A stretch of DNA of 64,000 nucleotides from an uncultured Chloroflexia bacterium (GCA_963797095.1 CAWCNY010000006.1:384001-448000); one strand, 5' to 3'. Shown: positions 1 to 64,000, counted from the first letter of the stretch. Made by a program: numbers and translations. The notes: a model not told the origin generated them from the letters alone.

Positions 1-25
1 GGAGGCGGGGGGCCGGGGTGAGGGG
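1..25 (+). repeat. Right end of dispersed GC-rich palindromic repeat (partial copy at window edge)
   Basis: GGAGGCGGGGGG matches 3636-3647 and GGGGCCGGGGTGAGGGG matches 18327-18343. Confidence 0.6.
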
Positions 26-99
26 CGTGTAGGAAGCCCCAACCTATCCATCAAAGAAATCCATCAAAGAAAACACCAGAAAAGAAAGGCAACCACACC

Positions 100-1254
100 A
101 TGCTCCATAAATTCCTCACAGGCGGCGAATCCCACGGCCCCTCCCTCACAGTAATAGTGGAGGGCTTCCCCGCCGGCCTCCCCCTCCCACCCGAAGAGAT
201 CAACCGCGATCTGGCCCGTCGTCAGGGTGGCTACGGTCGCAGCGGCAGACAACACATCGAGCGCGATGAGGCCATCTTCCTCGGCGGCGTAGAGAACGGC
301 ATCACCACCGGCGGCCCCATAGTCATGCAGATCGCCAACCGCGACTACGCCAACTTCATCAAAAAGGAGCACCCCCGCCTCACCTCCCCCAGGCCCGGTC
401 ACGCCGACCTCGTCGGTGCCATCAAATACAGGCTCGACGACATGCGCACCGCCCTCGAACGCTCAAGCGCCCGCGAGACCGCCGCCCGCACGGCAGCAGG
501 CGCGGTGGCTCGCCTCCTACTCCGCAACTTCGGCATAGAAGTCGGCAGCGTAGTCACCGAGATCGGCGGTGCATCCTCCACCTCCATAGACTTCTCCCAA
601 CCCCAAAGCCTCCTCGAAGCCACCGAAGACTCCCCCGTGCGCTGCCCCGATCCCGCCGCTACCGAAGAAATGAAAGCACGCATCGACCACGCCCGCCGCA
701 CCGGCGATACCGTTGGCGGTGTCTTCATCGTGTGGGCCACAGGCCTCCCCGTGGGGCTTGGCAGCTACGTCCACTGGGATAGGCGGCTAGACGGTCTTCT
801 CGCCCAGGCCGTCATGAGCATCCAGGCCATCAAAGGCGTGGAGATCGGTGACGCCTTCGAGAACGCCCGCATGAATGGCCGCAACGTCCACGACCAGATT
901 TACGCCAACGGCAACGGCCTTGAGCGCCGCACCAACCGCGCAGGCGGCCTGGAGGGTGGCGTCACCACTGGGCAGGTGCTCCTGGTGCGCGCCGCCATGA
1001 AACCGATCTCCACCACCATCAATCCACTCCAGACAGTGGACCTTGCCACCGGCGAGCAAACCACCACCCAGTACCAGCGTTCCGACTTCTGTGCCGTCCC
1101 AGCGGCGGGCGTGGTAGGCGAGGCCATGGTAGCATGGGTGCTGGCCGAAGCCCTACACGAAAAGCTAGGCGGCGACAGCCTCCCAGAAATGAGCGAACGC
1201 TTCACCCAACTACCCGCAACCGTAACAATGGCCCAACCGGTAACTGACAACTGA
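100..1254 (+). CDS. aroC: chorismate synthase
   Basis: GESHG, PRPGHAD, ERSSARET, AMKPIST motifs. Confidence 0.97.
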   Translation: MLHKFLTGGESHGPSLTVIVEGFPAGLPLPPEEINRDLARRQGGYGRSGRQHIERDEAIFLGGVENGITTGGPIVMQIANRDYANFIKKEHPRLTSPRPGHADLVGAIKYRLDDMRTALERSSARETAARTAAGAVARLLLRNFGIEVGSVVTEIGGASSTSIDFSQPQSLLEATEDSPVRCPDPAATEEMKARIDHARRTGDTVGGVFIVWATGLPVGLGSYVHWDRRLDGLLAQAVMSIQAIKGVEIGDAFENARMNGRNVHDQIYANGNGLERRTNRAGGLEGGVTTGQVLLVRAAMKPISTTINPLQTVDLATGEQTTTQYQRSDFCAVPAAGVVGEAMVAWVLAEALHEKLGGDSLPEMSERFTQLPATVTMAQPVTDN

Positions 1255-1340
1255 CAACTGACAACTGACAACTCGCCACTCGTCCGACTACCGGCTACCG
1301 GCTACCGGCTACCGGCTACCGGCTACCGGCTACCGGCTAC
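1242..1340 (+). repeat. Heptamer tandem repeats (AACTGAC)x4 and (CTACCGG)x7
   Basis: Read directly; the aroC stop codon lies inside the first tract. Confidence 0.95.
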
Positions 1341-1355
1341 TACCAGGAACCCACA

Positions 1356-1949
1356 ATGCCCCAACCCAACTTGGTCCTAACAGGCTTCATGGGCACAGGC
1401 AAGACCACCATTGGCCTCTTGCTCTCCCAACTGCTCAATATGCCTTTCCTCGACACCGATCACCTGATCGAAGAAAAGGTTGGCCTTACCGTCCGCGAGA
1501 TCTTCGACACTCATGGAGAACCTGCCTTCCGCGAGCACGAGCGCGCCACCTGCCTCCAACTCGCCTCCCGTCCCGCCCACGTGATAGCCACGGGCGGCGG
1601 TGCCCTCCTCGACCCCGTCACCCTTGCGGCCTTCCAACAAACAGGCATAGTAGTCCTTCTCACATGCTCACCCCATGCGCTCATCCAAAGGCTAAGGGAA
1701 TCCGCCCTCCGAGGTGAGCGCCCCCTCCTCCGCCACGATTTCGAGGAAGCCACCCGCAGGCTCCTGGCCGAGCGCGCCCCCATCTACTCCTCTATCAAGC
1801 TGCAACTTGACACCACCCACCTCTCTCCCGGCGAGGCCGCCGACCGCGCCCTCACCCTCTATCTCAACGCGGCCCACGCCGCCCACGAGGAGCCACACCA
1901 TGAACACCACCCAAGCCACACAGTTGGGCGTCCGCACCCCCTCCGGTAG
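1356..1949 (+). CDS. aroK: shikimate kinase
   Basis: GFMGTGKTT P-loop, DTD, GEPAFR, ATGGG, RPLL. Confidence 0.95.
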   Translation: MPQPNLVLTGFMGTGKTTIGLLLSQLLNMPFLDTDHLIEEKVGLTVREIFDTHGEPAFREHERATCLQLASRPAHVIATGGGALLDPVTLAAFQQTGIVVLLTCSPHALIQRLRESALRGERPLLRHDFEEATRRLLAERAPIYSSIKLQLDTTHLSPGEAADRALTLYLNAAHAAHEEPHHEHHPSHTVGRPHPLR

Positions 1950-2997
1950 CTACGACATCCTGCTAGGTCGTGACCTCATCGACCAGCTCGGCGCAATCGC
2001 CGCCGAGCGCGGCCTCGGCCACACGGTCGTGATAGCCACCGACGACCGTGTGCCCCCCATCTACGCGCAGGACGCCGCTCTTTCCCTGCAAGCCTCCGGC
2101 TTCAACCCCCACATCGCCGTCATGCCATCCGGCGAAGCCCACAAGCAGTGGGAATCGGTTTCCCTCTTTATCGACGCTTTCATCCGCGCCGGGTTGGACC
2201 GCACAGGCTGGGTCCTCGCCATCGGCGGTGGCGTCGTGGGCGATACTGCGGGCTTCGCCGCCTCAATTTACATGCGCGGTGTGCGCCTTGTTCAGGTCCC
2301 CACAACCCTCCTCGCCATGGCCAACTCCAGCATCGGCGGCAAAGTGGGCGTCGACCACCCCTCCGGCAAGAACCTCCTTGGCTCCTTCAAGCACCCCGAC
2401 CTCGTGGTCGCTGACCTCCACACCCTCTCCACCCTCCCCTCGCTTCAGATCGCCTGCGGCATGGCCGAGATCATAAAAGCAGGCATAATCGGCGACCCCG
2501 ACGTCTTCGATCTCATTGAGCACACCGATCCCACAGCCCTCGATTACTCGCAAGCCCTCCTGCGCGCCATCAACGTCAAGCGCACCATAGTAGAAGACGA
2601 CCCCTACGAGACAGGCGACCGCGCGCTCCTCAACCTGGGCCACACCTTCGGCCACGCCATCGAAGCCTGCACCCACTACTCTCGTCCTCACGGCGTGGCC
2701 GTAGCGCAGGGTATAATGGTGGCCTCTCTGCTAGCATCCCGGCTCGGTATGTGCAATCCCGCCCTCGTTCCACGCCTCCAATCCGCTCTTGCTCGTTGGT
2801 CCCTGCCCACCCGCTGGGGAGACCCCGACCTTGTAGGCCCCGACGCTCCCGAATCGGTTTATCGCGCCATGCTCACCGACAAAAAACGTCAGGAGGGGCG
2901 CACCCGCCTCGTCCTTCCCCAAGCCATCGGCAAAGTATCCCTGGTGGCCGACGTACCTCCCGACCTCATATTGGCCTCCCTGGCCGAACTGCAATAA
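1900..2997 (+). CDS. aroB: 3-dehydroquinate synthase
   Basis: [39 protein letters not shown]; GAGGAG RBS before ATG 1900. Confidence 0.93.
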
Positions 2998-3008
2998 GCC
3001 CAAAGACA

Positions 3009-3488
3009 ATGACAGCCAACACAAACACCCCCAACACAAGAATCCTCGTACTGCACGGACCCAACCTCAACCTCCTGTCGCGCCGCGAGCCTGCCGTCTA
3101 CGGCACGGCCACCCTCGCCAACATCGACGCTGCCATGTATAGCCTTGCTTCCGAACTCAACATCGAGCTTCGCATCGTTCAATCCAACCACGAAGGCGTG
3201 CTCATCGATGCCATTCACGAGGCCATAGATTGGGTATCCGGCATCCTGATCAACGCGGGAGCCTACACCCACACAAGCTACGCCATCCGCGACGCCATAT
3301 CCGCCGTCGCCCTCCCCACAGTCGAGGTCCATATCTCCAACATCTACGCAAGAGAAGCCTTCCGTCACCTCTCCGTCCTGGCCCCAGTCTGCCAGGGCCA
3401 GATCTCAGGCTTCGGCCTCCAAAGCTACCTGCTGGGTCTCCGCGCCCTCCACACAATTATCACTCAGGACAAAGGCCCAGCCGCTTGA
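3009..3488 (+). CDS. aroQ: type II 3-dehydroquinate dehydratase
   Basis: [37 protein letters not shown]. Confidence 0.95.
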
Positions 3489-3535
3489 ACTCAACTGGGG
3501 TACGGGGGTACTCACCCACTTACCAGGCCAAAAGA

Positions 3536-3660
3536 GGGTGCAGGGGTACTCCCCTCACAGGGGGTTTGTGGGTGTCCCCCAACTCTATTTCTTCTATTTA
3601 GACGCCCCTCTCCCCGAACACGGGGTGCCGACGAAGGAGGCGGGGGGAGGGGAGAGGGGT
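3536..3660 (+). repeat. Dispersed ~115-125 bp GC-rich multi-hairpin repeat, copy A
   Basis: First ~90 bp nearly identical to 18233-18322. Confidence 0.85.
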
Positions 3661-3748
3661 GTTAACATACATAACATAGAAGGACTACAACAAAGCCAGG
3701 AGTTCTGATACAGATATATGCGCCGCCGTGCGCAACTCCCCTATTTCA

Positions 3749-3777
3749 TTGACACTCTAGGCGTCAAGTGGTATTCT
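3749..3777 (+). promoter_or_regulatory. sigma70-type promoter of cyclase-STAND gene
   Basis: TTGACA-17 bp-TATTCT with extended TG; -35 overlaps a TTGAC-N9-GTCAA inverted repeat. Confidence 0.6.
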
Positions 3778-3814
3778 CCCATTGAGCGCCACATTGCAAC
3801 GCAATATGGCTCCA

Positions 3815-3837
3815 GGGGCGACCGGGTGGGTCGCCCC
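3815..3837. repeat. REP-like hairpin in 5' leader
   Basis: GGGGCGACC-GGGTG-GGTCGCCCC. Confidence 0.5.
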
Positions 3838-3901
3838 GGTGCGTAACAGGCTCACAGGCTCATACAGCCTCTTTGCTACCTCCTGCCAGGAGGCAGGGTA
3901 C

Positions 3902-6688
3902 ATGTCCAGCCTTCCCACCGGCACAGTCACGTTCCTCTATACCGATCTAGAAGAGAGCACCAGGCGCTGGGAAGCATACCCGGCGATCATGAAGGCCGCT
4001 GTCGAGAGACACGACCGGCTCTTGCGGCAGGCTATCATAGACCATGGCGGCACAGTCTTCCGCACCGAAGGCGATGCCTTCCGAGCCACCTTCACCACGG
4101 CCCCCCAGGCCCTATCTGGCGTCATAGACGCACAGCGCCAACTCCAGGCCGAGCCGTGGCCCTCCGAAGTTGCCCCCCTCAAAGTTCGCATGGCTCTCCA
4201 CACAGGCGTAGGTGAGGTGCGCGACGGCGACTATGTCGGTGCTCACCTCAACCGCGTTGCCCGCATCCTTGCCACCGCCTACGGAGGCCAGGTGCTCCTT
4301 TCCGCAGCCACTTTCGACCTCGTTCGCGATTCCCTCCCCGATGGCGTCACCCTCCGCGACCTGGGCGAACACCGCCTCAAAGACCTTCAACGCCCCGAAC
4401 AGGTCTTCCAACTCGTTATCCCCGGTCTCCCTTCCGCCTTCCCGCCCCTCCGCTCGCTCGATAACCGCCCCAACAACCTCCCCCTTCAGCGCACCCTCCT
4501 GATCGGTAGAGAAACCGAGCTTGATGCTATCCAACAACTCCTCCTACGCCCTGAGGTTGGCCTGCTGACACTGGTCGGCCCCGGTGGTATCGGCAAGACC
4601 CGACTTGCCCTCCAGGTTGGCGCTGAACTAATAGATCGCTTCCCTGATGGTGTCTTCCTCGTCTCTCTCGCTTCCGTGTCAAGCCCCGACCTCCTCTATC
4701 AGGCTACCGCTCAAGCCCTTGGTATTCAAGAAGCGGTCGGCACATCCATAGCCGACCTGGTGGCGCGTTTCCTCACCAGCAAGCTTCTGCTCCTTATCCT
4801 GGACAACTTTGAGCATATCGTAGATGCCGCTCCCGCGGTAGCGAGTCTTCTGTCTATGGCTCGCGGTCTCAAAGTGCTCGTCACGAGTCGCGAAGTGCTC
4901 CACCTCCACGGCGAGCAAGAATATCATGTGCCGCCCCTCGCCCTCCCCAACACGCGCCGCCTCCCCTCCATCGAGATCCTCTCCCAGTTCGACGCTGTAG
5001 CCCTCTTCATCCAGCGTGCGCGCCTCGTCAATTCCAACTTCCAGATCAACAACGACAATGCCCCCGCCGTCGCCGAAATATGTTTTCGGCTCGATGGCCT
5101 TCCTCTCGCCATCGAGCTGGCCGCCGCGCGCATTCGTCTCCTCCCTCCCAATGCCCTCCTTGAGCGTCTTGCCAGCCGCCTCAAACTCCTCACCGGGGGT
5201 TCTCGCGACCTCCCCGCCCGCCAGCAAACCCTCCGCGACACCATCCGCTGGAGCTACGACCTCCTTAGCTCAGGCGAGCAAATGCTTTTCCGCCGCCTCG
5301 CTATATTCGCCGGTGGCTGCACCCTCGAAGCCGCCGAAGCCATCTGCAACCGCAACGGCGACCTTGAGCTTGATGTCCTCGACGGCGTGGCCTCCCTTGT
5401 CGAAAAGAGCCTCCTCAGGAACGAATCATCTCGTCCCGGCGCATCTCAGGAGGATGACCCCCGCATCACCATGCTCGAAACTATTCGCGAGTATGCCCTT
5501 GAGCTTCTTGAGAGCGACCCTGCTGAGGCCCCCGAGATGCGCGCCAATTTCATTGCCTATTTTGAAGACCTGGCAAAAGAGGCCCAACTCCATTTGCCCA
5601 GGAGCGATCAAAAAGAATGGATCAATCGACTTGAGCTTGAATTGGACAACATCACTGCGGTCGTGCACTGGCTGCTTGATGCAGGTAAAGCGCAACGCCT
5701 GCTCCACATCGTGTGGTCCATCTGGCAGTTCTGGTACTATCGCGGCTACTTCTCCGAGGTGCTGAACTGGGTTGAAAGCGCGTTTGCACTCCCCGAAGGC
5801 AAAGCCCGCACAATTGAGCGTGCTGCCGGGCTGATGATCACCTCCATCATAGGTGCTCGCCTCGGCAACTTCGACAAAATGGGCGAATACGGTCGCGAAT
5901 CTGCCGCCATCGCCGCCGAGTTGGAGCCGACGCCCGAAGCGCGCAGCATCCGCGCCTATGCCCTCATCATGGTGGGTGCCGAAGGGGTATACCGTGAGAC
6001 CGGGCAACTGGAACGCTCTTTACTTGAAGAAAGTGTGCAAGTACTTCGCGAGATACACGATATCTGGGGCCTCGCGCTTGGCCTGCTTGATATCGGCCTG
6101 GTCGAAATGTACCACCACAACTTTGCCGAGTCGCAGGCCGCTCTCGAAGAGGGCACGGCGCTCTTTCGGCAGATTGGTGATGTCTGGGGATTAGCCCAGA
6201 TGCTCAACAGCCTGGGCGACCTCATGCGGGTTCAACAGAACTACCCGCGCGCCAAAGAGCTTTACGAAGAAAGCCTTGTCCTCTATCGTGATCTCGATAT
6301 TCGCCCCGACATTCCGGCTTCTCTGCACAATCTAGCCTATATCGCTCTCGCTCAAGGCGAGTCTGAGAAAGCCCGTAGCCTCTTCGTCGAAGCGCTCAAT
6401 TTGCAGGTCTCCTTGAAAAACAGGGGTGGAGTTGCCGAGTGCGTGGCCGGGCTTGGCGCGGTGCTGGCGGTTGAAGGTCAGGCCGAGTGGGCCACCAGGC
6501 TCTTAGCCTACGCCGATGCTGTGCGCAAAGAGGAAGGGTCGGCCTGGTGGCCCGCCGAGCGTGCCGACCGCGACCGCTACACCGCCCTCGCCCAATCGCA
6601 ACTCGACCAGGCTACCTGGGCCAAAGCCTACGCCGAGGGCCAGACCCTCACCCAGGATCGCGCCATCCAGTATGCCCTCCAACAATAA
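3902..6688 (+). CDS. class III adenylate/guanylate cyclase - NB-ARC/STAND NTPase - TPR protein
   Basis: [22 protein letters not shown]; [27 protein letters not shown]; C-terminal TPRs; AGGAGG before ATG 3902. Confidence 0.92.
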
Positions 6689-7088
6689 GCCGCCACTCGC
6701 GAAACGAGTGCGGGCTGTATCCTTGCCCCTCGTCAAATGGACACAAACTGAGCACTTTCCGGTCAGGACAATGAACACCCCTAACCCCCATAATGCAATG
6801 TGGGAGGCCCATGTCCACAACTGCTCCGCTAAGCCATTCAGTACTCTTGCTCTTGTTCCATTGCCCGGTATCCTTGTAGGATGGTATACTGGCTTATCCT
6901 TCCTGCCATTTCTCCACCTAAGCGGAGATGGTGGGTGGCTACCCGGCTATCCGATCTCAATACTTCCGTTACCGGAAGTCCAGGGGTTATCTCTCACAAG
7001 GTCACTGGCATGAAATGGGCGTTGACAGGGCTGCTACTCTTTATTGCGGCCTGTTGCGCTGCTTTTCGTTGTGAAAGGAGATCTTTGC

Positions 7089-10000
7089 ATGGATTGCCCT
7101 AATTGCCAGACCCATAACCCCGAAGGTGCTAGGTTTTGCTTCAACTGTGGAACCTCCCTCTCCATCAATTGCAGCAATTGTGGCACCCAGCTGGTAGCCG
7201 GTGCCAAATTCTGCTTCAACTGTGGTCACCCGGTCTGTGCCCCTGTTAGCTCCACTACCGGCGCACCCCCGCCCAGCCAAGTAGCTCCTTCTCCTTCCTC
7301 CTCCATCTCCACCACCCTCACCACCGCCCCCTCCAATTCCGCCCACGACCGCCTTCAGCAATACATCCCCAAAGAGCTTCTAGGTAAGCTCGAAGCCGCC
7401 CGCGCCAACCGCAGCATGGCGGGCGAGCGCCGCATCGTCACAGTCCTCTTCTGCGATGTAAAAGGCTCCACCGCCCTGGCCGAAATGCTCGACCCCGAAG
7501 AATGGGCCGAGATCATGAATGGCGCGTTCAAATACCTCATCGAACCTATCTACAGGTATGAAGGCACCCTCGCCCGCCTCATGGGCGATGCCATTCTCGC
7601 CTTCTTCGGTGCGCCCATCGCCCACGAAGACGACCCTCAGCGTGCAGTCCTCGCAGGACTTGACATAATCGATGGGATGAAGACCTACCGCGAGAAGATC
7701 ATGCGTGAGCGCGGCTTCGACCTCAACGTCCGCATCGGCATCAACACAGGTCTTGTAGTGGTGGGCGAAGTAGGCTCCGACCTCCGCGTCGAGTACACAG
7801 CCATGGGCGACGCCGTCAACCTCGCCTCCCGCATGGAGCAGACAGCCGACCCCGATACCGTTCGCATCTCCGGCAACACCCACAAATCGGTCTCCAACCT
7901 CTTCCTCTTCAAATCCCTGGGTGACATCGAGGTGAAGGGCAAGTCCGAGCCTGTGCCTGCCTACGAGGTGCTGGGCGTCCGCGAAGGCGCAATCCCCACG
8001 CGAGGCATCGAAGGTCTATCCTCCCCCCTCGTCGGCAGAACTCGCGAGCTTTTCACCCTCCAATCGGCCCTGGACGACGTATCCGCAGGCATGGGCCGCA
8101 TAGTCTCCCTCATGGGAGAAGCCGGTCTAGGCAAATCTCGCCTGGTAGCCGAGCTAAAGGCTCAATTCCTGAACCAGGAACCGGGAACCAGGAACTTGGA
8201 ACTTGGAACTTGGAACTTATCCTGGTACGAAGGCCGCTCCCTATCGTACGAATCCACCGTGCCCTACGCTCCTTTCATCGACATGTTTAGCTCTATATTC
8301 GGCATCCACTCATCCGATAGCGACTCCGAACGCTACGACAAAGTAAGAGCCGGTGTCGAGTCTCTGCTCCCCGGCCACGGCGATGAGGTGGCCCCCTTTA
8401 TCGCCACTCTCCTGAACGTCAAACTGGACGGCGACCCCCGCGAGCGCATGCGCTACCTTGAGCCGCCAATGTTGCGCGGGCGTGTGTTCCATGCTGTTGC
8501 CCAGTTCATCGGCGCGCTTGCCTCCAATGGCCCTGTCGTCCTCCTCTTTGAAGACCTCCACTGGGTAGACCCCACCTCTCTCGAACTGATCGAGGCCCTC
8601 CTACCTCTCACCGACACCCTCCCCTTGATGCTCTTCGCCATCTTCCGCCCCAACAAGCAGGATCCCTCCTGGCGCTTCCACGAACTCGCCTCCAGCGATC
8701 ACCGCGACCGCTATGTGACCGTCTCCCTCCAACCCCTCGACGACACCGAATCCCGCCAACTTGTGGCTAACCTCCTTGAGATAGAAGACCTCCCTGAGAA
8801 AGTACGCGCCCTCATCCTCAGCAAAGCCGAGGGCAACCCCTTCTTCGTCGAAGAAGTTATCCGTTCCCTCCTCGATGCTAAACTCGTCATACGGGAAGAC
8901 GACCATTGGCGCGCCACCCGCGAGATCGAGAACATCGCCGTGCCAGATACCCTCGCCGGGGTCATCACCGCCCGCCTTGACAGGCTCGACGACGAATCGA
9001 AGTACGTCGCTCAGACCGCCTCCGTCGTAGGTCGCGATTTCCAGTATGATGTGCTCGGTGAAGTCTACGAAAGTCCCCAGACCCTTGATCCCTCCCTCGC
9101 CACCCTTCAACAGCGCGAGCTTGTGCGCGAGAAAAGCCGCATCCCGACCCGCGCCTACATGTTCAAGCACGTGCTCACCCAGGAGACCGCCTATTCCTCC
9201 GTCCTCCTGAGCAGACGGCGCGAGATACACCGCCGCGTCGCCGAATGTCTCGAACGAGTCGCCCCCGACCGTGTAAACGACATAGCCCGCCACTATTTAG
9301 AGGCTCGCCAGGATGCTCGCGCCCTTCCTTACCTGATCGAGGCCGCCGACCGCGAAGCTCGCGCAGGCGCACGCGACGAGGCCATCGGCCACTACCGCCA
9401 GGCCGTCGCAGTTTCCATAAACCTCGATGACCATGCCTCCGTGCGCAAAGCCTACGAGGGTCTGGGCAAGTCGTTGGAGTTCGCGATGCAACCGATGGAA
9501 GCTATCGAGACCTACAACACTATGCTCTCTTTTGGCGAGCAACACAGCGATCCATCTATGCAAGTCTCCGCCCTCAATAAGCTCTCCTATGCGACCGCTT
9601 TCATGCTCGGCCAGATGCCGGAGGCTGAGGCATACCTCTCACGCGCTGAAGAGATCGCCAACGACAACGCAGAATTGGTCGGCCTGGTTAAATCCTCTAC
9701 TGTGCGTTGCGGCATCTGCACTATGGTGGCCGATTTCGACAATGCCGCCAAACATCTTGAGAACGCCGCCGAGCTGGGTCGCCGCATCGAAAACCTCGAT
9801 ACCACCGCTTACGGGCTGGCGCACCGCGCCAACATGCTTACCCACCTCATGAAGTTTGACGAGGTTTATGAGGTCTCCATGGAGGGTCTCCAGGTGAGCG
9901 ACGCCGCGGGCCACTTGGAACACAAGGCCAACATCATGTCCTATCCGCTCCCCGTCTATTACATGCACAAAGGTAACCTTGCCGAGGCTTATAGGTGGGC

Positions 10001-10841
10001 GGGGGAAGGCTATACCATCGCCGACCGCATAGGCTCTCCCGTCCCCTGTATCATGGCGGCCTACTTTTCGGGCTACATCGCTGAATTGCAGGGCGACTAT
10101 GAAACAGCCCTCGATTGGCATCGCAAAGGGTTGCAGCACGCCCGCCCCATGGCCACCTTCTTTCCTTTTGTGTTGGTCCCTCCCCTTGGTGGTCTCGGCG
10201 TGATCTGCCTCGACATCTCAGATGCCCTCAAGGACAAGGTGACGGAATATCACACCGAGGCGCTCAACATCCTCAAGACCCCCATGGGTTCCCCCACAGG
10301 CGGCACAGGCTGGGCTGACCTCGGCTTTTGCGCCTTGCAACTGGGGTATCCTGATATAGCCTATCAGTATTTCGAGAACGGCCTGACCGTTCCCTCCATG
10401 CAAATGTACTTGATGAAGCCCCGGCTGCTGGCGGGTGCAGCCCTGGCCGCTCAGGCCCTCGGCAACACAGATGAGGCCACTTCCAGGATGCAGGAAGCCT
10501 GCACCTTTATGGAAGCTAACGGCCTGGATTGGTATAAACCACAATTGGCCCTCCTCGACGCCGGATTAGCCGCCGCCCTTGGCTCGTCTGAGCAGGCCCT
10601 CGAAAAGTACAGGCAAGCCATAGCCCTCTCAGAGGAGTCGCACATGCCCCACATAAAATGGCAGGCCCAACTGGGTGCCGCCAAACTCCTTCAAGAGTGT
10701 GGCAACACCGCCGAATCCCAAACGCTCCTCCAGAGCGCCCAACAAACACTCAACGAACTGTCAGCTGGCTTCAAAGACCCAACCTACAAAGAAGCCTTTC
10801 AGGAAAACCCGGCCCACCAACTAGCCGCCCAACCCCAATAA
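7089..10841 (+). CDS. double zinc ribbon - class III cyclase - AAA/STAND ATPase - TPR protein
   Basis: Four CxxC pairs at N-terminus; FCDVKGST, MGDA, GDAVNLASR; GEAGLGKS, FEDLHW, GNPFFVEE; AAGGAG RBS. Confidence 0.92.
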   Translation: MDCPNCQTHNPEGARFCFNCGTSLSINCSNCGTQLVAGAKFCFNCGHPVCAPVSSTTGAPPPSQVAPSPSSSISTTLTTAPSNSAHDRLQQYIPKELLGKLEAARANRSMAGERRIVTVLFCDVKGSTALAEMLDPEEWAEIMNGAFKYLIEPIYRYEGTLARLMGDAILAFFGAPIAHEDDPQRAVLAGLDIIDGMKTYREKIMRERGFDLNVRIGINTGLVVVGEVGSDLRVEYTAMGDAVNLASRMEQTADPDTVRISGNTHKSVSNLFLFKSLGDIEVKGKSEPVPAYEVLGVREGAIPTRGIEGLSSPLVGRTRELFTLQSALDDVSAGMGRIVSLMGEAGLGKSRLVAELKAQFLNQEPGTRNLELGTWNLSWYEGRSLSYESTVPYAPFIDMFSSIFGIHSSDSDSERYDKVRAGVESLLPGHGDEVAPFIATLLNVKLDGDPRERMRYLEPPMLRGRVFHAVAQFIGALASNGPVVLLFEDLHWVDPTSLELIEALLPLTDTLPLMLFAIFRPNKQDPSWRFHELASSDHRDRYVTVSLQPLDDTESRQLVANLLEIEDLPEKVRALILSKAEGNPFFVEEVIRSLLDAKLVIREDDHWRATREIENIAVPDTLAGVITARLDRLDDESKYVAQTASVVGRDFQYDVLGEVYESPQTLDPSLATLQQRELVREKSRIPTRAYMFKHVLTQETAYSSVLLSRRREIHRRVAECLERVAPDRVNDIARHYLEARQDARALPYLIEAADREARAGARDEAIGHYRQAVAVSINLDDHASVRKAYEGLGKSLEFAMQPMEAIETYNTMLSFGEQHSDPSMQVSALNKLSYATAFMLGQMPEAEAYLSRAEEIANDNAELVGLVKSSTVRCGICTMVADFDNAAKHLENAAELGRRIENLDTTAYGLAHRANMLTHLMKFDEVYEVSMEGLQVSDAAGHLEHKANIMSYPLPVYYMHKGNLAEAYRWAGEGYTIADRIGSPVPCIMAAYFSGYIAELQGDYETALDWHRKGLQHARPMATFFPFVLVPPLGGLGVICLDISDALKDKVTEYHTEALNILKTPMGSPTGGTGWADLGFCALQLGYPDIAYQYFENGLTVPSMQMYLMKPRLLAGAALAAQALGNTDEATSRMQEACTFMEANGLDWYKPQLALLDAGLAAALGSSEQALEKYRQAIALSEESHMPHIKWQAQLGAAKLLQECGNTAESQTLLQSAQQTLNELSAGFKDPTYKEAFQENPAHQLAAQPQ
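8171..8219 (+). repeat. Heptamer repeat (GAACYDR)x7 inside coding sequence
   Basis: gaaccag gaaccgg gaaccag gaacttg gaacttg gaacttg gaactta; encodes NQEPGTRNLELGTWNL. Confidence 0.9.
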
Positions 10842-10909
10842 CGAGTAACCAGGAACTTTCCGACTACCGACTACACCAGGGAACACATATCCCGTCCCAG
10901 GAGCCCCCA

Positions 10910-12571
10910 ATGCCCAAACCTGTAATCCTAACCGTAGACGACGAGCCCGTTGTGCTGGGCGCGATCGAGCGCGACCTGCGCCGCAAGTACGGCAAAGACT
11001 ACCAGGTTATCAGAGCCGACTCCGGCGCTGCCGCTCTCGACGCCCTCCAGCAGCTTAAGCTGCGCAACCAGCCTGTGGCCCTCTTCCTCGTAGACCAGCG
11101 CATGCCCGTCATGTCGGGCGTCGAGTTCTTGCAGGAGGCCACTCCCCTCTTCCCCGACGCCAAGCGCGCCCTCCTCACCGCCTACGCCGACACCGAGGCC
11201 GCCATCAAGGCTATCAACGAGGTCAGGCTCGACTACTACCTCATGAAGCCCTGGGACCCCCCCGACCAGAACCTCTACCCCGTGCTCGATGATCTGCTCG
11301 ACGACTGGCAGGCCCAGTTCCGACCCACCTTCGAGGGCATCCGCGTCCTCGGCCATCGCTGGTCCCCACTCTCCCACCAGATCAAAGATTTCCTGGCTCG
11401 CAACCAGATCCCGTACCATTGGGTAGACGTGGAGCTCGACCCCGAAGCCCCTACCCTCCTCGAGTCCTTGGGTGCAGATGCCACCAAGCTTCCCATTGTG
11501 CTCTTCCCCGACGGCTCTCACCTCACCCAGCCCACCAACTCCCAGGTTGCCGAAAAGGCCGGGCGCAGGCTCACGGCCAGCATGCCCTTCTACGACGTAA
11601 TAATCGTAGGTGGCGGCCCCGCCGGTCTTGCCGCCGCCGTATACGGCGCTTCCGAGGGCCTCCGCACCCTCATGATCGAGCGCGAAGCCCCCGGTGGTCA
11701 GGCGGGCACAAGCTCTCGCATCGAAAACTACCTCGGCTTTCCATCGGGCCTCACCGGTTGGGACCTCGCCCGCAGGGCCGTAACCCAGGCCACCCGCTTC
11801 GGTGCCGAATTGCTCACTCCCCAGGAGGTATACGAGTTTCGTGTGGAAGACCCCTACCGCATCGTTCGCCTGATCGACGGCACCGAGATCAGCTGCCATG
11901 CCCTCATGATCGCCACCGGCGTCAGCTACCGCAAGCTCGACCTCCCGGGCATCGAGCCCCTCACAGGGGCCGGCATATATTATGGCGCGGCCCAATCCGA
12001 AGCCATGTCCTACAAAGGCGAGGATGTCTTCATAGTGGGTGGCGCGAACTCTGCCGGCCAGGCTGCCATGTACTTCTCTCGCTACGCCACTACCGTCACT
12101 ATGCTCGTGCGCGGCGACTCGCTTGCCAAGGGCATGTCCCGATATCTGGTCGACCAGATCTCCCAAACTCCCAATATCCACGTCCTCCTCAACTCCAGCG
12201 TATCAGCTGTGCAGGGCACCGATCGCCTCGAGTCCATCACCATAGCCAACGCCGCCACCGGCGAGGAGCAAAGCGTGCCTGCGACCGCCGTCTTCATCTT
12301 CATTGGCGCGCAGCCTCGCACTGAGTGGGTAGGTGGAGTGCTCGAACGCGACGCCATGGGCTTCATCATCACAGGCCCCGACCTCCTCAAAGACAACCGG
12401 CTCCCCAAAGGCTGGCACCTCAAGCGCCAACCCTTCTGGCTCGAAGCCAGCGTCCCAGGCGTCTTCGTAGCCGGCGATGTGCGCCACCGCTCAGTAAAGC
12501 GTATGGCCACTGCCGTAGGCGAAGGCTCAATGGCCGTCCAGTTCATCCACCAGTATCTATCGACTTTGTAG
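10910..12571 (+). CDS. response-regulator receiver fused to glutaredoxin-like segment and thioredoxin-reductase-like FAD oxidoreductase lacking CxxC
   Basis: VDDE..DQRMP..LLT..KPW receiver; GGGPAG, IENYLGFP, GGANSA, FVAGD; IYYGAAQSEA in place of VSYCATCDG. Confidence 0.9.
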   Translation: MPKPVILTVDDEPVVLGAIERDLRRKYGKDYQVIRADSGAAALDALQQLKLRNQPVALFLVDQRMPVMSGVEFLQEATPLFPDAKRALLTAYADTEAAIKAINEVRLDYYLMKPWDPPDQNLYPVLDDLLDDWQAQFRPTFEGIRVLGHRWSPLSHQIKDFLARNQIPYHWVDVELDPEAPTLLESLGADATKLPIVLFPDGSHLTQPTNSQVAEKAGRRLTASMPFYDVIIVGGGPAGLAAAVYGASEGLRTLMIEREAPGGQAGTSSRIENYLGFPSGLTGWDLARRAVTQATRFGAELLTPQEVYEFRVEDPYRIVRLIDGTEISCHALMIATGVSYRKLDLPGIEPLTGAGIYYGAAQSEAMSYKGEDVFIVGGANSAGQAAMYFSRYATTVTMLVRGDSLAKGMSRYLVDQISQTPNIHVLLNSSVSAVQGTDRLESITIANAATGEEQSVPATAVFIFIGAQPRTEWVGGVLERDAMGFIITGPDLLKDNRLPKGWHLKRQPFWLEASVPGVFVAGDVRHRSVKRMATAVGEGSMAVQFIHQYLSTL

Positions 12572-12626
12572 CCGGTAATCGGAATCAGCAACGACTTTTG
12601 TGTAGCACTACTGACCCTCCAAATCC

Positions 12627-14324
12627 ATGACCCAAGCCTGCTCCCATCTGGACCAGATCCAAGAAGTCGCCCCTCAGTCCGAAGGCTGTGAGGAATGCCT
12701 CGCCCTGGGCGATCCCTGGGTCCATCTCCGCATCTGCAAGACCTGCGGTCATGTCGGCTGCTGCGACGAATCGAAGAACCGCCACGCCACCAAACATTTC
12801 CACGCGACCCATCACCCCGTCATCCAATCGTTCGAGCCGGGCGAGGACTGGATGTGGTGCTACGAGGACGAAGCCCTCATCTACCCCTCCGACGACCAGG
12901 GCCACGGCACCAAGCTTGCCATTACCAAAGAGTTCCTGCGCCGCCTCCCCATCTTCGGCAATCTTGCCGACGAGCACCTCAATAAGCTATGCGAGATAGC
13001 CGAGCCTACCACCGTCAAGGCGGGCCAGCTTCTCATGGAAGAAGGTAGCCCAGGCGATGCACTTTACATAATAGTTGACGGTGAGTTCGAGGTCACCAAG
13101 CGCGCCGGCAAAGAGACCCTCCTTCTGGGTACCCGCGGTTCAGGTGAGATGCTCGGCGAGATGTCACTCCTCGAACAGGTGCCTCGCACCGCCACGGTGC
13201 ATGCCCTGCGCGACAGCCGCGTGCTCGTCATCAGCCGCGAGGCCTTCTACAACCTCCTCACCGGCAACCCCTCCGCCGTCTTCGGCATCCTCCGCACCTT
13301 CATCGAGCGCCAGCGCAGCACCGAGACTCTCATGGTCGCGCACGACAAACTCGCCTCCCTTGGTGCCATCGCCGCCGGTCTCGCTCACGAACTGAACAAC
13401 CCCGCCGCTGCCGTTCGCCGCAGCGCCGACCAGCTACGCGAAGTCCTCGGCACCTGGCAGCGCGTCTCCATCGACTTCGACCGCCTGACTTTCACCGGCG
13501 AGCAGGTCGCCAGGCTCGAAGAGCTTCGCGACGACATGGAAGCCCGTTCCACCCGCACCCTCATGCTCGATCCCCTCGCCCGTGGCGACCGCGAAACCGA
13601 GGTCCAGGACTGGCTCGATGCCCGCTCCATAGACGAATCATGGGAGATCGCCCCCGTCCTCGTCTCCTTCGGCTGGGACGCCGCCGGGCTTGAAACCTCC
13701 CTCGCCCCCTTCTCCGAAGGCCAACTTCCCGTGATCGTCTCCTGGCTCTCCTCAGGCTCCTCCGCCTACGGACTCCTCTCCGAGGTCCAGATTAGCGCCC
13801 AGCGCATTTCCGAGATCGTCAAAGCTGTCAAGACCTACTCCTATCTCGACCAGGCCCCCATCCAGCAGGTCGACATCCACGAGGGCCTGGAAAACACCCT
13901 CGTCATGTTGCGCCACAACCTCAAAACAGGTGTCATAGTCAACAAGCAGTACGACCCAAACCTCCCCAAGATCGAGGGCTACGGCAGCGAGCTAAACCAG
14001 GTCTGGACCAATATCATCGACAACGCCATCTCGGCCATGGACGGTCACGGCGAGCTTACCATCAAAACGTACACCCAGGGCACCAACGTAATAATCGAGA
14101 TAGCCGATAATGGCCCCGGCATCCCTCCCGATGTCCAGAAGCGTATCTTCGAGCCTTTCTATACCACCAAAGGCCCAGGCGTGGGCAGCGGCCTCGGCCT
14201 CCATATCGTCTACAACATCATCGTCGACAAGCACCACGGCAGCGTCAAAGTCAACTCCCACCCCGGCTATACCTGCTTCCAGATCACCCTCCCCACGCAG
14301 TTAGCCCGCGATGCCCAGGGCTGA
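12627..14324 (+). CDS. zf-UBP - cNMP-binding - histidine kinase
   Basis: CSHL..CEEC..HLRICKTCGHVGCCD..HATKH; GEMSLL..PRTAT; AHELNNP, NIIDNA, DNGPG, FYTTK, GSGLGL. Confidence 0.92.
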   Translation: MTQACSHLDQIQEVAPQSEGCEECLALGDPWVHLRICKTCGHVGCCDESKNRHATKHFHATHHPVIQSFEPGEDWMWCYEDEALIYPSDDQGHGTKLAITKEFLRRLPIFGNLADEHLNKLCEIAEPTTVKAGQLLMEEGSPGDALYIIVDGEFEVTKRAGKETLLLGTRGSGEMLGEMSLLEQVPRTATVHALRDSRVLVISREAFYNLLTGNPSAVFGILRTFIERQRSTETLMVAHDKLASLGAIAAGLAHELNNPAAAVRRSADQLREVLGTWQRVSIDFDRLTFTGEQVARLEELRDDMEARSTRTLMLDPLARGDRETEVQDWLDARSIDESWEIAPVLVSFGWDAAGLETSLAPFSEGQLPVIVSWLSSGSSAYGLLSEVQISAQRISEIVKAVKTYSYLDQAPIQQVDIHEGLENTLVMLRHNLKTGVIVNKQYDPNLPKIEGYGSELNQVWTNIIDNAISAMDGHGELTIKTYTQGTNVIIEIADNGPGIPPDVQKRIFEPFYTTKGPGVGSGLGLHIVYNIIVDKHHGSVKVNSHPGYTCFQITLPTQLARDAQG

Positions 14325-14340
14325 TCCCTCTTTACCTACG

Positions 14341-14625
14341 ATGGACGACCCCATTCAAACCCTATCAGCTCTCCTTTCGCAGGCTAAAGCCGATCACATC
14401 GCCTATGAGATCGACGTGCTAAACGGCACCGACCCCGATTGGCCAGGCTGGTACGCTCGCTATCTGCTCGACCACGACGCCCAATCGCTCGATGGTTGGC
14501 CGTCGAGCGTCACCACCACCGGCGCTCTAGTGGCTTTGCTTGACCAAGCTGCTCAGCATCACCGATCCCACGCCACTCACGAACAGTGGCCCGACTACTA
14601 CGCCAGGTATATCCTGTCCACTTGA
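14341..14625 (+). CDS. small hypothetical protein with duplicated H..WPx(W/Y)YARY motif
   Basis: DWPGWYARYLL and QWPDYYARYIL; sits inside the operon. Confidence 0.7.
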   Translation: MDDPIQTLSALLSQAKADHIAYEIDVLNGTDPDWPGWYARYLLDHDAQSLDGWPSSVTTTGALVALLDQAAQHHRSHATHEQWPDYYARYILST

Positions 14626-14642
14626 GAGGAGAACCCGCCCCT

Positions 14643-15038
14643 ATGTCCCCGAAGGAGATTGAGCTGATCCTGGCCCGCCAACTGGCGAGCTATCTGGCTG
14701 TGCCCGTCTTTGTCGCCGACCCACAGGGCAATCTGGTCTACTACAACGAGCAGGCCGGTATCGTGCTCGGCCACCCCTTTGAGGACTCCGAGGACCTCCC
14801 CCTCTACGACAGGCTGGGTTCCCTTGAGCCGCGCGAGGAGGCAGGCAAACCCATCCCCCCCGCAAACATGCCCCTCGCCCTTGCCGTCACCGACCGGCGT
14901 CCCGTCCATCACCGCTTCTGGATTCGCGGCCTCGACGGTGTCCCTCGCCACATCGAAGCCACCGCCTTTCCCCTCCTCGGTTTCGATAATCGCTTCGCCG
15001 GCGCGATGTCCGTCTTCTGGGAGATCGACAAAGGATGA
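14643..15038 (+). CDS. stand-alone PAS domain protein
   Basis: VFVADPQGNLVYYNEQA PAS signature; GAGGAG RBS; ATGA overlap with next gene. Confidence 0.8.
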   Translation: MSPKEIELILARQLASYLAVPVFVADPQGNLVYYNEQAGIVLGHPFEDSEDLPLYDRLGSLEPREEAGKPIPPANMPLALAVTDRRPVHHRFWIRGLDGVPRHIEATAFPLLGFDNRFAGAMSVFWEIDKG

Positions 15039-15886
15039 AGGTCACTATCTGGGGGAGCCGCGGCTCTGTCGCCTCCCCCGGCCCCGACACCATCCGTTAT
15101 GGCGGCAATACCTCCTGCGTAGAGGTGCGCGGCGACGATGGCACTCTCCTGGTGCTCGATGCCGGTACCGGTATGCGCCGCCTCGGTTCCACACTCCCCG
15201 AAGCTATCGGGCGAGTTGACATAATGCTCACCCACCTCCACATGGACCACATCCAGGGCCTCGGCTTCTTCGCCCCCCTTCGCCGCGTTGGTGCCGAGGT
15301 ACATATCTGGGGTCCCGCCGGCAGCACTCTCAGCCTTCGCTCCCGCCTGGGCCTCTACCTCTCCCCACCCCTCTTCCCCGTCCACATCCGCGAGCTACCA
15401 TGCACCCTCTATTTCCACGAGCTTCCCAATGAGCAGCCCACAATCCGGATAGGCGAGTTCGAGGTATCGTCGGCGGTAGTCTGTCACCCCGACCCCACCA
15501 TCGGCTACCGCATCACCTCTCCCTCTGGCACCCTCGCCTATCTCCCCGACCACGAACCCGCCCTCGGCCTTCGAGATTTCACCCTCCCCGGCGAGTGGGT
15601 TTCCGGCTATTCCCTCGCCCGCGAAGCCGACCTTCTGGTCCACGACGCCCAGTACACCACAGATGAGTACAACGAGCGCATCGGCTGGGGCCATAGCTCT
15701 ATCCTCCAAACCTTCCAGTTCGCCGAGCTATCCCATGTCCGCCAATTGGCCCCCTTCCACCACGATCCCACCCACGACGACGACACCCTTGACCGCCTCA
15801 TCTCAGAAGTCCAACAATCCAAACAATGGCCCTTCACCGTAGTACCCGCCGCCGAAGGCGCAACTTACACCCTCCCTAACGCATAA
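15035..15886 (+). CDS. MBL-fold metallo-hydrolase (putative phosphodiesterase)
   Basis: GSRGS, YGGNTSC, DAGTG, THLHMDH, GWGHS, FHHDP. Confidence 0.9.
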   Translation: MKVTIWGSRGSVASPGPDTIRYGGNTSCVEVRGDDGTLLVLDAGTGMRRLGSTLPEAIGRVDIMLTHLHMDHIQGLGFFAPLRRVGAEVHIWGPAGSTLSLRSRLGLYLSPPLFPVHIRELPCTLYFHELPNEQPTIRIGEFEVSSAVVCHPDPTIGYRITSPSGTLAYLPDHEPALGLRDFTLPGEWVSGYSLAREADLLVHDAQYTTDEYNERIGWGHSSILQTFQFAELSHVRQLAPFHHDPTHDDDTLDRLISEVQQSKQWPFTVVPAAEGATYTLPNA

Positions 15887-15961
15887 ACTTCGAACTCTAA
15901 ACACAAACAATCCTTCGTGCCCTTCGTCAAAGCTTTGTCCCTTCGTGTTCCAAAATCCAAA

Positions 15962-16549
15962 ATGATCCAGCCTCTACCCGTGGGTGCGCTCTGGCTCCTC
16001 GATCTTCAGCATCAAGCCCCCAACCCCGTCCTCCCCAACATCCCTGCTACCTTCCAGCAGGTCGGCTCCGAAACGGCTTCCGCTCTGGCCGAAACGATGG
16101 GCTTCGGCGACCCTGCCCCGGTCCTCGAACGCTTCTCCGGCACTCGTCGCTGCTACGTTGGCTGGGTCAATGGCGTGCTTGCCACCTATGGCTGGGTGAG
16201 CTTCAACGAAGAGTGGGTCGGTGAGCTTGAGCTTCGTGTCCGGCTCGCACCCGACGAAGCCTACATCTGGGACTGCGCTACCCTGCAATCCTACCGTGGA
16301 CAGGGCCTCTACCCCGCCCTTCTGGCCCACATCGCCGGACTGCTCCAGGCCGAAGGGCTGCATCGCATCTGGATAGGCGCTGATACAGGCAGCGTGCCCT
16401 CGCAAAAGGGCATAACCCGGGCAGGCTTCCACCCCATCGCCGACTTCTATGCAGACCCTGCCCTACCTGAGCGATACTACACCGTTGGCCGTCCCGGCGT
16501 CCCCGAAGACCTCGTTCATGCAGCCCACAACGTACTTCTCTCCGGCTAG
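15962..16549 (+). CDS. GNAT family N-acetyltransferase
   Basis: YIWDCAT..YRGQGLY and S.KGI.RAGF motifs. Confidence 0.8.
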   Translation: MIQPLPVGALWLLDLQHQAPNPVLPNIPATFQQVGSETASALAETMGFGDPAPVLERFSGTRRCYVGWVNGVLATYGWVSFNEEWVGELELRVRLAPDEAYIWDCATLQSYRGQGLYPALLAHIAGLLQAEGLHRIWIGADTGSVPSQKGITRAGFHPIADFYADPALPERYYTVGRPGVPEDLVHAAHNVLLSG

Positions 16550-16564
16550 CCCTAGCCCACATAC

Positions 16565-18079
16565 TTACTCCATGCTCTCTATCTCACCAAGTAGCGCATT
16601 AGTCTCCTTCAACGCAGGGTAGAGCGCCCTGTAGCAATCGTAAACCCGCTCGTATACCGCCTCCGCCCTATCGTCAGGCATCGTCACCTCGCCCAACTTG
16701 ACAGTCGCGGCACAGGCGGCCTCCACGTCAGGCCACGCCCCTGCCGCCACCCCCGCCAGCAAAGCCGCCCCATAGCTTCCCCCTTCGCTGGTAGCCACCG
16801 TCACCAATTCCACCCCCAGCACGTCCGATAGGATCTGCCTCCACAATCTGCTCCTTGAACCCCCACCTGCTACCCTTACCTGCCGCACCGGCTCAAGCCC
16901 TGCCTCTCCAAGCAGCCCGAAGCTATCCTTAAGCCCGAAAGCCACCCCCTCCAGCAGCGCACGTGTCACATGCGCTCGCCTGTGCCGTACCGTCAGCCCC
17001 ACCCATGCGCCCCTGGCCAGTGGGTCGGGATAGGGCGTCCTCTCTCCCGTCAAATACGGCAGGAACACCAAACCCCCGCTTCCTGTCGGCGCTTCCTCCG
17101 CCTCTGCCACCAGCGTATCGAAGCCCACCCCCGCCGCCAGCGTATCCCTGTACCATTGGAGGCTTCCCGCCGCGCTCAGCATCACCCCCATCAGGTGCCA
17201 CCGTCCCGGCAGCGCGTGGCAAAATGCGTGCAGCCTCCCCTCCGGCTCGATCAGCACCTCCGCAGTTGGCGCGAACACCACCCCCGAAGTGCCCAGCGTC
17301 ACCGACACCACTCCCGGCGCGACCGCTCCCATCCCCACCGCCCCCGCCGCCTGGTCGCCGACTCCTGCCACCACCGGCGTTCCCGCCCTCAATCCCGTCG
17401 CCGCTGCCCCCTCCGCGCTAACCTCCCCGGTCACCTGCGGCCCCTCATACGTAGGCGGCAGCCACTCCATCGGTATATCCAGCGCCTCCACCACCTCCCG
17501 CGACCAATCGCGCTTGCGCAGGTCAAACAGCAGCGTCCCCGACCCATCCGCCTTGTCCATCGCGTAGCCGCCCGTCAGCCTGTACCGCACGTAATCCTTG
17601 GGCAACAGCATATGCCGCGCCCTCGCGTAAACCTCAGGCTCGTGCTCTGCCACCCACAACAGCTTAGGCGCGGTAAACCCCGTCAGCGCCTCGTTTCCCG
17701 TGATCTCGATCAATCTCTTCCTGCCCAGCCTGCTCCGGATCTCGTCGCACTGCGCCCCCGTCCGCTGGTCATTCCACAATATCGCCGGGCGCAATACCTC
17801 CCCTTGCTCGTCCAGCAGCACCAGCCCGTGCATCTGCCCCGTCAGCCCCACCGCCACCACATCCTCGCCGCCCGCCTGCGCCTCCCCAAGCGCCGCCTTT
17901 ATACTCCGCGTGATCCCCTCCCACCAATCGTGCGGGTTCTGCTCGCTCCAAAGCGGTCGCGGGGTAGACAACATAAGCGGCGTTGAAGCCGAACCCGCCA
18001 CCTCCCCATCTCCATCAATAAGGAGCGCCTTGGCCCCTGTAGTCGAGATATCGATCCCCAAAAACAGCTGTCGTTTCAT
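16565..18079 (-). CDS. xylB: xylulokinase
   Basis: GIDISTT, TGQMHG, ILWNDQR, GFTAPK, LPYLTGERTP. Confidence 0.93.
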   Translation of the reverse strand: MKRQLFLGIDISTTGAKALLIDGDGEVAGSASTPLMLSTPRPLWSEQNPHDWWEGITRSIKAALGEAQAGGEDVVAVGLTGQMHGLVLLDEQGEVLRPAILWNDQRTGAQCDEIRSRLGRKRLIEITGNEALTGFTAPKLLWVAEHEPEVYARARHMLLPKDYVRYRLTGGYAMDKADGSGTLLFDLRKRDWSREVVEALDIPMEWLPPTYEGPQVTGEVSAEGAAATGLRAGTPVVAGVGDQAAGAVGMGAVAPGVVSVTLGTSGVVFAPTAEVLIEPEGRLHAFCHALPGRWHLMGVMLSAAGSLQWYRDTLAAGVGFDTLVAEAEEAPTGSGGLVFLPYLTGERTPYPDPLARGAWVGLTVRHRRAHVTRALLEGVAFGLKDSFGLLGEAGLEPVRQVRVAGGGSRSRLWRQILSDVLGVELVTVATSEGGSYGAALLAGVAAGAWPDVEAACAATVKLGEVTMPDDRAEAVYERVYDCYRALYPALKETNALLGEIESME

Positions 18080-18166
18080 ATCAAAAAGCCCACCTTGCCT
18101 TACGCTGAAATCACCCAGGCCTCATCAATGCACCTACCAAATCCCACCCGCAGCCCAGGCGAATGG

Positions 18167-18195
18167 ATCGTACAATACCCACCCACCCCTGTCAA
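18167..18195 (-). promoter_or_regulatory. sigma70-type promoter of xylB
   Basis: TTGACA-17 bp-TACGAT on minus strand. Confidence 0.6.
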
Positions 18196-18232
18196 TGACC
18201 TCTACAGGCGAACATTCCTGTAGAGGCTGAAG

Positions 18233-18344
18233 GGGTGCAGGGGTACTCCCCTGACAGGGGGTTTGGGGGGTGTCCCCCCAACTCTACTTCCTCTTTTAGA
18301 CTCCCCTCTCCCCGAACACGGGGAGAGGGGCCGGGGTGAGGGGT
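18233..18344 (+). repeat. Dispersed GC-rich multi-hairpin repeat, copy B
   Basis: Matches 3536-3625; ends CCCCTCTCCCCG-AACA-CGGGGAGAGGGG-CCGGGGTGAGGGG. Confidence 0.85.
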
Positions 18345-18395
18345 CCCAGTAGACATCCCACGGCGGTGCCTACGAAAATTCATACCAAAGGCCAG

Positions 18396-18425
18396 TTGAC
18401 ACGAACATATGTTCCATGCTATATT
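18396..18425 (+). promoter_or_regulatory. promoter with LexA-type box (GAACATATGTTC, 18403-18414) in the spacer
   Basis: TTGACA-18 bp-TATATT with extended TG; perfect GAAC-N4-GTTC palindrome. Confidence 0.7.
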
Positions 18426-18469
18426 CGATCCCAGACAAGCAAAAACCAGCCAACCGCAGGAGAACCCCC

Positions 18470-19285
18470 ATGACAACAGCACACCACCCCGAAACCCAGC
18501 AAGGCCATTACATCCAGGCTAACGGCCTCGATATCTACTATCGAGAGCACGGCCAGGGCCGGCCCCTTCTCCTGATCCACGGTGGCATCCTCACGGGCAA
18601 CTCCTGGCAGCCCTACCTCCCTGCTTTCGCCGAGCACTACCGCGTGATCACACCCGACACACGCGGCCATGGCCACACCAAAAATCCAACAGCCGGCCTG
18701 AGCTTTGGCTTGCTGGCCGATGACGTGGTAGCCCTCATACAGGCGCTTGATCTCAAAAAGCCGCTCATCATCGGCTACAGCGATGGCGGGCAGGTTGCCC
18801 TCGAAATCGGCATGCGCTATCCCGACCTGCCCCAGGCCATCGTCATCGGCGGAGCTTACGTCGAGCTAACCGAACCCTCTCGCCAGTGGGTGCGCTCAAT
18901 ACTCGGCGATGCCCGATCCCCCGAAGTCGATATCGACAAATTTGCGCGCGAAAATCCGCAGTTCGCGGCGGGATTGGAAGCGGATCACGGACCCGAAGCC
19001 TGGAAAACTCTATTGAAACAGATAAAGCCGATGTGGAATGCCACCCTCAACTACTCCCCCGACGATTTCGCCGGGGTAGTGGCCCCCACCCTCGTACTAC
19101 TAGGCGACCGCGACGGCTTTGTGCCCGTCGAAGAAGGCCTCAAGATGTATCATCTCCTGCCCAACGCCGAATTTGCGGTGGTACCCCATGCCGATCACCC
19201 CAGCTTGATCTTTTCGCTCGCCAGGATCGCAGTTGTCCAACCCCTCATAATAGACTTTCTGAAGCGGCATACCGCTTCGGCCTGA
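18470..19285 (+). CDS. alpha/beta fold hydrolase
   Basis: LIHGG, DTRGHG, GYSDGG nucleophile elbow, GDRD, ADH; AGGAG RBS. Confidence 0.9.
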   Translation: MTTAHHPETQQGHYIQANGLDIYYREHGQGRPLLLIHGGILTGNSWQPYLPAFAEHYRVITPDTRGHGHTKNPTAGLSFGLLADDVVALIQALDLKKPLIIGYSDGGQVALEIGMRYPDLPQAIVIGGAYVELTEPSRQWVRSILGDARSPEVDIDKFARENPQFAAGLEADHGPEAWKTLLKQIKPMWNATLNYSPDDFAGVVAPTLVLLGDRDGFVPVEEGLKMYHLLPNAEFAVVPHADHPSLIFSLARIAVVQPLIIDFLKRHTASA

Positions 19286-19373
19286 CCGACCCATGCGCTA
19301 ACGCCTGAGATGTGATAGAATCACCCGACGCGGGACCGCCGGACCGCCAACACCAATCCTCAAGGAGTTGCAA

Positions 19374-20270
19374 ATGGTCACAATTACCGAAGGCGATTTC
19401 AACGGTATGGCCTGCCTCTGGCTTTCCAACCCCCACGTTCGTCTGGCAGTTACCACCGCACGCGGCCCTCGTGTCGCCTTCTGGGGCTGGCGCGACGGTC
19501 CCAACCTCTTCGCCGAGCTACCCGATGCTGCCGTGGAAACTCCCGCAGGCCCCTACTACTTCCTCGGCGGCCATCGCCTCTGGTACGCCCCCGAATCCCT
19601 CGACACCACTTACTGGCCCGACAACCATCCTCTTGAGGTTACGCATACCGGCGATGAAGCTACTTTCACCACCCAGGCGGACAACGCAGGTATTGTCAAG
19701 CAAATCACCATCCACCTTTCACCCGACGCGCCCCAGGTAAGGCTTACCCACACCCTAAGCAACGCCGGACCTGCGTCGATACACCTGGCCCTCTGGGCGA
19801 TTACCATGTGCCGCCCTGGCGGAGTTGCTCTCTTGCCGCAGCCCCAGCAGCCCACCGACCCGCAGGGCTTCCTTCCCAATCGCAACTTCAGCTATTGGCC
19901 CTACACCGACATCCTCGACAATCGCCTCGTCCAGGGCAATCGTGTGGTCCTGGTCAAAGCCACCCCAGGTCCGAACAACAAGATAGGTTATCGCAGCACC
20001 CACGGCTGGCTGGCCTATCTCCTCGATAACACCCTGTTCACCAAGAGTTTCGACCCCCAATTGCGCGGCGAGCACCCCGACATGGGTTGCAACGCCGAGG
20101 TTTTCTTCTCCGACAACGTGATCGAGTTAGAAACTCTTGCCCCTCTGGTCACGCTCGACCCCGGCAGCGAGACAACCCACGAGGAAACCTGGGCTTTGCA
20201 CAATGTCACCACCCCGGTAGAAAAGGAAGATGATGCCCTCGCGCTAGCCGGCCTTCTAGACCTGAAATAG
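19374..20270 (+). CDS. galactose-mutarotase-like / DUF4380-type protein
   Basis: GPRV, GGHRLWYAPE, IELETLAPL, HEETW; AAGGAG RBS before ATG 19374. Confidence 0.7.
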   Translation: MVTITEGDFNGMACLWLSNPHVRLAVTTARGPRVAFWGWRDGPNLFAELPDAAVETPAGPYYFLGGHRLWYAPESLDTTYWPDNHPLEVTHTGDEATFTTQADNAGIVKQITIHLSPDAPQVRLTHTLSNAGPASIHLALWAITMCRPGGVALLPQPQQPTDPQGFLPNRNFSYWPYTDILDNRLVQGNRVVLVKATPGPNNKIGYRSTHGWLAYLLDNTLFTKSFDPQLRGEHPDMGCNAEVFFSDNVIELETLAPLVTLDPGSETTHEETWALHNVTTPVEKEDDALALAGLLDLK

Positions 20271-20355
20271 CCGGTGCCCAACCTACCCGTATGCACCAAG
20301 CAATAGGCAATATGCAATACGCAGTAAGCAGTACCCAACATCCCCAACTACACCA

Positions 20356-22692
20356 CTACAAATCGCCATTGCTGTCCGTGATCCTACCGATCACCTGCTC
20401 AAGCGGCATCGCCCGGCCCTCTTCCCACGCCCTCGCAAACGCCTCCTCGTCCATCCGGGATCGTGTCTCTTCCACACATTGCTCGTACTCCGCCTGGTCC
20501 ACAGGCGGCAGAGGCGCACCAACGGCCAGGCGCAACGTTTCCTCCACGCCATACAACCATGACGCTCTCAGCGGGTGCTTGCGCGCGGTCTCAACCGTTG
20601 CAAGCCCTCCCAGGCAGGCCAGTATTATGTGCTTCGCGTCAAGTTCCCAGCCAAGCTTCAACGCCTCCACAAACAGAGTGCTTGCCCTATCATAGTCCCC
20701 CATGAATCGCGCCGCCTCCGCAAAGTTGGTAAGTGTCGCCGCTATGCCGCGCCTATCATCGAGTTCGCGGTACAACGGCAGGCTCTCCTCCATATAAACG
20801 ACCGCCTGCGCGAAGTTCTCCCTGTACAATTCCAGTAACCCCAGGTTGACCAGTATATTCGCCAGCCCCAGTTTGTCCTGGGCCTCTCTCTTAATACCCA
20901 GGCACATCTCGAAGTATTCCGCTGCCCGGTCAAAATCACCCTGATCCATAGCGACAAGCCCCAGCACCGATAGCGCCGATGCCGTACCGTTGCTATCCCC
21001 CAACTCCTTCCGGATCGCGATACTAACCTGGAGCCACTGTTCCGCCACCTTCAGGTCTCCTTGTGCTTGCGCCAGCGCCCCCACGCTGTAGGCCACATCA
21101 GCCCTCAACCTCGCCGGAAACCCTTCACTGTGCTCAAGCACTTGCCCCAATCTCTTGCGCCCCTCCGTCAAATACCCTTTCATATCCCAGAAATATCTGA
21201 GCGATACCGCAAGCCGGGCCGCGATCTCGGTCTCTCCGTTATCGAGCGCCCAATCCAGTGCCAGGCGCAGATTATCGTGCTCCTCTTCCAATTTCGTGAG
21301 CCACAGCCCCTGCTCAGAGCCACTCAGCAAAGGACCGGCGGCCTCGGCCAGCGCCAGGTAATATTCGGCGTGATTCCGCCGTATCGTTGCTGCCTCCCCG
21401 CTTGCTTCCAGCAATTGCGCCGCGTATTGGCGTATCATCTCCAGCATCGTCAGGCGCAACTCGCCTCCTCTATCCTCCCTCTGCAACAGACTCTTATCCA
21501 GGAGCGACATAACCACATCCAGCGCGTCCGTCGCTTGATCGGAGTAGACGTAGCACACCGCCTGCACCGCTGCCAGCGTGCACCCTCCTGAGAACACCCC
21601 CATTCGCGTAAAGAGGGTCCGCTCTTCTTCCTTCAGCAATTCATAGCTGGCGTCGATGGCATGCCATAGCGTCTGATGCCGCTCCGGCAGGTCTCGCGGG
21701 CCTTGCGTGAGCAGCACCAACCTGCTATCGAGCATAGAAAGCAGCATCTCAGGGCTTAATAGCTTGCACCGCGCCGCCACAAGCTCAATAGCAAGCGGCA
21801 GCCCGTTCAGCCTTACGCAAATAGCGGCTATCGCTCTCGCGTTCTCCTTGTTCAGCACAAAATCAGGCCTCACCGCCCTCGCACGCTCCACGAACAGTGC
21901 GATAGCCGGATATCGTGCCAGTTCCTCCTCACCTGGCAGATTCGCCAGGTCGGGCGCGTCCAACGGCTCGATTGGATACTGCTGCTCGCCGCGCACCCTC
22001 AACGCTTCCCGGCTGGTCACGAGCACCTTGATCTGAGAACATTCCGCTATAACCTCGGCCACGTTCGGCCCCGCCTCTACCACCTGCTCGAAGTTGTCCA
22101 GTAGCAGCAGCGCCTTCTTACCCTTCAGACGCTCTACCAGTACAGGCAATATCGGCTCCCCACTGCTGTCGCTAACATCCACCGCCTGCGCGATGGTGGG
22201 GATCACCAGGTCCGCCGACCTGATAGGCGACAAAGCCACAAAGAGCACCCCATCCCCAAACTCCCTGAGCACGAATTTTGCTACTTCCAGGGCAACCCGT
22301 GTCTTGCCGATACCCGGCGCCCCCACCAGAGTCACCAGTCTTGATCCTTCCGAAAGAAGCAACTCGCGTATCGACGCCACCGTCTCTTCTCGCCCCAACA
22401 GCGGCGTCAGGGGCGTGGGCAGATTCGTCTCCGTCGTGCCGTGCTCATCTGCTTCGTCTGCATCCGGCTGCCAGCGAGCAAGTGATATAAACGCTGGACG
22501 CTCTTCCGAAGCTATATTCAGGCAATCCGCAAGTAGCTCGGCTATCTGCCTCGACGGCTTGCGCTCTCCTAGTTCCAGCTTCTCTATGAGCGAATGAGAG
22601 CACCCCACACAGGCAGCCAGTTCTTTCCGGGAAAGATCAAGCGCCTGGCGTCGTTGTCTAAGCCACTCGCCGAACGATGTTGCGTGGTTCAT
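20356..22692 (-). CDS. XRE HTH - NB-ARC/STAND - TPR transcriptional regulator
   Basis: FGEWLRQRR..ELA..KLELGERKPS; [27 protein letters not shown]; TPRs. Confidence 0.92.
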   Translation of the reverse strand: MNHATSFGEWLRQRRQALDLSRKELAACVGCSHSLIEKLELGERKPSRQIAELLADCLNIASEERPAFISLARWQPDADEADEHGTTETNLPTPLTPLLGREETVASIRELLLSEGSRLVTLVGAPGIGKTRVALEVAKFVLREFGDGVLFVALSPIRSADLVIPTIAQAVDVSDSSGEPILPVLVERLKGKKALLLLDNFEQVVEAGPNVAEVIAECSQIKVLVTSREALRVRGEQQYPIEPLDAPDLANLPGEEELARYPAIALFVERARAVRPDFVLNKENARAIAAICVRLNGLPLAIELVAARCKLLSPEMLLSMLDSRLVLLTQGPRDLPERHQTLWHAIDASYELLKEEERTLFTRMGVFSGGCTLAAVQAVCYVYSDQATDALDVVMSLLDKSLLQREDRGGELRLTMLEMIRQYAAQLLEASGEAATIRRNHAEYYLALAEAAGPLLSGSEQGLWLTKLEEEHDNLRLALDWALDNGETEIAARLAVSLRYFWDMKGYLTEGRKRLGQVLEHSEGFPARLRADVAYSVGALAQAQGDLKVAEQWLQVSIAIRKELGDSNGTASALSVLGLVAMDQGDFDRAAEYFEMCLGIKREAQDKLGLANILVNLGLLELYRENFAQAVVYMEESLPLYRELDDRRGIAATLTNFAEAARFMGDYDRASTLFVEALKLGWELDAKHIILACLGGLATVETARKHPLRASWLYGVEETLRLAVGAPLPPVDQAEYEQCVEETRSRMDEEAFARAWEEGRAMPLEQVIGRITDSNGDL

Positions 22693-22946
22693 ACAGGTCT
22701 TTCTAGGCTGCCCTCCAGCCCGTCATACAACTGACGCAGACACCGGAGAGAGGGAGGGAATATCCGTTTTGTGTGTGGTTTTGTGTGGCCTGTGGGACTA
22801 TTGCCCTCTTCAGACCTGCACTATAATGCCATCACATCAACGACGTGAGCGCCCTTCTGTCGAACACTCACACAAGTATACCAATCAATAGCAATACGAA
22901 AGCTGTAACAGATGCACATCATGCAAGCCACGTTTACGAGGTCCCG

Positions 22947-23168
22947 ATGAAATGGGAAACACCACCCAAAGACTCGCATGTTTTCATCATGAGAATTTGG
23001 GTTGACGAAGCACACGGTGATAACGGGCAGGCTGCGCTCAGAGGTCGAGTGCAGCACATACTTGGCGAGGAAGTCCGCTCCTTCCACGATTGGGATTCGC
23101 TGGTAGATGCTCTCCAGGGCATGCTTGCCCTATCTGCAAAGGAGTCCAACCAACAAGCCACAAATTAA
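22947..23168 (+). CDS. small hypothetical protein (FIMRIW..RGRVQH..RSF..L motif)
   Basis: GAGG RBS; alternating beta-strand pattern plus C-terminal helix; first gene of divergent unit. Confidence 0.7.
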   Translation: MKWETPPKDSHVFIMRIWVDEAHGDNGQAALRGRVQHILGEEVRSFHDWDSLVDALQGMLALSAKESNQQATN

Positions 23169-23233
23169 CACACCGTTAGTCCTCCCCGCCTGTACACCAT
23201 TTAGCGCCCACACCAAAAGCGAAGGAGAAAGAA

Positions 23234-26200
23234 ATGCTGGCATTAGCGCGCGCTCCCTTCAAATTAAGGCAGACCGCCAGGGCAGCCATAATTGTTGTGT
23301 TACTTACGGCGGTAATGATGCTCGTGACCGAGGGCACATTCGGGCCATCCGGCTCCCTCCCCACCTTATCAGTCGTCACCGGCCTGCCCCTATCCTTCGA
23401 GCCTAATGTGGGGCAGGTCGCGGCCCCCGCCCAATTTCTGGTACGCCAGTCCAATAGCTCGATCTTCTTTACCCCTTCGGAAGTAGTCCTCGCCCTTGCC
23501 CCAGGCAACCCTGACCGCAAAGCCCGGACCACTCTGGGCACTCTCTCATCCGGCGACCTCGACCAGAGCAGCCGAAGCCCCTCTACCCAATTAACCACCC
23601 TTACCACCCTGCGCATGACCTTCGTGGATGCGGATTCCGGTTCTGCCATCAACCCCTCCCAGAGGTTGCCAGGCAAGGCCAACTACCTGAAAGGCAACGA
23701 CCCCTCGGCCTGGCACACCAACATCCCCACCTACGCTGGTATCACCTATTCAGGACTCTACCCAGGCATAGACCTCTCCTACTCAGGCTCCGGCGGGCAT
23801 CTCAAGGGCACCTACTACCTCGCCTCAGGCGCTGACCCCTCGCTCGTCCGCTGGCGCTACGATGGCGCTCAAAACACCACCATCGACAACGATGGCAATC
23901 TTGTAATCACTTTGGACACCAGATCAACCAGCTCTAAAATCCGAAATCCGAAACCCCAAATCATAGAGGTGGCTCCCACCGCCTGGCAGCAGATCGACGG
24001 CAACCATGTGCCTGTGAACTCCGCTTATCAACTGGCTAAGGACGGCACTATTGCATTCCGGCTGGGCAAATATGATCACACCGAACCCCTGATCATAGAT
24101 CCTACCCTCGTCTATTCCAGCTACCTCGGCGGTTACTATGAGGATGGCGCGCGAGAGATCCAATTAGATAGTGAAGGCAACCTCTATATAACCGGCTATT
24201 CCTTTTCCCCCGACTACCCGACCACCCCCGGTTCTTACCAGTGGTCGCTGGGCAGCGCCTTCGCCGAGGATGCTTTCGTCACAAAGCTCACCCCCGACGG
24301 CTCGGCAATAATCTACTCCACATTCATCGGCGGCACATTTTCGGAGAGGGCCGAAGCCCTTGCTGTCGATTCTGAAGGCAACGCCTACATCACCGGGTGG
24401 ACCTCTTCTAACGATTACCCTGTGTACCACGCCTTCCAGCCCACCTGCCAGTGCACCCCCGAAGACGGCTTTGTCTCCAAACTGAACCATGACGGTTCCG
24501 CCCTCGTCTACTCCACCTTCCTGGGTGGGCAGGCAGGCGATGATGGCTTCGCTATCGCGGTCAGCGGCGCGGGCAACGCCTATGTCACTGGCCGCACCAG
24601 TGCCCCCGACTTCCCCGTCACCGCCAATGCCTACCAGCCTGAACTCGACTGCTCCAACAGTTGTGGGGCCGATGCTTTCGTCACAGAATTCACCACCGAT
24701 GGCACCGGCCTCGTCTATTCCACCTACCTCGGCGGCGACTTTGCTCCCGGTCGCGTGGGCAACGAACTCGGATTTGGCATAGCCGTCGACGCGGCAGGCA
24801 GGATCTACGCAATCGGCGTAACCACCTCCGCAGACTTCCCTGTCACCTCAAACGCCTACCAGACCTTCTGGGGAGGCAACGACGATGCCTTCATTTCCAA
24901 GTTTGACGTAAGCCTAGCCCCTCAACAACAACTCCTCTACTCCACCTACTTTGGCGGCGTCTTCTTCGACGATGGCTTTGGCATAACCGTAAGCGATCCC
25001 GACATCATCTACGTTACAGGGCACACAGATTCGTCCTCCGGCTTCCCTATCACCTCAGGGGCAGTCCAGCAAACTATCGGCGGCGGGCTGGATGCTTTCG
25101 CCTCCAAGCTCGACACCAACCAGAGTGGTAGCGCCTCCCTTCTCTACTCAACCTACCTCGGTGGCTCAAGCGACGATATCATGGGCAACATCATACCCGC
25201 CCTCACCAGCAATATCGTGCCCGATCTTTCGGGCAATGCCTATCTCTCCGGCAGAACTTTCTCCACTGATTTCCCCATCGCCGACCCTATCCAGCCCACC
25301 AATCATGGTGTAGAGGATGTATTCGTGACCGCATTGAACCCCTCGGCCTCCGCGCTGGTCTTCTCCACCTACCTGGGCGGTACCGACGACGAAAACGGCA
25401 ACGCGCTCACAATTGACGCTGTGGGTAACATCTTCCTTGCGGGCAGCACCCAATCGACCGACTTCCCGGTTGCCAACCCCCTCCAGCCGTCCAGCGCGGG
25501 CGATATTGATGCCTTCGTCGCCAGAGTCTTCAACAACCTCTTCACACCCGTGCCCACCTACACCCCTATACCCACTTCCACGGGCACGGCCCCCACGGCC
25601 ACTCCCACTATCTGCACGCCGCAGAACAACTACTCGGTCAGAATGGAGACGGGGGCCACCCTCGTGCCCGGCACCACCGATATCGGCATGCATTGCGATG
25701 ATTGTGTAACATCCCTTCCCCTCCCCTTCCCCGTCACCCTCTACGATCAGACCGCCACCTCGATCAACGTCAGTGCCAACGGTAACCTGCAATTCCTCAG
25801 CGCGGATCCGGGGCCAGGCACTGATAGCTGCTTCCCACAGCCATCGTTCAACTACGTCATAGTACCCTTCCTGGCCGATCTAAACGTAACAAACGGGGGT
25901 ATCTATACTTCCCTGGATGGTGTGGCTCCATTCCGTATCTTCACCATCGAGTGGCGCGGATGCCAGTACAACCCCTCGAACTACCAATGCACCATCCCTA
26001 TCGACCTGGAAGTCCGTCTCTATGAGAACTCTCCTGAGCGCCAGATAGATTTCATCTACGATCAGGTATCCGACTACGGAGTTGTGGGCATTCAGAAAGG
26101 CACCGGCCAGCTTTACAAGCTCTACAACTGCTTCAGCACGGGCAATCTCTACCAGGGGGTCAAAGTCACCCTCCTCCTACCAACATGCTCCACCCCATTC

Positions 26201-28102
26201 CCCACCTCAACAGGTACACCTCCCACCGGCACACCCACCGCCACCCCAACGTTCACTCCCTCTGCCACCCCCACCCAGGACACATGCCACAACCCCGGCA
26301 CCTGGCAACCTGAGCCTACCATGACCACCGCGCGCGCTAAGGTGGCAGGCGCTGTTGCAAACGGCAAGCTCTACGTCATCAGCGGCCAGAACGATGACCC
26401 CGAATCCCCACAGGAAGTAGTCGAAGCCTATGACCCCGCCACAAACGCCTGGGCCACCGTATCCCCCATACCCGTTGCTGCGCGCGAGGCAGGCGCTGCC
26501 TCCGTTGGCGGCAAAATCTATGTGGCAGGCGGCTTGAGCACCAGCTTTGCGGTCCTGACCAACATGCAGATATACGATACCGTTACCGGTGCCTGGTCCC
26601 AGGGCGCTCCCCTCCCTGCTCCTCGTGCGGGCTCTGCCGTGGTCACCTACAACGATAAGGTCTATATCATCGGTGGCGAGCAAAGCTCAAGCATCTACCA
26701 GACCAATACCATGTGGGAATACGATCCCACCACCAACGGCTACACCACCAGGGCCCCTATGCCCATCCCCTCCACGGACCTCAAGGCAGCAGCCGTTGGC
26801 AGCCTGATATATGTGCTCGGTGGCGATGAAACATTCTTCCACTACGTCTACAACCCCGCCACCAACACCTGGTCCACCATCGCGCCGCCGCCGGTCCCCA
26901 ACTTCAGCCTGCCTGCCATTTTCGTGCTCAATGACGAAATATGGCTCCTTGCGGGTGGCTTCAGCTACGAGCGTCCATACCCACTGTCTCAAGAAGTGCT
27001 CATATATAGCCCCGCTCACAACACCTGGCGGTATGGCCCGCTACTCAACACCCCACGCTTCTATGGCCCTGCTGCTGGCACAATCGGCGACCGTGGCTAT
27101 CTTGTAGGCGGAGTCGACGCGAGCATACCCGGCGGTCCCGACTTCAACTATCTCAGCAGCATGGAATCTATTGCATACCTGCCCTGTGGCACTCCCGCCG
27201 CCACCGCCACCGCCACCTCCACCCCTATCTCTACATCAACATCTACCGCCACCGCCACTTCCCACTCTACATCTTCCCCTGTTGCTACCGGCACAGTAGA
27301 GCCAACCTCAACATTAGCACCTTCCGCGACCTCTACAGGCGAACCGGGCACACCCTCCCCCATCGTTACCACAACCTCCCCTCCAGGCGCGACACTTACG
27401 CCTACCGCCACTCCCCCAACCACCTTCACCATGACCGTTCCAACCTCCACTCCAACCAACTGCACCATACAGTTCACCGATGTTACCGAAGACAATACCT
27501 TCTACCCCAGCATCATCTGTTTGGCCTGTGGTGGCATCATCGACGGCTACACCAGCGGTTGTGAGACCGGAAACCCCTGCTTCAAGCCAGGTAACAACGT
27601 CACACGCGGACAGATATCCAAGATAGTATCCAACGCTGCCGGCTTCAACGACACCCCCACCGGCCAGACCTTCCAGGATGTGCCTCCCGGCTCCACTTTC
27701 TACGATTACATAGAGCGCCTCGCAGCCAGAGATGTTATGCAGGGCTACCCCTGCGGCGATCCCATCGAACCCTGCATCGGCCCCGATAATCGCCCCTACT
27801 TTCGTCCTAACGGCACAGCTACCAGAGGGCAGATATCCAAGATAGTATCGAATGCGGCAGGCTTCAACGACACCTCCACCGGCCAGGCCTTCCAGGATGT
27901 GCCCCTCAATTCCACCTTCTACGACTACATTGAGCGCCTATCCAGCCGTGGCATCATCAACGGCTACCCCTGCGGCGGTCCAGGCGAGCCATGCATCGGC
28001 CCCGATAATCGCCCCTACTTCCGCACCGGAGCATTGACCACCAGGGGCCAGGCCTCCAAGATAGTAGCGCTAGCCTTCTTCCCTGAATGTGGCACATCCT
28101 GA
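23234..28102 (+). CDS. secreted SBBP beta-propeller + Kelch repeat + Pro/Thr linker + SLH-domain surface protein
   Basis: N-terminal hydrophobic segment; LSFEPNVGQ; repeated YSTYLGG..AVD..GNAYITG; Kelch GGKIYVAGG repeats; three F.DV..FY..I..RGQISK repeats. Confidence 0.9.
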   Translation: MLALARAPFKLRQTARAAIIVVLLTAVMMLVTEGTFGPSGSLPTLSVVTGLPLSFEPNVGQVAAPAQFLVRQSNSSIFFTPSEVVLALAPGNPDRKARTTLGTLSSGDLDQSSRSPSTQLTTLTTLRMTFVDADSGSAINPSQRLPGKANYLKGNDPSAWHTNIPTYAGITYSGLYPGIDLSYSGSGGHLKGTYYLASGADPSLVRWRYDGAQNTTIDNDGNLVITLDTRSTSSKIRNPKPQIIEVAPTAWQQIDGNHVPVNSAYQLAKDGTIAFRLGKYDHTEPLIIDPTLVYSSYLGGYYEDGAREIQLDSEGNLYITGYSFSPDYPTTPGSYQWSLGSAFAEDAFVTKLTPDGSAIIYSTFIGGTFSERAEALAVDSEGNAYITGWTSSNDYPVYHAFQPTCQCTPEDGFVSKLNHDGSALVYSTFLGGQAGDDGFAIAVSGAGNAYVTGRTSAPDFPVTANAYQPELDCSNSCGADAFVTEFTTDGTGLVYSTYLGGDFAPGRVGNELGFGIAVDAAGRIYAIGVTTSADFPVTSNAYQTFWGGNDDAFISKFDVSLAPQQQLLYSTYFGGVFFDDGFGITVSDPDIIYVTGHTDSSSGFPITSGAVQQTIGGGLDAFASKLDTNQSGSASLLYSTYLGGSSDDIMGNIIPALTSNIVPDLSGNAYLSGRTFSTDFPIADPIQPTNHGVEDVFVTALNPSASALVFSTYLGGTDDENGNALTIDAVGNIFLAGSTQSTDFPVANPLQPSSAGDIDAFVARVFNNLFTPVPTYTPIPTSTGTAPTATPTICTPQNNYSVRMETGATLVPGTTDIGMHCDDCVTSLPLPFPVTLYDQTATSINVSANGNLQFLSADPGPGTDSCFPQPSFNYVIVPFLADLNVTNGGIYTSLDGVAPFRIFTIEWRGCQYNPSNYQCTIPIDLEVRLYENSPERQIDFIYDQVSDYGVVGIQKGTGQLYKLYNCFSTGNLYQGVKVTLLLPTCSTPFPTSTGTPPTGTPTATPTFTPSATPTQDTCHNPGTWQPEPTMTTARAKVAGAVANGKLYVISGQNDDPESPQEVVEAYDPATNAWATVSPIPVAAREAGAASVGGKIYVAGGLSTSFAVLTNMQIYDTVTGAWSQGAPLPAPRAGSAVVTYNDKVYIIGGEQSSSIYQTNTMWEYDPTTNGYTTRAPMPIPSTDLKAAAVGSLIYVLGGDETFFHYVYNPATNTWSTIAPPPVPNFSLPAIFVLNDEIWLLAGGFSYERPYPLSQEVLIYSPAHNTWRYGPLLNTPRFYGPAAGTIGDRGYLVGGVDASIPGGPDFNYLSSMESIAYLPCGTPAATATATSTPISTSTSTATATSHSTSSPVATGTVEPTSTLAPSATSTGEPGTPSPIVTTTSPPGATLTPTATPPTTFTMTVPTSTPTNCTIQFTDVTEDNTFYPSIICLACGGIIDGYTSGCETGNPCFKPGNNVTRGQISKIVSNAAGFNDTPTGQTFQDVPPGSTFYDYIERLAARDVMQGYPCGDPIEPCIGPDNRPYFRPNGTATRGQISKIVSNAAGFNDTSTGQAFQDVPLNSTFYDYIERLSSRGIINGYPCGGPGEPCIGPDNRPYFRTGALTTRGQASKIVALAFFPECGTS

Positions 28103-28127
28103 GCGCAGCCGCGCCAGGAATAACAAC

Positions 28128-28161
28128 TGTGGGCCTCCAATGTAAGTGTTGGAGGCCCACA
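28128..28161. terminator. 13-bp hairpin downstream of surface-protein gene
   Basis: TGTGGGCCTCCAA-8 nt-TTGGAGGCCCACA; no clear U tract. Confidence 0.55.
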
Positions 28162-28340
28162 ATACTCAAGCTGATTAGCACTGAGGATTACGTGTCGGGT
28201 CTGAACCCTGAACATACAAGGTTCATGGCTCGAAAAATGCTGATGCTCTTGTTGTGGGCTAACCCATTGCTGGCATCAACTTTCCGTTGCCATAAGTGGC
28301 CCTTTCAGCGTTCATTTCAAGCACAAAAACAAGGAAGAAT

Positions 28341-29324
28341 ATGGCAAATGCCGAGCCAACAACAGTAGAGCGCGCCCTACCATCCTCAGACTCATCGTCC
28401 GAAGATTACGCTGTAACCATACAACACCTGGCTAAAACATATGGCCTTGTCAAAGCGGTTCAAGACCTTAGCCTGGAGATCATAAGGGGCGAGATTTTCG
28501 CCCTTCTTGGCCCCAACGGCGCGGGCAAGACCACTACAATAGAAATCCTCGAAGGCTATCGCAAGACCGACTCCGGCGCTGTTCGTGTCCTCGGCCTCGA
28601 TCCCCAAAATAATGCCGACCTGACAAAACTTAAGGAGCGCCTGGGTGTCATGCTCCAACAGTCCAGCATCTACCCCTCTATACGGGTAGGCGAGGCGATC
28701 AACCTCTTTGCCAGCTACTACGACCACCCCACCGACACAAACGAACTCCTCCGGCTAGTTGGCCTGGACGACCGCACCCATGCCTTCTTCAAGGAATTGT
28801 CAGGTGGTCAGAAGCAGCGTCTGGGGCTTGCCCTCGCTCTCGTCGGCAATCCCGACATCGTCTTTCTGGATGAGCCTACTGGTGCTATGGACCCCCAGGC
28901 ACGCCGCCAGACCTGGGATATCATCATTGGCCTGAAAGAGCGAGGTGTTACCGTGCTCCTTACCACCCACCAGATGGAGGAGGCGCAGCACCTGGCCGAC
29001 CGCGTAGCCATCATCGACCACGGCGCGCTGGTGGTCCTCGATAGTCCCTCTGCCCTCTCCCGGCACATCGGCTCGGACGAGGTGACCTTCCAGGCACAAC
29101 CGGGCCTTCCCATATCCGAGATTGCTGCGCTGGATGGCGCGCAATCGGCAGAGGAAGGCCCTCCAGGTCATTATCGTATAGCTGCCGCCAACACCGACAA
29201 ACTGATTATGTCCCTCATGCTTTGGGCCAACGCCCGCGATTTGCAGCCCACCGACATAAAAATAGAACGTGCCAGCCTCGAGGATGTTTTCCTAACGCTG
29301 ACAGGTGACGAGGTTAGAGATTGA
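28341..29324 (+). CDS. ABC-2 type exporter ATP-binding subunit
   Basis: GPNGAGKT, LSGGQ, FLDEP, TTH. Confidence 0.93.
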   Translation: MANAEPTTVERALPSSDSSSEDYAVTIQHLAKTYGLVKAVQDLSLEIIRGEIFALLGPNGAGKTTTIEILEGYRKTDSGAVRVLGLDPQNNADLTKLKERLGVMLQQSSIYPSIRVGEAINLFASYYDHPTDTNELLRLVGLDDRTHAFFKELSGGQKQRLGLALALVGNPDIVFLDEPTGAMDPQARRQTWDIIIGLKERGVTVLLTTHQMEEAQHLADRVAIIDHGALVVLDSPSALSRHIGSDEVTFQAQPGLPISEIAALDGAQSAEEGPPGHYRIAAANTDKLIMSLMLWANARDLQPTDIKIERASLEDVFLTLTGDEVRD

Positions 29325-30067
29325 TGAAGACCGGAGCGCTCCTTGCACAACTAAATATCGAAACCCGCATGATGTTTCGCCGCCGCGAAGTAGTCTTTTT
29401 TAGCATCCTACTTCCTGCCATGTTCATGCTTCTCTTCGGCAGTATTTTCGGCAATATTGTGGATGACAACGGCGTGAAAGTAATCAACTACCTCCTCCCG
29501 GGCTACGTGGTGCTCGCCGTCATGTCGGTGGCGCTCGTATCACTCGGCATCACGATGGCTAACGAGCGGCAATATGGAATCCTGAAGCGGTTGGGGGCCA
29601 CGCCCCTTCCCCGCCCACTGTTGCTGCTGGGCAAAATGGGGGCGGCCACCGTCGTAGTAATCGCTGCTGTGGTCATGCTGCTGGTACTTGGCCTCGGCTT
29701 CTATGGAGCCACCATCACGGGCGACCCCATAGAGATCGCCCTGGTGATTTTGCTCGGCATCGTGATCTTTTCAGTGATGGGCCTTGCCGTGGCCGGGTTG
29801 GTCAAAGGGGAGGCCGCTCCCGCTGCCCTCAACGCCATCTATATGCCGTTACTCTTCCTGGGTGGTGCGCTCCTACCCCTCAGTCAGATGCCTGACTGGC
29901 TCCAAAACATCGCCAAAGTGCTTCCCTCGTACCACTTCACCAACGCCCTTTACGAGATCATGGCACAGAACAAGCACTTGCCCGATGTTTGGCTCAACCT
30001 GCTCGGCATGTTGGTCTGGGGCCTGGCTTCCTTCATTTTGGCCGTGCGCACGTTCAAGTGGGAATAG
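29324..30067 (+). CDS. ABC-2 type exporter permease
   Basis: Six hydrophobic segments, ERQYGILKRL..TP, MPDWLQ; overlaps the ATPase stop. Confidence 0.92.
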   Translation: MKTGALLAQLNIETRMMFRRREVVFFSILLPAMFMLLFGSIFGNIVDDNGVKVINYLLPGYVVLAVMSVALVSLGITMANERQYGILKRLGATPLPRPLLLLGKMGAATVVVIAAVVMLLVLGLGFYGATITGDPIEIALVILLGIVIFSVMGLAVAGLVKGEAAPAALNAIYMPLLFLGGALLPLSQMPDWLQNIAKVLPSYHFTNALYEIMAQNKHLPDVWLNLLGMLVWGLASFILAVRTFKWE

Positions 30068-30119
30068 AACTTACGGCGACTGCTGGCTAGCAGTCGCCGT
30101 ACCGGTTGTTATCTCTTAC

Positions 30120-30317
30120 TTACCTTTGGCCGCCGGGTTGTGCGCCGAACCAACTCCACACAGCCTCCGAGTCATCCTTCGACCACCCGTAGCTGTCTGT
30201 CAGTTGGTCCCATTCGTCCCTATCCTCTTCGTCGAACTGCCGTTCCAGCTCCTGCAATTGTGTCTCTGTAATATCTTCGAGCACCGCCGGTCTGCTCATA
30301 TCGCTGCTTTGATCCAT
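30120..30317 (-). CDS. small acidic Trp-rich hypothetical protein
   Basis: GGAGG RBS; 65 aa ORF. Confidence 0.65.
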   Translation of the reverse strand: MDQSSDMSRPAVLEDITETQLQELERQFDEEDRDEWDQLTDSYGWSKDDSEAVWSWFGAQPGGQR

Positions 30318-30433
30318 GATTGTCCTCCAATAGTCAATGGTTGATCCTGTTGGTGACCACTGATACCCAGCCTATTTTAAGCCACCAGCATATTATGCAA
30401 CATATGTGCCAGCCGGCGATACTCTCCGCATAT

Positions 30434-30928
30434 TCACGCCGTGGGAGGCGGGCCAAGCGTTTCGGTTCCATATGCCATCAAACTGGCCACTATAGCTGCA
30501 ACATCGGGTGGGCCTTCCGGTGGTGGGGGTAGCGTAAGCGACTCGGCGGGTACGCCCGTCTCGAAGAACCACCTGTCCAGCCCGGCAGGTGTACCGATGC
30601 CGAACCAGCGGGCGGTCTCCGATTTCACCTGGAATGTGTGAGGCGTGTTGCGTGGAATATAAGCATAAGTGCCGGAGCCTGCCTCGATCTTCTTCTCACC
30701 TATTGTAAAGATGATCTCGCCCTCAAGCACGTACCATATTTCATCCTCGCGTGAGTGCGAATGCAACGGCACCGCCATATGCTCGTCGGCCAGTCCTTCC
30801 AGCGCCCAGAACTGCTCCCCCGTTTCCTCACCCAGCGCCTTGAAAACCAGCAGTGCCCCCAGGTGCCAGAGTGCCCTGCCCTGTCCTACCGCCAACGTGG
30901 ACGGCTGTGGCTCAGTTACCCTACTCAT
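30434..30928 (-). CDS. cupin domain protein
   Basis: PLHSHSREDEIWYVLEG and PRNTPHTF; AAGGAGG RBS. Confidence 0.9.
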   Translation of the reverse strand: MSRVTEPQPSTLAVGQGRALWHLGALLVFKALGEETGEQFWALEGLADEHMAVPLHSHSREDEIWYVLEGEIIFTIGEKKIEAGSGTYAYIPRNTPHTFQVKSETARWFGIGTPAGLDRWFFETGVPAESLTLPPPPEGPPDVAAIVASLMAYGTETLGPPPTA

Positions 30929-30995
30929 CTCAGTACCTCCTTTTAGTGATTGTTGGTTACCTGAGACAATCCTAGCTCACAACCCCCACCCCGGC

Positions 30996-31013
30996 ATCGG
31001 GGACATCCCCTAT
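30996..31013. promoter_or_regulatory. palindromic operator upstream of cupin gene
   Basis: ATCGGGGA-CA-TCCCCTAT; minus-strand TAGGAT -10 at 30969-30974. Confidence 0.55.
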
Positions 31014-31147
31014 ACCACCCCCTTACCTGAGAATTGCTAAAGCCACGCCCATTTATGTGGATGAGCATGCATCGGTGCAAATCCGTAGAAGCTGCTGGCG
31101 TTTACGCCATGCGGAGTCATCACTTCTCCGAATCCCCATAACCTCCC

Positions 31148-31196
31148 CCGACTACCAATTACCGACCACCACTCGTCACTCGTCACTCGTCACTCG
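31148..31196 (+). repeat. Heptamer repeats including (YCACTCG)x4
   Basis: Read directly; contains the LuxR stop codon. Confidence 0.85.
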
Positions 31197-32835
31197 CCCA
31201 TCCCCCAATCGCCATCGCCACAGCCTCAGCGCGACTCTTCGCCCCCAGTTTGCTCAACACCTGGCTGATATGGTGCTCCGCCGTCTTTGCGCTGATGAAC
31301 AGCCGCTCGGCAATCTCGCGGTTTGACAGCCCGCGTGCTACCAGAGCTAGCACTTCCTTTTCCCGCTGGGTGAGTTGTCCCCCACTCGTCTGTCTTCTCG
31401 CCCCGGTCCGGGCAGAAATCCCAAGCTCTCTGAGCAAACCTGCCGCTTCATTAGCGTCGTGTGTTGCACCCAGCCGCTCGAAGGATGCCAGCGCAGCCCT
31501 CGCCCAAGTTATGGCCCCCGGTCGATCGCTATCTCTCAGCAACCGCGCCATCTCCAGCCTGGCCCTGCTTGACAGCAGCGATTGCTCATAGGCGCGTAAT
31601 CTGTCGAGTGCCGACTGAAAATAATCAGCCGCTCCCGGTTCGCCCAGCATCCGCCTGACCTGCCCTTCCGCGAGGTCTGCCTGCGCCAGCAACAGGTCGC
31701 TGCGGGTCTCCCCTGCCAGTTTGCTCAATTGGTGGGCCGCCTCGTGTGCTCCTTCTACATCATTCAGAGCAGCCAGCACCTCTACCAGCAGCAGTAACAA
31801 TGGTGCCTCGTAAAGATTGGACGATCCATCCGCTCGTAATGCCTGCTCCAGCGTTGCACGCGCCATTTCATTCTCGCCTCGCATCATATAGAGACGCGCA
31901 AGCGGCAGCACAGCCCCACCCTGGTCTTCGTATCCTGACAAAAGCGCTTCTGCTTCCTCCAGCCTGCCCTGGCAAACCCGCAGGTCCGCCAGTTTCAACA
32001 CCGCATGCACGCGCAGGGCACGATGGCCGCTTTCAAACGTATCGATCGCTTGCAGAAGCTCCGATTCGGCGTCGCGCCACTTCCCGCTGGTAATAAGCAG
32101 CCCGCCATAAGTAGTACGACAATATGCCGACAGAAACTGGCAGTTGTGGCGGCGCGCATACTCGGCGGCAGCATGGCACCAGTGTTCGGTGCGCACCATA
32201 TCACCCGCAAGTTCGCACGCCGAAAGGGTCACACAAAATATCTCACTGATAGCCACGAAGCCTGCCACCTCGCCCCCCGTAGCTATTGCCATCGCTTCAT
32301 CAAGGCAGCCCATCCCATCCTCAATCCGGCCCTGGGCCACCCGCGCCAGCCCCAGAAAAGCTAAAGCTATAACTTCCAGGTCTGTATCGTCAAATTCACC
32401 CGCGATTCGAATACCCTCTTCCGCGGCTCGTTCCAACTCATCCGCGGGGGCAAGCATGGAAGCCCGCAAAACGAGCAACCAGCCTGCCTCGGCGCACGGT
32501 CCCGCTTCGTTCAGCAGGCGGTCGGCCCTGGCGAACCACCCCTTCATCGCACTGACATTGGCATGTAGGAACACCTGCTCCCGCGCCATCCACGCCGCGA
32601 TGAACCCCGCCCGCCGCAGGTTGCCCTCTTTCTTAAACTGGAGATAAGCTCGCGAGCGTTGCTGGTGGGCAGCTTCGATACGGTTCAACCACCACAGCGC
32701 CTGCCCCAGGCCATCATGCGCTTCCGGGTTATCCCCCACCTGCAAGGCCGCCTCGAAAGCCACGCTGGCTCCCTGCCAGTCTCCCTTTGCCAGTGCAGCC
32801 TTTCCGGCAGCGATATTGTCAATGTCGCCCTTCAT
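31183..32835 (-). CDS. TPR-like + LuxR C-terminal HTH transcriptional regulator
   Basis: LTQREKEVL..GLSNREIA..LFIS.KT..H..L.KLG; no P-loop seen. Confidence 0.9.
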   Translation of the reverse strand: MKGDIDNIAAGKAALAKGDWQGASVAFEAALQVGDNPEAHDGLGQALWWLNRIEAAHQQRSRAYLQFKKEGNLRRAGFIAAWMAREQVFLHANVSAMKGWFARADRLLNEAGPCAEAGWLLVLRASMLAPADELERAAEEGIRIAGEFDDTDLEVIALAFLGLARVAQGRIEDGMGCLDEAMAIATGGEVAGFVAISEIFCVTLSACELAGDMVRTEHWCHAAAEYARRHNCQFLSAYCRTTYGGLLITSGKWRDAESELLQAIDTFESGHRALRVHAVLKLADLRVCQGRLEEAEALLSGYEDQGGAVLPLARLYMMRGENEMARATLEQALRADGSSNLYEAPLLLLLVEVLAALNDVEGAHEAAHQLSKLAGETRSDLLLAQADLAEGQVRRMLGEPGAADYFQSALDRLRAYEQSLLSSRARLEMARLLRDSDRPGAITWARAALASFERLGATHDANEAAGLLRELGISARTGARRQTSGGQLTQREKEVLALVARGLSNREIAERLFISAKTAEHHISQVLSKLGAKSRAEAVAMAIGGWASDE

Positions 32836-32842
32836 ATCCCTA

Positions 32843-33571
32843 TTATAGGCCCTCGCGCGGCGCTGTATTGCCGAACACAGGCTGTGGCCCCTTTACAGGT
32901 GCCGCCCAGCGCACCGCATTAGCGATCACGCGCCGCACCTCCGAATGAAAGTATGTGGGAAACGCCTCGTGACCGGGGCGAAAATAGAATATCTTCCCAA
33001 GCCCTCGCGTGTAACAGCATCCGCTTCGAAATACCTCTCCTCCACTGAACCAGCTTACCAGCACCAGCGTTTCGGGAGCCGGAATATCAAATCGCTCACC
33101 ATACATCTCCTCCGGTCCCAACTCGATACATTCCCCCAACCCCTCCGCGATGGGATGGCCCGGCTCCACGACCCACAGCCGCTCGTGATCATCTCCTTCG
33201 CGCCACTTCAGATTACAGGTTGTGCCCATCAACCGCCTGAAAATCTTAGAGTAATGCCCTGAATGCAGCACTATCAGCCCCATACCCCCCAGAACCCTTT
33301 GCTGCACGCGCTCCACCAGTTCATCAGATACCTCGTCGTGTGCCATGTGCCCCCACCATATCAATACATCCGTGCTCTCCAGTAGATCAGAAGGCAATCC
33401 CTGCGCGGGCTCATCCAATGTCGTCGTGCGCACCGACATATCAGGGTATTCACGCAGCCCGGCGGCAATCGCCCCATGGATCCCTTCCGGGTAAATCCTG
33501 TGCGCCGGGTGGTCCGTGTTCTTCTCGTGACGGAACTCATTCCAGATAGTAGTGCGAATAAGTGCGCTCAT
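32843..33571 (-). CDS. thuA: ThuA-like trehalose utilization protein
   Basis: [40 protein letters not shown]. Confidence 0.88.
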
Positions 33572-33638
33572 AAATGTAATCCTTTCCTACAAAACAGCCT
33601 GATCTCAATATCATAACAACTGTCACCGTGACTCTTCT

Positions 33639-34679
33639 CTAATCGCCTCTCCCAACCTGCCCTAAATGTACCGGCATTCCTGTGGTCGCGGCCTCTATCG
33701 CTGCATACATCAGCGCGATGCTGCCCAGGTTGTCCCGACCTGAGCTTTCGGGCACCTCCCCGGTAGCTACCGCCCGCGCAAAGGCTCTTAGGCTACCCGT
33801 GCGATCTATCGGCATATCCATATCCAGCTCAAGCCGCCGAGCACGCTTGCCCAGCGGCTTCACCGTTACGCGATCCACGCTCGCCCCCAAATTATCACGG
33901 CTGGTCCAGGCGACCTCCCCACCCGCGTATTCCATACGCCACTCGCCCGCCCACGCGGTCTGCGGCCCCGGACTGACCCAGCTTCCACGGTAGCTCACCA
34001 CCGCTCCACCATCGAACATGATCGTTGCGAAAGCCGCCGCAGGCTCATCGAAGTTGCTCCATGCCGGATTCCAGGCGTGGCACACAACCTCCACAGGTTC
34101 CTGCCCCAGCACATAGCGCATCAAGTCGAAGTGATGGATCGCCATATCCGCCAGCAACGGCTGCTGCAATACATAGTGCCTGTGGCCCTCGCGAGCCGCC
34201 GAGTTTGCATAGCGCCTGAAGTCGATCGACACTGCGCCGACCTCCCCCAGGCTGCCCGACCGCACCAACTCGCGTACACCCTGCACCGCCGGGAAGAAGC
34301 GGTAATTCTGGCTGATCATAAGCACGCGTTCGCGCTCGGCGGCGACCTCAACCACCTGCCGCCCCTCGCCCACCGATGGCGTGAAAGGCTTCTCAAGGAG
34401 CACATGCTTACCTGCCCTCAGTGCCTCAAGCGCCAGCGGCACATGCCCACCCAAATTCGCCGTAACCAGCACCGCCTCGGCCTCCACACTCTCCAACGCC
34501 CGCCCCAAACTGTCAAAGCACCTGTCCTCAGACAGGTTAAGCTGCTCGCGTGCAAGCGCCAGTGATCGCGGGCCAGCATCCACGCACGCCACAAGTGTCA
34601 CATTATCCTCCGGCCGCAAGACGTGGTTCGCCCAATCCCGCCCCCAGCCACCCATCCCTGCTTGAATTATTCGCAACAT
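33639..34679 (-). CDS. Gfo/Idh/MocA family oxidoreductase
   Basis: GMGGWG, HVLLEKP, QNYRF, DMAIHHFD. Confidence 0.92.
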   Translation of the reverse strand: MLRIIQAGMGGWGRDWANHVLRPEDNVTLVACVDAGPRSLALAREQLNLSEDRCFDSLGRALESVEAEAVLVTANLGGHVPLALEALRAGKHVLLEKPFTPSVGEGRQVVEVAAERERVLMISQNYRFFPAVQGVRELVRSGSLGEVGAVSIDFRRYANSAAREGHRHYVLQQPLLADMAIHHFDLMRYVLGQEPVEVVCHAWNPAWSNFDEPAAAFATIMFDGGAVVSYRGSWVSPGPQTAWAGEWRMEYAGGEVAWTSRDNLGASVDRVTVKPLGKRARRLELDMDMPIDRTGSLRAFARAVATGEVPESSGRDNLGSIALMYAAIEAATTGMPVHLGQVGRGD

Positions 34680-34755
34680 ATAGTCATGCTCCTGCCTAAG
34701 GCTGTTATTGTTCCCCCATTAAGCATAATACGCCCCATCAAGGCCCCAACATCGA

Positions 34756-34780
34756 AGTAGACGCCGCATTGGCGTCTACT
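34756..34780. terminator. hairpin downstream of 34820-36031
   Basis: AGTAGACGCC-GCATT-GGCGTCTACT. Confidence 0.5.
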
Positions 34781-34819
34781 GCTTTCCCTAGGTAAAGAAG
34801 ATATTACCTTGACTAGCGG

Positions 34820-36031
34820 CTACTGCGTGACCTCCCCCGCCCAATCACCGTCATACTGTACCTGTACGATGAAGACCCCATCAGCCGGAATCTGTATTGT
34901 GGTTGTTGCTTCGGCTTCACCAGTCGTGTTAATTATCGTGCCAACGTACAGCCCATCCTGGTTGAGCAGGTTCGCCTGGAATTCGGCCTTGCCTCCTGTA
35001 CCCTTTATGTGGAACATAGCGGGACCGGCCTTCAGTGAGAATAAAGGTGTTGCCTGGGCGAGCCGAGCGTGCCAAGTTTGCGTTGCAGGTGGTGGGGAAT
35101 ATGCGGCCCTGGGCTGTGCGACATTGACCGTCCAGCCTTGTTCGGCCTGCACATCCAGGGTATATGTGCCATCCGCGGGTATGTTGACCGCATCCGACAG
35201 ATCCCGTGGCCCAGGTCCGGAAGCTATAGTATGCAAATGGTTGCCGGTCGAATCGACCAGGTCTATGTAGTAATATCCCGCCTCACCTGCCCGCACCCCC
35301 TCGAACACCGCCAATCCAGCTTTCAATGGTACAGGTATGTTTGTCTGGTTCCCAATACCGCTCCACTGCCCGCTGAGCGTTCCATACTTGCCGCTATACC
35401 TGAACGTACCCAATTGAGAGAGCAGGACATTGTAGGGTGCGGTGTTCTCAGGGTGATACTCGAACACCGCACGCTCAAAATACTGCACCTTGTATGAATT
35501 GCCGTCCAAGTCGCTCTTTTCCGTAAACTCATCGGAGATGGGATATCCTTGCTGGGCCAACCCGCCGTGACGGGTCCAATAGTCGAGGAAGACACCCCCA
35601 AGCCTCTTTCCCGTCTCAGGGAAGATGAGTGAGCCGGGTTCATTGTTGGGGGTTGCATCGGGTGCGCCGTCCGGATACTTCTGGCTACCCAGGAAGTTAC
35701 CCAGCAGTTGGAGAAGCACTTCGCTCGGCTTCCCGGCGTTCTCAGGGTGATACTCGAACACCGCACGCTCAAAGTATTGAACGATGTAAATATTGCCGTC
35801 GGTATCACTCGTCTCCTGAATCTGCTCAGAAATGGGGAATCCCTGCTGTGCCAGCCCACCATGATCTTTCCAATATGCAAGGAAACTACCGCAGACGGCC
35901 TTGCCCGTCTCACTGAATGTCTGGCAGTCACTTTGCGCGTTCGCCTTGAGTACCACTAACGGCTGGACTGCAAAAGCACAGACAAGAGAGATAAGCACGA
36001 TCAAAGCAGAGGACAGTAAGCGCCTAGGCAT
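34820..36031 (-). CDS. secreted protein with two Chloroflexi-type ETG..GGL..G.PIS..QYFERA repeats and beta-rich C-terminus
   Basis: Signal peptide ending ANA-Q; duplicated F.ETGK..YW..GGLAQQG.PIS..VQYFERAVFEYHPEN. Confidence 0.85.
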   Translation of the reverse strand: MPRRLLSSALIVLISLVCAFAVQPLVVLKANAQSDCQTFSETGKAVCGSFLAYWKDHGGLAQQGFPISEQIQETSDTDGNIYIVQYFERAVFEYHPENAGKPSEVLLQLLGNFLGSQKYPDGAPDATPNNEPGSLIFPETGKRLGGVFLDYWTRHGGLAQQGYPISDEFTEKSDLDGNSYKVQYFERAVFEYHPENTAPYNVLLSQLGTFRYSGKYGTLSGQWSGIGNQTNIPVPLKAGLAVFEGVRAGEAGYYYIDLVDSTGNHLHTIASGPGPRDLSDAVNIPADGTYTLDVQAEQGWTVNVAQPRAAYSPPPATQTWHARLAQATPLFSLKAGPAMFHIKGTGGKAEFQANLLNQDGLYVGTIINTTGEAEATTTIQIPADGVFIVQVQYDGDWAGEVTQ

Positions 36032-36129
36032 GGTAAACCCTCCTGTGGTGTGATCACAAACTAATCTTTGTAAGCTCGATTATACATTAGAGGACTAATG
36101 CTTGCTCGCGTACCTGCGCTTGACAAAAT

Positions 36130-36397
36130 TGCGGTGCAATTCTCAAGACGAGCTTGATATGCGTACTTCCTCACGAGATAGTCTATGCCTCGCTCATTGA
36201 GTGGCCCTCTCTGCCCCATGAAGAGAGGGCCTTCGGGCAGGGACCAGCGGCTATCCCGGTTGCCCGGATAGTTGGAGTTCCCTCTTGCGCTTCTCGACGT
36301 AGCGAAGGAGTACCGAGCGCGTCCGGTTATCTAGAGGTACAATGCGGCTCTTACCACCCTTCCCTACTCTGACCCGCACCAGCCCCTTACGCTCTGC
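36130..36397 (-). pseudogene. XerC/D-like tyrosine recombinase internal fragment (absent from ORF track)
   Basis: Hand translation: AERKGLVRVRVGKGGKSRIVPL.., frameshift, PLFMGQRGPLNERGIDYLVRKYAYQARLENCTA; ends just before the expected HxLRH. Confidence 0.8.
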
Positions 36398-36435
36398 AGC
36401 CCAGGCCCGGCGCCGAAGAAGCCGAGTGCTTCGCC

Positions 36436-36507
36436 GATGCCGTTGATGCCGTTGATGCCGTTGATGCCGTTGATGCCGTTGATGCCGTTGATGCCGTTGA
36501 TGCCGTT
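36436..36507 (+). repeat. (GATGCCGTT)x8 tandem repeat
   Basis: Perfect 9-mer array. Confidence 0.97.
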
Positions 36508-36542
36508 TGTGGCGAGCCGAACACTCCTTGCCTCATGGCACC

Positions 36543-37520
36543 TCATGGCAGATGGAGCAGACGTCGTGCGTTCCCCGCTGCGATGGCTCGGCGGTCCTGG
36601 GCGGCGAGGGATACAGTCCGCAAGAATTCGGTCGCAGGGATCGACTCCTCGTGCGGGTAGTCGATGGAAAACATGATCCGCTCGGTGCCAATGGCCGAGA
36701 TCGCACACTCGAGCGGCGTGGCCGAATTGGCGCCCGCCGTCGTAACATAGAAGTTCTCGCGGAAGTAGTCTGAAGGCTGCTTCTTCAAGGGCGGCTTGTC
36801 TGGGTAAGTCGCCCAGCGACTGTCGAGTCGGTCGAGTGTGAAGGGGATCCCCTCGCCCATGTGGCCCAGGATGACCGTCAGGCCCGGGAAGCGATCGAAC
36901 AACCCGGACGCAATGAGGCGAAGCGCATGCGAACCCGTCTCGAAAGCCCACCCCCAGGCGGCACCTTGCAGGACTTCATAGCCTGCGAGACAGGCGGGCA
37001 CCGTCTGAGGCCAGGTCGGGTGGATGTAGATCGGTACGTTGAGCGCCTCTGCGCGCTCCCAGACCGGAAAGAACTTCTCATTGTCCAGGTATTCGCCGTT
37101 GGTGTGTCCGTTAGTCAGAACACCACGGAACGAGAGCTCGCGAACAGATCGCTCCAGCTCATCCGCGGCTGCGGCCGGGTCCTGGAACGGCAGCACAGCG
37201 AAGGCGCTGAACCGGGTGGGGTGCCGTTGGATGACCGCGGCCATGTCATCGTTCGCCCCCTTAGCCAGGGCGACGGCGCGCTCAGGGCTCCTCTCAGCGT
37301 TGACCCCTGGGAAGCCGACCGACAGCACTTGAAGGGTCACGCCGGCTTCGTCCATGGTGGGCAGTCGATACGACTCTATGTCTCGGAGTTGCGCCAGGAG
37401 TCGCCGTAACCGCTCAGAGTCGTCCCCCGGCATGTGCATGTCGAGATTTGCCGGGAGGTACGCCTCCTCCAGTGCAACAATATCGAGAAAAGCCTCGTTC
37501 TCCTGGGTGCTCATGCGCAT
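36543..37520 (-). CDS. amidohydrolase family protein (aromatic acid decarboxylase-like)
   Basis: ALEEAY, IYIHP, GHMGEGIPF, MFSIDYP. Confidence 0.88.
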   Translation of the reverse strand: MRMSTQENEAFLDIVALEEAYLPANLDMHMPGDDSERLRRLLAQLRDIESYRLPTMDEAGVTLQVLSVGFPGVNAERSPERAVALAKGANDDMAAVIQRHPTRFSAFAVLPFQDPAAAADELERSVRELSFRGVLTNGHTNGEYLDNEKFFPVWERAEALNVPIYIHPTWPQTVPACLAGYEVLQGAAWGWAFETGSHALRLIASGLFDRFPGLTVILGHMGEGIPFTLDRLDSRWATYPDKPPLKKQPSDYFRENFYVTTAGANSATPLECAISAIGTERIMFSIDYPHEESIPATEFLRTVSLAAQDRRAIAAGNARRLLHLP

Positions 37521-37689
37521 ACGAATACTCCTTCGCCGTTAGGCGAACCAGAAGTGGTTGATCTTGATCACCCGTGGCATCTATCGCCCCTAGGCGTGCT
37601 GTTCTGTCGCAGTATATCACGAGGTCCGAGAACCCGTCAATCTTGTGGCTGTCTGAGCCTGTCGGTAAAGAGCGCCTGCATGCCCGCGA

Positions 37690-38392
37690 TGATCCGCCAA
37701 GCGGCTCGACGAAGTTGTTCTACTGTTCAAGCCCGACACCGTGCTCCGCTGGCACCGCGACCCGGTCAGGCGCAAGTGGACCTTTCCACGGGACAGACGG
37801 ACTGGTAGACCGCATGTCGCTGGGGAGTTGGAACAGCTAATTGTACGGCTAGCCCGCGAGAACCCGAGGTGGGGCTATAGCAAGGTCCAGGAGGAACTTC
37901 TCAAGCTTGGCGAATCGGTCAGCCGCTCCACCGTAAGAAACATGCTCAAACGCCGTCACATCCCTTCCGCTCCCGAGCGCAAGAAGCGAGGAAGCAGTTG
38001 GCGCATCTTCCTTGGCCATTATGCTAACCAAAGCCAACGCGTTCGCGCAACGCTGGGTGCGGACCGTCAGAGAGGAGTGCCTGGACCACCTGCTCGTAAT
38101 CAGTCAGGGTCACTTACGAAGAGTGCCGGCCGAATATGTCGAGCATTACAACCGCGGAAGGCCCCACCAGGGCATTGGCCAGCGTATTCCAGTACCCCCA
38201 GTACCCCCAGTACCCCCAGTACCCCCAGTACCCCCACTGCCTCTGCCTCCACTGCCTCCACTGCCTTCAGTGCCAGTTTCAGAGAGGAGGGCAGCCAAGC
38301 CAGGGGTCAGAAGTGCGGTTGGCATTGGCGTCCAAGATGTGCTTGGAGGCATTATCCCCGACTACTATCGAGTCGCTAGCCACGCTGCATAG
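37690..38392 (+). pseudogene. integrase-core-domain (rve-type) transposase with internal deletion
   Basis: PDTVLRWHR..GRP..LARENPRWGY..SWR joined out of frame at ~38030 to KANAFAQRWVRTVREECLD..HYNRGRPHQG; central DDE region missing. Confidence 0.85.
38189..38233 (+). repeat. (CCAGTACCC)x5 followed by degenerate CCACTGCCT units
   Basis: Read directly. Confidence 0.93.
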
Positions 38393-38436
38393 ACCCCTTT
38401 CTGCGCACGGACGAGTTATTACACATTACAGGAGAT

Positions 38437-39030
38437 GTGTTGAATGCGACCACGCTTGCTATCTACAACACCTTACCTACTCTCAGCCCCAATCCGCGGT
38501 CGGAGCCTACACAAGATAGAGAGTGGCGACAAAGCTGGTTATGGAGAGTAGCGGCCCAAACTGCAATAGTCTTATATCCTCCTCCCACTCCTATAACATT
38601 TCCAGACGTCTTCACACCTACTCCACATCCTCCGTGGCCCACTGAAATCGTGCATGAACGGACAACCTCCGAGGGCGTGATTTATGACGAGAGATTTGTC
38701 GGGCCTCCATGTAACGAAGTCTATGCAACCAATCACTGGTACGGGCAAGCCGTGGGCGCGCGTACCCACGTGTGCGCCGGTGAAGACAAAATGTACCAGA
38801 GCAGAGGTGCAATTGTGGTTGAAGTTTGGCATTCCGGTGACCAAGAACCGGCCTACGGCGGTTACTACTTCACACCCAGTGACGAAGGTGCGATACGTAT
38901 CCAGGATGTGCTAGGGAACGAAGTGATCCTTGTCTCGACAAACAACACACTCTTTCACTTTGATCTGGCAACTCGTCAGTGGTCATCTGCCCCTCCGGGC
39001 CCATCCCCATCCATGTCCCCATCGCCATAG
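38437..39030 (+). CDS. hypothetical Pro-rich protein, possibly an N-terminally damaged secreted protein
   Basis: 197-aa ORF with globular-looking C-terminal half; start uncertain. Confidence 0.5.
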   Translation: MLNATTLAIYNTLPTLSPNPRSEPTQDREWRQSWLWRVAAQTAIVLYPPPTPITFPDVFTPTPHPPWPTEIVHERTTSEGVIYDERFVGPPCNEVYATNHWYGQAVGARTHVCAGEDKMYQSRGAIVVEVWHSGDQEPAYGGYYFTPSDEGAIRIQDVLGNEVILVSTNNTLFHFDLATRQWSSAPPGPSPSMSPSP

Positions 39031-39100
39031 GACAGCCTGGTAGCGAAGGTGTCAGAGAATGATCGTCTGGCACACCTGTGACGAAATGGTGATAAAGAAG

Positions 39101-39289
39101 GAAATGAGGTCCACTCTGGACCTCATTTCACGCCTAGAATTACGAAATCCTACCCTTTTGTGCCGAAGGTGGGAAATGGCTGCCGGGGGTTGTCTGATGC
39201 CGTTTCGTGCCTGCTGTGCCGTGGAAATGACAGCTGGTGTCGGCAAATGACGGCAAATGTCGGGCAGGATGTGACATGGCCGTGACATC
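39101..39289. mobile_element. att junction 1: hairpin, tRNA-end core, arm with GTGACAT repeats
   Basis: 13-bp hairpin 39101-39129; core TGTGCCGAAGGTGGGA 39159-39174; TGTGACATG 39270, CGTGACATC 39281. Confidence 0.85.
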
Positions 39290-39405
39290 GGATTGGGCGG
39301 TCCCCAGCCTTGAGGAAGGTCAGAACGCTCGAGCAGGCACCGCAATCTATGGCCTGTCTCTCCGCAACCTGGCCTTCAGCCGCAAGCCGTCCCGGCTGAA
39401 CCTGC

Positions 39406-39468
39406 AGCCGACGTAGCCGACGTAGCCGACGTAGCCGACGTAGCCGACGTAGCCGACGTAGCCGACGT
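39406..39468 (+). repeat. (AGCCGACGT)x7 tandem repeat
   Basis: Perfect 9-mer array. Confidence 0.97.
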
Positions 39469-39598
39469 AGCGGCCCGCACTCAGCCTGTCGCAGAGCCTG
39501 TCCTGGCTACTTGCCTCATCCGCGCTCAGGCTGCCACTCCCACTCCCATCGTTTAGTCGAGCGGCATTCCAACAGGTAGTCCAGCAGGAACCCCGACT

Positions 39599-39805
39599 GT
39601 GCGCCTGCCTGCGCTTACCATCAGGTACGACGCTTCTGCTCCTACTCTTGCGGCAGGGGACCTGGTCAGGCACGCCAACCAGGGGGTGGGGAGGGTAGCT
39701 GCTGTAGCTCCGAGCGGTAACGATTACATCCTGACCGTCGAGTTCCAGACATATGGCACCCGCCGGATGATGGCCAGCCTATCCCGATTGGTGAGGGTCA
39801 GTTAG
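39599..39805 (+). pseudogene. fragment resembling PcrA/UvrD C-terminal Tudor-like domain
   Basis: GDLVRH..GVGRV..LTVEF..GTRRM..L. Confidence 0.55.
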
Positions 39806-39929
39806 CATGGTTGTCGACCCCGCCTGCTCAGCGCTTACACCCAGGGTTTCTATGGCTATTGTAACTACGCGGCCCGGTCATGGTTCATCGGCCTCCGCTG
39901 GGGCCTGGACTGGACCACATAGGGCACTA

Positions 39930-40364
39930 TCGACCCTGCAGCGGCTCCCGCCCAAGTCCAAGGAAAGCGAACGTACCATTCGAGTACCGAAGGCACTAAT
40001 GGATATGCTACGTCAGCACGGAGACAGGCAAGGCTTTGAGCGGAACAAGGCCGGCATAGCCTGGATGGGCAATGAGTGGGACCTCGTGTTTACATCAGAG
40101 GTCGGAACGGGTATTGAGCCTCGCAACGTCAATAGCCAATTCGCTCTCTTCCTGAAGAATGCCGGCTTGCCCGCCACGCGCTTCCACGACACCCGCCACA
40201 CCGCCGCTGTGCTAATGCTTGCTCAAGACTTCCCGCTGAAAGTGGTATTCAGCATCCTGGGCCACAGCAAGATAAGCACGACCGCTTATGTGTATGGTCA
40301 TGTGCTGCCACGTCAAGAGCAGGAAGCCGCAGATAAGATGGGCGATCTTTTGTGGGGAAGCTGA
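39930..40364 (+). pseudogene. tyrosine integrase C-terminal fragment (ICE/phage type)
   Basis: PKS..S.RTI, LVFTS..G, RFHDTRH, LGHS..TT..VYGH; N-terminus and first catalytic Arg absent. Confidence 0.88.
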
Positions 40365-40911
40365 GCTATTGGACGGATCAACGCGACCTCTCTAAACTGT
40401 AGAGGCCGACACTAGATCTTTCGGACTATGCGCGAGGAGCTAGTAATTATCCAACTGTTAGAGCGAAATGAGAGGCTTCTGCATGTTGGATAGAAGCCGC
40501 TTTCAATACTCCCAAATACCAGAAGAGCAAAACGTATGATGCGTAGGCAACCGCCTTCTGGATTACGCCCAAGCCGTCTCGTAGAACTGCCTCTTGCGAT
40601 TCGGTATCCGTCCATAGCGCCTCAGGTTGATGCAATTATGGCGGGCCAGACCCCTAACCTCAGCAACGTCAACCTCACCGACGCCGAGAACGCCGCCAAA
40701 GACATCGGCGGTATGTTCTGTAAATAGGGGATAAGGGCCAAGACGTACCTGCTAACTTCTCCAAGAAGCTCGGCATCCTGGTTTCTAAGCCGAACAGCTG
40801 GGTTAATCGTCAAGGCTCGCACCTTCGGCGCGGCCGGCGCTGCGCAAATGATGACGTGCGTCCCGTTCCAGTTTGAGCATAGTCTCTCCCGTCCGCGGGG
40901 AGGGTTTGGCG

Positions 40912-42084
40912 TTAGCCTGCTTCGGTGATTGCGCTGGCCACCGTTCCGAGGATGAGTATTATCCAGAAGATGGCAATCGCCAGGAATGCCCAGCCGCGAG
41001 TGCGCAGGTCGAAGGCCGCTCTCCACCCCTGAGGGTCGCTCTTGCCTCTGTCCAGGAGCGGAATCAGCAGCAGCGCGCCGAACATGAGCACCAGGGCGAT
41101 GACTGTACCCCAAATGTCGGGGTCCATGCCCAGGTTGGCTACGAATATGTTCATGCCGCGAGTCCAGCTTATCGGGAAGGTCGGCTTGAAGCCGAGCCCG
41201 CCGGGGTCGTCGCCCGAGTTGTATATGGGCGAGTCGGGCAGCAGTTGGGGAGGAGTGCCGGGGTCGCGCGTGACGAATATCGAGATGAGAAGCACCACGC
41301 CGATGGCGATCGCGCTGTAGATGAGCCAAACCCTTATATGCTCGGTGAATGGAGCTTTGCGGCCGCTCGACTTCAGCCAGAAGGGCATTGAGATGCCCTT
41401 GACCCGCACCAGGTAGTAGTGCATGAAGATCAGCAGGATCAAGAGTATCGGCACGATGGCTATATGTACCGCATAGATCTGCGCCAGCTTTTCGGTGGCC
41501 ACCGGAATCTGCAGCAGCGCGTCGGTAGTGTAGTTGAATGCATCGCTCAATCCTACGGCGCTGAGAACCTCGGAGATGTTCCAGGGGACGCCGAAGCCCA
41601 CTTCGTCCCAGTGGAGAGCCTCGCCCGTCAGAGAGATCAGGAAGGTGAAGGCAGCGAGACCCACGCCCACCGTCCATAATCCCCACTTGCCGTGCCTGAA
41701 GCCGCCGCTGATGAACACCCTCATCATATGCACAAGCACCAGGCCGAAAATGAGGAAGGCGTTCCAGTAGTGGAAGTTGATGACGATCGACCCAGGGGCC
41801 GTTGTGACGAGATCTTTGGTGATACCATAGGCTTTGTCGGCAGCGGGAGTATAGACCAGCGAAAGAATGAAGCCGGTTATTACTTCCAGCACCAGCGCTA
41901 TGGCAAGCACCCCGCCGAGCGCGTACCAGATGTTATTGGTTTCCACCGGGATAAAATAATCGCGCGCCAGTTGCACGAGAGCAAAAGGCCCTTCGGACGT
42001 TGGTTTCGTGGAGGTATCAAGCGTCGCTGTTTCTGAAGGCGCGCCAGGGGGTGACGTGATCGGCCCGTTTGCATCGGTAGACAT
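40912..42084 (-). CDS. cytochrome b/b6-type membrane protein (orphan)
   Basis: WYALGG, TGFIL..Y.P, His pairs FHYW..VHMMR and VHIA..MHYY; AAGGAGG RBS. Confidence 0.88.
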   Translation of the reverse strand: MSTDANGPITSPPGAPSETATLDTSTKPTSEGPFALVQLARDYFIPVETNNIWYALGGVLAIALVLEVITGFILSLVYTPAADKAYGITKDLVTTAPGSIVINFHYWNAFLIFGLVLVHMMRVFISGGFRHGKWGLWTVGVGLAAFTFLISLTGEALHWDEVGFGVPWNISEVLSAVGLSDAFNYTTDALLQIPVATEKLAQIYAVHIAIVPILLILLIFMHYYLVRVKGISMPFWLKSSGRKAPFTEHIRVWLIYSAIAIGVVLLISIFVTRDPGTPPQLLPDSPIYNSGDDPGGLGFKPTFPISWTRGMNIFVANLGMDPDIWGTVIALVLMFGALLLIPLLDRGKSDPQGWRAAFDLRTRGWAFLAIAIFWIILILGTVASAITEAG

Positions 42085-42188
42085 CTCTCTGCCTCCTTGG
42101 TAAGCAACCTGCAAGGCCATACGCCGGTGTTGGGGAACATCGGAATGGGTCCATGGGCAGCCAAAGAGATCATGGCCCCATTGCGCCT

Positions 42189-42217
42189 ATTATAGTGACT
42201 GAGGAGAGAGATTACAA
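42189..42217 (-). promoter_or_regulatory. sigma70-type promoter of cytochrome b gene
   Basis: TTGTAA-17 bp-TATAAT on minus strand. Confidence 0.6.
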
Positions 42218-42283
42218 TACATTTCCGCACGAGTCTCACGTACATGTGTCAAGCGCAAACCTAGAGGCGGCAAGCTCATATGT

Positions 42284-42502
42284 TGGCTACAAATATGGCT
42301 ACATCCTATGACGAAAGCCCCGATGTACTAATTATCGGGGCTGATTTCATGCCTGGATTGAGTGCCGAAGCGCAGAAATGGCTGCGGCGGGTTGTCTCAT
42401 GCCCTTTCATGCCTGCTGTGCCGCGAAAATGATACCTGGTGCCGCCACAGGACGGCAAATGTCGGGCAGGATGTGACATGGCTGTGACATGGCTGTGACA
42501 TG
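42284..42502. mobile_element. att junction 2: TGGCTACA x2, hairpin, degenerate core, arm with TGTGACATG x3
   Basis: 42362-42491 aligns with 39160-39289; TGTGACATG at 42472, 42483, 42494. Confidence 0.85.
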
Positions 42503-42516
42503 GAAGCAGGGGTCTT

Positions 42517-43434
42517 TCAGCACTCATAATAGGGCCGCACCAAATGCTTCCAAGTACTCCAATAATCACGCCTGAAATGATACGCGTAGTCTATTCTGCC
42601 AGGCTCGTCCCCCTTCGCCATCCTGCCTTGTCCTGCGGGCTTAGGGTGCTCTTCGTTCCAACCATCAATTAGCTCCCGATCCGGGGGTCTACCTACGTAT
42701 GCTCTCTTGACTGTCAGGTGCTCAGGGTCCGCAGGTGCCCATTGGCTCGCTCCCCTGGCTGCGCCTTCTTCCTCGGTGACCAGACGAAGCTGTTGCGCAA
42801 CGAATCGAAACAGAGCTGCCTTGCGGCTGCTAACGGGCGAACGATAGACATAGCTCTTGCTCTCAGACCCCATCATCGCCCTCTGCAGATTGCGGTAGGT
42901 CTGAGCGACCGATCCTGCGGATATCCAGGGTTGCACTGTGATAGTAATAGCTCCCCAGTCATGAGCCCAGCTCTGGTTCACCTCCGTGTGAGCAGTGATG
43001 GGGTGAAGTGCAGGTGGCTTGCCTGTGAGTATGAACCACAAAGTATCCGCCTTGCGCCAGCCAAAGCTGTCCGCCAAATAGTCAGCAATCCAAACCATTT
43101 CACCAAATATCGAGTTTTTTGCATAGTAAATGAGATCATGAAGATTGTCGGAGGGAATACTCATTTGAAACGCTTCCAGCATGGGTCGGCCTTCCTGCTC
43201 TGCAATGGTCGGGTCGTTGGTTAGCGACACTATATAGTCGATGGGCTCTTCATCATCATCTGTTTCAAGCAACATGACGACGTGATATTTGTGTGCTCCG
43301 GCCTCGTTCCAGTCCGGTTCCCACTCCCACTCCTCATTGCCTTCCACAAGTCCGTGCTCAGCCAAGAACCCAAGGTAAGGGACCGCACCCACGCTTTCTA
43401 ACGGCAGGAAACGCGTCACCGGAGAGCTAATCAA
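42517..43434 (-). CDS. hypothetical protein at element end, probably 5'-truncated
   Basis: 305-aa ORF; frame continues upstream to a TGA near the primase junction. Confidence 0.6.
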   Translation of the reverse strand: MISSPVTRFLPLESVGAVPYLGFLAEHGLVEGNEEWEWEPDWNEAGAHKYHVVMLLETDDDEEPIDYIVSLTNDPTIAEQEGRPMLEAFQMSIPSDNLHDLIYYAKNSIFGEMVWIADYLADSFGWRKADTLWFILTGKPPALHPITAHTEVNQSWAHDWGAITITVQPWISAGSVAQTYRNLQRAMMGSESKSYVYRSPVSSRKAALFRFVAQQLRLVTEEEGAARGASQWAPADPEHLTVKRAYVGRPPDRELIDGWNEEHPKPAGQGRMAKGDEPGRIDYAYHFRRDYWSTWKHLVRPYYEC

Positions 43435-43541
43435 GGCTCGAGCTTGCTCGGGCGCGAGCGTACCTTCGACGCTTCCAAAGAGCTGTTGTAATCACAAACG
43501 ATGACTGGCCGGGAATCGAGGAACAGCGCGCCATCGAAGAG

Positions 43542-44119
43542 GTGCTCACAGAGGCGGCACGCTTCTACAACTCGCGTCTCGGTGACGACGGACTCCGCTA
43601 CTTGCAGGGACGCGGCGTCAGCGAGGAGAGCATCCACCGCTTCGTGCTCGGCTACGCCGAAGGTCATGGTGCTCTTGCTGACCACCTGCAGGCGCAAGGT
43701 TATGCTCTAGACCTGCGCGATAGCGCAGGTGTTCTCCAACCAGATTCCGAACGATCCGAAAGCTCTGAAGGTTCTGAGGGTTTTGGAAGCTCTCAGGAGG
43801 CTCGTCCACGCGATTTCTTTCGGGACCGCTTGATCTTGCCTACCCTGAAGTGGGGTCGAGTAGTTGGCATGCAGGGACGCAAGCTCCACGACAGCATCGA
43901 GCCCAAATATCTCAATCTGCCCGGCGCAAAGGAGCACCTCTACAACGAAGACGCCCTTGTGTCCAAGCACCCCCTATTGGTCGAAGGTCCCATCGACGCC
44001 ATCATCGCTACTCAGGCCGGCTACGACGCAGCGGCTCTGCTCGGCACTCAGTTTTCGCCTGCTCAGGCGAGTAAATTCGACCGATGTGATGCCGTATATG
44101 TCGTGCTCGACCCCGACCA
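43542..44119 (+). pseudogene. DnaG-like DNA primase fragment (catalytic core/TOPRIM), truncated
   Basis: YLQGRG..F.LGYA, DFFRDRLILP, GR..PKYLN, LVEGPID, VLDPD then abrupt junction. Confidence 0.85.
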
Positions 44120-46224
44120 GATGGTTGTCAGCCACAGGGAGAGCTTGCCCATCTCCACCGCCATCGGGTTGATGTCCACTCCATGAATGCAGCGGTCGCA
44201 AACGATGCGGCGGGCCAATGCCAGGCGTTCCTCGGCGTCTCGGAGGATTGGCTGTTCTGTGGGGTCGCCGGTGGACAGGTCGCCCTCGGGAGTAATCACC
44301 AGCCTGCCCGTATTGGCCTCCTCGATGCGCTGCCAGGCTTCTACCAGCTTCTCAGGGAGGTAGCGCACCGCTTGCACCAGGAATGCGCCGCTGCCCATCG
44401 CCATGTCGCACACCTTCAGCTCAAGGATCTCCGGTGGGGTGATGAGGGTCTCGGGCGTAGGGTCCACGCCGTCAGCCATGCCGCGATAGACCAGCGGGTC
44501 GAGTGCGTGCTGCACGATCGGCTCGGTGAGGCTACGTGGGGTGTAGTGGGTGCCGGTCTCTCGGCGGTCGGCTCCCGCGGTCACGTACACACTGCCGGTC
44601 GTGATTACCACCGGATAGCCGAAGCCGTCATCGCGCACCAAGCCTGCGAACGGTCGCACCCGCTCCAGTAGGGCCTCGTCATTATCGCAAGCGGCGCGGA
44701 ACCGCCCCAGGTCGAACACAACCAACTCCTGAGCCAGACCTTTGCGTAGCGCGCTGGTCGAACGGCCCGTTTCCTTCTTGAGGAACTCCAAAAGGGTGTC
44801 TTCACCATTGGCCGCAAGTGCCTCAAGCTCGGACAATGCCACTTCCGGTTCGCTGTTCTTGGTGCCGGCCAACCCCAACACCGGCTCGCTCGCCCGTACC
44901 GCGGTGTGATCGAGCAGACCTTCGTAAACGTGGCCAATCTGCTCCACGTCGAGGGCGCGGAAGGAGAGACGCCGCGGCTCGGCGGGCCCGCCGCCCGGCA
45001 CCTTCACCTGCAGCACCTGAAAGGCTTCCAGCAGATGCAGCACGGTGCGGTTGTCGATGGGCAAGGGTTGGGCGGGAGTGTCCTCCCAGCTTGTGCCGCG
45101 AGCGCGGCCCTCAAGGAACGGGTAGGCGTCGGGGTCGAACAGGCGACCGCCGTACGCGGGAAGCGTCATGCGGTCGTGGTTGGAGCCGCCGTACACCAGG
45201 CGGAAGGTGGCGAGCAGGCGGCTCCAGGCGTCGCGGCGTCGCTCCAGCACCTCTTCTCCATATTGGTCGGCAGTCTCACGCAGCTGAGCGCGTAGGGTAG
45301 ACACTGCGTAATACTGGTCGTACAGCGGGTCTCCCAGCAGGAGCATGCCGCGCTCCTCGGCCGAGAAAAGGAACACCAAGCGCATCATCACAGTGAGCGC
45401 GCCCTCGTATAGTCGCTTCTCGCCCACGCCTTCGAGGAGGGTGCGGCCGCGGTCCTTATCGATACCGTCGAGCCTCTGCACTAGCACCTCGACTGCCCGG
45501 CGCACCTGGTAGCCCAATTGATCGGTGACTTCCTGCTGGTCGGTGGCGCTCTCGGTAAGCAGCGCTTCCAAGGTCTCGTTGCCGGCCACTCAAAAGAAGC
45601 GATGCATCCCGAGCAGGCTCTTGAACGCCCGCAGAGTGATAGGCTCCTCACCCCACAGCGAGGCATACCACGAGGCAAGGCCAGTGGTGTCACCCCGTGG
45701 TGCGCTCACCAGCATCCACTGCTCGCCATTTGTGAGGAGGCCCAGACGCACGTTGGACGCGTGCAATAGCTCGATCATGCGGGTGGCGGGCGAGGCTTTC
45801 CAGTGGCGGTCCTTCAGGGGCTTCTCCAGGCCCTGATTGGGTGGCAGTACCTGCACAAGGAGCTTCACGCTCCCGGTATCGGGGTCGCGTAGGGCCAGGT
45901 CGGGGCGCAGTGTCTCGCCGTGTTCGGCTATGTGCGCCTTCAGGCTCTCAGGTAACGCGGGTCCTTCAGCGATAGCATCAGGAAGCCACTCGAGCGCCAT
46001 CGAAAGAACGTAGCGTATCCACGCGTTGTGGATTGCTGGGTCAGGTCGCCGCGCTTCATTGTTGTCAACCACTCCTCGTACGCCAGGCGCAGATTGCGCG
46101 CAACCTTGGTGTCGACCATGTCTAGGCCTTGGGGGAAGGCGCGCATGAGCACCGGCATGCTGAGGAAGGGGCCGGAGATTTCCACAAGCGAGAGCCATTC
46201 TGCATGGTGGCGGGCAATAGACAC
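44120..46224 (-). pseudogene. drmMI: DISARM-like DNA methyltransferase (DrmMI-type), disrupted and truncated
   Basis: HHAEWLSLVEISGPFL start; QIGHVYEGLL, GTHYTP, DMAMGSGAFL, GVDINPMAVE; frameshift ~46065, TGA 45590-45592, ends before NPP motif. Confidence 0.78.
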
Positions 46225-49200
46225 TACCTGCTTCCTCCTCTCTCCATTTCGCGAGCTATCTTCTCAGGTACCAGGTAGGTCATGGCGACAGGGAATAGGC
46301 GGGGGCGCGGGTCGGCGAAGCGAGAGCGAATCGCCTCGGTCTCCTGCTCGATCTCGCCTGGTATCTGCTCGGCACGCTCGCTCAGGCTGTCGCGGTCACG
46401 CTTCCACTGCTCCTGCTCGGTCTGATTGAACAGCTCGAGCTGTATTGGCCCTTCGAGCTTGCGCAGCTCCGCGAGGATGCTCGTTCGCAACTCGGTCAGG
46501 ATAGCAGTAATGTCGCTGATCTCCTTCTCGGCGCGGTCGGCAAGCTGTTTCTGCAGGCCCGCAGTGCGCTCCCGCATCCTCACATCGAGAGCCTGGTGCA
46601 CCGCCTGCTCGTGGCTGGGCCACAGGTCAGCTAGCCTTTGCTTCAGAGAGTTGGGTATGGCCGACGTACCCGCGTCACTGTAGGTCTCGGCAGCCTGCAG
46701 CGCCCGCTGCACCTCTCCCACGCCCATGCGAGCGAACCGGCCTTCGCGCAGCACACCCCCAGCGGTGATTATCTCTTCGTGCAAGCGCTGGTTGTCGCTC
46801 CCTGTGAGCATCAACCGGGCGTGGGCGATCACCGCCGGCGTGTCGAGCGCATCGTTAGGCACTAGGAGTGCGGTCACCCGATTCAGCTTGCGAAGGTGGG
46901 TTGGGGACCACACCTCGGCACGCAGCAGGCGAAGGGCCATTTGCACTAATCTGTGATTGAGGTGGACCAGCACCACGTCGTCTCGCCCATTCGCCAGGTC
47001 GTGATCAAACACAATGGGCCGGACCTGCCGGGTGTGCGGGTGCTCAAGACCTTCAGAGCATGCGGCCCAGCTGCCCCTCAATGGCGGCATCACGAACACC
47101 GTACTATGCTTGCGTCTTCCTGAGGGGTCAGGCCAGATGCCGGCGAGCTCAGTGGGGCGGAGAGGCGGTTGGCCTGCATGCTCCAGTGCGATCTCTATCA
47201 CCGCCTGGGTGTTTTCCGGCGAAACACGCAGATCTCAACGACTTTCCTGCAACTGCTCGTGGAGGGCCTCTATCTGCTCGCGCAACTTGCGCTCGAAACG
47301 CAGCATCCGGCGTACTCCCTCTGATTCGTTCTCGGCCGAGATGGTGTCCAACTGTGTGCGCCGTCCCAGCATGGCCTCCTCGACCTGCTCGGCGATCACC
47401 GGCCCTACCTTGCCCAGATCCTCGCGTATGTTGTTCACCTTGATGGCTGCTCGCATGAGAAATTCGAGATCGCCTTCCAGTTCGCCCGGAGGCGTGCCGG
47501 CCATCAGTTGCCGCTGTTTGTAGCCTGCTCCGACGAAGTGGTAGATCCACACCACACTTCAGGTGCTCGCTGGCCGTGCCGGTCGATGCGCCCATTGCGC
47601 TGCTCAAGGCGGTTCGGGTTCCAGGGGACTCCATATGGATCAGGTGCGAGCAGTGGTTCTGCAAGTCTATGCCTTCAGATGCGGCGTCTGTGGCGAGCAG
47701 GATACGCACTGGGGAGACGAAAGGATCGGCCTGGAATGCCGCCTTGATCGCTTCCCGGCTCTCCTGGTCCATACCTCCATAGAGGGTCATGAGCCGCCCG
47801 GCCTCCGCAAGCCCTGCGGTCGCGAGCATGCTCTGTAGCCACTTCTGGGTATCGCGGTACTCGGTGAAGATGATCGCGCGCTCGTTAGTCCACTTGCCGC
47901 TCGGCTTGACGTTGTCGTGCAGCCACCGGATCATCTCCTCGGTCTTGCTGTCCGGATACTTGCGAGCCCGCTCTGCCCAGGTGCGCATCTCTGTCCGTAG
48001 CCTATCCTCTTCTACTGTTGGAGCGCGGAAAAGGCGGGTGGCGGTTTCGACTGCGTCGCTGGTGGCATCCTCTGCCAAGAAGTCGTCCCCAAACTCCTCG
48101 TCTACCTGCTCGACCTGGCGGCGCAGTATGCCCATCGTGGGGCGAGCGATCGCGGAGGGGGCACGCTTGCGGGCGTTCTGCAGAGATTGTTCGTGCTGGG
48201 CGAGGGTCTTGGCAAACGCCTCCGGAGAGGAGAACAGCCTCCTTTTGAGCAGCTTGAGCACGAAATCCGTGGCATACTTCTCGGTAGGGTCAGCGGCCGC
48301 GCGCTGGCGCAGCTTGCTGTACTGCTGGAGCAGCCGGTGAATTAGCCGCTCCTCCTCCATGTAGTTGACCTCGATAGGCTCCAATTTTCGTTCGGGAAAC
48401 CGGCGAGTACCATCCCACCTCAGGGGCATCTCCGACTTGAGCCGGCGCACCATTACAGCGCCTAGCTGCTCCCGGTCGGGCTGGACGCCGCAGGCAAAGC
48501 GCTGGCTGTCCAAGAGTTCCAGCAGAGCTGTGAAGCTCTCCGAGTAGCCGTTGTGGGGCGTCGCGGAGAGAAATAGCTTGTGCTCGAAGTGTGGCGCCAG
48601 CCTGCGTATGGCCTGAGTGCGCTGCGAATCGGTGGCGTACTTGCCCCTGCCGCTTGGCGCCACATTATGTGCTTCATCGATGATCAGTAGGTCGAACCGC
48701 CGCGGGTAGGTCGACTCGCCCTCCGCGGGCAGCACTTCGCTCATGAGGCGCATGGGCCGCTCACGCTTGAGGAAATCTATCGAGGTAATGAGCCGCGGAA
48801 AGTGGGTCCACGGGTTGACATGGAGGCCACGCTGGCGGCGCAGCTCCTTCATCAGCTCGGTATCTACGATGCGGAACTCAAGCCCGAACTTGTCGCGCAT
48901 CTGGTCCCGCCACTGTATTTGCAGTGCAGCGGGGCACACGACCAGTACCGTGCGCACGCGGTGGCGGAGAATCAGCTCCTGCACAACCAGGCCCGCTTCA
49001 ATCGTTTTGCCCAACCCGACATCGTCAGCTACAAGTAGGTTGGCTCGCGGCATCTGTATGGCACGCACGACCGGATCGAGTTGGTAGTCCTCTATCTCGA
49101 TGCCGCTGCGAAACGGCGAAAGGAGTGAGCGCACGTCGGCGCTGGAAGAAGCGCCCCAGCGCACTGCGTCGAGGAAAGCGTCGAGCCGATCGGGGTCATC

Positions 49201-49455
49201 AAAACCGTTTGGGGAAGGAAGAGCAGCCTTTTCGGAAATATGAGTGCCTGGCTCTATCTCCCAGATGACCTGAAGCTCTTCTCCCAGGGCATCATCCTCG
49301 ACGGAGGTAAGGGTGACCAGGTGCTGGGGAGCGCCGCCGGCTAATTGAAGAGGGCTAACTGGGAGCGTGCTCTTGGTAACCTCGGCAACGATATAGCGGC
49401 GCTGCCGGACATCGACCAATTGCCCTTGCTCGGGTGAGGTAATGTTGTGTACCAA
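46224..49455 (-). pseudogene. drmD: DISARM-like SNF2 helicase (DrmD-type), disrupted
   Basis: [57 protein letters not shown]; frameshifts ~47629 and ~47553, TGA 47235-47237. Confidence 0.83.
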
Positions 49456-49536
49456 GGTCCCTCCGCTCCGTAGGTCTAGCGAATAGGTAAATCGGCAGAA
49501 GAGGACTTGCCTAAAACAATGGTAGCGCTCTAGCTA

Positions 49537-49652
49537 GTGACATCCCTCGCGAAATGTGACATGAATGTGACATGGCGCGCAAAAGAGGGCTCATTAGCCC
49601 CCTTTCCGTGCGTAAAATTAGAACAAAACCGCTAAATGTGCCGAAGGTGGGA
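49537..49652. mobile_element. att junction 3 (tRNA-proximal): TGTGACATG x2, hairpin, core
   Basis: TGTGACATG at 49555 and 49566; hairpin 49582-49605; core 49637-49652. Confidence 0.85.
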
Positions 49653-49721
49653 TTCGAACCCACATGGGGCTACCCCCACCCGCTTTTGAGGCGGGCGCGT
49701 CTGCCGTTCCGCCACTTCGGC
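49639..49721 (-). tRNA. tRNA-Leu(CAA)
   Basis: Acceptor GCCGAAG/CTTCGGC-A, anticodon stem CCCGC-CTCAAAA-GCGGG, long variable arm, GGTTCGAATCC; CCA not encoded. Confidence 0.97.
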
Positions 49722-49747
49722 TCTTTCTCTACCTGCTTGTCCGGGTG

Positions 49748-50131
49748 CTAAAAGCTGATATCCACCGCCATTGGCAGCGACTCCGCTTCCCACCCTGTCG
49801 AACGAACCCTGTCCCGCCCGTAATACTTCTTCACCACCAGGCTGCGCGCCAGTTGCTCCTCCTGCGGGTCCGCTACCACCCTTCCCCGCCCCTGAAACTC
49901 CTGGCTCCCGATCCGAACATCTATCGCCGGATTGGCTATGATATTCTTCACCCAATCAGACCGCTCGCCGCCACCTGCCAGCATATAGAACGTGGGCTTA
50001 CCTATCTCAGCAGCGAACCATATCTCTATCGTATGCGCCCGCCCCGTCTTGCGCCCTATTGTCGTCAGGTAGCAGTACTGCTCGTCGGTGGGCAGATCTC
50101 GTCCGTCCAAAGCATCTTCATTATACCTCAT
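49748..50131 (-). CDS. deazaflavin (F420)-dependent nitroreductase family protein
   Basis: LTTIGRKTG, SDWVKNI.ANP. Confidence 0.85.
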   Translation of the reverse strand: MRYNEDALDGRDLPTDEQYCYLTTIGRKTGRAHTIEIWFAAEIGKPTFYMLAGGGERSDWVKNIIANPAIDVRIGSQEFQGRGRVVADPQEEQLARSLVVKKYYGRDRVRSTGWEAESLPMAVDISF

Positions 50132-50283
50132 CGAGCTTCCTCGATCAACGAACCCTCCTCATTTACATCACCCCCCTCTATAGGCCATAATAAAGACCGC
50201 AAGTGTGCTCACACTGTAGGCATATCTCGTGCTAATAACAACCCATATTCCCTTGATCACCGATCGCCCGGACACCCATCCCT

Positions 50284-52869
50284 ATGAATATACCACCAAC
50301 CTTCACCTTACAACCCGCCACAGCTTCCCCCTCACTCACGCCCGCGCCCACCCACACCCACCCGCGAGCCTCCCATCCTCCAGGCCCCATCACCCTCCGT
50401 TTTGCAAGCGGTGGCAACGACGACAGGCCCACTATCGATGTCGAACGCCGCCGTCGCGACGACTCCTCTGGCAACCGTGAGCGTGCCGATGCACCACATC
50501 GCCGCCGTGACGACGCTTCCTCCCCGCCGCCCACCTCCGGCTCCTCCTCAGGTGGCGGCTGGACCCCTCCTTCCCTTCCCTCCACCACCTCCTCAGGCGG
50601 TGGCGGCGGCTCCATCCCCGGCGGCATGTCAGGTGTTGGCGTGATCGTACTCTTGATCATAATCGCCGTCGTCTATTTCTTATTCCAGGGCGGAACCGTT
50701 CCCACCGACGACAACAACCCCGATAACAACAACCCCCAACCCGCCGTCGTCTCCACTCCCACCCGCCTTGCCGTCCTCTCTACCCCTCGCCCTACCCGCA
50801 CTCCCGGCGGCCCCGACACAGGCGACAAATGGCTTGTCATGCTCTACCAGGACGCCGATGACCAGTCCCTTGAGCAAGACATATTCGTCGATATGAACGA
50901 AGCCGAGCGCGCAGGCTCCGACGATCACGTCCAGGTCGTCTCCCAGCTCGACCGCTACAAAGGTGCGTTCTCAGGCGACGGCAACTGGACTGGGGCCAGG
51001 CGCTACTACATAACCAAAGACGACGATCTCTCCAAGATCAACTCCAAGATGGTGGGCGACCTCGGCGAAGTAGACATGTCCGACCCCAACACTCTGGTAG
51101 ATTTCGCAACCTGGGCTATCAACACCTACCCAGCCGACAAATACGTCCTCATCCTCTCCGACCACGGCATGGGCTGGCCCGGCGGCTGGACCGACCCCAC
51201 CAGCGACAACAGATCGCTCCCCAACGTCCCACTCGCGAGTGCAGTGGACAACCAGATGTTCCTCTCCGACATAGACACCGCCCTCACCCACATACGCTCC
51301 AATACCGGCCTCGATAAGTTCGAGCTTGTCGGCCTTGATGCCTGCCTCATGAGCAGTCTCGAAGTGCTCGACGCTCTCGCCCCCAGCGCCCGCTACGCCG
51401 TTACCTCTCAGGAAACCGAGCCTTCCCTCGGCTGGGCCTATACCAGCTTCCTCGACTCCCTCAAATCCGATCCCACCATGAACGGCGGTGACCTCGCTCA
51501 AGACATTGTGGCAAGCTACATCAAAGACGACCAGCGTATCGTAGACGACCAGGCTCGCAACGATTTCGTGCGCGGTAATTCCCTATCGGGCGGCCTCTTC
51601 GGTGGCGCGCCCTCCGCCGACCAGGTTTCCCAGCAGCTATCCCGCGATGTCACCCTCACCGCCGTTGACCTCGGTGCTCTGCCACAACTAACTGCTGCCG
51701 TGAACGACCTAGCCTTCGATTTCCAGAAAGCCGACCAGCATTCGGTTTCCCAGGCTCGCCAATATGCTCAGCGCTATACAAACGTCTTCGGCGACAACTC
51801 CTCATCGCCCTACATCGATCTCGGCAATTTCCTCCAACTTCTCAAGCAGAAGAACCCATCCGCCACTGTCTCAGGCCAGATCGACAATGTCACCGCCGCC
51901 ATCGGCCAGGTTGTCCTCTCCGAAAAGCACGGCGCGGACAAGCCCGGTGCCACCGGCATCTCGATCTACTTTCCCACGTCCCAGCTTTACAGGTCCCCCG
52001 TGAGCGGGCCGCAATCCTACACCGGGATCGCCAATCGTTTCGCCTCCGACTCTCTCTGGGATAACTTCCTGACCTACTTCTACACCGGGCATACCTTCGA
52101 GAAATCCCCTTCCGTGGTTGGCATCCCCGGCACTTCCGATACCGTGGCCGCTCCCGCTGCCGGTGTGCAGGTCTCTGCCCTCACTGCCAGCGCCCAGGAA
52201 GTATCCATCGGCCAGACCGTCACCCTCAGCGCCGATGTCACCGGCCAGAATGTCGGCTACATCAAACTCTTCACCGGCTACCTTGACGAATCCGCCAACT
52301 CAATCGACATAGTCGATATGGACTACCTCGAAAGCAGCAACACCCGCCAGGTCAACGGTGTCTACTATCCCGATTGGGGCTCCGATGCCTTCACCGTCCG
52401 CTTCAAATGGGACCCAATCGTCTTCGGCATTACCGACGGCACAGACACCGTGCAGGCCCTCCTTACCCCACAAACCTACGGCGCTAGCTCCGCCGACGCC
52501 ATCTACACCGTTGACGGCACTCTCACATTCGCCAACGGCAGCCCCGACCGCTACGCTCGTCTCTACTTCAGAGATGGCGCTCTACAGCAGGTGATGGGCT
52601 TCGACGGGCAGGACGGCACAGGCGCTGCCAGCGCTATCAACCCGCAGAACGGCGATAAGTTCACTATCTATGAGAAATGGATGGACCTGGACTCTAATGG
52701 CAGCGTAACTCAGATCGCCAGTCAGGCGGGTGACACCCTCACCTTCGGCAGCCAATCTTTCACCTGGAAATCGCTCGATGCAGCCGCTGGTCAATATGTG
52801 GTCGGCTTCCTGGTCCAAGACCTGGACGGCAATCCCTACCCAACCTACGCCACCATCACCGTTCGCTAA
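50284..52869 (+). CDS. membrane-anchored clostripain (peptidase C11) family protein
   Basis: WLVMLY..AD..LE, EVDMSDP.TL, SDHGMGW, LDACLM; single TM after low-complexity N-terminus. Confidence 0.88.
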   Translation: MNIPPTFTLQPATASPSLTPAPTHTHPRASHPPGPITLRFASGGNDDRPTIDVERRRRDDSSGNRERADAPHRRRDDASSPPPTSGSSSGGGWTPPSLPSTTSSGGGGGSIPGGMSGVGVIVLLIIIAVVYFLFQGGTVPTDDNNPDNNNPQPAVVSTPTRLAVLSTPRPTRTPGGPDTGDKWLVMLYQDADDQSLEQDIFVDMNEAERAGSDDHVQVVSQLDRYKGAFSGDGNWTGARRYYITKDDDLSKINSKMVGDLGEVDMSDPNTLVDFATWAINTYPADKYVLILSDHGMGWPGGWTDPTSDNRSLPNVPLASAVDNQMFLSDIDTALTHIRSNTGLDKFELVGLDACLMSSLEVLDALAPSARYAVTSQETEPSLGWAYTSFLDSLKSDPTMNGGDLAQDIVASYIKDDQRIVDDQARNDFVRGNSLSGGLFGGAPSADQVSQQLSRDVTLTAVDLGALPQLTAAVNDLAFDFQKADQHSVSQARQYAQRYTNVFGDNSSSPYIDLGNFLQLLKQKNPSATVSGQIDNVTAAIGQVVLSEKHGADKPGATGISIYFPTSQLYRSPVSGPQSYTGIANRFASDSLWDNFLTYFYTGHTFEKSPSVVGIPGTSDTVAAPAAGVQVSALTASAQEVSIGQTVTLSADVTGQNVGYIKLFTGYLDESANSIDIVDMDYLESSNTRQVNGVYYPDWGSDAFTVRFKWDPIVFGITDGTDTVQALLTPQTYGASSADAIYTVDGTLTFANGSPDRYARLYFRDGALQQVMGFDGQDGTGAASAINPQNGDKFTIYEKWMDLDSNGSVTQIASQAGDTLTFGSQSFTWKSLDAAAGQYVVGFLVQDLDGNPYPTYATITVR

Positions 52870-52885
52870 CCTTCTCAAAATCGTG

Positions 52886-52924
52886 AGACAGAATTGGGGC
52901 CGCGAAGCGGCCCCAATTCTGTCT
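52886..52924. terminator. 18-bp hairpin between convergent genes
   Basis: AGACAGAATTGGGGCCGC-GAA-GCGGCCCCAATTCTGTCT. Confidence 0.8.
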
Positions 52925-53838
52925 TATTCTATATCTCCCGCTAATACCCGCCGCTCTCTCCCATCCCGTGCTCTAATAATGAGCGCTCCGTCCGTCTCCA
53001 CCCGCACGGCCACCCCGTCGATCCGCTCGTTCCCCTGGTCTACCAATACGGGCCGTCCTATCGTCTCCATTTTGCTGGCCCATTCCTCGTACACGCTCCC
53101 GAACTTCCCATTGTGCAAAGACAAATACAGACTTTCAAGCTCCTCCAGGATTCGCGCCAGCAATCTCACCCTGTCTATTTCCATCCCTGTTTCTGCCGAT
53201 AGCGAGGTGGCCTTCGGCGCGAAGGCTCGCAGCCTCTCAAGCTCTCCCCCCGACAGGTTCACATTTATGCCAAATCCCACTATAGCAAAGCCCCAATCAC
53301 CCCCAACGAACTCCCCTTCACTCAGTACCCCCGCCACCTTCTTTCCCTTGACCATCACATCGTTGGGCCACTTGATCGCCGACAACAGCCTGCGCGAGGT
53401 CACTCGCCCCTCTGCCTGTGTAGCATTCCCCGGCCCACCATCCACCGTCCTTCGTCCACCGTCCTTCGTCCTCCCCCTATCGTCTATCGTCCATCGTCCA
53501 TCATCCTCGCTTATCTCGCGCACCCCCCGCAAGATCGCCAGCGAAGCGGCTATAGTCAGGTAGAAGGCTTGCTGAGGCGAGATGCGTGGCCGCAACAGCA
53601 CCGAACAAAGTATGCTGCTCCCCGGCGGTGCGGCCCATGTACGCCCAAGCCTGCCCCTCCCCTGGGCCTGCTCCTCGGCCAGCACCACCAGCCCTTCCGA
53701 TTCACCCCTGCGGCCTGCTGCGCGCACAAGGTCGTTCGTTGAGCCTACCTGCCGGTGCAACTCGATCTTCCTCCCCACGAAGATCGTTCCCAATCTGGCC
53801 TGTATACCCTCGACTGTGTACTCTTGTTCCTGTTCCAT
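52924..53838 (-). CDS. birA: biotin-protein ligase with repeat-derived insertion
   Basis: STND, GRGRLGR.W, KWPND, KVAGVL, GINVN. Confidence 0.93.
   Translation of the reverse strand: MEQEQEYTVEGIQARLGTIFVGRKIELHRQVGSTNDLVRAAGRRGESEGLVVLAEEQAQGRGRLGRTWAAPPGSSILCSVLLRPRISPQQAFYLTIAASLAILRGVREISEDDGRWTIDDRGRTKDGGRRTVDGGPGNATQAEGRVTSRRLLSAIKWPNDVMVKGKKVAGVLSEGEFVGGDWGFAIVGFGINVNLSGGELERLRAFAPKATSLSAETGMEIDRVRLLARILEELESLYLSLHNGKFGSVYEEWASKMETIGRPVLVDQGNERIDGVAVRVETDGALIIRARDGRERRVLAGDIE
53439..53508 (+). repeat. Ten degenerate CGTCCAT-type heptamers inside birA
   Basis: catccac cgtcctt cgtccac cgtcctt cgtcctc cccctat cgtctat cgtccat cgtccat catcctc. Confidence 0.88.
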
Positions 53839-53850
53839 CCCCGGATTCCC

Positions 53851-54492
53851 CTATCCACCGAATGTTAGCACTTCCTTTCCCCTCAATCGATCTTCGATCC
53901 GCCCGGCAATAATGTCAAGGTGCTCAGGCTTCTGCACGAAATCCATCTCATCCGTGGCGATGGTCAGTACCGGACACAGATTGAACCCCGCCACCCACTC
54001 GTCGTACAGGTCGTTCAACCGCTCCAAATACTCCCCGCTGATAGCCCGCTCGAAATCACGTCCACGTATGTCTATCCGCTGCAAAAGCGTATCCACCGAA
54101 GCCTGCAAATAGACCACCAGGTTCGGCGGTGGCAAAAGCAGCGCCACCGACCTGTACAGGTCCCAATAAGATGCCCAATCGCGCTCGGTGATCAGCCCCT
54201 GCCTGTACAGGTTCCGAGCGAATATCTCCGCGTCCTCATACACCGTCCTGTCCTGCAAAACCGAGGTTGGGTGCTCCATAAGCGCCCTGTGGTCGTGCAG
54301 TCTCCGTGCCAGAAAGAACACCTGCGAGTGAAAGCTCCAAGCCTTCATATCCGCATAGAAATCGGCCAGGTATGGGTTCTCAACCACCGCCTCCAGGAAC
54401 GGTTCCCAGCCCAACCGCTCGGCCAGCAATGTCGTCAGGCTCGATTTGCCCACCCCGATGTTGCCCGCCACCGCCACGAAATATTTGCTCAT
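53851..54492 (-). CDS. deoxynucleoside kinase
   Basis: GNIGVGKS, NPYL.DFY, QDRTVYED, RGRDFE. Confidence 0.93.
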   Translation of the reverse strand: MSKYFVAVAGNIGVGKSSLTTLLAERLGWEPFLEAVVENPYLADFYADMKAWSFHSQVFFLARRLHDHRALMEHPTSVLQDRTVYEDAEIFARNLYRQGLITERDWASYWDLYRSVALLLPPPNLVVYLQASVDTLLQRIDIRGRDFERAISGEYLERLNDLYDEWVAGFNLCPVLTIATDEMDFVQKPEHLDIIAGRIEDRLRGKEVLTFGG

Positions 54493-54935
54493 GCCTTCAA
54501 TTCAAATCCATAAGGAAGCAGCTCTCGTAAAGTCTTCACCAGCCTTTTGTCCCACCTCTCCGGCGAATTGATCATAATCACGCGCAACTCGCCAGCCTTC
54601 CGGTCGTCCAGCCTCGCCTCCTGTGCGTACATCTCGCTCAACAATTGCCTGCACATACCGCACGGCCTGCAAGGCGCGTCCCCCGTTCCCACCACCGCTA
54701 TAGCCATGAAATCGGCCCATGCCTGCCCGTCGCTGATCGCCTTCCCTACCGCTACCCGCTCCGCGCACATCCCCGATGGATAAGCCTGGTTCTCCACGTT
54801 ACACCCCGTGTAGATCTTCCCATCCCGCGTTAGCAGCGCTGCTCCCACCTTGTAATTAGAATAAGGCGCGTATGCGTGCTCTCGCGCCGCGATCGCTTCC
54901 GTGAGCAGTACGTCATCAGCCATCTCATCAATCAT
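54489..54935 (-). CDS. cdd: cytidine deaminase
   Basis: AYAPYS, GCNVEN, CAER, PCGMCRQ. Confidence 0.93.
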   Translation of the reverse strand: MIDEMADDVLLTEAIAAREHAYAPYSNYKVGAALLTRDGKIYTGCNVENQAYPSGMCAERVAVGKAISDGQAWADFMAIAVVGTGDAPCRPCGMCRQLLSEMYAQEARLDDRKAGELRVIMINSPERWDKRLVKTLRELLPYGFELKA

Positions 54936-56214
54936 AAACAGTATCCTCGTCGTCTTCCTGGGGTGTACTACGCACAATCGAAAGTTGCTTGAGCCTCGCG
55001 CCCTCGGTGCTCATAACGCTGATCATATAGTCCCCAATCGTGACGGTATCGCCCGGTGTGGGTATCCTGCCCAATTGCTCGTATACAAACCCCCCTATAG
55101 TATCCGAGTCTTCGGCTTCCCAGTTCGTGCCAAGCAACTCGTTCATGTCGTCCAAAGGCAATCGAGCATCGACCGTAAATTGATTCTCATTGACCCGCTC
55201 GTACATCTGCGGCTCCACGTCATACTCGTCCTGTATCTCCCCCACGATCTCCTCGATCAGATCCTCAATAGTGACCAACCCTGCTGTGCCCCCATATTCA
55301 TCCACTACCACCGCCATGTGCATCCGCCGCTTTTGCAGGTCCTTGAGCAGCTCATCCACCTTCTTCGTTTCGGGCACATAATATATAGGCCGCATCACCT
55401 TCATAACTGTCTGTTTGCCGTCGCCATTCCTCATCATCTTCATCATGTCGAGCGCAGTCACCACTCCCGCCACCGTGTCTATAGTCTCCTTGTAGATCGG
55501 CAGGCGTGTATGCCCCGTGTGCACCGCCCTATCCGCTGCTTCCTCTATAGTAGTCGTGTCTTCCACCGCAATAATGTACGGGCGCGGCACCATTACCTCC
55601 CTCACCACCGTATCCCCGAACTCGAATATCGAGTGGATCAGGTCTTCCTCTTCCTGCTGGATCACTCCCTCCTTCTCCCCGACATCCACCAGCATACGCA
55701 TCTCTTCCTGGGTCACGAATGGCCCCGCCGGTGCTGTTCTTCCTCCCAGCAGCCTCACGAAAGGTATTGCTACCCACGCTGCCACCGTTACAAGTGGCGT
55801 AACTACCCTCCGGATCCAGTTGATCGGTCCGTACAGGATCAGCGCCGTGCGCTCAGGGTTCCGCACCGCGAGCGCCTTTGGTACTGCTATCCCGAACACC
55901 AGCACCACCACCGCTGCTGCCACTACCGCCAGCAGATGCGCCCACCACTCGCTGAGCGCGTGTGAAGCGTACAGCGCCAGCGACCCTATGGCTAGCAGAC
56001 TGATTGTATTGACGAAAACCAGGGTGGACGGAAAGCGTTGGGGATTATCGAGTAAGTCCTTGATCGCCTGGGCGCGGGGTACTCCCCCCTCCATCAATTG
56101 CCTCAACCGCAAGGCCGATATGTTAGTGAGAGCGGTCTGCACCGCCGACGCCAGCGCGATCAAAAAGAGGCATAGCAATGCTATTAGCAATGCTATCCAA
56201 CTGTCAGCCTCCAA
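54928..56214 (-). CDS. hemolysin/CNNM family CBS-CorC domain protein
   Basis: N-terminal TMs, VREVMVPR, VVDEYGGTAGLVTIEDLIEEIVGEIQDEYD. Confidence 0.93.
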   Translation of the reverse strand: MEADSWIALLIALLCLFLIALASAVQTALTNISALRLRQLMEGGVPRAQAIKDLLDNPQRFPSTLVFVNTISLLAIGSLALYASHALSEWWAHLLAVVAAAVVVLVFGIAVPKALAVRNPERTALILYGPINWIRRVVTPLVTVAAWVAIPFVRLLGGRTAPAGPFVTQEEMRMLVDVGEKEGVIQQEEEDLIHSIFEFGDTVVREVMVPRPYIIAVEDTTTIEEAADRAVHTGHTRLPIYKETIDTVAGVVTALDMMKMMRNGDGKQTVMKVMRPIYYVPETKKVDELLKDLQKRRMHMAVVVDEYGGTAGLVTIEDLIEEIVGEIQDEYDVEPQMYERVNENQFTVDARLPLDDMNELLGTNWEAEDSDTIGGFVYEQLGRIPTPGDTVTIGDYMISVMSTEGARLKQLSIVRSTPQEDDEDTVYD

Positions 56215-56243
56215 TAAGATGTGGAACTCCTACTAATAACCAT

Positions 56244-56312
56244 GTTATGAGTTGCGGCCCATGAACCTCGTACTGACAACTACCCTGAAATCCATCGCCC
56301 GCAACTCATAAC
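56244..56312. repeat. 14-bp inverted repeat with 41-bp spacer between prs and hemolysin gene
   Basis: GTTATGAGTTGCGG ... CCGCAACTCATAAC. Confidence 0.8.
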
Positions 56313-57259
56313 TACCGGAAGAGCGCGCTTACCGAGCGGTCTTCATGTATGTGAAGGATGGCGTCCGCGACCAGGTTAGCCACGCTTATCACTTCGATCT
56401 TGCTGCCGTCGTAGTGGTCTCCGTTACGCAGTGGTATCGTGTCGCTCACAAGCACCCTGGTGAAAGGCGATCCCTCCAGCCTCTCGCGAGTGTCGGGTGC
56501 GAACGCCGCATGTGTGGCGAAAGCATATACCGCGCTCGCCCCTCTGCTGATCAACATCCGCGCTGCCTCCACCAGCGTACCTCCCGTCATGATCATATCA
56601 TCGATCAGGAGCGCCGTCTTGTTGCGCACGTTGCCCACCATCTCCACAGCATACGATTTATCCGCCTCCGGCCTCTGCTTGGCGATCAGCGCCAGGTCGG
56701 CGTGGCTCCCCAGCCGGTCCCGTACCTCCATCGCCCACCCCACCCTGCCGGAGTCGGGAGCGACCACCACCGGGTTGGGCAGGTCAAGCTCGCGGCATCT
56801 TTCTGCCAGCAATCGCCGGCCCTGCAAATGGTCCACCGGGATATTGAAGAACCCCTCGATAGCTGGAGCGTGCAGGTCACAGGTCAATATCCGTTGCGCC
56901 CCGGCGGTTTGCAACAGGTCGGCCACCAGCTTCGCCGTGATCGGCTCGCGCGGTCTGCTCTTCTTCTCCTGCTTCGCATAGCCATAATACGGGATCACGG
57001 CGGTTATCCGAGATGCAGACGCGCGTTTGATCGCGTCTATCATAATAAGCAATTCCATGAGATTGTGGTTCGCGGGATCGCATGTCGGCTGGATCACAAA
57101 CACATCCGCCCCACGCACATTCTCCTCGACAAGCACCCGCGTTTCGCCGTTTCGATACTTATCAACGAGGGCCGCGCCCAACGGTACGCCCAGATGGTTC
57201 GCTATAGACTGAGCAAGCGCAGGGTGCGCATTGCCCGAAAACACCCGCAGTTCTCTCAT
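56312..57259 (-). CDS. prs: ribose-phosphate pyrophosphokinase
   Basis: PYYGYAKQ, DLHA..I.GFF, LIDDMIMTGGT. Confidence 0.96.
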   Translation of the reverse strand: MRELRVFSGNAHPALAQSIANHLGVPLGAALVDKYRNGETRVLVEENVRGADVFVIQPTCDPANHNLMELLIMIDAIKRASASRITAVIPYYGYAKQEKKSRPREPITAKLVADLLQTAGAQRILTCDLHAPAIEGFFNIPVDHLQGRRLLAERCRELDLPNPVVVAPDSGRVGWAMEVRDRLGSHADLALIAKQRPEADKSYAVEMVGNVRNKTALLIDDMIMTGGTLVEAARMLISRGASAVYAFATHAAFAPDTRERLEGSPFTRVLVSDTIPLRNGDHYDGSKIEVISVANLVADAILHIHEDRSVSALFR

Positions 57260-57313
57260 CCCTGGCGCCTCCTTTGCCGTACAGTGAGCAACAACTGTCG
57301 AGCCTGCCCTTTC

Positions 57314-57345
57314 TCACTCGTTACTCGTCACTCGTCACTCGTCAC
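57314..57345 (+). repeat. (TYACTCG)x4 heptamers at glmU 3' end
   Basis: Contains the glmU stop codon. Confidence 0.85.
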
Positions 57346-58785
57346 GTCCAACTTCTTTATCACTCGTGCGGGTACGCCCACCGCAAGGCTATGGGGAGGG
57401 ATGTCTTTTGTCACCACTGCGCCTGCGCCTGTCGCGGCTCCATCGCCTATCTCCCTCGGGGCCACGATCATTGTGTCCACACTGATGAAAACATCCTTTC
57501 CTATCTTGGTCTTATTCTTTCGCTTCGTTGCCCTATCGTAGTTTGCAGTTATCGTGCCAGCGCCTATATTAGTGTTCTCTCCTATACTAGCGTCACCCAG
57601 GTAGCTCATGTGCCCAGAATGTACCCCGCGCTCCAGCCGCGACGCTTTCACCTCCACGAAGTTCCCCAGGTGCACCTCCTCCGCAAGGTACGTGCCTGGC
57701 CGCAGGTGGCTGTAAGGTCCAACCGTCACCTTCTGTTCGATTACACTTTCCTCGACCATAGATGACACTATCCGGCATTCATCGCCCACACTAGAATCTA
57801 TTATATGCGTGTTCGGCCCAAGAGTGCACCCGCGCCCAACTTCTGTCTTGCCCTCCAGGATCACCCCCGGATAAAGCACCGTATCCGGTCCCACCTGCAC
57901 ATCCATACCCAGGTACACCGTGTCAGGCATCATCATCGTTACCCCTCTCTCGAGGAGGTTCTGCCGCAGCCTTCCCTGCACCAGGTGCTCGGCCTGGGCC
58001 AGTTGGTTGCGGCTGTTGATCCCCATCGCCTCCTCAAGGCCGTCCTGGGTGAAGGTGATAACGTTGCTTTGCCCGCCGATCTGCCCTCCCCGTCCTGCTC
58101 CCCCCATACCCCCCAGCGACCTACCCTCCCGGATCGCCATCGCGATCAAATCGGTCAGGTAGTATTCGCCCACAGGGTTCATCTGGATGCGAGCAAGGTG
58201 CTGCCACAGCCACTCCGAGTCGAACACATACACGCCACTATTCACCTCCGAGATAGCGCGCTGTACAAGCGTGGCGTCCTTCTCCTCCACTACCTCGATC
58301 ACTCGCTGGTTGGCATCGCGCACCACGCGCCCATAGCCTGTGGGATCGACAGCAATGCACGTCAGCATAGTCAGCTTGGCGTGCCCTTGTCTGTGCCGTG
58401 CCACCATTGCGCTCAATGTAGCCGTGCGCAATAGTGGTGCATCCCCGTATAGGAGCAAGATCGCCCCGCGAAAATTCTTGAGCAGTGGCGCGGCCATATT
58501 CGCCGCGTGGCCCGTCCCAAGCTGCTCTTCCTGGTGCGCGTACTCAATCGCGAGGCTATCATCGGGGCCATAGCGGTCCCCGATCACAGCACGAACCTGG
58601 TCGGCTTTATGCCCGACCACCATCACCGTATGTGTTGGATTGAGTGGAGCGAGCGCGCGCAAAACATGTTCGGCCAGTGGCAATCCTGCCAGGCGGTGCA
58701 GGACCTTGGGTTCCTGCGATACCATCCGCTTGCCGAGACCTGCCGCAAGGATGATCACCGCAAGCGGCTGGCTCTGGCTTTCCAT
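57328..58785 (-). CDS. glmU: bifunctional GlcNAc-1-P uridyltransferase/acetyltransferase
   Basis: [51 protein letters not shown]. Confidence 0.96.
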
Positions 58786-58845
58786 AGCGCGTTTGCTCCC
58801 TTCAAAGAGAGTAATGTTTGGCGAATACAGGGTGGGGGTAGCAGT

Positions 58846-58874
58846 ATACTAGCGTATCATCAACCTCGTGTCAA
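58846..58874 (-). promoter_or_regulatory. probable promoter of glmU operon
   Basis: TTGACA-17 bp-TAGTAT on minus strand. Confidence 0.5.
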
Positions 58875-58900
58875 GCGAATTCAAGGCGAAACATCCCACT

Positions 58901-58963
58901 CGAATAAGCAATACGCAATACGCAGTATCCACCAACCACTCATCACTCGTCACTCGTCACTCG
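58901..58963 (+). repeat. Heptamer repeats (GCAATAC-type then TCACTCG-type)
   Basis: Read directly, just beyond the ferritin stop. Confidence 0.8.
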
Positions 58964-58966
58964 CTA

Positions 58967-59467
58967 CTACGTCGCCCCTTCAACCCGTTTTCCCAACTCC
59001 ATATCCAGCATCAGCAGTGCGGCTTGGTTATCGCCCACCATCTTCAGTTGGTCGATCAACAACTGCGCGTTCTTCTCCTCTTCCACCTGCTCGTTGATGA
59101 ACCATTGGAGCATCACCTGCGCCGGATAATCCCCTTCGCTAACCGCCAACTCATACAGCTTGTTGATCAGCCCGGTCACCCGTACCTCGTGCTCAAGCGC
59201 CTTCTCCACGATCTGAAGAGGAGTGCCGTAATCCGACGGCGGTCCCTCGATGGTCTGCAACTTGACCTTCCCACCTCTATCAAGGATGAAGTCATAGATC
59301 TTCTGCGCGTGCTCGCGCTCTTCATCGCTCTGCAAAGCATACCAGTGCGCGAAACCCGTCAGCCCAATGGTCTGGCAGTAAGCCGACACCGCGTAATAAA
59401 CGTAAGCCGAGTATAGTTCGTGCTTGATCTGGTCGTTCAGCGCATCCTGCACTTTTTGGTTGAGCAT
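58967..59467 (-). CDS. ftnA: non-heme ferritin
   Basis: LNDQIKHELYSAY.Y, EEREHA, LQWFINEQVEEE; AGGAGG RBS before ATG 59467. Confidence 0.92.
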   Translation of the reverse strand: MLNQKVQDALNDQIKHELYSAYVYYAVSAYCQTIGLTGFAHWYALQSDEEREHAQKIYDFILDRGGKVKLQTIEGPPSDYGTPLQIVEKALEHEVRVTGLINKLYELAVSEGDYPAQVMLQWFINEQVEEEKNAQLLIDQLKMVGDNQAALLMLDMELGKRVEGAT

Positions 59468-59638
59468 AAATGCCTCCTGAAATAGTATCCCCTCACATTG
59501 TATCACAAAGCGGGTCACGCCTTGTGCTTGCCTCACTGCTCCCGCCGTCCACGGCCACTTTTGCACATCCCTTCTTCATCCTGGCATGCTGAAGTAACTT
59601 CGTCCTCCCCTGTGCTCATTTCTGCGACTGTTTGACTA

Positions 59639-59667
59639 TTGACGTTACCCCCGTCCTCTGCTAAAAT
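59639..59667 (+). promoter_or_regulatory. sigma70-type promoter of S8 protease
   Basis: TTGACG-17 bp-TAAAAT with extended TG. Confidence 0.6.
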
Positions 59668-59808
59668 CGGGCCACTACTGTGTGCGCGCACCCCTTTGGC
59701 GCGCAGTTTCACCGTCCCGACTGCAATCGATTTCTTTCTATTGTAAGGTTGGGGCGTAGCCGCATTCAATCCCAGGTGGGAGCAAGGAAAAGAGAGGAGA
59801 ATCACCCC

Positions 59809-62800
59809 ATGCAAGCAGAAGCAGATTGGCGTAGCACGTCCTCCATAGGCGCACACGCAGCGGCCAGGGCGCGGCGGGGCCGGGCCAGAAAACTGGCTGT
59901 CGGGTTCCTGCTGGGCGCATCGCTCACATGGGCGGGGCTGTCCTGGGCAAGCGCGCCCCTACCCGCCACCGGTACCACTGCCGGTACCTCCGCACCTTCG
60001 GCAGTTAACAGCGTCAGCAAGCTCTACGGGCAGCTGGACAGCAAGGTCGCCAATTCTTCGCCCGATACCCGCCTCCGCGTGATCGTCCACCTCAAAGAGC
60101 AGGCCGACCTCAGCACCTGGCCCTCCAGCGACCACGCCGGGGCAATCCGTAAATTGCAGGAAGTGGCCTCCCGTACCCAGCCTTCCGTGATCACCGCTAT
60201 GGAGTCCTCCGCGGATATCAACGTCTACGAGCGCTACTGGGTCTTCAACGGTTTCGCGGTCGAAGCGCCAGCCTCCATCCTACGAGATATAGCTCAGCGT
60301 CCCGACGTTGACTATATAGTCGAAGATGGGTATATGTACGAACCCGACGCGCCAATCATCCCCGACAACTCCACCAGCAACTGGAACATCTACCAGGTGC
60401 GTGCACCCGAAACCTGGGACCTCGGTTACGACGGCACAGGTCGCGTGCTCGCCAACCAGGACAGCGGTGTTGATGGCACTCACGAGGCCCTCGCCACTCG
60501 CTGGCGTGGTGTCACAGACGGCAGCCCCGCCAATTCCTGGCTCGACCCATTCGGTGAAAGCCCCTCCTTCCCCACCGACGATAACGGCCACGGCACGCAC
60601 ACAATGGGCACCATCGCCGGTCACCAGGGCGACTCCACAGGCATGAATGAAATCGGCCAGTCTAAAGGCGCTGAGTGGATCGCCTGCCGCATCTACGACA
60701 CCAGTGGCAAAGGCCCCTTCAGCTACATCCACGCCTGCTTCCAGTTCATGGCCGACCCTGATGGCGACCCCGATACTAACGATCAGCCCGACGCCGTCAG
60801 CAACTCCTGGGGCGACTCCAACGCCTACCAGTATCCCGATCTTGAATGGTGGCCCGACATCGAAGCCTGGCGCGCTGTCGGCATCATCCCCGTTTTCAGC
60901 AATGGCAACAACGGCTCGGGCCCTTATACCGTGGGCCACCCGGGCTCCTACCCTATCGTAGAAGGTGTAGGTGCTACAGATATCAATAGAAACCTGGCTG
61001 GCTTTTCCAGCCGGGGTCCCTCCCCCAACCTGCCTCCCTGGACCACTACCGACTACTGGGAGCGCAGCAACTGGGGCCTCATCAAACCCGATATCGTGGC
61101 TCCCGGTGTCAACGTCCGCTCCAGCTTGCCGGGCAATTCCTATGGTAACCTCAGTGGCACCTCAATGGCTGCTCCGCACGTTACCGGGCTAGTCGGCCTC
61201 CTCCGACAGGTTCGCGGCGACCTCACCATGAACGAGTTCTACAACATCATCATTGAGACCGCCTACACGCAGGCTTCCTTCGGCACCATCCCCAACAACA
61301 ACTTTGGTTGGGGTGAAATCGATGACTACGCAGCCGCCGTCTACGTGCGCGACGCGGGCGCTATTGCGGGCACCGTTACCGATGCCGCCTGTGATGTCGG
61401 TGTACCAGGCGCTGACCTGCAAGTATACGTGCCCTGCGCCGATGCTAATGCCAACGGCGAGTGCGGTATCCGCAAGATGAAATCGGACAACAACGGCGAC
61501 TATCGCACCATCCTGGCGGCAGGCACCTACACCGTCACCGTCGATGCCCCCGGCTTCTACGGCCAGGTGTTCAACACCACCGTCATGTCTTCCACCACCA
61601 ACACCATCCCCATCATGTTGATGAAGATGCCCATCGGTACCGTTCATGGCACAGTCACTGATGGCTCCGAACCAATCGAAGGTGTAGCAGTGTCCGTTGA
61701 CGGCCTGTCTAGCATCCACACCACCACCGACGCTCTCGGCCAGTACACCCTCACCAACGTCCCCGCCGGTACATTCACAATCCGCGCCGAACTTTGCAGC
61801 TACAACTCCGCCATCGCCAACGTGGTAGTCACCTACCCCGGCTCAATCACGCAAGACTTTACAATGCCGCTCGCCACAGCCGCCCTATCCGATGACTTCG
61901 AAGACGGCGACCTGGCTGGCTGGACTGTCGTGGGCGGCTCCACCAGTACCGGAATCTGGCACAACTCTGACTTGCGCCCCTTCCCTCCCAGCACGCGCTC
62001 GGCACGCGCCGGTCGACCCGACCCACCCTACTACTACACAGGCAATGCCAGCACTCAAATGTCGCAGACCACCTCGATTGACACCTCGGCGGCTGATAAA
62101 GTCTGGCTGAGCTTGGACCTCTACGACAATTCCGAGAGTGAATACGACGTGATCAGGGTACAACTCTCCACCGATGACGGTGCGACCTGGCCTGCCTATG
62201 GTGCGAACAACGGCACCATATTCGGACAGGCAAGCCCCGTCCACGGCTGGCAGACCCTCTGCTTTGACGTGACGAACTGGAAGTCAGCACAAATGAAGTT
62301 GGCCTTCAGGTTCACCACCGATACCTCCAACTGGAATAGCGAGACCTTCGAAGGTCCATCTGTGGACAACGTGATAATCAGCACGACCGGGTCGCCCGGC
62401 ACGCCCCTCCCCGCCTACACTCCCACGCCCGGCACCCCTGTATCATGTGGTATAGCCACGGCTACCCTCACCCCCACCGACACACCTGTACCACCCACCG
62501 ACACGCCTGTGCCTCCCACCGATACTCCCATTACTGAGCCTACCAATACTCCCATTACTGAGCCTACCAATACTCCCATTACTGAGCCTACCAACACACC
62601 TGTGCCACCAACCGCCACCCCCACAGCTTGCTCCATCACCTTCACTGACGTGCCCCCAGGCTCTACCTTCTACGACTACATCACCTGCATGGCATGTAGG
62701 GGCATCATCAACGGTTACACCTCAGGGTGCGAGAGCGGCAACCCATGCTTCCGCCCCAACAACAACGTGACGAGAGGACAACTGTCCAAGATAGTGTCCA

Positions 62801-63276
62801 ACTCAGCTGGCTACAATGATGACCCAGGTCCCCAGCGCTTCGAGGATGTGCCACTCGGTTCAACCTTCTACGACTTCATAGGGAGGCTGGCCAGCCGCGA
62901 CATCATCGCAGGGTACCCATGTGGAGGACCAGGAGAGCCATGTGTAGGCCCAGGGAACCTGCCGTACTTCAGACCGAATGCCAACGTGACGAGAGGACAA
63001 CTGTCCAAGATAGTGTCAGAGGCAGCGGGGTACTCGGACCCGGTAGGAGACCAGCAGTTCCAGGACGTACTGCCAGGGTCAACCTTCTACGACTGGATAT
63101 GGAGGCTGACGGACCGGGGCATCATGAACGGGTACGCATGTGGAGGAGTGGGAGAGCCATGTGTAGGCCCTGCCAACCTGCCATACTTCAGGCCAGGAGC
63201 CAATGCGACGAGAGGGCAAGCCTCCAAGATAGTGGCCAACACATTCTTCCCAGGTTGTGCTACCACCGAACGATAG
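59809..63276 (+). CDS. secreted S8 serine protease with propeptide, beta-sandwich domains, Pro/Thr linker and SLH repeats
   Basis: DSGVD, HGTHTMGT, GTSMAAPH triad; signal peptide; three SLH repeats; GAGGAG RBS. Confidence 0.93.
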   Translation: MQAEADWRSTSSIGAHAAARARRGRARKLAVGFLLGASLTWAGLSWASAPLPATGTTAGTSAPSAVNSVSKLYGQLDSKVANSSPDTRLRVIVHLKEQADLSTWPSSDHAGAIRKLQEVASRTQPSVITAMESSADINVYERYWVFNGFAVEAPASILRDIAQRPDVDYIVEDGYMYEPDAPIIPDNSTSNWNIYQVRAPETWDLGYDGTGRVLANQDSGVDGTHEALATRWRGVTDGSPANSWLDPFGESPSFPTDDNGHGTHTMGTIAGHQGDSTGMNEIGQSKGAEWIACRIYDTSGKGPFSYIHACFQFMADPDGDPDTNDQPDAVSNSWGDSNAYQYPDLEWWPDIEAWRAVGIIPVFSNGNNGSGPYTVGHPGSYPIVEGVGATDINRNLAGFSSRGPSPNLPPWTTTDYWERSNWGLIKPDIVAPGVNVRSSLPGNSYGNLSGTSMAAPHVTGLVGLLRQVRGDLTMNEFYNIIIETAYTQASFGTIPNNNFGWGEIDDYAAAVYVRDAGAIAGTVTDAACDVGVPGADLQVYVPCADANANGECGIRKMKSDNNGDYRTILAAGTYTVTVDAPGFYGQVFNTTVMSSTTNTIPIMLMKMPIGTVHGTVTDGSEPIEGVAVSVDGLSSIHTTTDALGQYTLTNVPAGTFTIRAELCSYNSAIANVVVTYPGSITQDFTMPLATAALSDDFEDGDLAGWTVVGGSTSTGIWHNSDLRPFPPSTRSARAGRPDPPYYYTGNASTQMSQTTSIDTSAADKVWLSLDLYDNSESEYDVIRVQLSTDDGATWPAYGANNGTIFGQASPVHGWQTLCFDVTNWKSAQMKLAFRFTTDTSNWNSETFEGPSVDNVIISTTGSPGTPLPAYTPTPGTPVSCGIATATLTPTDTPVPPTDTPVPPTDTPITEPTNTPITEPTNTPITEPTNTPVPPTATPTACSITFTDVPPGSTFYDYITCMACRGIINGYTSGCESGNPCFRPNNNVTRGQLSKIVSNSAGYNDDPGPQRFEDVPLGSTFYDFIGRLASRDIIAGYPCGGPGEPCVGPGNLPYFRPNANVTRGQLSKIVSEAAGYSDPVGDQQFQDVLPGSTFYDWIWRLTDRGIMNGYACGGVGEPCVGPANLPYFRPGANATRGQASKIVANTFFPGCATTER
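62522..62593 (+). repeat. 24-bp x3 coding tandem repeat (TPITEPTN)
   Basis: ATACTCCCATTACTGAGCCTACCA x3. Confidence 0.9.
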
Positions 63277-63287
63277 TCTCCGCGACC

Positions 63288-63337
63288 TGGCAACAACAAG
63301 GACGACGGCGCACGCGCCGTCGTCCTTGTTGTTGCCA
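63288..63337. terminator. 23-bp perfect hairpin between convergent genes
   Basis: TGGCAACAACAAGGACGACGGCG-CACG-CGCCGTCGTCCTTGTTGTTGCCA. Confidence 0.8.
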
Positions 63338-63374
63338 ATCCCCCCACAATCGTCCTCCGATCACCAACCACCGG

Positions 63375-64000
63375 CTACCCCTCCGCAATCGCCCGTACCT
63401 CATCCAACGTGCTTGCATCGCGAGGCTTCTTGTCCGGCCTCAACCGCACGATCCGCGGAAACCGTAGCGCATACCCGCTCTTATGCCTTGGGCTTAGCTG
63501 TATCTTATCGAACGCCACCTCGATCACCACCAGCGGCTGCACCAGCCTCACCCTCCCGAAATCCCGGATCGTATGCGCCTTGAACCACTCCGTCATCTCA
63601 ATGATCTCAGCATCAGTAAGCCCCGAATAAGCCTTGCCCACATTCAGCAACTCGCCGTTCGCCCCCAGCACCGCGAACGTATAATCCGACAGCATCTTAT
63701 TCCGCTTCCCGTGCCCCCACTCCACCGCCGTCACCACCACATCCAGCGTAGCCAGCGCCCGCTTCACCTTCAACCAAGCCTTCCCCCTCTTCCCAGGCGA
63801 ATAAGCCGACCCCGGCATCTTCACCATCAACCCCTCGTTCCCCCGCCCCCGCGCAGCCTCAAACATAGCATCCAGCCGCCCCTCAAACCCACCATCATCA
63901 CTCCCATCTACATCGTTGTCCTTCGTCCATCCCCTCCGTCCTCCATCCCAACCCCCACCAACTCCGTGGGCGCCTTCACCAGCGGGTAAGGCAACTCCAA
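63375..64000 (-). CDS. ATP-dependent DNA ligase, 3' part (runs off window; probable frameshift ~63931)
   Basis: EGLMVK..Y.PGKR..WLKVK, GKAYSG, ALRFPRIVRLR.DK. Confidence 0.9.
   Translation of the reverse strand, partial: GVALPAGEGAHGVGGGWDGGRRGWTKDNDVDGSDDGGFEGRLDAMFEAARGRGNEGLMVKMPGSAYSPGKRGKAWLKVKRALATLDVVVTAVEWGHGKRNKMLSDYTFAVLGANGELLNVGKAYSGLTDAEIIEMTEWFKAHTIRDFGRVRLVQPLVVIEVAFDKIQLSPRHKSGYALRFPRIVRLRPDKKPRDASTLDEVRAIAEG

Follow-up and report, generated by a model that had tools for sequence, protein, structure and literature searches.

Class III nucleotidyl cyclases of the mycobacterial type, for example Rv0386, are STAND proteins combining a cyclase, an ATPase and TPR repeats. A large cyclase in the window (the 64,000 nucleotides of an uncultured Chloroflexia bacterium analysed here) has the same order of an N-terminal class III cyclase domain, an AAA_16 ATPase and TPR repeats, but it lacks the LuxR HTH output of the mycobacterial-type proteins and carries a double zinc ribbon at its N-terminus. 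Over the cyclase–ATPase–TPR part it also matches TIGR03903 (TOMM_kin_cyc; 304 bits, cut-off 705.75), although the window gene has no kinase domain. In the Pycsar systems, too, a class III-type cyclase neighbours a protein containing a cNMP-binding domain, and PADLOC gives domain-level matches. The effector is different, however, being here a histidine kinase predicted to feed a flavoprotein and not a TIR or membrane-disrupting protein; in addition, the window cyclase is a large STAND protein and the kinase–flavoprotein pair is mostly found without a cyclase across phyla.

The flavoprotein resembles the TrxB-type response regulators (class TrxB in P2CS and P2RP), which have the same receiver and thioredoxin reductase (TrxR)-like body and are paired with a histidine kinase, and the NCBI name 'fused response regulator/thioredoxin-disulfide reductase' is found on cluster members 71% identical to it. 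To this class belongs SCO7298 of S. coelicolor, whose kinase partner is SCO7297 and for which the available part of PMC9739842 gives no gene name; it is likened to the window flavoprotein by its class listing. The literature we found on SCO7298 consists of expression data: as far as the accessible text of both reports goes, it is induced by polysulfide (PMC9952706) and by acid shock (PMC2631018) and is called a thioredoxin reductase in both, although the window family lacks the defining CxxC. The low-molecular-weight TrxB enzymes (TIGR01292; 7jyp, 7aaw, 4gcm) have, judged by sequence, the same two-Rossmann FAD/NAD(P)H fold (E 1.7e-51 to 7jyp), but the window flavoprotein has GAAQ instead of CxxC, a 19-residue insertion and an N-terminal Cys-less Grx-like domain, and it scores 242.2 bits with the TIGR01292 profile (thioredoxin-disulfide reductase), below the cut-off of 343.45. 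Therefore, it cannot act like TrxB on thioredoxin.

With the class II phosphodiesterases YhfI, Apyc1 and yeast PDE1, as presented in the accessible part of PMC9117128, the MBL-fold hydrolase of the window shares the HxHxDH di-zinc motif, size, fold and signalling context. It differs from them in sequence, with about 20% identity and no match to PF02112 (class II cAMP phosphodiesterase) at E≤0.01, and in its almost obligate PAS partner gene, which that part of the source describes for none of the three.

The ORF calls and translations place six adjoining genes of the same orientation at positions 7089–15886 of the + strand of this soil bacterium (Table 1), with the gaps of 68, 55, 16, 17 and −4 bp that had been read from the sequence in an initial annotation; the last is an overlap of the PAS gene stop with the MBL gene start, and the run comprises seven genes once the GNAT gene is counted. 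The motifs quoted at that time were also recovered, namely the two Asp and the N..R of the cyclase, GEMSLL..PRTAT of the kinase, LVDQRMP of the receiver, HLHMDH of the hydrolase and WPxxYARY of the small protein. Likewise, neither a DNA-binding output nor an obvious transmembrane segment had been seen, and we agree: Pfam finds no DNA-binding domain in any protein of the six-gene locus, and the single Kyte–Doolittle-19 stretch above 1.6 in the six proteins (residues 1023–1041 of the cyclase-STAND) is Pro/Gly-rich and lies within the TPR region. A consensus scan found no terminator-like sites on the + strand between 7089 and 15886. The window flanks carry housekeeping genes (chorismate synthase, dehydroquinate synthase, FGGY sugar kinase).

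Table 1. Genes of the locus and its direct neighbours, with the basis of each assignment.
Feature	Coordinates	Strand	Basis
Upstream STAND protein, 968 aa: divergent cyclase-like N-domain, NB-ARC ATPase, TPR	3782..6688	+	Pfam
Double zinc ribbon/class III nucleotidyl cyclase/AAA_16 STAND ATPase/TPR, 1250 aa; candidate cNMP writer	7089..10841	+	Pfam, alignments
Response regulator, 553 aa: receiver, Cys-less Grx-like and Cys-less TrxR-like FAD/NAD(P)H domains	10910..12571	+	Pfam, alignments
Soluble histidine kinase, 565 aa: zf-UBP, cNMP-binding domain, H-box/HATPase core	12627..14324	+	Pfam, alignments
Small protein, 94 aa, two WPxxYARY repeats	14341..14625	+	no Pfam family
Stand-alone PAS protein, 131 aa	14643..15038	+	PAS_4 27.2 bits
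MBL-fold phosphodiesterase-type hydrolase, 283 aa, HLHMDH; candidate cNMP eraser	15035..15886	+	Pfam, fold match
GNAT acetyltransferase, 30 bp downstream of MBL	15917..16549	+	Acetyltransf_1 36.4 bits

Of the six genes only those of the kinase and the flavoprotein regulator are conserved outside the Chloroflexia lineage. In 71 of 80 cross-phylum loci from nine phyla a cNMP-like kinase gene adjoins the flavoprotein gene in the same orientation (59 downstream, 12 upstream), and in 3 of the remaining 9 the kinase shares this core but no cNMP domain could be detected; among the relatives both genes are adjacent in 15 of 18 loci. A zf-UBP partner, conserved in 30 of the 80 cross-phylum loci, is fused to the kinase in the window and is a separate small gene elsewhere. 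Thus, the proposed reader and effector are a real conserved pair, which is widespread, catalogued as the 'TrxB' response regulator class and uncharacterised in the literature. The same cannot be said of the self-contained system into which all six genes had been joined. Of the 80 cross-phylum loci, 2 have a cyclase next to the pair and 78 lack one, the relatives' 18 loci contain the MBL gene in 3 cases and the PAS gene in 2, and PAS and MBL form a cassette of their own; by the comparison of gene neighbourhoods, which the initial annotation itself had put forward as a check, the linkage of cyclase and MBL to the pair fails outside one clade. We suggest from these sequence comparisons that the locus is composed of three units of different age and is not one ancient system. 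Among the relatives' loci the flanking genes vary, and the tail genes likewise differ from locus to locus; the GNAT gene had no tblastn match in any of the 18 and is not conserved with the six-gene module.

The flavoprotein had been taken for a TrxB-like redox effector, which is not supported, as both CxxC motifs are replaced. Its Response_reg (52.8 bits, cut-off 30.2) and Pyr_redox_2 (124.3 bits) domains are recognized by Pfam, and the Glutaredoxin match (PF00462) of 18.6 bits stays under the cut-off of 22.9. No CxxC motif is found in the protein: at the TrxR site GAAQ stands opposite CAAC of 7jyp and CATC of two stand-alone paralogues of the flavoprotein body (L156, L157), at the Grx site WSPLS stands opposite WCSDC of the same paralogues, which have kept both motifs, and none of 10 aligned family members has a Cys at either TrxR CxxC position. 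Devoid of both redox motifs, the protein is therefore not a disulfide reductase. It appears to be derived from a Grx–TrxR fusion which lost both redox dithiols, and it has probably retained the ability to bind FAD and NAD(P)H. In the 10-member alignment the FAD motif GGGPAG and the NAD(P)H motif GGANSAG vary little or not at all, as does GD; of the receiver residues T90 is invariant and D10, D11, D62 and K113 nearly so, and the family-specific insertion contains the invariant residues W502, R506 and P508; cofactor motifs and insertion together suggest a conserved active surface. In a sister family (L024, L155) a cNMP-binding domain is fused straight onto the same Cys-less Grx/TrxR-like body at the place of the receiver, and all of the best 120 matches listed in the search for this family carry PF00027.

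It could also be argued that the flavoprotein is a redox or NAD(P)H sensor whose receiver serves as phosphate sink or partner switch, with the output realized by protein–protein contact, for example with zf-UBP. All catalytic cysteines are gone although the rest of the body is very conserved, with 70% identity of the Chloroflexia and cyanobacterial proteins; a further output domain is missing from the module, and the zf-UBP partner recurs as described above. Nevertheless, an N-terminal receiver and a C-terminal body is the usual order for a regulated output, the sister family, in which the receiver is replaced by a cNMP sensor, suits a regulated enzyme, and the preserved cofactor motifs and the insertion speak for an active surface. 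We thus consider a pure sensor function quite improbable.

The kinase contains a zf-UBP domain (48.4 bits), which had been missed previously, besides cNMP_binding (PF00027, 76.7 bits) and HATPase_c (90.6 bits). The HisKA profile reaches 16.4 bits, under its cut-off of 26.9; the H-box His (GLAHELNNP), shared by all 92 aligned kinases, marks the protein as a histidine kinase. Its phosphate-binding cassette, GEMSLLEQVPRTATV, conforms to the pattern GE...PRxA[ST] and is predicted to bind a cyclic nucleotide. The cassette, described before as intact, is indeed canonical in the window clade. Within the family this form is found in the window and 14 other loci, whereas 73 loci have a non-canonical one; the Arg position is occupied by Arg in 15 and by Tyr in 42 of the 92 aligned kinases, and the key Glu and Arg have been lost from most members of the family. 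The ancestral kinase may therefore have had a ligand other than a cyclic nucleotide. The canonical cassette is almost wholly restricted to the cyclase-linked Chloroflexia clade: 9 of the 15 loci with a canonical cassette have a cyclase compared to 2 of the 73 with a non-canonical one (Fisher p 4e-7), but these loci share descent and amount to about one evolutionary event, and, as the linkage of the cyclase goes back to one clade only, the comparison is not a valid test on independent samples. No cyclase is found nearby in four other lineages with the canonical cassette (L051, L069, L070, L085). The genome itself has 6 ORFs with a cNMP domain.

For the cyclase-STAND Pfam reports Zn_Ribbon_1 (49.8 bits), DZR (45.8 bits), Guanylate_cyc (PF00211, 93.7 bits, cut-off 21.9) and AAA_16 (85.4 bits, cut-off 32.6) with the P-loop GEAGLGKS, followed by TPR matches, the composition of a STAND NTPase. 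The class III residues, i.e. two metal-binding Asp and the transition-state Asn and Arg (FCD.., MGD.., ..VNLASR..), are intact, align with those of CyaB, Cya2 and CyaC and are conserved in all 8 other family members aligned (from 6 relatives' loci and 2 paralogues of the own genome). At the purine-specifying position neither Lys nor Glu is found: an Arg stands opposite the Lys of 3r5g and 1wc0 and the Glu of 2w01, and the second specificity residue is Thr. The window cyclase and all 8 other members have this Arg/Thr pair, in contrast to CyaB and CyaC with Lys/Thr and to Cya2 with Glu/Gly. With this Arg the product, which is probably cAMP or cGMP, is not predictable from the sequence.

A cyclase is located at the pair in 8 of the relatives' 18 loci in three arrangements. 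The orthologue of the cyclase-STAND adjoins the pair in 7 of them, upstream in L031, L032, L035 (fragmented), L036, L037 and L044 and downstream of the kinase in L033, whereas in L034 an unrelated stand-alone cyclase of 282 aa follows the MBL gene. All cyclase-linked loci belong to one clade of 11 rows (SH-aLRT 95), of which one member, L045, is without a cyclase at a distance of up to 20 kb; a cyclase is also missing from L038–L043, relatives with a kinase devoid of zf-UBP. Thus, the proposed linkage of the cyclase to the pair is supported for one clade, where it is kept through rearrangements, and not elsewhere. In the 6.0-Mb genome there are about 12 ORFs with a cyclase domain and more than 20 paralogues of the STAND-TPR kind, and two paralogues of the cyclase-STAND (C1, C3) both lie beside unrelated genes; any cyclase could therefore feed the kinase.

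PAS and MBL are an almost obligate two-gene cassette, mostly located apart from the kinase pair. The PAS gene is directly upstream of the MBL gene in 61 of the 62 metagenome MBL loci with room upstream. MBL orthologues of at least 58% identity occur in 5 of 60 related genomes; the cassette lies away from the pair in 2 of these 5 (G011, G035) and in all 80 metagenome loci. In 5 of these 80 a cyclase follows downstream on the same strand (none in the other 75), and in three (L162, L198, L237) it is directly adjacent and confirmed by Pfam; these 5 cyclases in 434 kb of PAS–MBL loci compare with the about 12 of the whole genome. One homologue (L239) is an MBL-REC-cNMP_binding-GGDEF fusion, and an HD_4 gene is found downstream in 5 loci. 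The prediction of a PAS–MBL complex gives weak support (score 0.42, best control 0.00): among solved complexes 58 of 80 attain this mark and among mismatched pairs 2 of 110, but at scores of 0.60 or less just 7 of the 80 do so, along with both mismatches. At least 88% of the contacts agree between runs, with partner pLDDT of at least 84.

The MBL protein itself matches Lactamase_B_2 (58.7 bits), and its metal ligands, which lie in five motifs and comprise HxHxDH and the distal His, Asp and His (H67, H69, D71, H72, H151, D172, H220, H242/H243), are invariant or nearly so. Its structure model (pLDDT 86.5) has a phosphodiesterase fold with 1zkp, ELAC1, RNase Z, YhfI and PhnP as best Foldseek matches (YhfI 6kns: E 2e-13, TM 0.70/0.81) and Apyc1 at rank 45 (7u2s: E 8e-10); RNase Z and ELAC1 fit as well as YhfI does. 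Judged from the model, the protein belongs to the phosphodiesterase branch of the fold, which includes YhfI, an enzyme preferring cAMP/cGMP according to the part of PMC9117128 at hand. Of the suggested cNMP phosphodiesterase the branch is thus supported by the fold, whereas the curated cut-offs of the family profiles are all missed, e.g. with 55.9 bits for NF041851 (cyclic-nucleotide-degrading phosphodiesterase, cut-off 400). Alternatively, this protein might be an RNase Z/ElaC-like or PhnP-like phosphodiesterase that acts on RNA ends or another phosphodiester under control of PAS and is unrelated to cNMP, a sub-claim compatible with our favoured reading of the remaining genes. Ribonuclease Z (TIGR02651) is its best NCBIfam match, the RNA enzymes rank with YhfI, a whole-genome search for RNase Z gave nothing above the cut-off and the MBL gene as best match (38 + 28 bits), most cassettes have no cyclase, and HD_4 lies downstream of some. 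On the contrary, the 67.5 bits for TIGR02651 are far under the cut-off of 292.95, the narrow distribution of the orthologues is unlike that of a housekeeping tRNA enzyme, and the domains fused to it or encoded nearby (REC, cNMP_binding, GGDEF, cyclases) belong to signalling. A substrate of this kind, RNA or another phosphodiester, is a possibility we take seriously and yet doubt.

Given these distributions, the genes could also be neighbours without a circuit. Kinase and flavoprotein would be the only functional unit, the kinase responding to another ligand or to the cNMP pool of the whole cell, and the cyclase-STANDs, the small gene, PAS–MBL and GNAT would be unrelated accessory genes placed beside it in one clade by common descent. 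The scarcity of cyclases at the pair outside one clade argues for this, as do the genomic STAND-TPR and cyclase genes, which make STAND genes common neighbours, the separate location of PAS–MBL and the varying tail genes. Nevertheless, the cyclase is kept in three arrangements despite changing flanks, including its replacement in L034 and its relocation in L033, the canonical cassette is almost confined to the cyclase-linked clade, the genes are separated by 16 to 68 bp with one stop/start overlap, and cyclases recur beside PAS–MBL in unrelated metagenome contigs. We consider this explanation rather unlikely.

We suggest, with about even chances, that the composite three-unit locus works as a cNMP circuit in which the cyclase would act on the kinase, the kinase on the flavoprotein, and PAS–MBL would reset the signal; the route from cNMP via kinase to flavoprotein is plausible for the window locus. 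The biochemical steps are inferred from the observed gene order, domains, motifs, conservation patterns and fold. The first unit, ancient and widespread, comprises the flavoprotein and the soluble kinase with its CAP-type sensor and zf-UBP, which would phosphorylate Asp62 of the flavoprotein. The second, the cyclase-STAND, would have been gained once by the ancestor of one Chloroflexia clade. A ligand on the TPR arm would cause ATP-dependent oligomerisation, thereby pairing the cyclase domains, which are active as dimers, and yielding cyclic nucleotide. As the kinase keeps the canonical cassette in this clade, the nucleotide would most likely switch the kinase activity and hence control how far the flavoprotein is phosphorylated and active. 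The flavoprotein cannot reduce disulfides by the TrxR route; candidate acceptors are O2, quinone, an iron-sulfur or another protein. The third unit, the mobile PAS–MBL cassette, is probably a two-subunit enzyme and would most likely hydrolyse the cyclic nucleotide in this sub-clade. That the Chloroflexia clade possesses a complete private second-messenger circuit appears improbable to us. If true, a STAND-gated Arg/Thr cyclase would make a possibly non-canonical nucleotide, the zf-UBP/cNMP kinase would read it and switch a thiol-less TrxR-derived flavoenzyme with new chemistry, such as that of an electron valve or an NAD(P)H oxidase gated by phosphorylation, and PAS–MBL would be an undescribed class of two-subunit ligand-regulated cyclic-nucleotide phosphodiesterases, widely found in soil bacteria.

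STAND NTPases are known defence sensors, and the locus might serve in anti-phage defence of the Pycsar/STAND kind, where the STAND part would sense a phage protein, the cyclase raise the alarm and the cNMP-binding effector respond. Among the PADLOC models, those for PycC match the cyclase domain (87.7 bits at best) and those for PycTIR the cNMP domain of the kinase (54.2 bits). These are domain-level matches only, however, and no full system is matched; the effector pair spans nine phyla, mostly without cyclase, Pfam finds no TIR, transmembrane or nuclease killing domain at the locus, and the flanks are of the housekeeping type. We regard a role in defence as very unlikely.

The gene at 3782–6688 had been described as a second cyclase-STAND. 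It does encode an NB-ARC (39.7 bits) and TPR_12 (43.4 bits) STAND protein, but the cyclase domain is divergent: its Guanylate_cyc score of 19.4 bits is under the cut-off of 21.9 and the alignment reveals a 9-residue deletion in the cyclase core. A later ATG, that of MSSLPTG, may be the true start, and the genome contains at least 50 tblastn segments of paralogues, several of full length. We treat this gene as a neighbour of the six-gene module. The small protein, with the repeats WPGWYARY and WPDYYARY, matches no family among the Pfam and NCBIfam profiles; its homologues, mostly of 90–115 aa, comprise 162 cluster representatives at E≤1e-3, of which 13 reach E≤1e-10, and its gene is found at the same place in 1 of the 18 relatives' loci (L031).

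The six co-oriented genes of the module are separated by 68, 55, 16, 17, and −4 bp, which are exactly the five values of the initial annotation. Pfam and NCBIfam confirmed each of its domain calls and in addition Pfam revealed a zf-UBP zinc finger at the N-terminus of the kinase (48.4 bits) and a Grx-like middle domain in the flavoprotein (18.6 bits, sub-threshold). The module was said to lack a DNA-binding output and obvious transmembrane segments; indeed all six proteins lack a DNA-binding domain, and the single hydrophobic 19-mer scoring above 1.6 lies within the TPR region. The gene upstream of the module had been read as a second cyclase–STAND protein. Its STAND part holds, but its cyclase-like domain falls below the cut-off (19.4 vs. 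21.9 bits) and lacks nine core residues, for which reasons we dropped the gene as a second writer. The GNAT gene, 30 bp behind the metallo-beta-lactamase-fold (MBL) gene, was dropped as a module member since none of the 18 pair loci from related genomes has a homologue. The small WPxxYARY protein matches no Pfam model; with 162 representatives at E ≤ 1e-3, its family of small proteins is a real one, and its gene is found at the same position in only one of the 18 relatives' loci (L031). The surrounding genome (6.0 Mb, 8 contigs) is rated 93% complete; the sequencing runs listed for it are three soil DNA runs of one study, with small shares, and no RNA run, and homologues 83% identical to the response regulator are named ‘Chloroflexia bacterium’ in NCBI.

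Genes of the module and its neighbors in the window, and flavoproteins fused to a cNMP-binding domain in a related genome
Feature	Position	Strand	Remarks
NB-ARC/TPR STAND protein	3782-6688		upstream of module; Pfam/NCBIfam
Zinc-ribbon/cyclase/STAND/TPR gene	7089-10841	+	1250 aa; ORF listing and translation
Response regulator/flavoprotein	10910-12571	+	553 aa; ORF listing and translation
Histidine kinase	12627-14324	+	565 aa; ORF listing and translation
Small WPxxYARY protein	14341-14625	+	94 aa; ORF listing and translation
PAS protein	14643-15038	+	131 aa; ORF listing and translation
MBL	15035-15886	+	283 aa; ORF listing and translation
GNAT	15917-16549	+	ORF listing and translation
cNMP_binding + Cys-less Grx-like/TrxR-like body	L024:348-2012	-	related genome G035
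cNMP_binding + Cys-less Grx-like/TrxR-like body	L155:2491-4233	+	related genome G035

The kinase and the receiver-fused flavoprotein form the core pair. A homologue search with the flavoprotein gave at least 8000 candidates, and the best matches listed include cyanobacterial proteins (70–71% identity) named ‘fused response regulator/thioredoxin-disulfide reductase’. At E ≤ 1e-30 the query has matches in 52 of 61 related genomes, about 20 of them full length including the receiver. The unpublished genomes G016, G021, G022, and G033 are included in the related-genome tallies for flavoprotein and MBL; the first three enter these tallies only and the gene-context claims rest on other genomes, the 18 relatives' loci being taken from published ones. 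Kinase and flavoprotein genes adjoin in 15 of these 18 loci. A scan of species representatives yielded 80 full-length flavoprotein loci from Chloroflexota, Cyanobacteriota, Planctomycetota, Acidobacteriota, Pseudomonadota, Gemmatimonadota, Bacteroidota, Actinomycetota, and Verrucomicrobiota. With HMMs made from the window domains and iterated on the loci and the genome, a co-oriented adjoining kinase with a cNMP-like domain was found in 71 of these 80 cross-phylum loci (59 downstream, 12 upstream), and in three of the nine exceptions (L063, L082, L095) the kinase shares the core, but its sensor is different or undetectable. Because greedy longest-ORF calling is crude, with starts often over-extended and spurious antisense ORFs in high-GC DNA, the adjacency counts rest on domain matches and not on gene calls. 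The zf-UBP domain is fused to the kinase as in the window in 8 of the 18 relatives' loci and in none of the 80 cross-phylum loci, 30 of which have a small separate zf-UBP gene within 4 kb. When the neighbors in the 98 loci were clustered de novo, nothing other than the pair proved to be widely conserved; the cluster second in size is apparently an artefact of antisense ORFs. To judge from these distributions, the core pair is old, and among two-component systems whose output is enzymatic it ranks with the more widespread ones. At L040:1163-3268 (+), a locus of related genome G019 in which the kinase is absent, a zf-UBP domain lies ∼130 bp after the receiver–flavoprotein gene and is followed by a WD40 protein; the longest-ORF call joined the first two genes, and their fusion status is ambiguous from this call.

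The pair is already catalogued. Two-component censuses class such regulators as ‘TrxB’ and list SCO7297/SCO7298 of S. coelicolor without gene names (PMC9739842; PMC9953108). For SCO7298, likened to the pair by this class listing, two other reports give expression data (PMC9952706; PMC2631018). Apart from the census listings and the SCO7298 expression, no functional study of the pair was found in the literature searched, most subscription journals and supplements lying outside it.

The flavoprotein had been described as a TrxB-like redox effector. This effector is, however, not a thioredoxin reductase: both CxxC motifs are replaced, and its TIGR01292 score of 242.2 is below the cut-off of 343.45. 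In a HMMER alignment to solved thioredoxin reductases its GAAQ aligns with CAAC at the redox site of 7jyp, and none of 10 aligned family members from Chloroflexota and cyanobacteria has a cysteine at either CxxC position. In the same alignment the YYG..E motif is invariant and the FAD and NAD(P)H glycine motifs are conserved; the window protein is probably still a flavoprotein. Decisive for the loss of the dithiols is the alignment with the paralogues: stand-alone Grx–TrxR paralogues of related genomes (L156, L157) retain WCSDC and CATC, whereas both motifs are gone in the receiver-fused form and in the cNMP-domain-fused form (L024, L155), and these two forms have in common a 19-residue and a 2-residue insertion. 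Going by these residues, electron transfer through a dithiol is impossible for the window flavoprotein; ‘thioredoxin reductase’ is a common database label for the flavoprotein of the pair, and the usual route of that chemistry is closed. An AlphaFold2 model of the response regulator from a 10-row alignment (pLDDT 74.6, pTM 0.41) is too poor to judge domain packing or the active site.

The cNMP-fused proteins of ∼555–580 aa belong to a large sister family, the best 120 listed matches all carrying PF00027. The phosphate-binding cassettes of L024 and L155 look partly degenerate. Such direct fusions give independent support to the idea that a nucleotide-type sensor controls this flavoprotein. The opposite arrangement, with the flavoprotein as sensor and not as output, appears improbable to us beside these fusions.

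The cyclase, in contrast to the core pair, is bound to one lineage. Of the 18 relatives' loci, 8 have a cyclase gene at the pair. It precedes the pair in the same orientation in L031, L032, L035, L036, L037, and L044 (the L031 contig carries only the STAND part, and the L035 gene is split over several frames) and lies downstream of the kinase in L033, while L034 has the order regulator, kinase, MBL, a different 282-aa stand-alone cyclase, IS transposase. Outside the relatives' group a cyclase domain is present in 2 of the 80 cross-phylum loci (L049, L081), and the cyclase HMM found no additional one there at E ≤ 1; this HMM is not blind to diverse cyclases, because it recovered HAMP-, hydrolase-, and other types in metagenome contigs. 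A maximum-likelihood tree built on the flavoprotein body unites the window with every cyclase-linked relative in one 11-row clade (SH-aLRT 95), therefore pointing to one cyclase gain followed by retention and rearrangement. By this tree the cyclase is a lineage-specific addition retained within its clade; in L045 the association is lost. It has to be weighed here whether the genes are unrelated units in mere neighborhood. The genome has ∼12 cyclase-domain and 6 cNMP-domain ORFs, and two paralogues of this cyclase–STAND protein adjoin unrelated genes; on the other side stand the retention within the clade and the variable flanks of the pair loci (XdhC, thioesterase, aldo-keto reductase, and in the window shikimate-pathway genes). 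We consider mere neighborhood rather unlikely, but to be taken seriously. The window cyclase has both metal-binding Asp as well as the Asn and the Arg. An Arg replaces the purine-specifying Lys/Glu and the second position is Thr, a pattern common to the window cyclase and 8 other aligned members (6 relatives' loci, 2 own-genome paralogues), and the product cannot be named from these residues.

The cassette of the kinase varies with the presence of the cyclase. Among 92 aligned kinase cNMP-like domains the cassette Arg is found in 15 (Tyr in 42) and the Glu in 31 (Ala in 34). Counted per locus, the cassette is canonical, GE...(P)RxA[ST], in 15 and non-canonical in 73, and a cyclase is present in 9/15 versus 2/73 of these loci (Fisher p 4e-7); as 11 of the 15 canonical loci come from one clade, the contrast amounts to one correlated change, and the counts are not statistically independent. 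None of the four canonical lineages outside the clade (L051, L069, L070, L085) has a cyclase. Still, for the clade of the window the pattern fits the proposal that the cyclase writes for the kinase; it also shows that most of the kinase family probably has another cue or another mode of binding. For this clade we suggest as the most likely reading, giving the whole circuit an even chance, that the STAND-gated cyclase would supply a cyclic nucleotide to the adjoining kinase, that the kinase would determine the phosphorylation state of the thiol-less flavoenzyme, and that PAS–MBL would probably break down the nucleotide. A Pycsar-like defence could also employ such components, but the PADLOC matches are at the domain level only and we regard this explanation as very improbable.

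Orthologues of the MBL (≥58% identity) are found in 5 of 60 related genomes, at the pair in G014, G025, and G006 and elsewhere in G011 and G035, in the latter adjoining a glycosyl hydrolase. The PAS gene lies directly upstream in 4 of these 5 genomes, and in 61 of the 62 metagenome loci with at least 400 bp upstream (out of 80 MBL loci) it ends −60 to +150 bp from the MBL start. Judged by this synteny, PAS–MBL is a separate, nearly obligate two-gene cassette, with a total of at least 585 loci. The predicted complex of both proteins scored 0.42 (best control 0.00), a value that 58 of 80 solved complexes attained, as did 2 of 110 mismatched pairs, with only 7 of those 80 but both mismatches at 0.60 or under; contact agreement between runs was at least 88% and partner pLDDT at least 84. 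This weakly supports that PAS may bind MBL.

The AlphaFold2 model of the MBL (pLDDT 86.5, pTM 0.89) matches the folds of 1zkp, human ELAC1, RNase Z, YhfI, and PhnP, with Apyc1 at rank 45; the match to B. subtilis YhfI has an E-value of 2e-13 and TM-scores of 0.70/0.81. YhfI prefers cAMP/cGMP, and such enzymes are termed class II MBL phosphodiesterases (PMC9117128). The MBL reaches no curated family cut-off in Pfam or NCBIfam. The genome itself (G000, 93% complete) has no RNase Z above the TIGR02651 cut-off, its best match being the window MBL (38 + 28 bits). A role as housekeeping RNase Z was dropped, as the distribution of the MBL in 5 of 60 related genomes is patchy.

A same-strand cyclase lies downstream of PAS–MBL in 5 of the 80 metagenome loci, directly adjoining in L162, L198, and L237; these cyclases have three different architectures, and their density is 5 in 434 kb compared with ∼12 in the 6.0-Mb genome. 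In addition, a metagenome ORF of 761 aa (L239:354-2639, +) joins an MBL of the same family to REC, cNMP_binding, and GGDEF domains, and distant homologues (36–42% identity) are MBL–REC fusions (L135, L147, and L138, the last from the unpublished genome G033). The cyclase neighbors and the fusions give some support to nucleotide signalling by PAS–MBL, and a role as eraser is plausible. A substrate other than a cyclic nucleotide, which would concern this step of the circuit alone, seems to us the less probable case, at roughly one chance in three or somewhat below. Four further loci (L139, L142, L146, L148) carry an MBL homologue and an AhpC/TSA peroxiredoxin-like domain in one, maybe over-extended, ORF. 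A related gene follows PAS–MBL directly in the metagenome loci L210, L211, L217, L223, and L224; that of L210, the one of the five scanned, codes for a HD_4 (RelA/SpoT-type HD) protein.

The locus would combine a two-component system with enzymatic output and cNMP signalling. What the window adds to the catalogued pair is the coupling of cassette type to the presence of a cyclase, the cNMP-fused sister family, which serves as a control of the logic, and PAS–MBL, a common, uncharacterised unit of two genes that is linked to nucleotide signalling. With a canonical cassette and a cyclase next door the locus is the variant of the pair whose input is most readable, and it is the most testable version of a very common module: the sister family hard-wires a cNMP domain onto the same flavoprotein body, and a candidate reset enzyme lies in the same gene string. 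If the biochemical steps are true, a ligand, a phosphorelay, and the first assayable output would be defined for the family of the pair.

Proteins of the NB-ARC/TPR type have more than 20 paralogues in the genome, and the window contains two further STAND/TPR regulators, these with DNA-binding output, HTH–NB-ARC–TPR at 20356-22692 (-) and MalT–TPR–LuxR at 31183-32835 (-). Every 1-kb bin of positions 1-24000 has a negative + strand GC skew (−0.08 to −0.33), also across 16565-18079, where a large gene is on the - strand. Positions 37741-52869 are possibly a mobile or defence islet, with a transposase-type HTH (37741-38379), an integrase fragment (39807-40364), four ORFs without Pfam match (42517-47201, -) adjoining a SNF2/ResIII helicase (47149-49455, -), and a clostripain-family peptidase (50284-52869).
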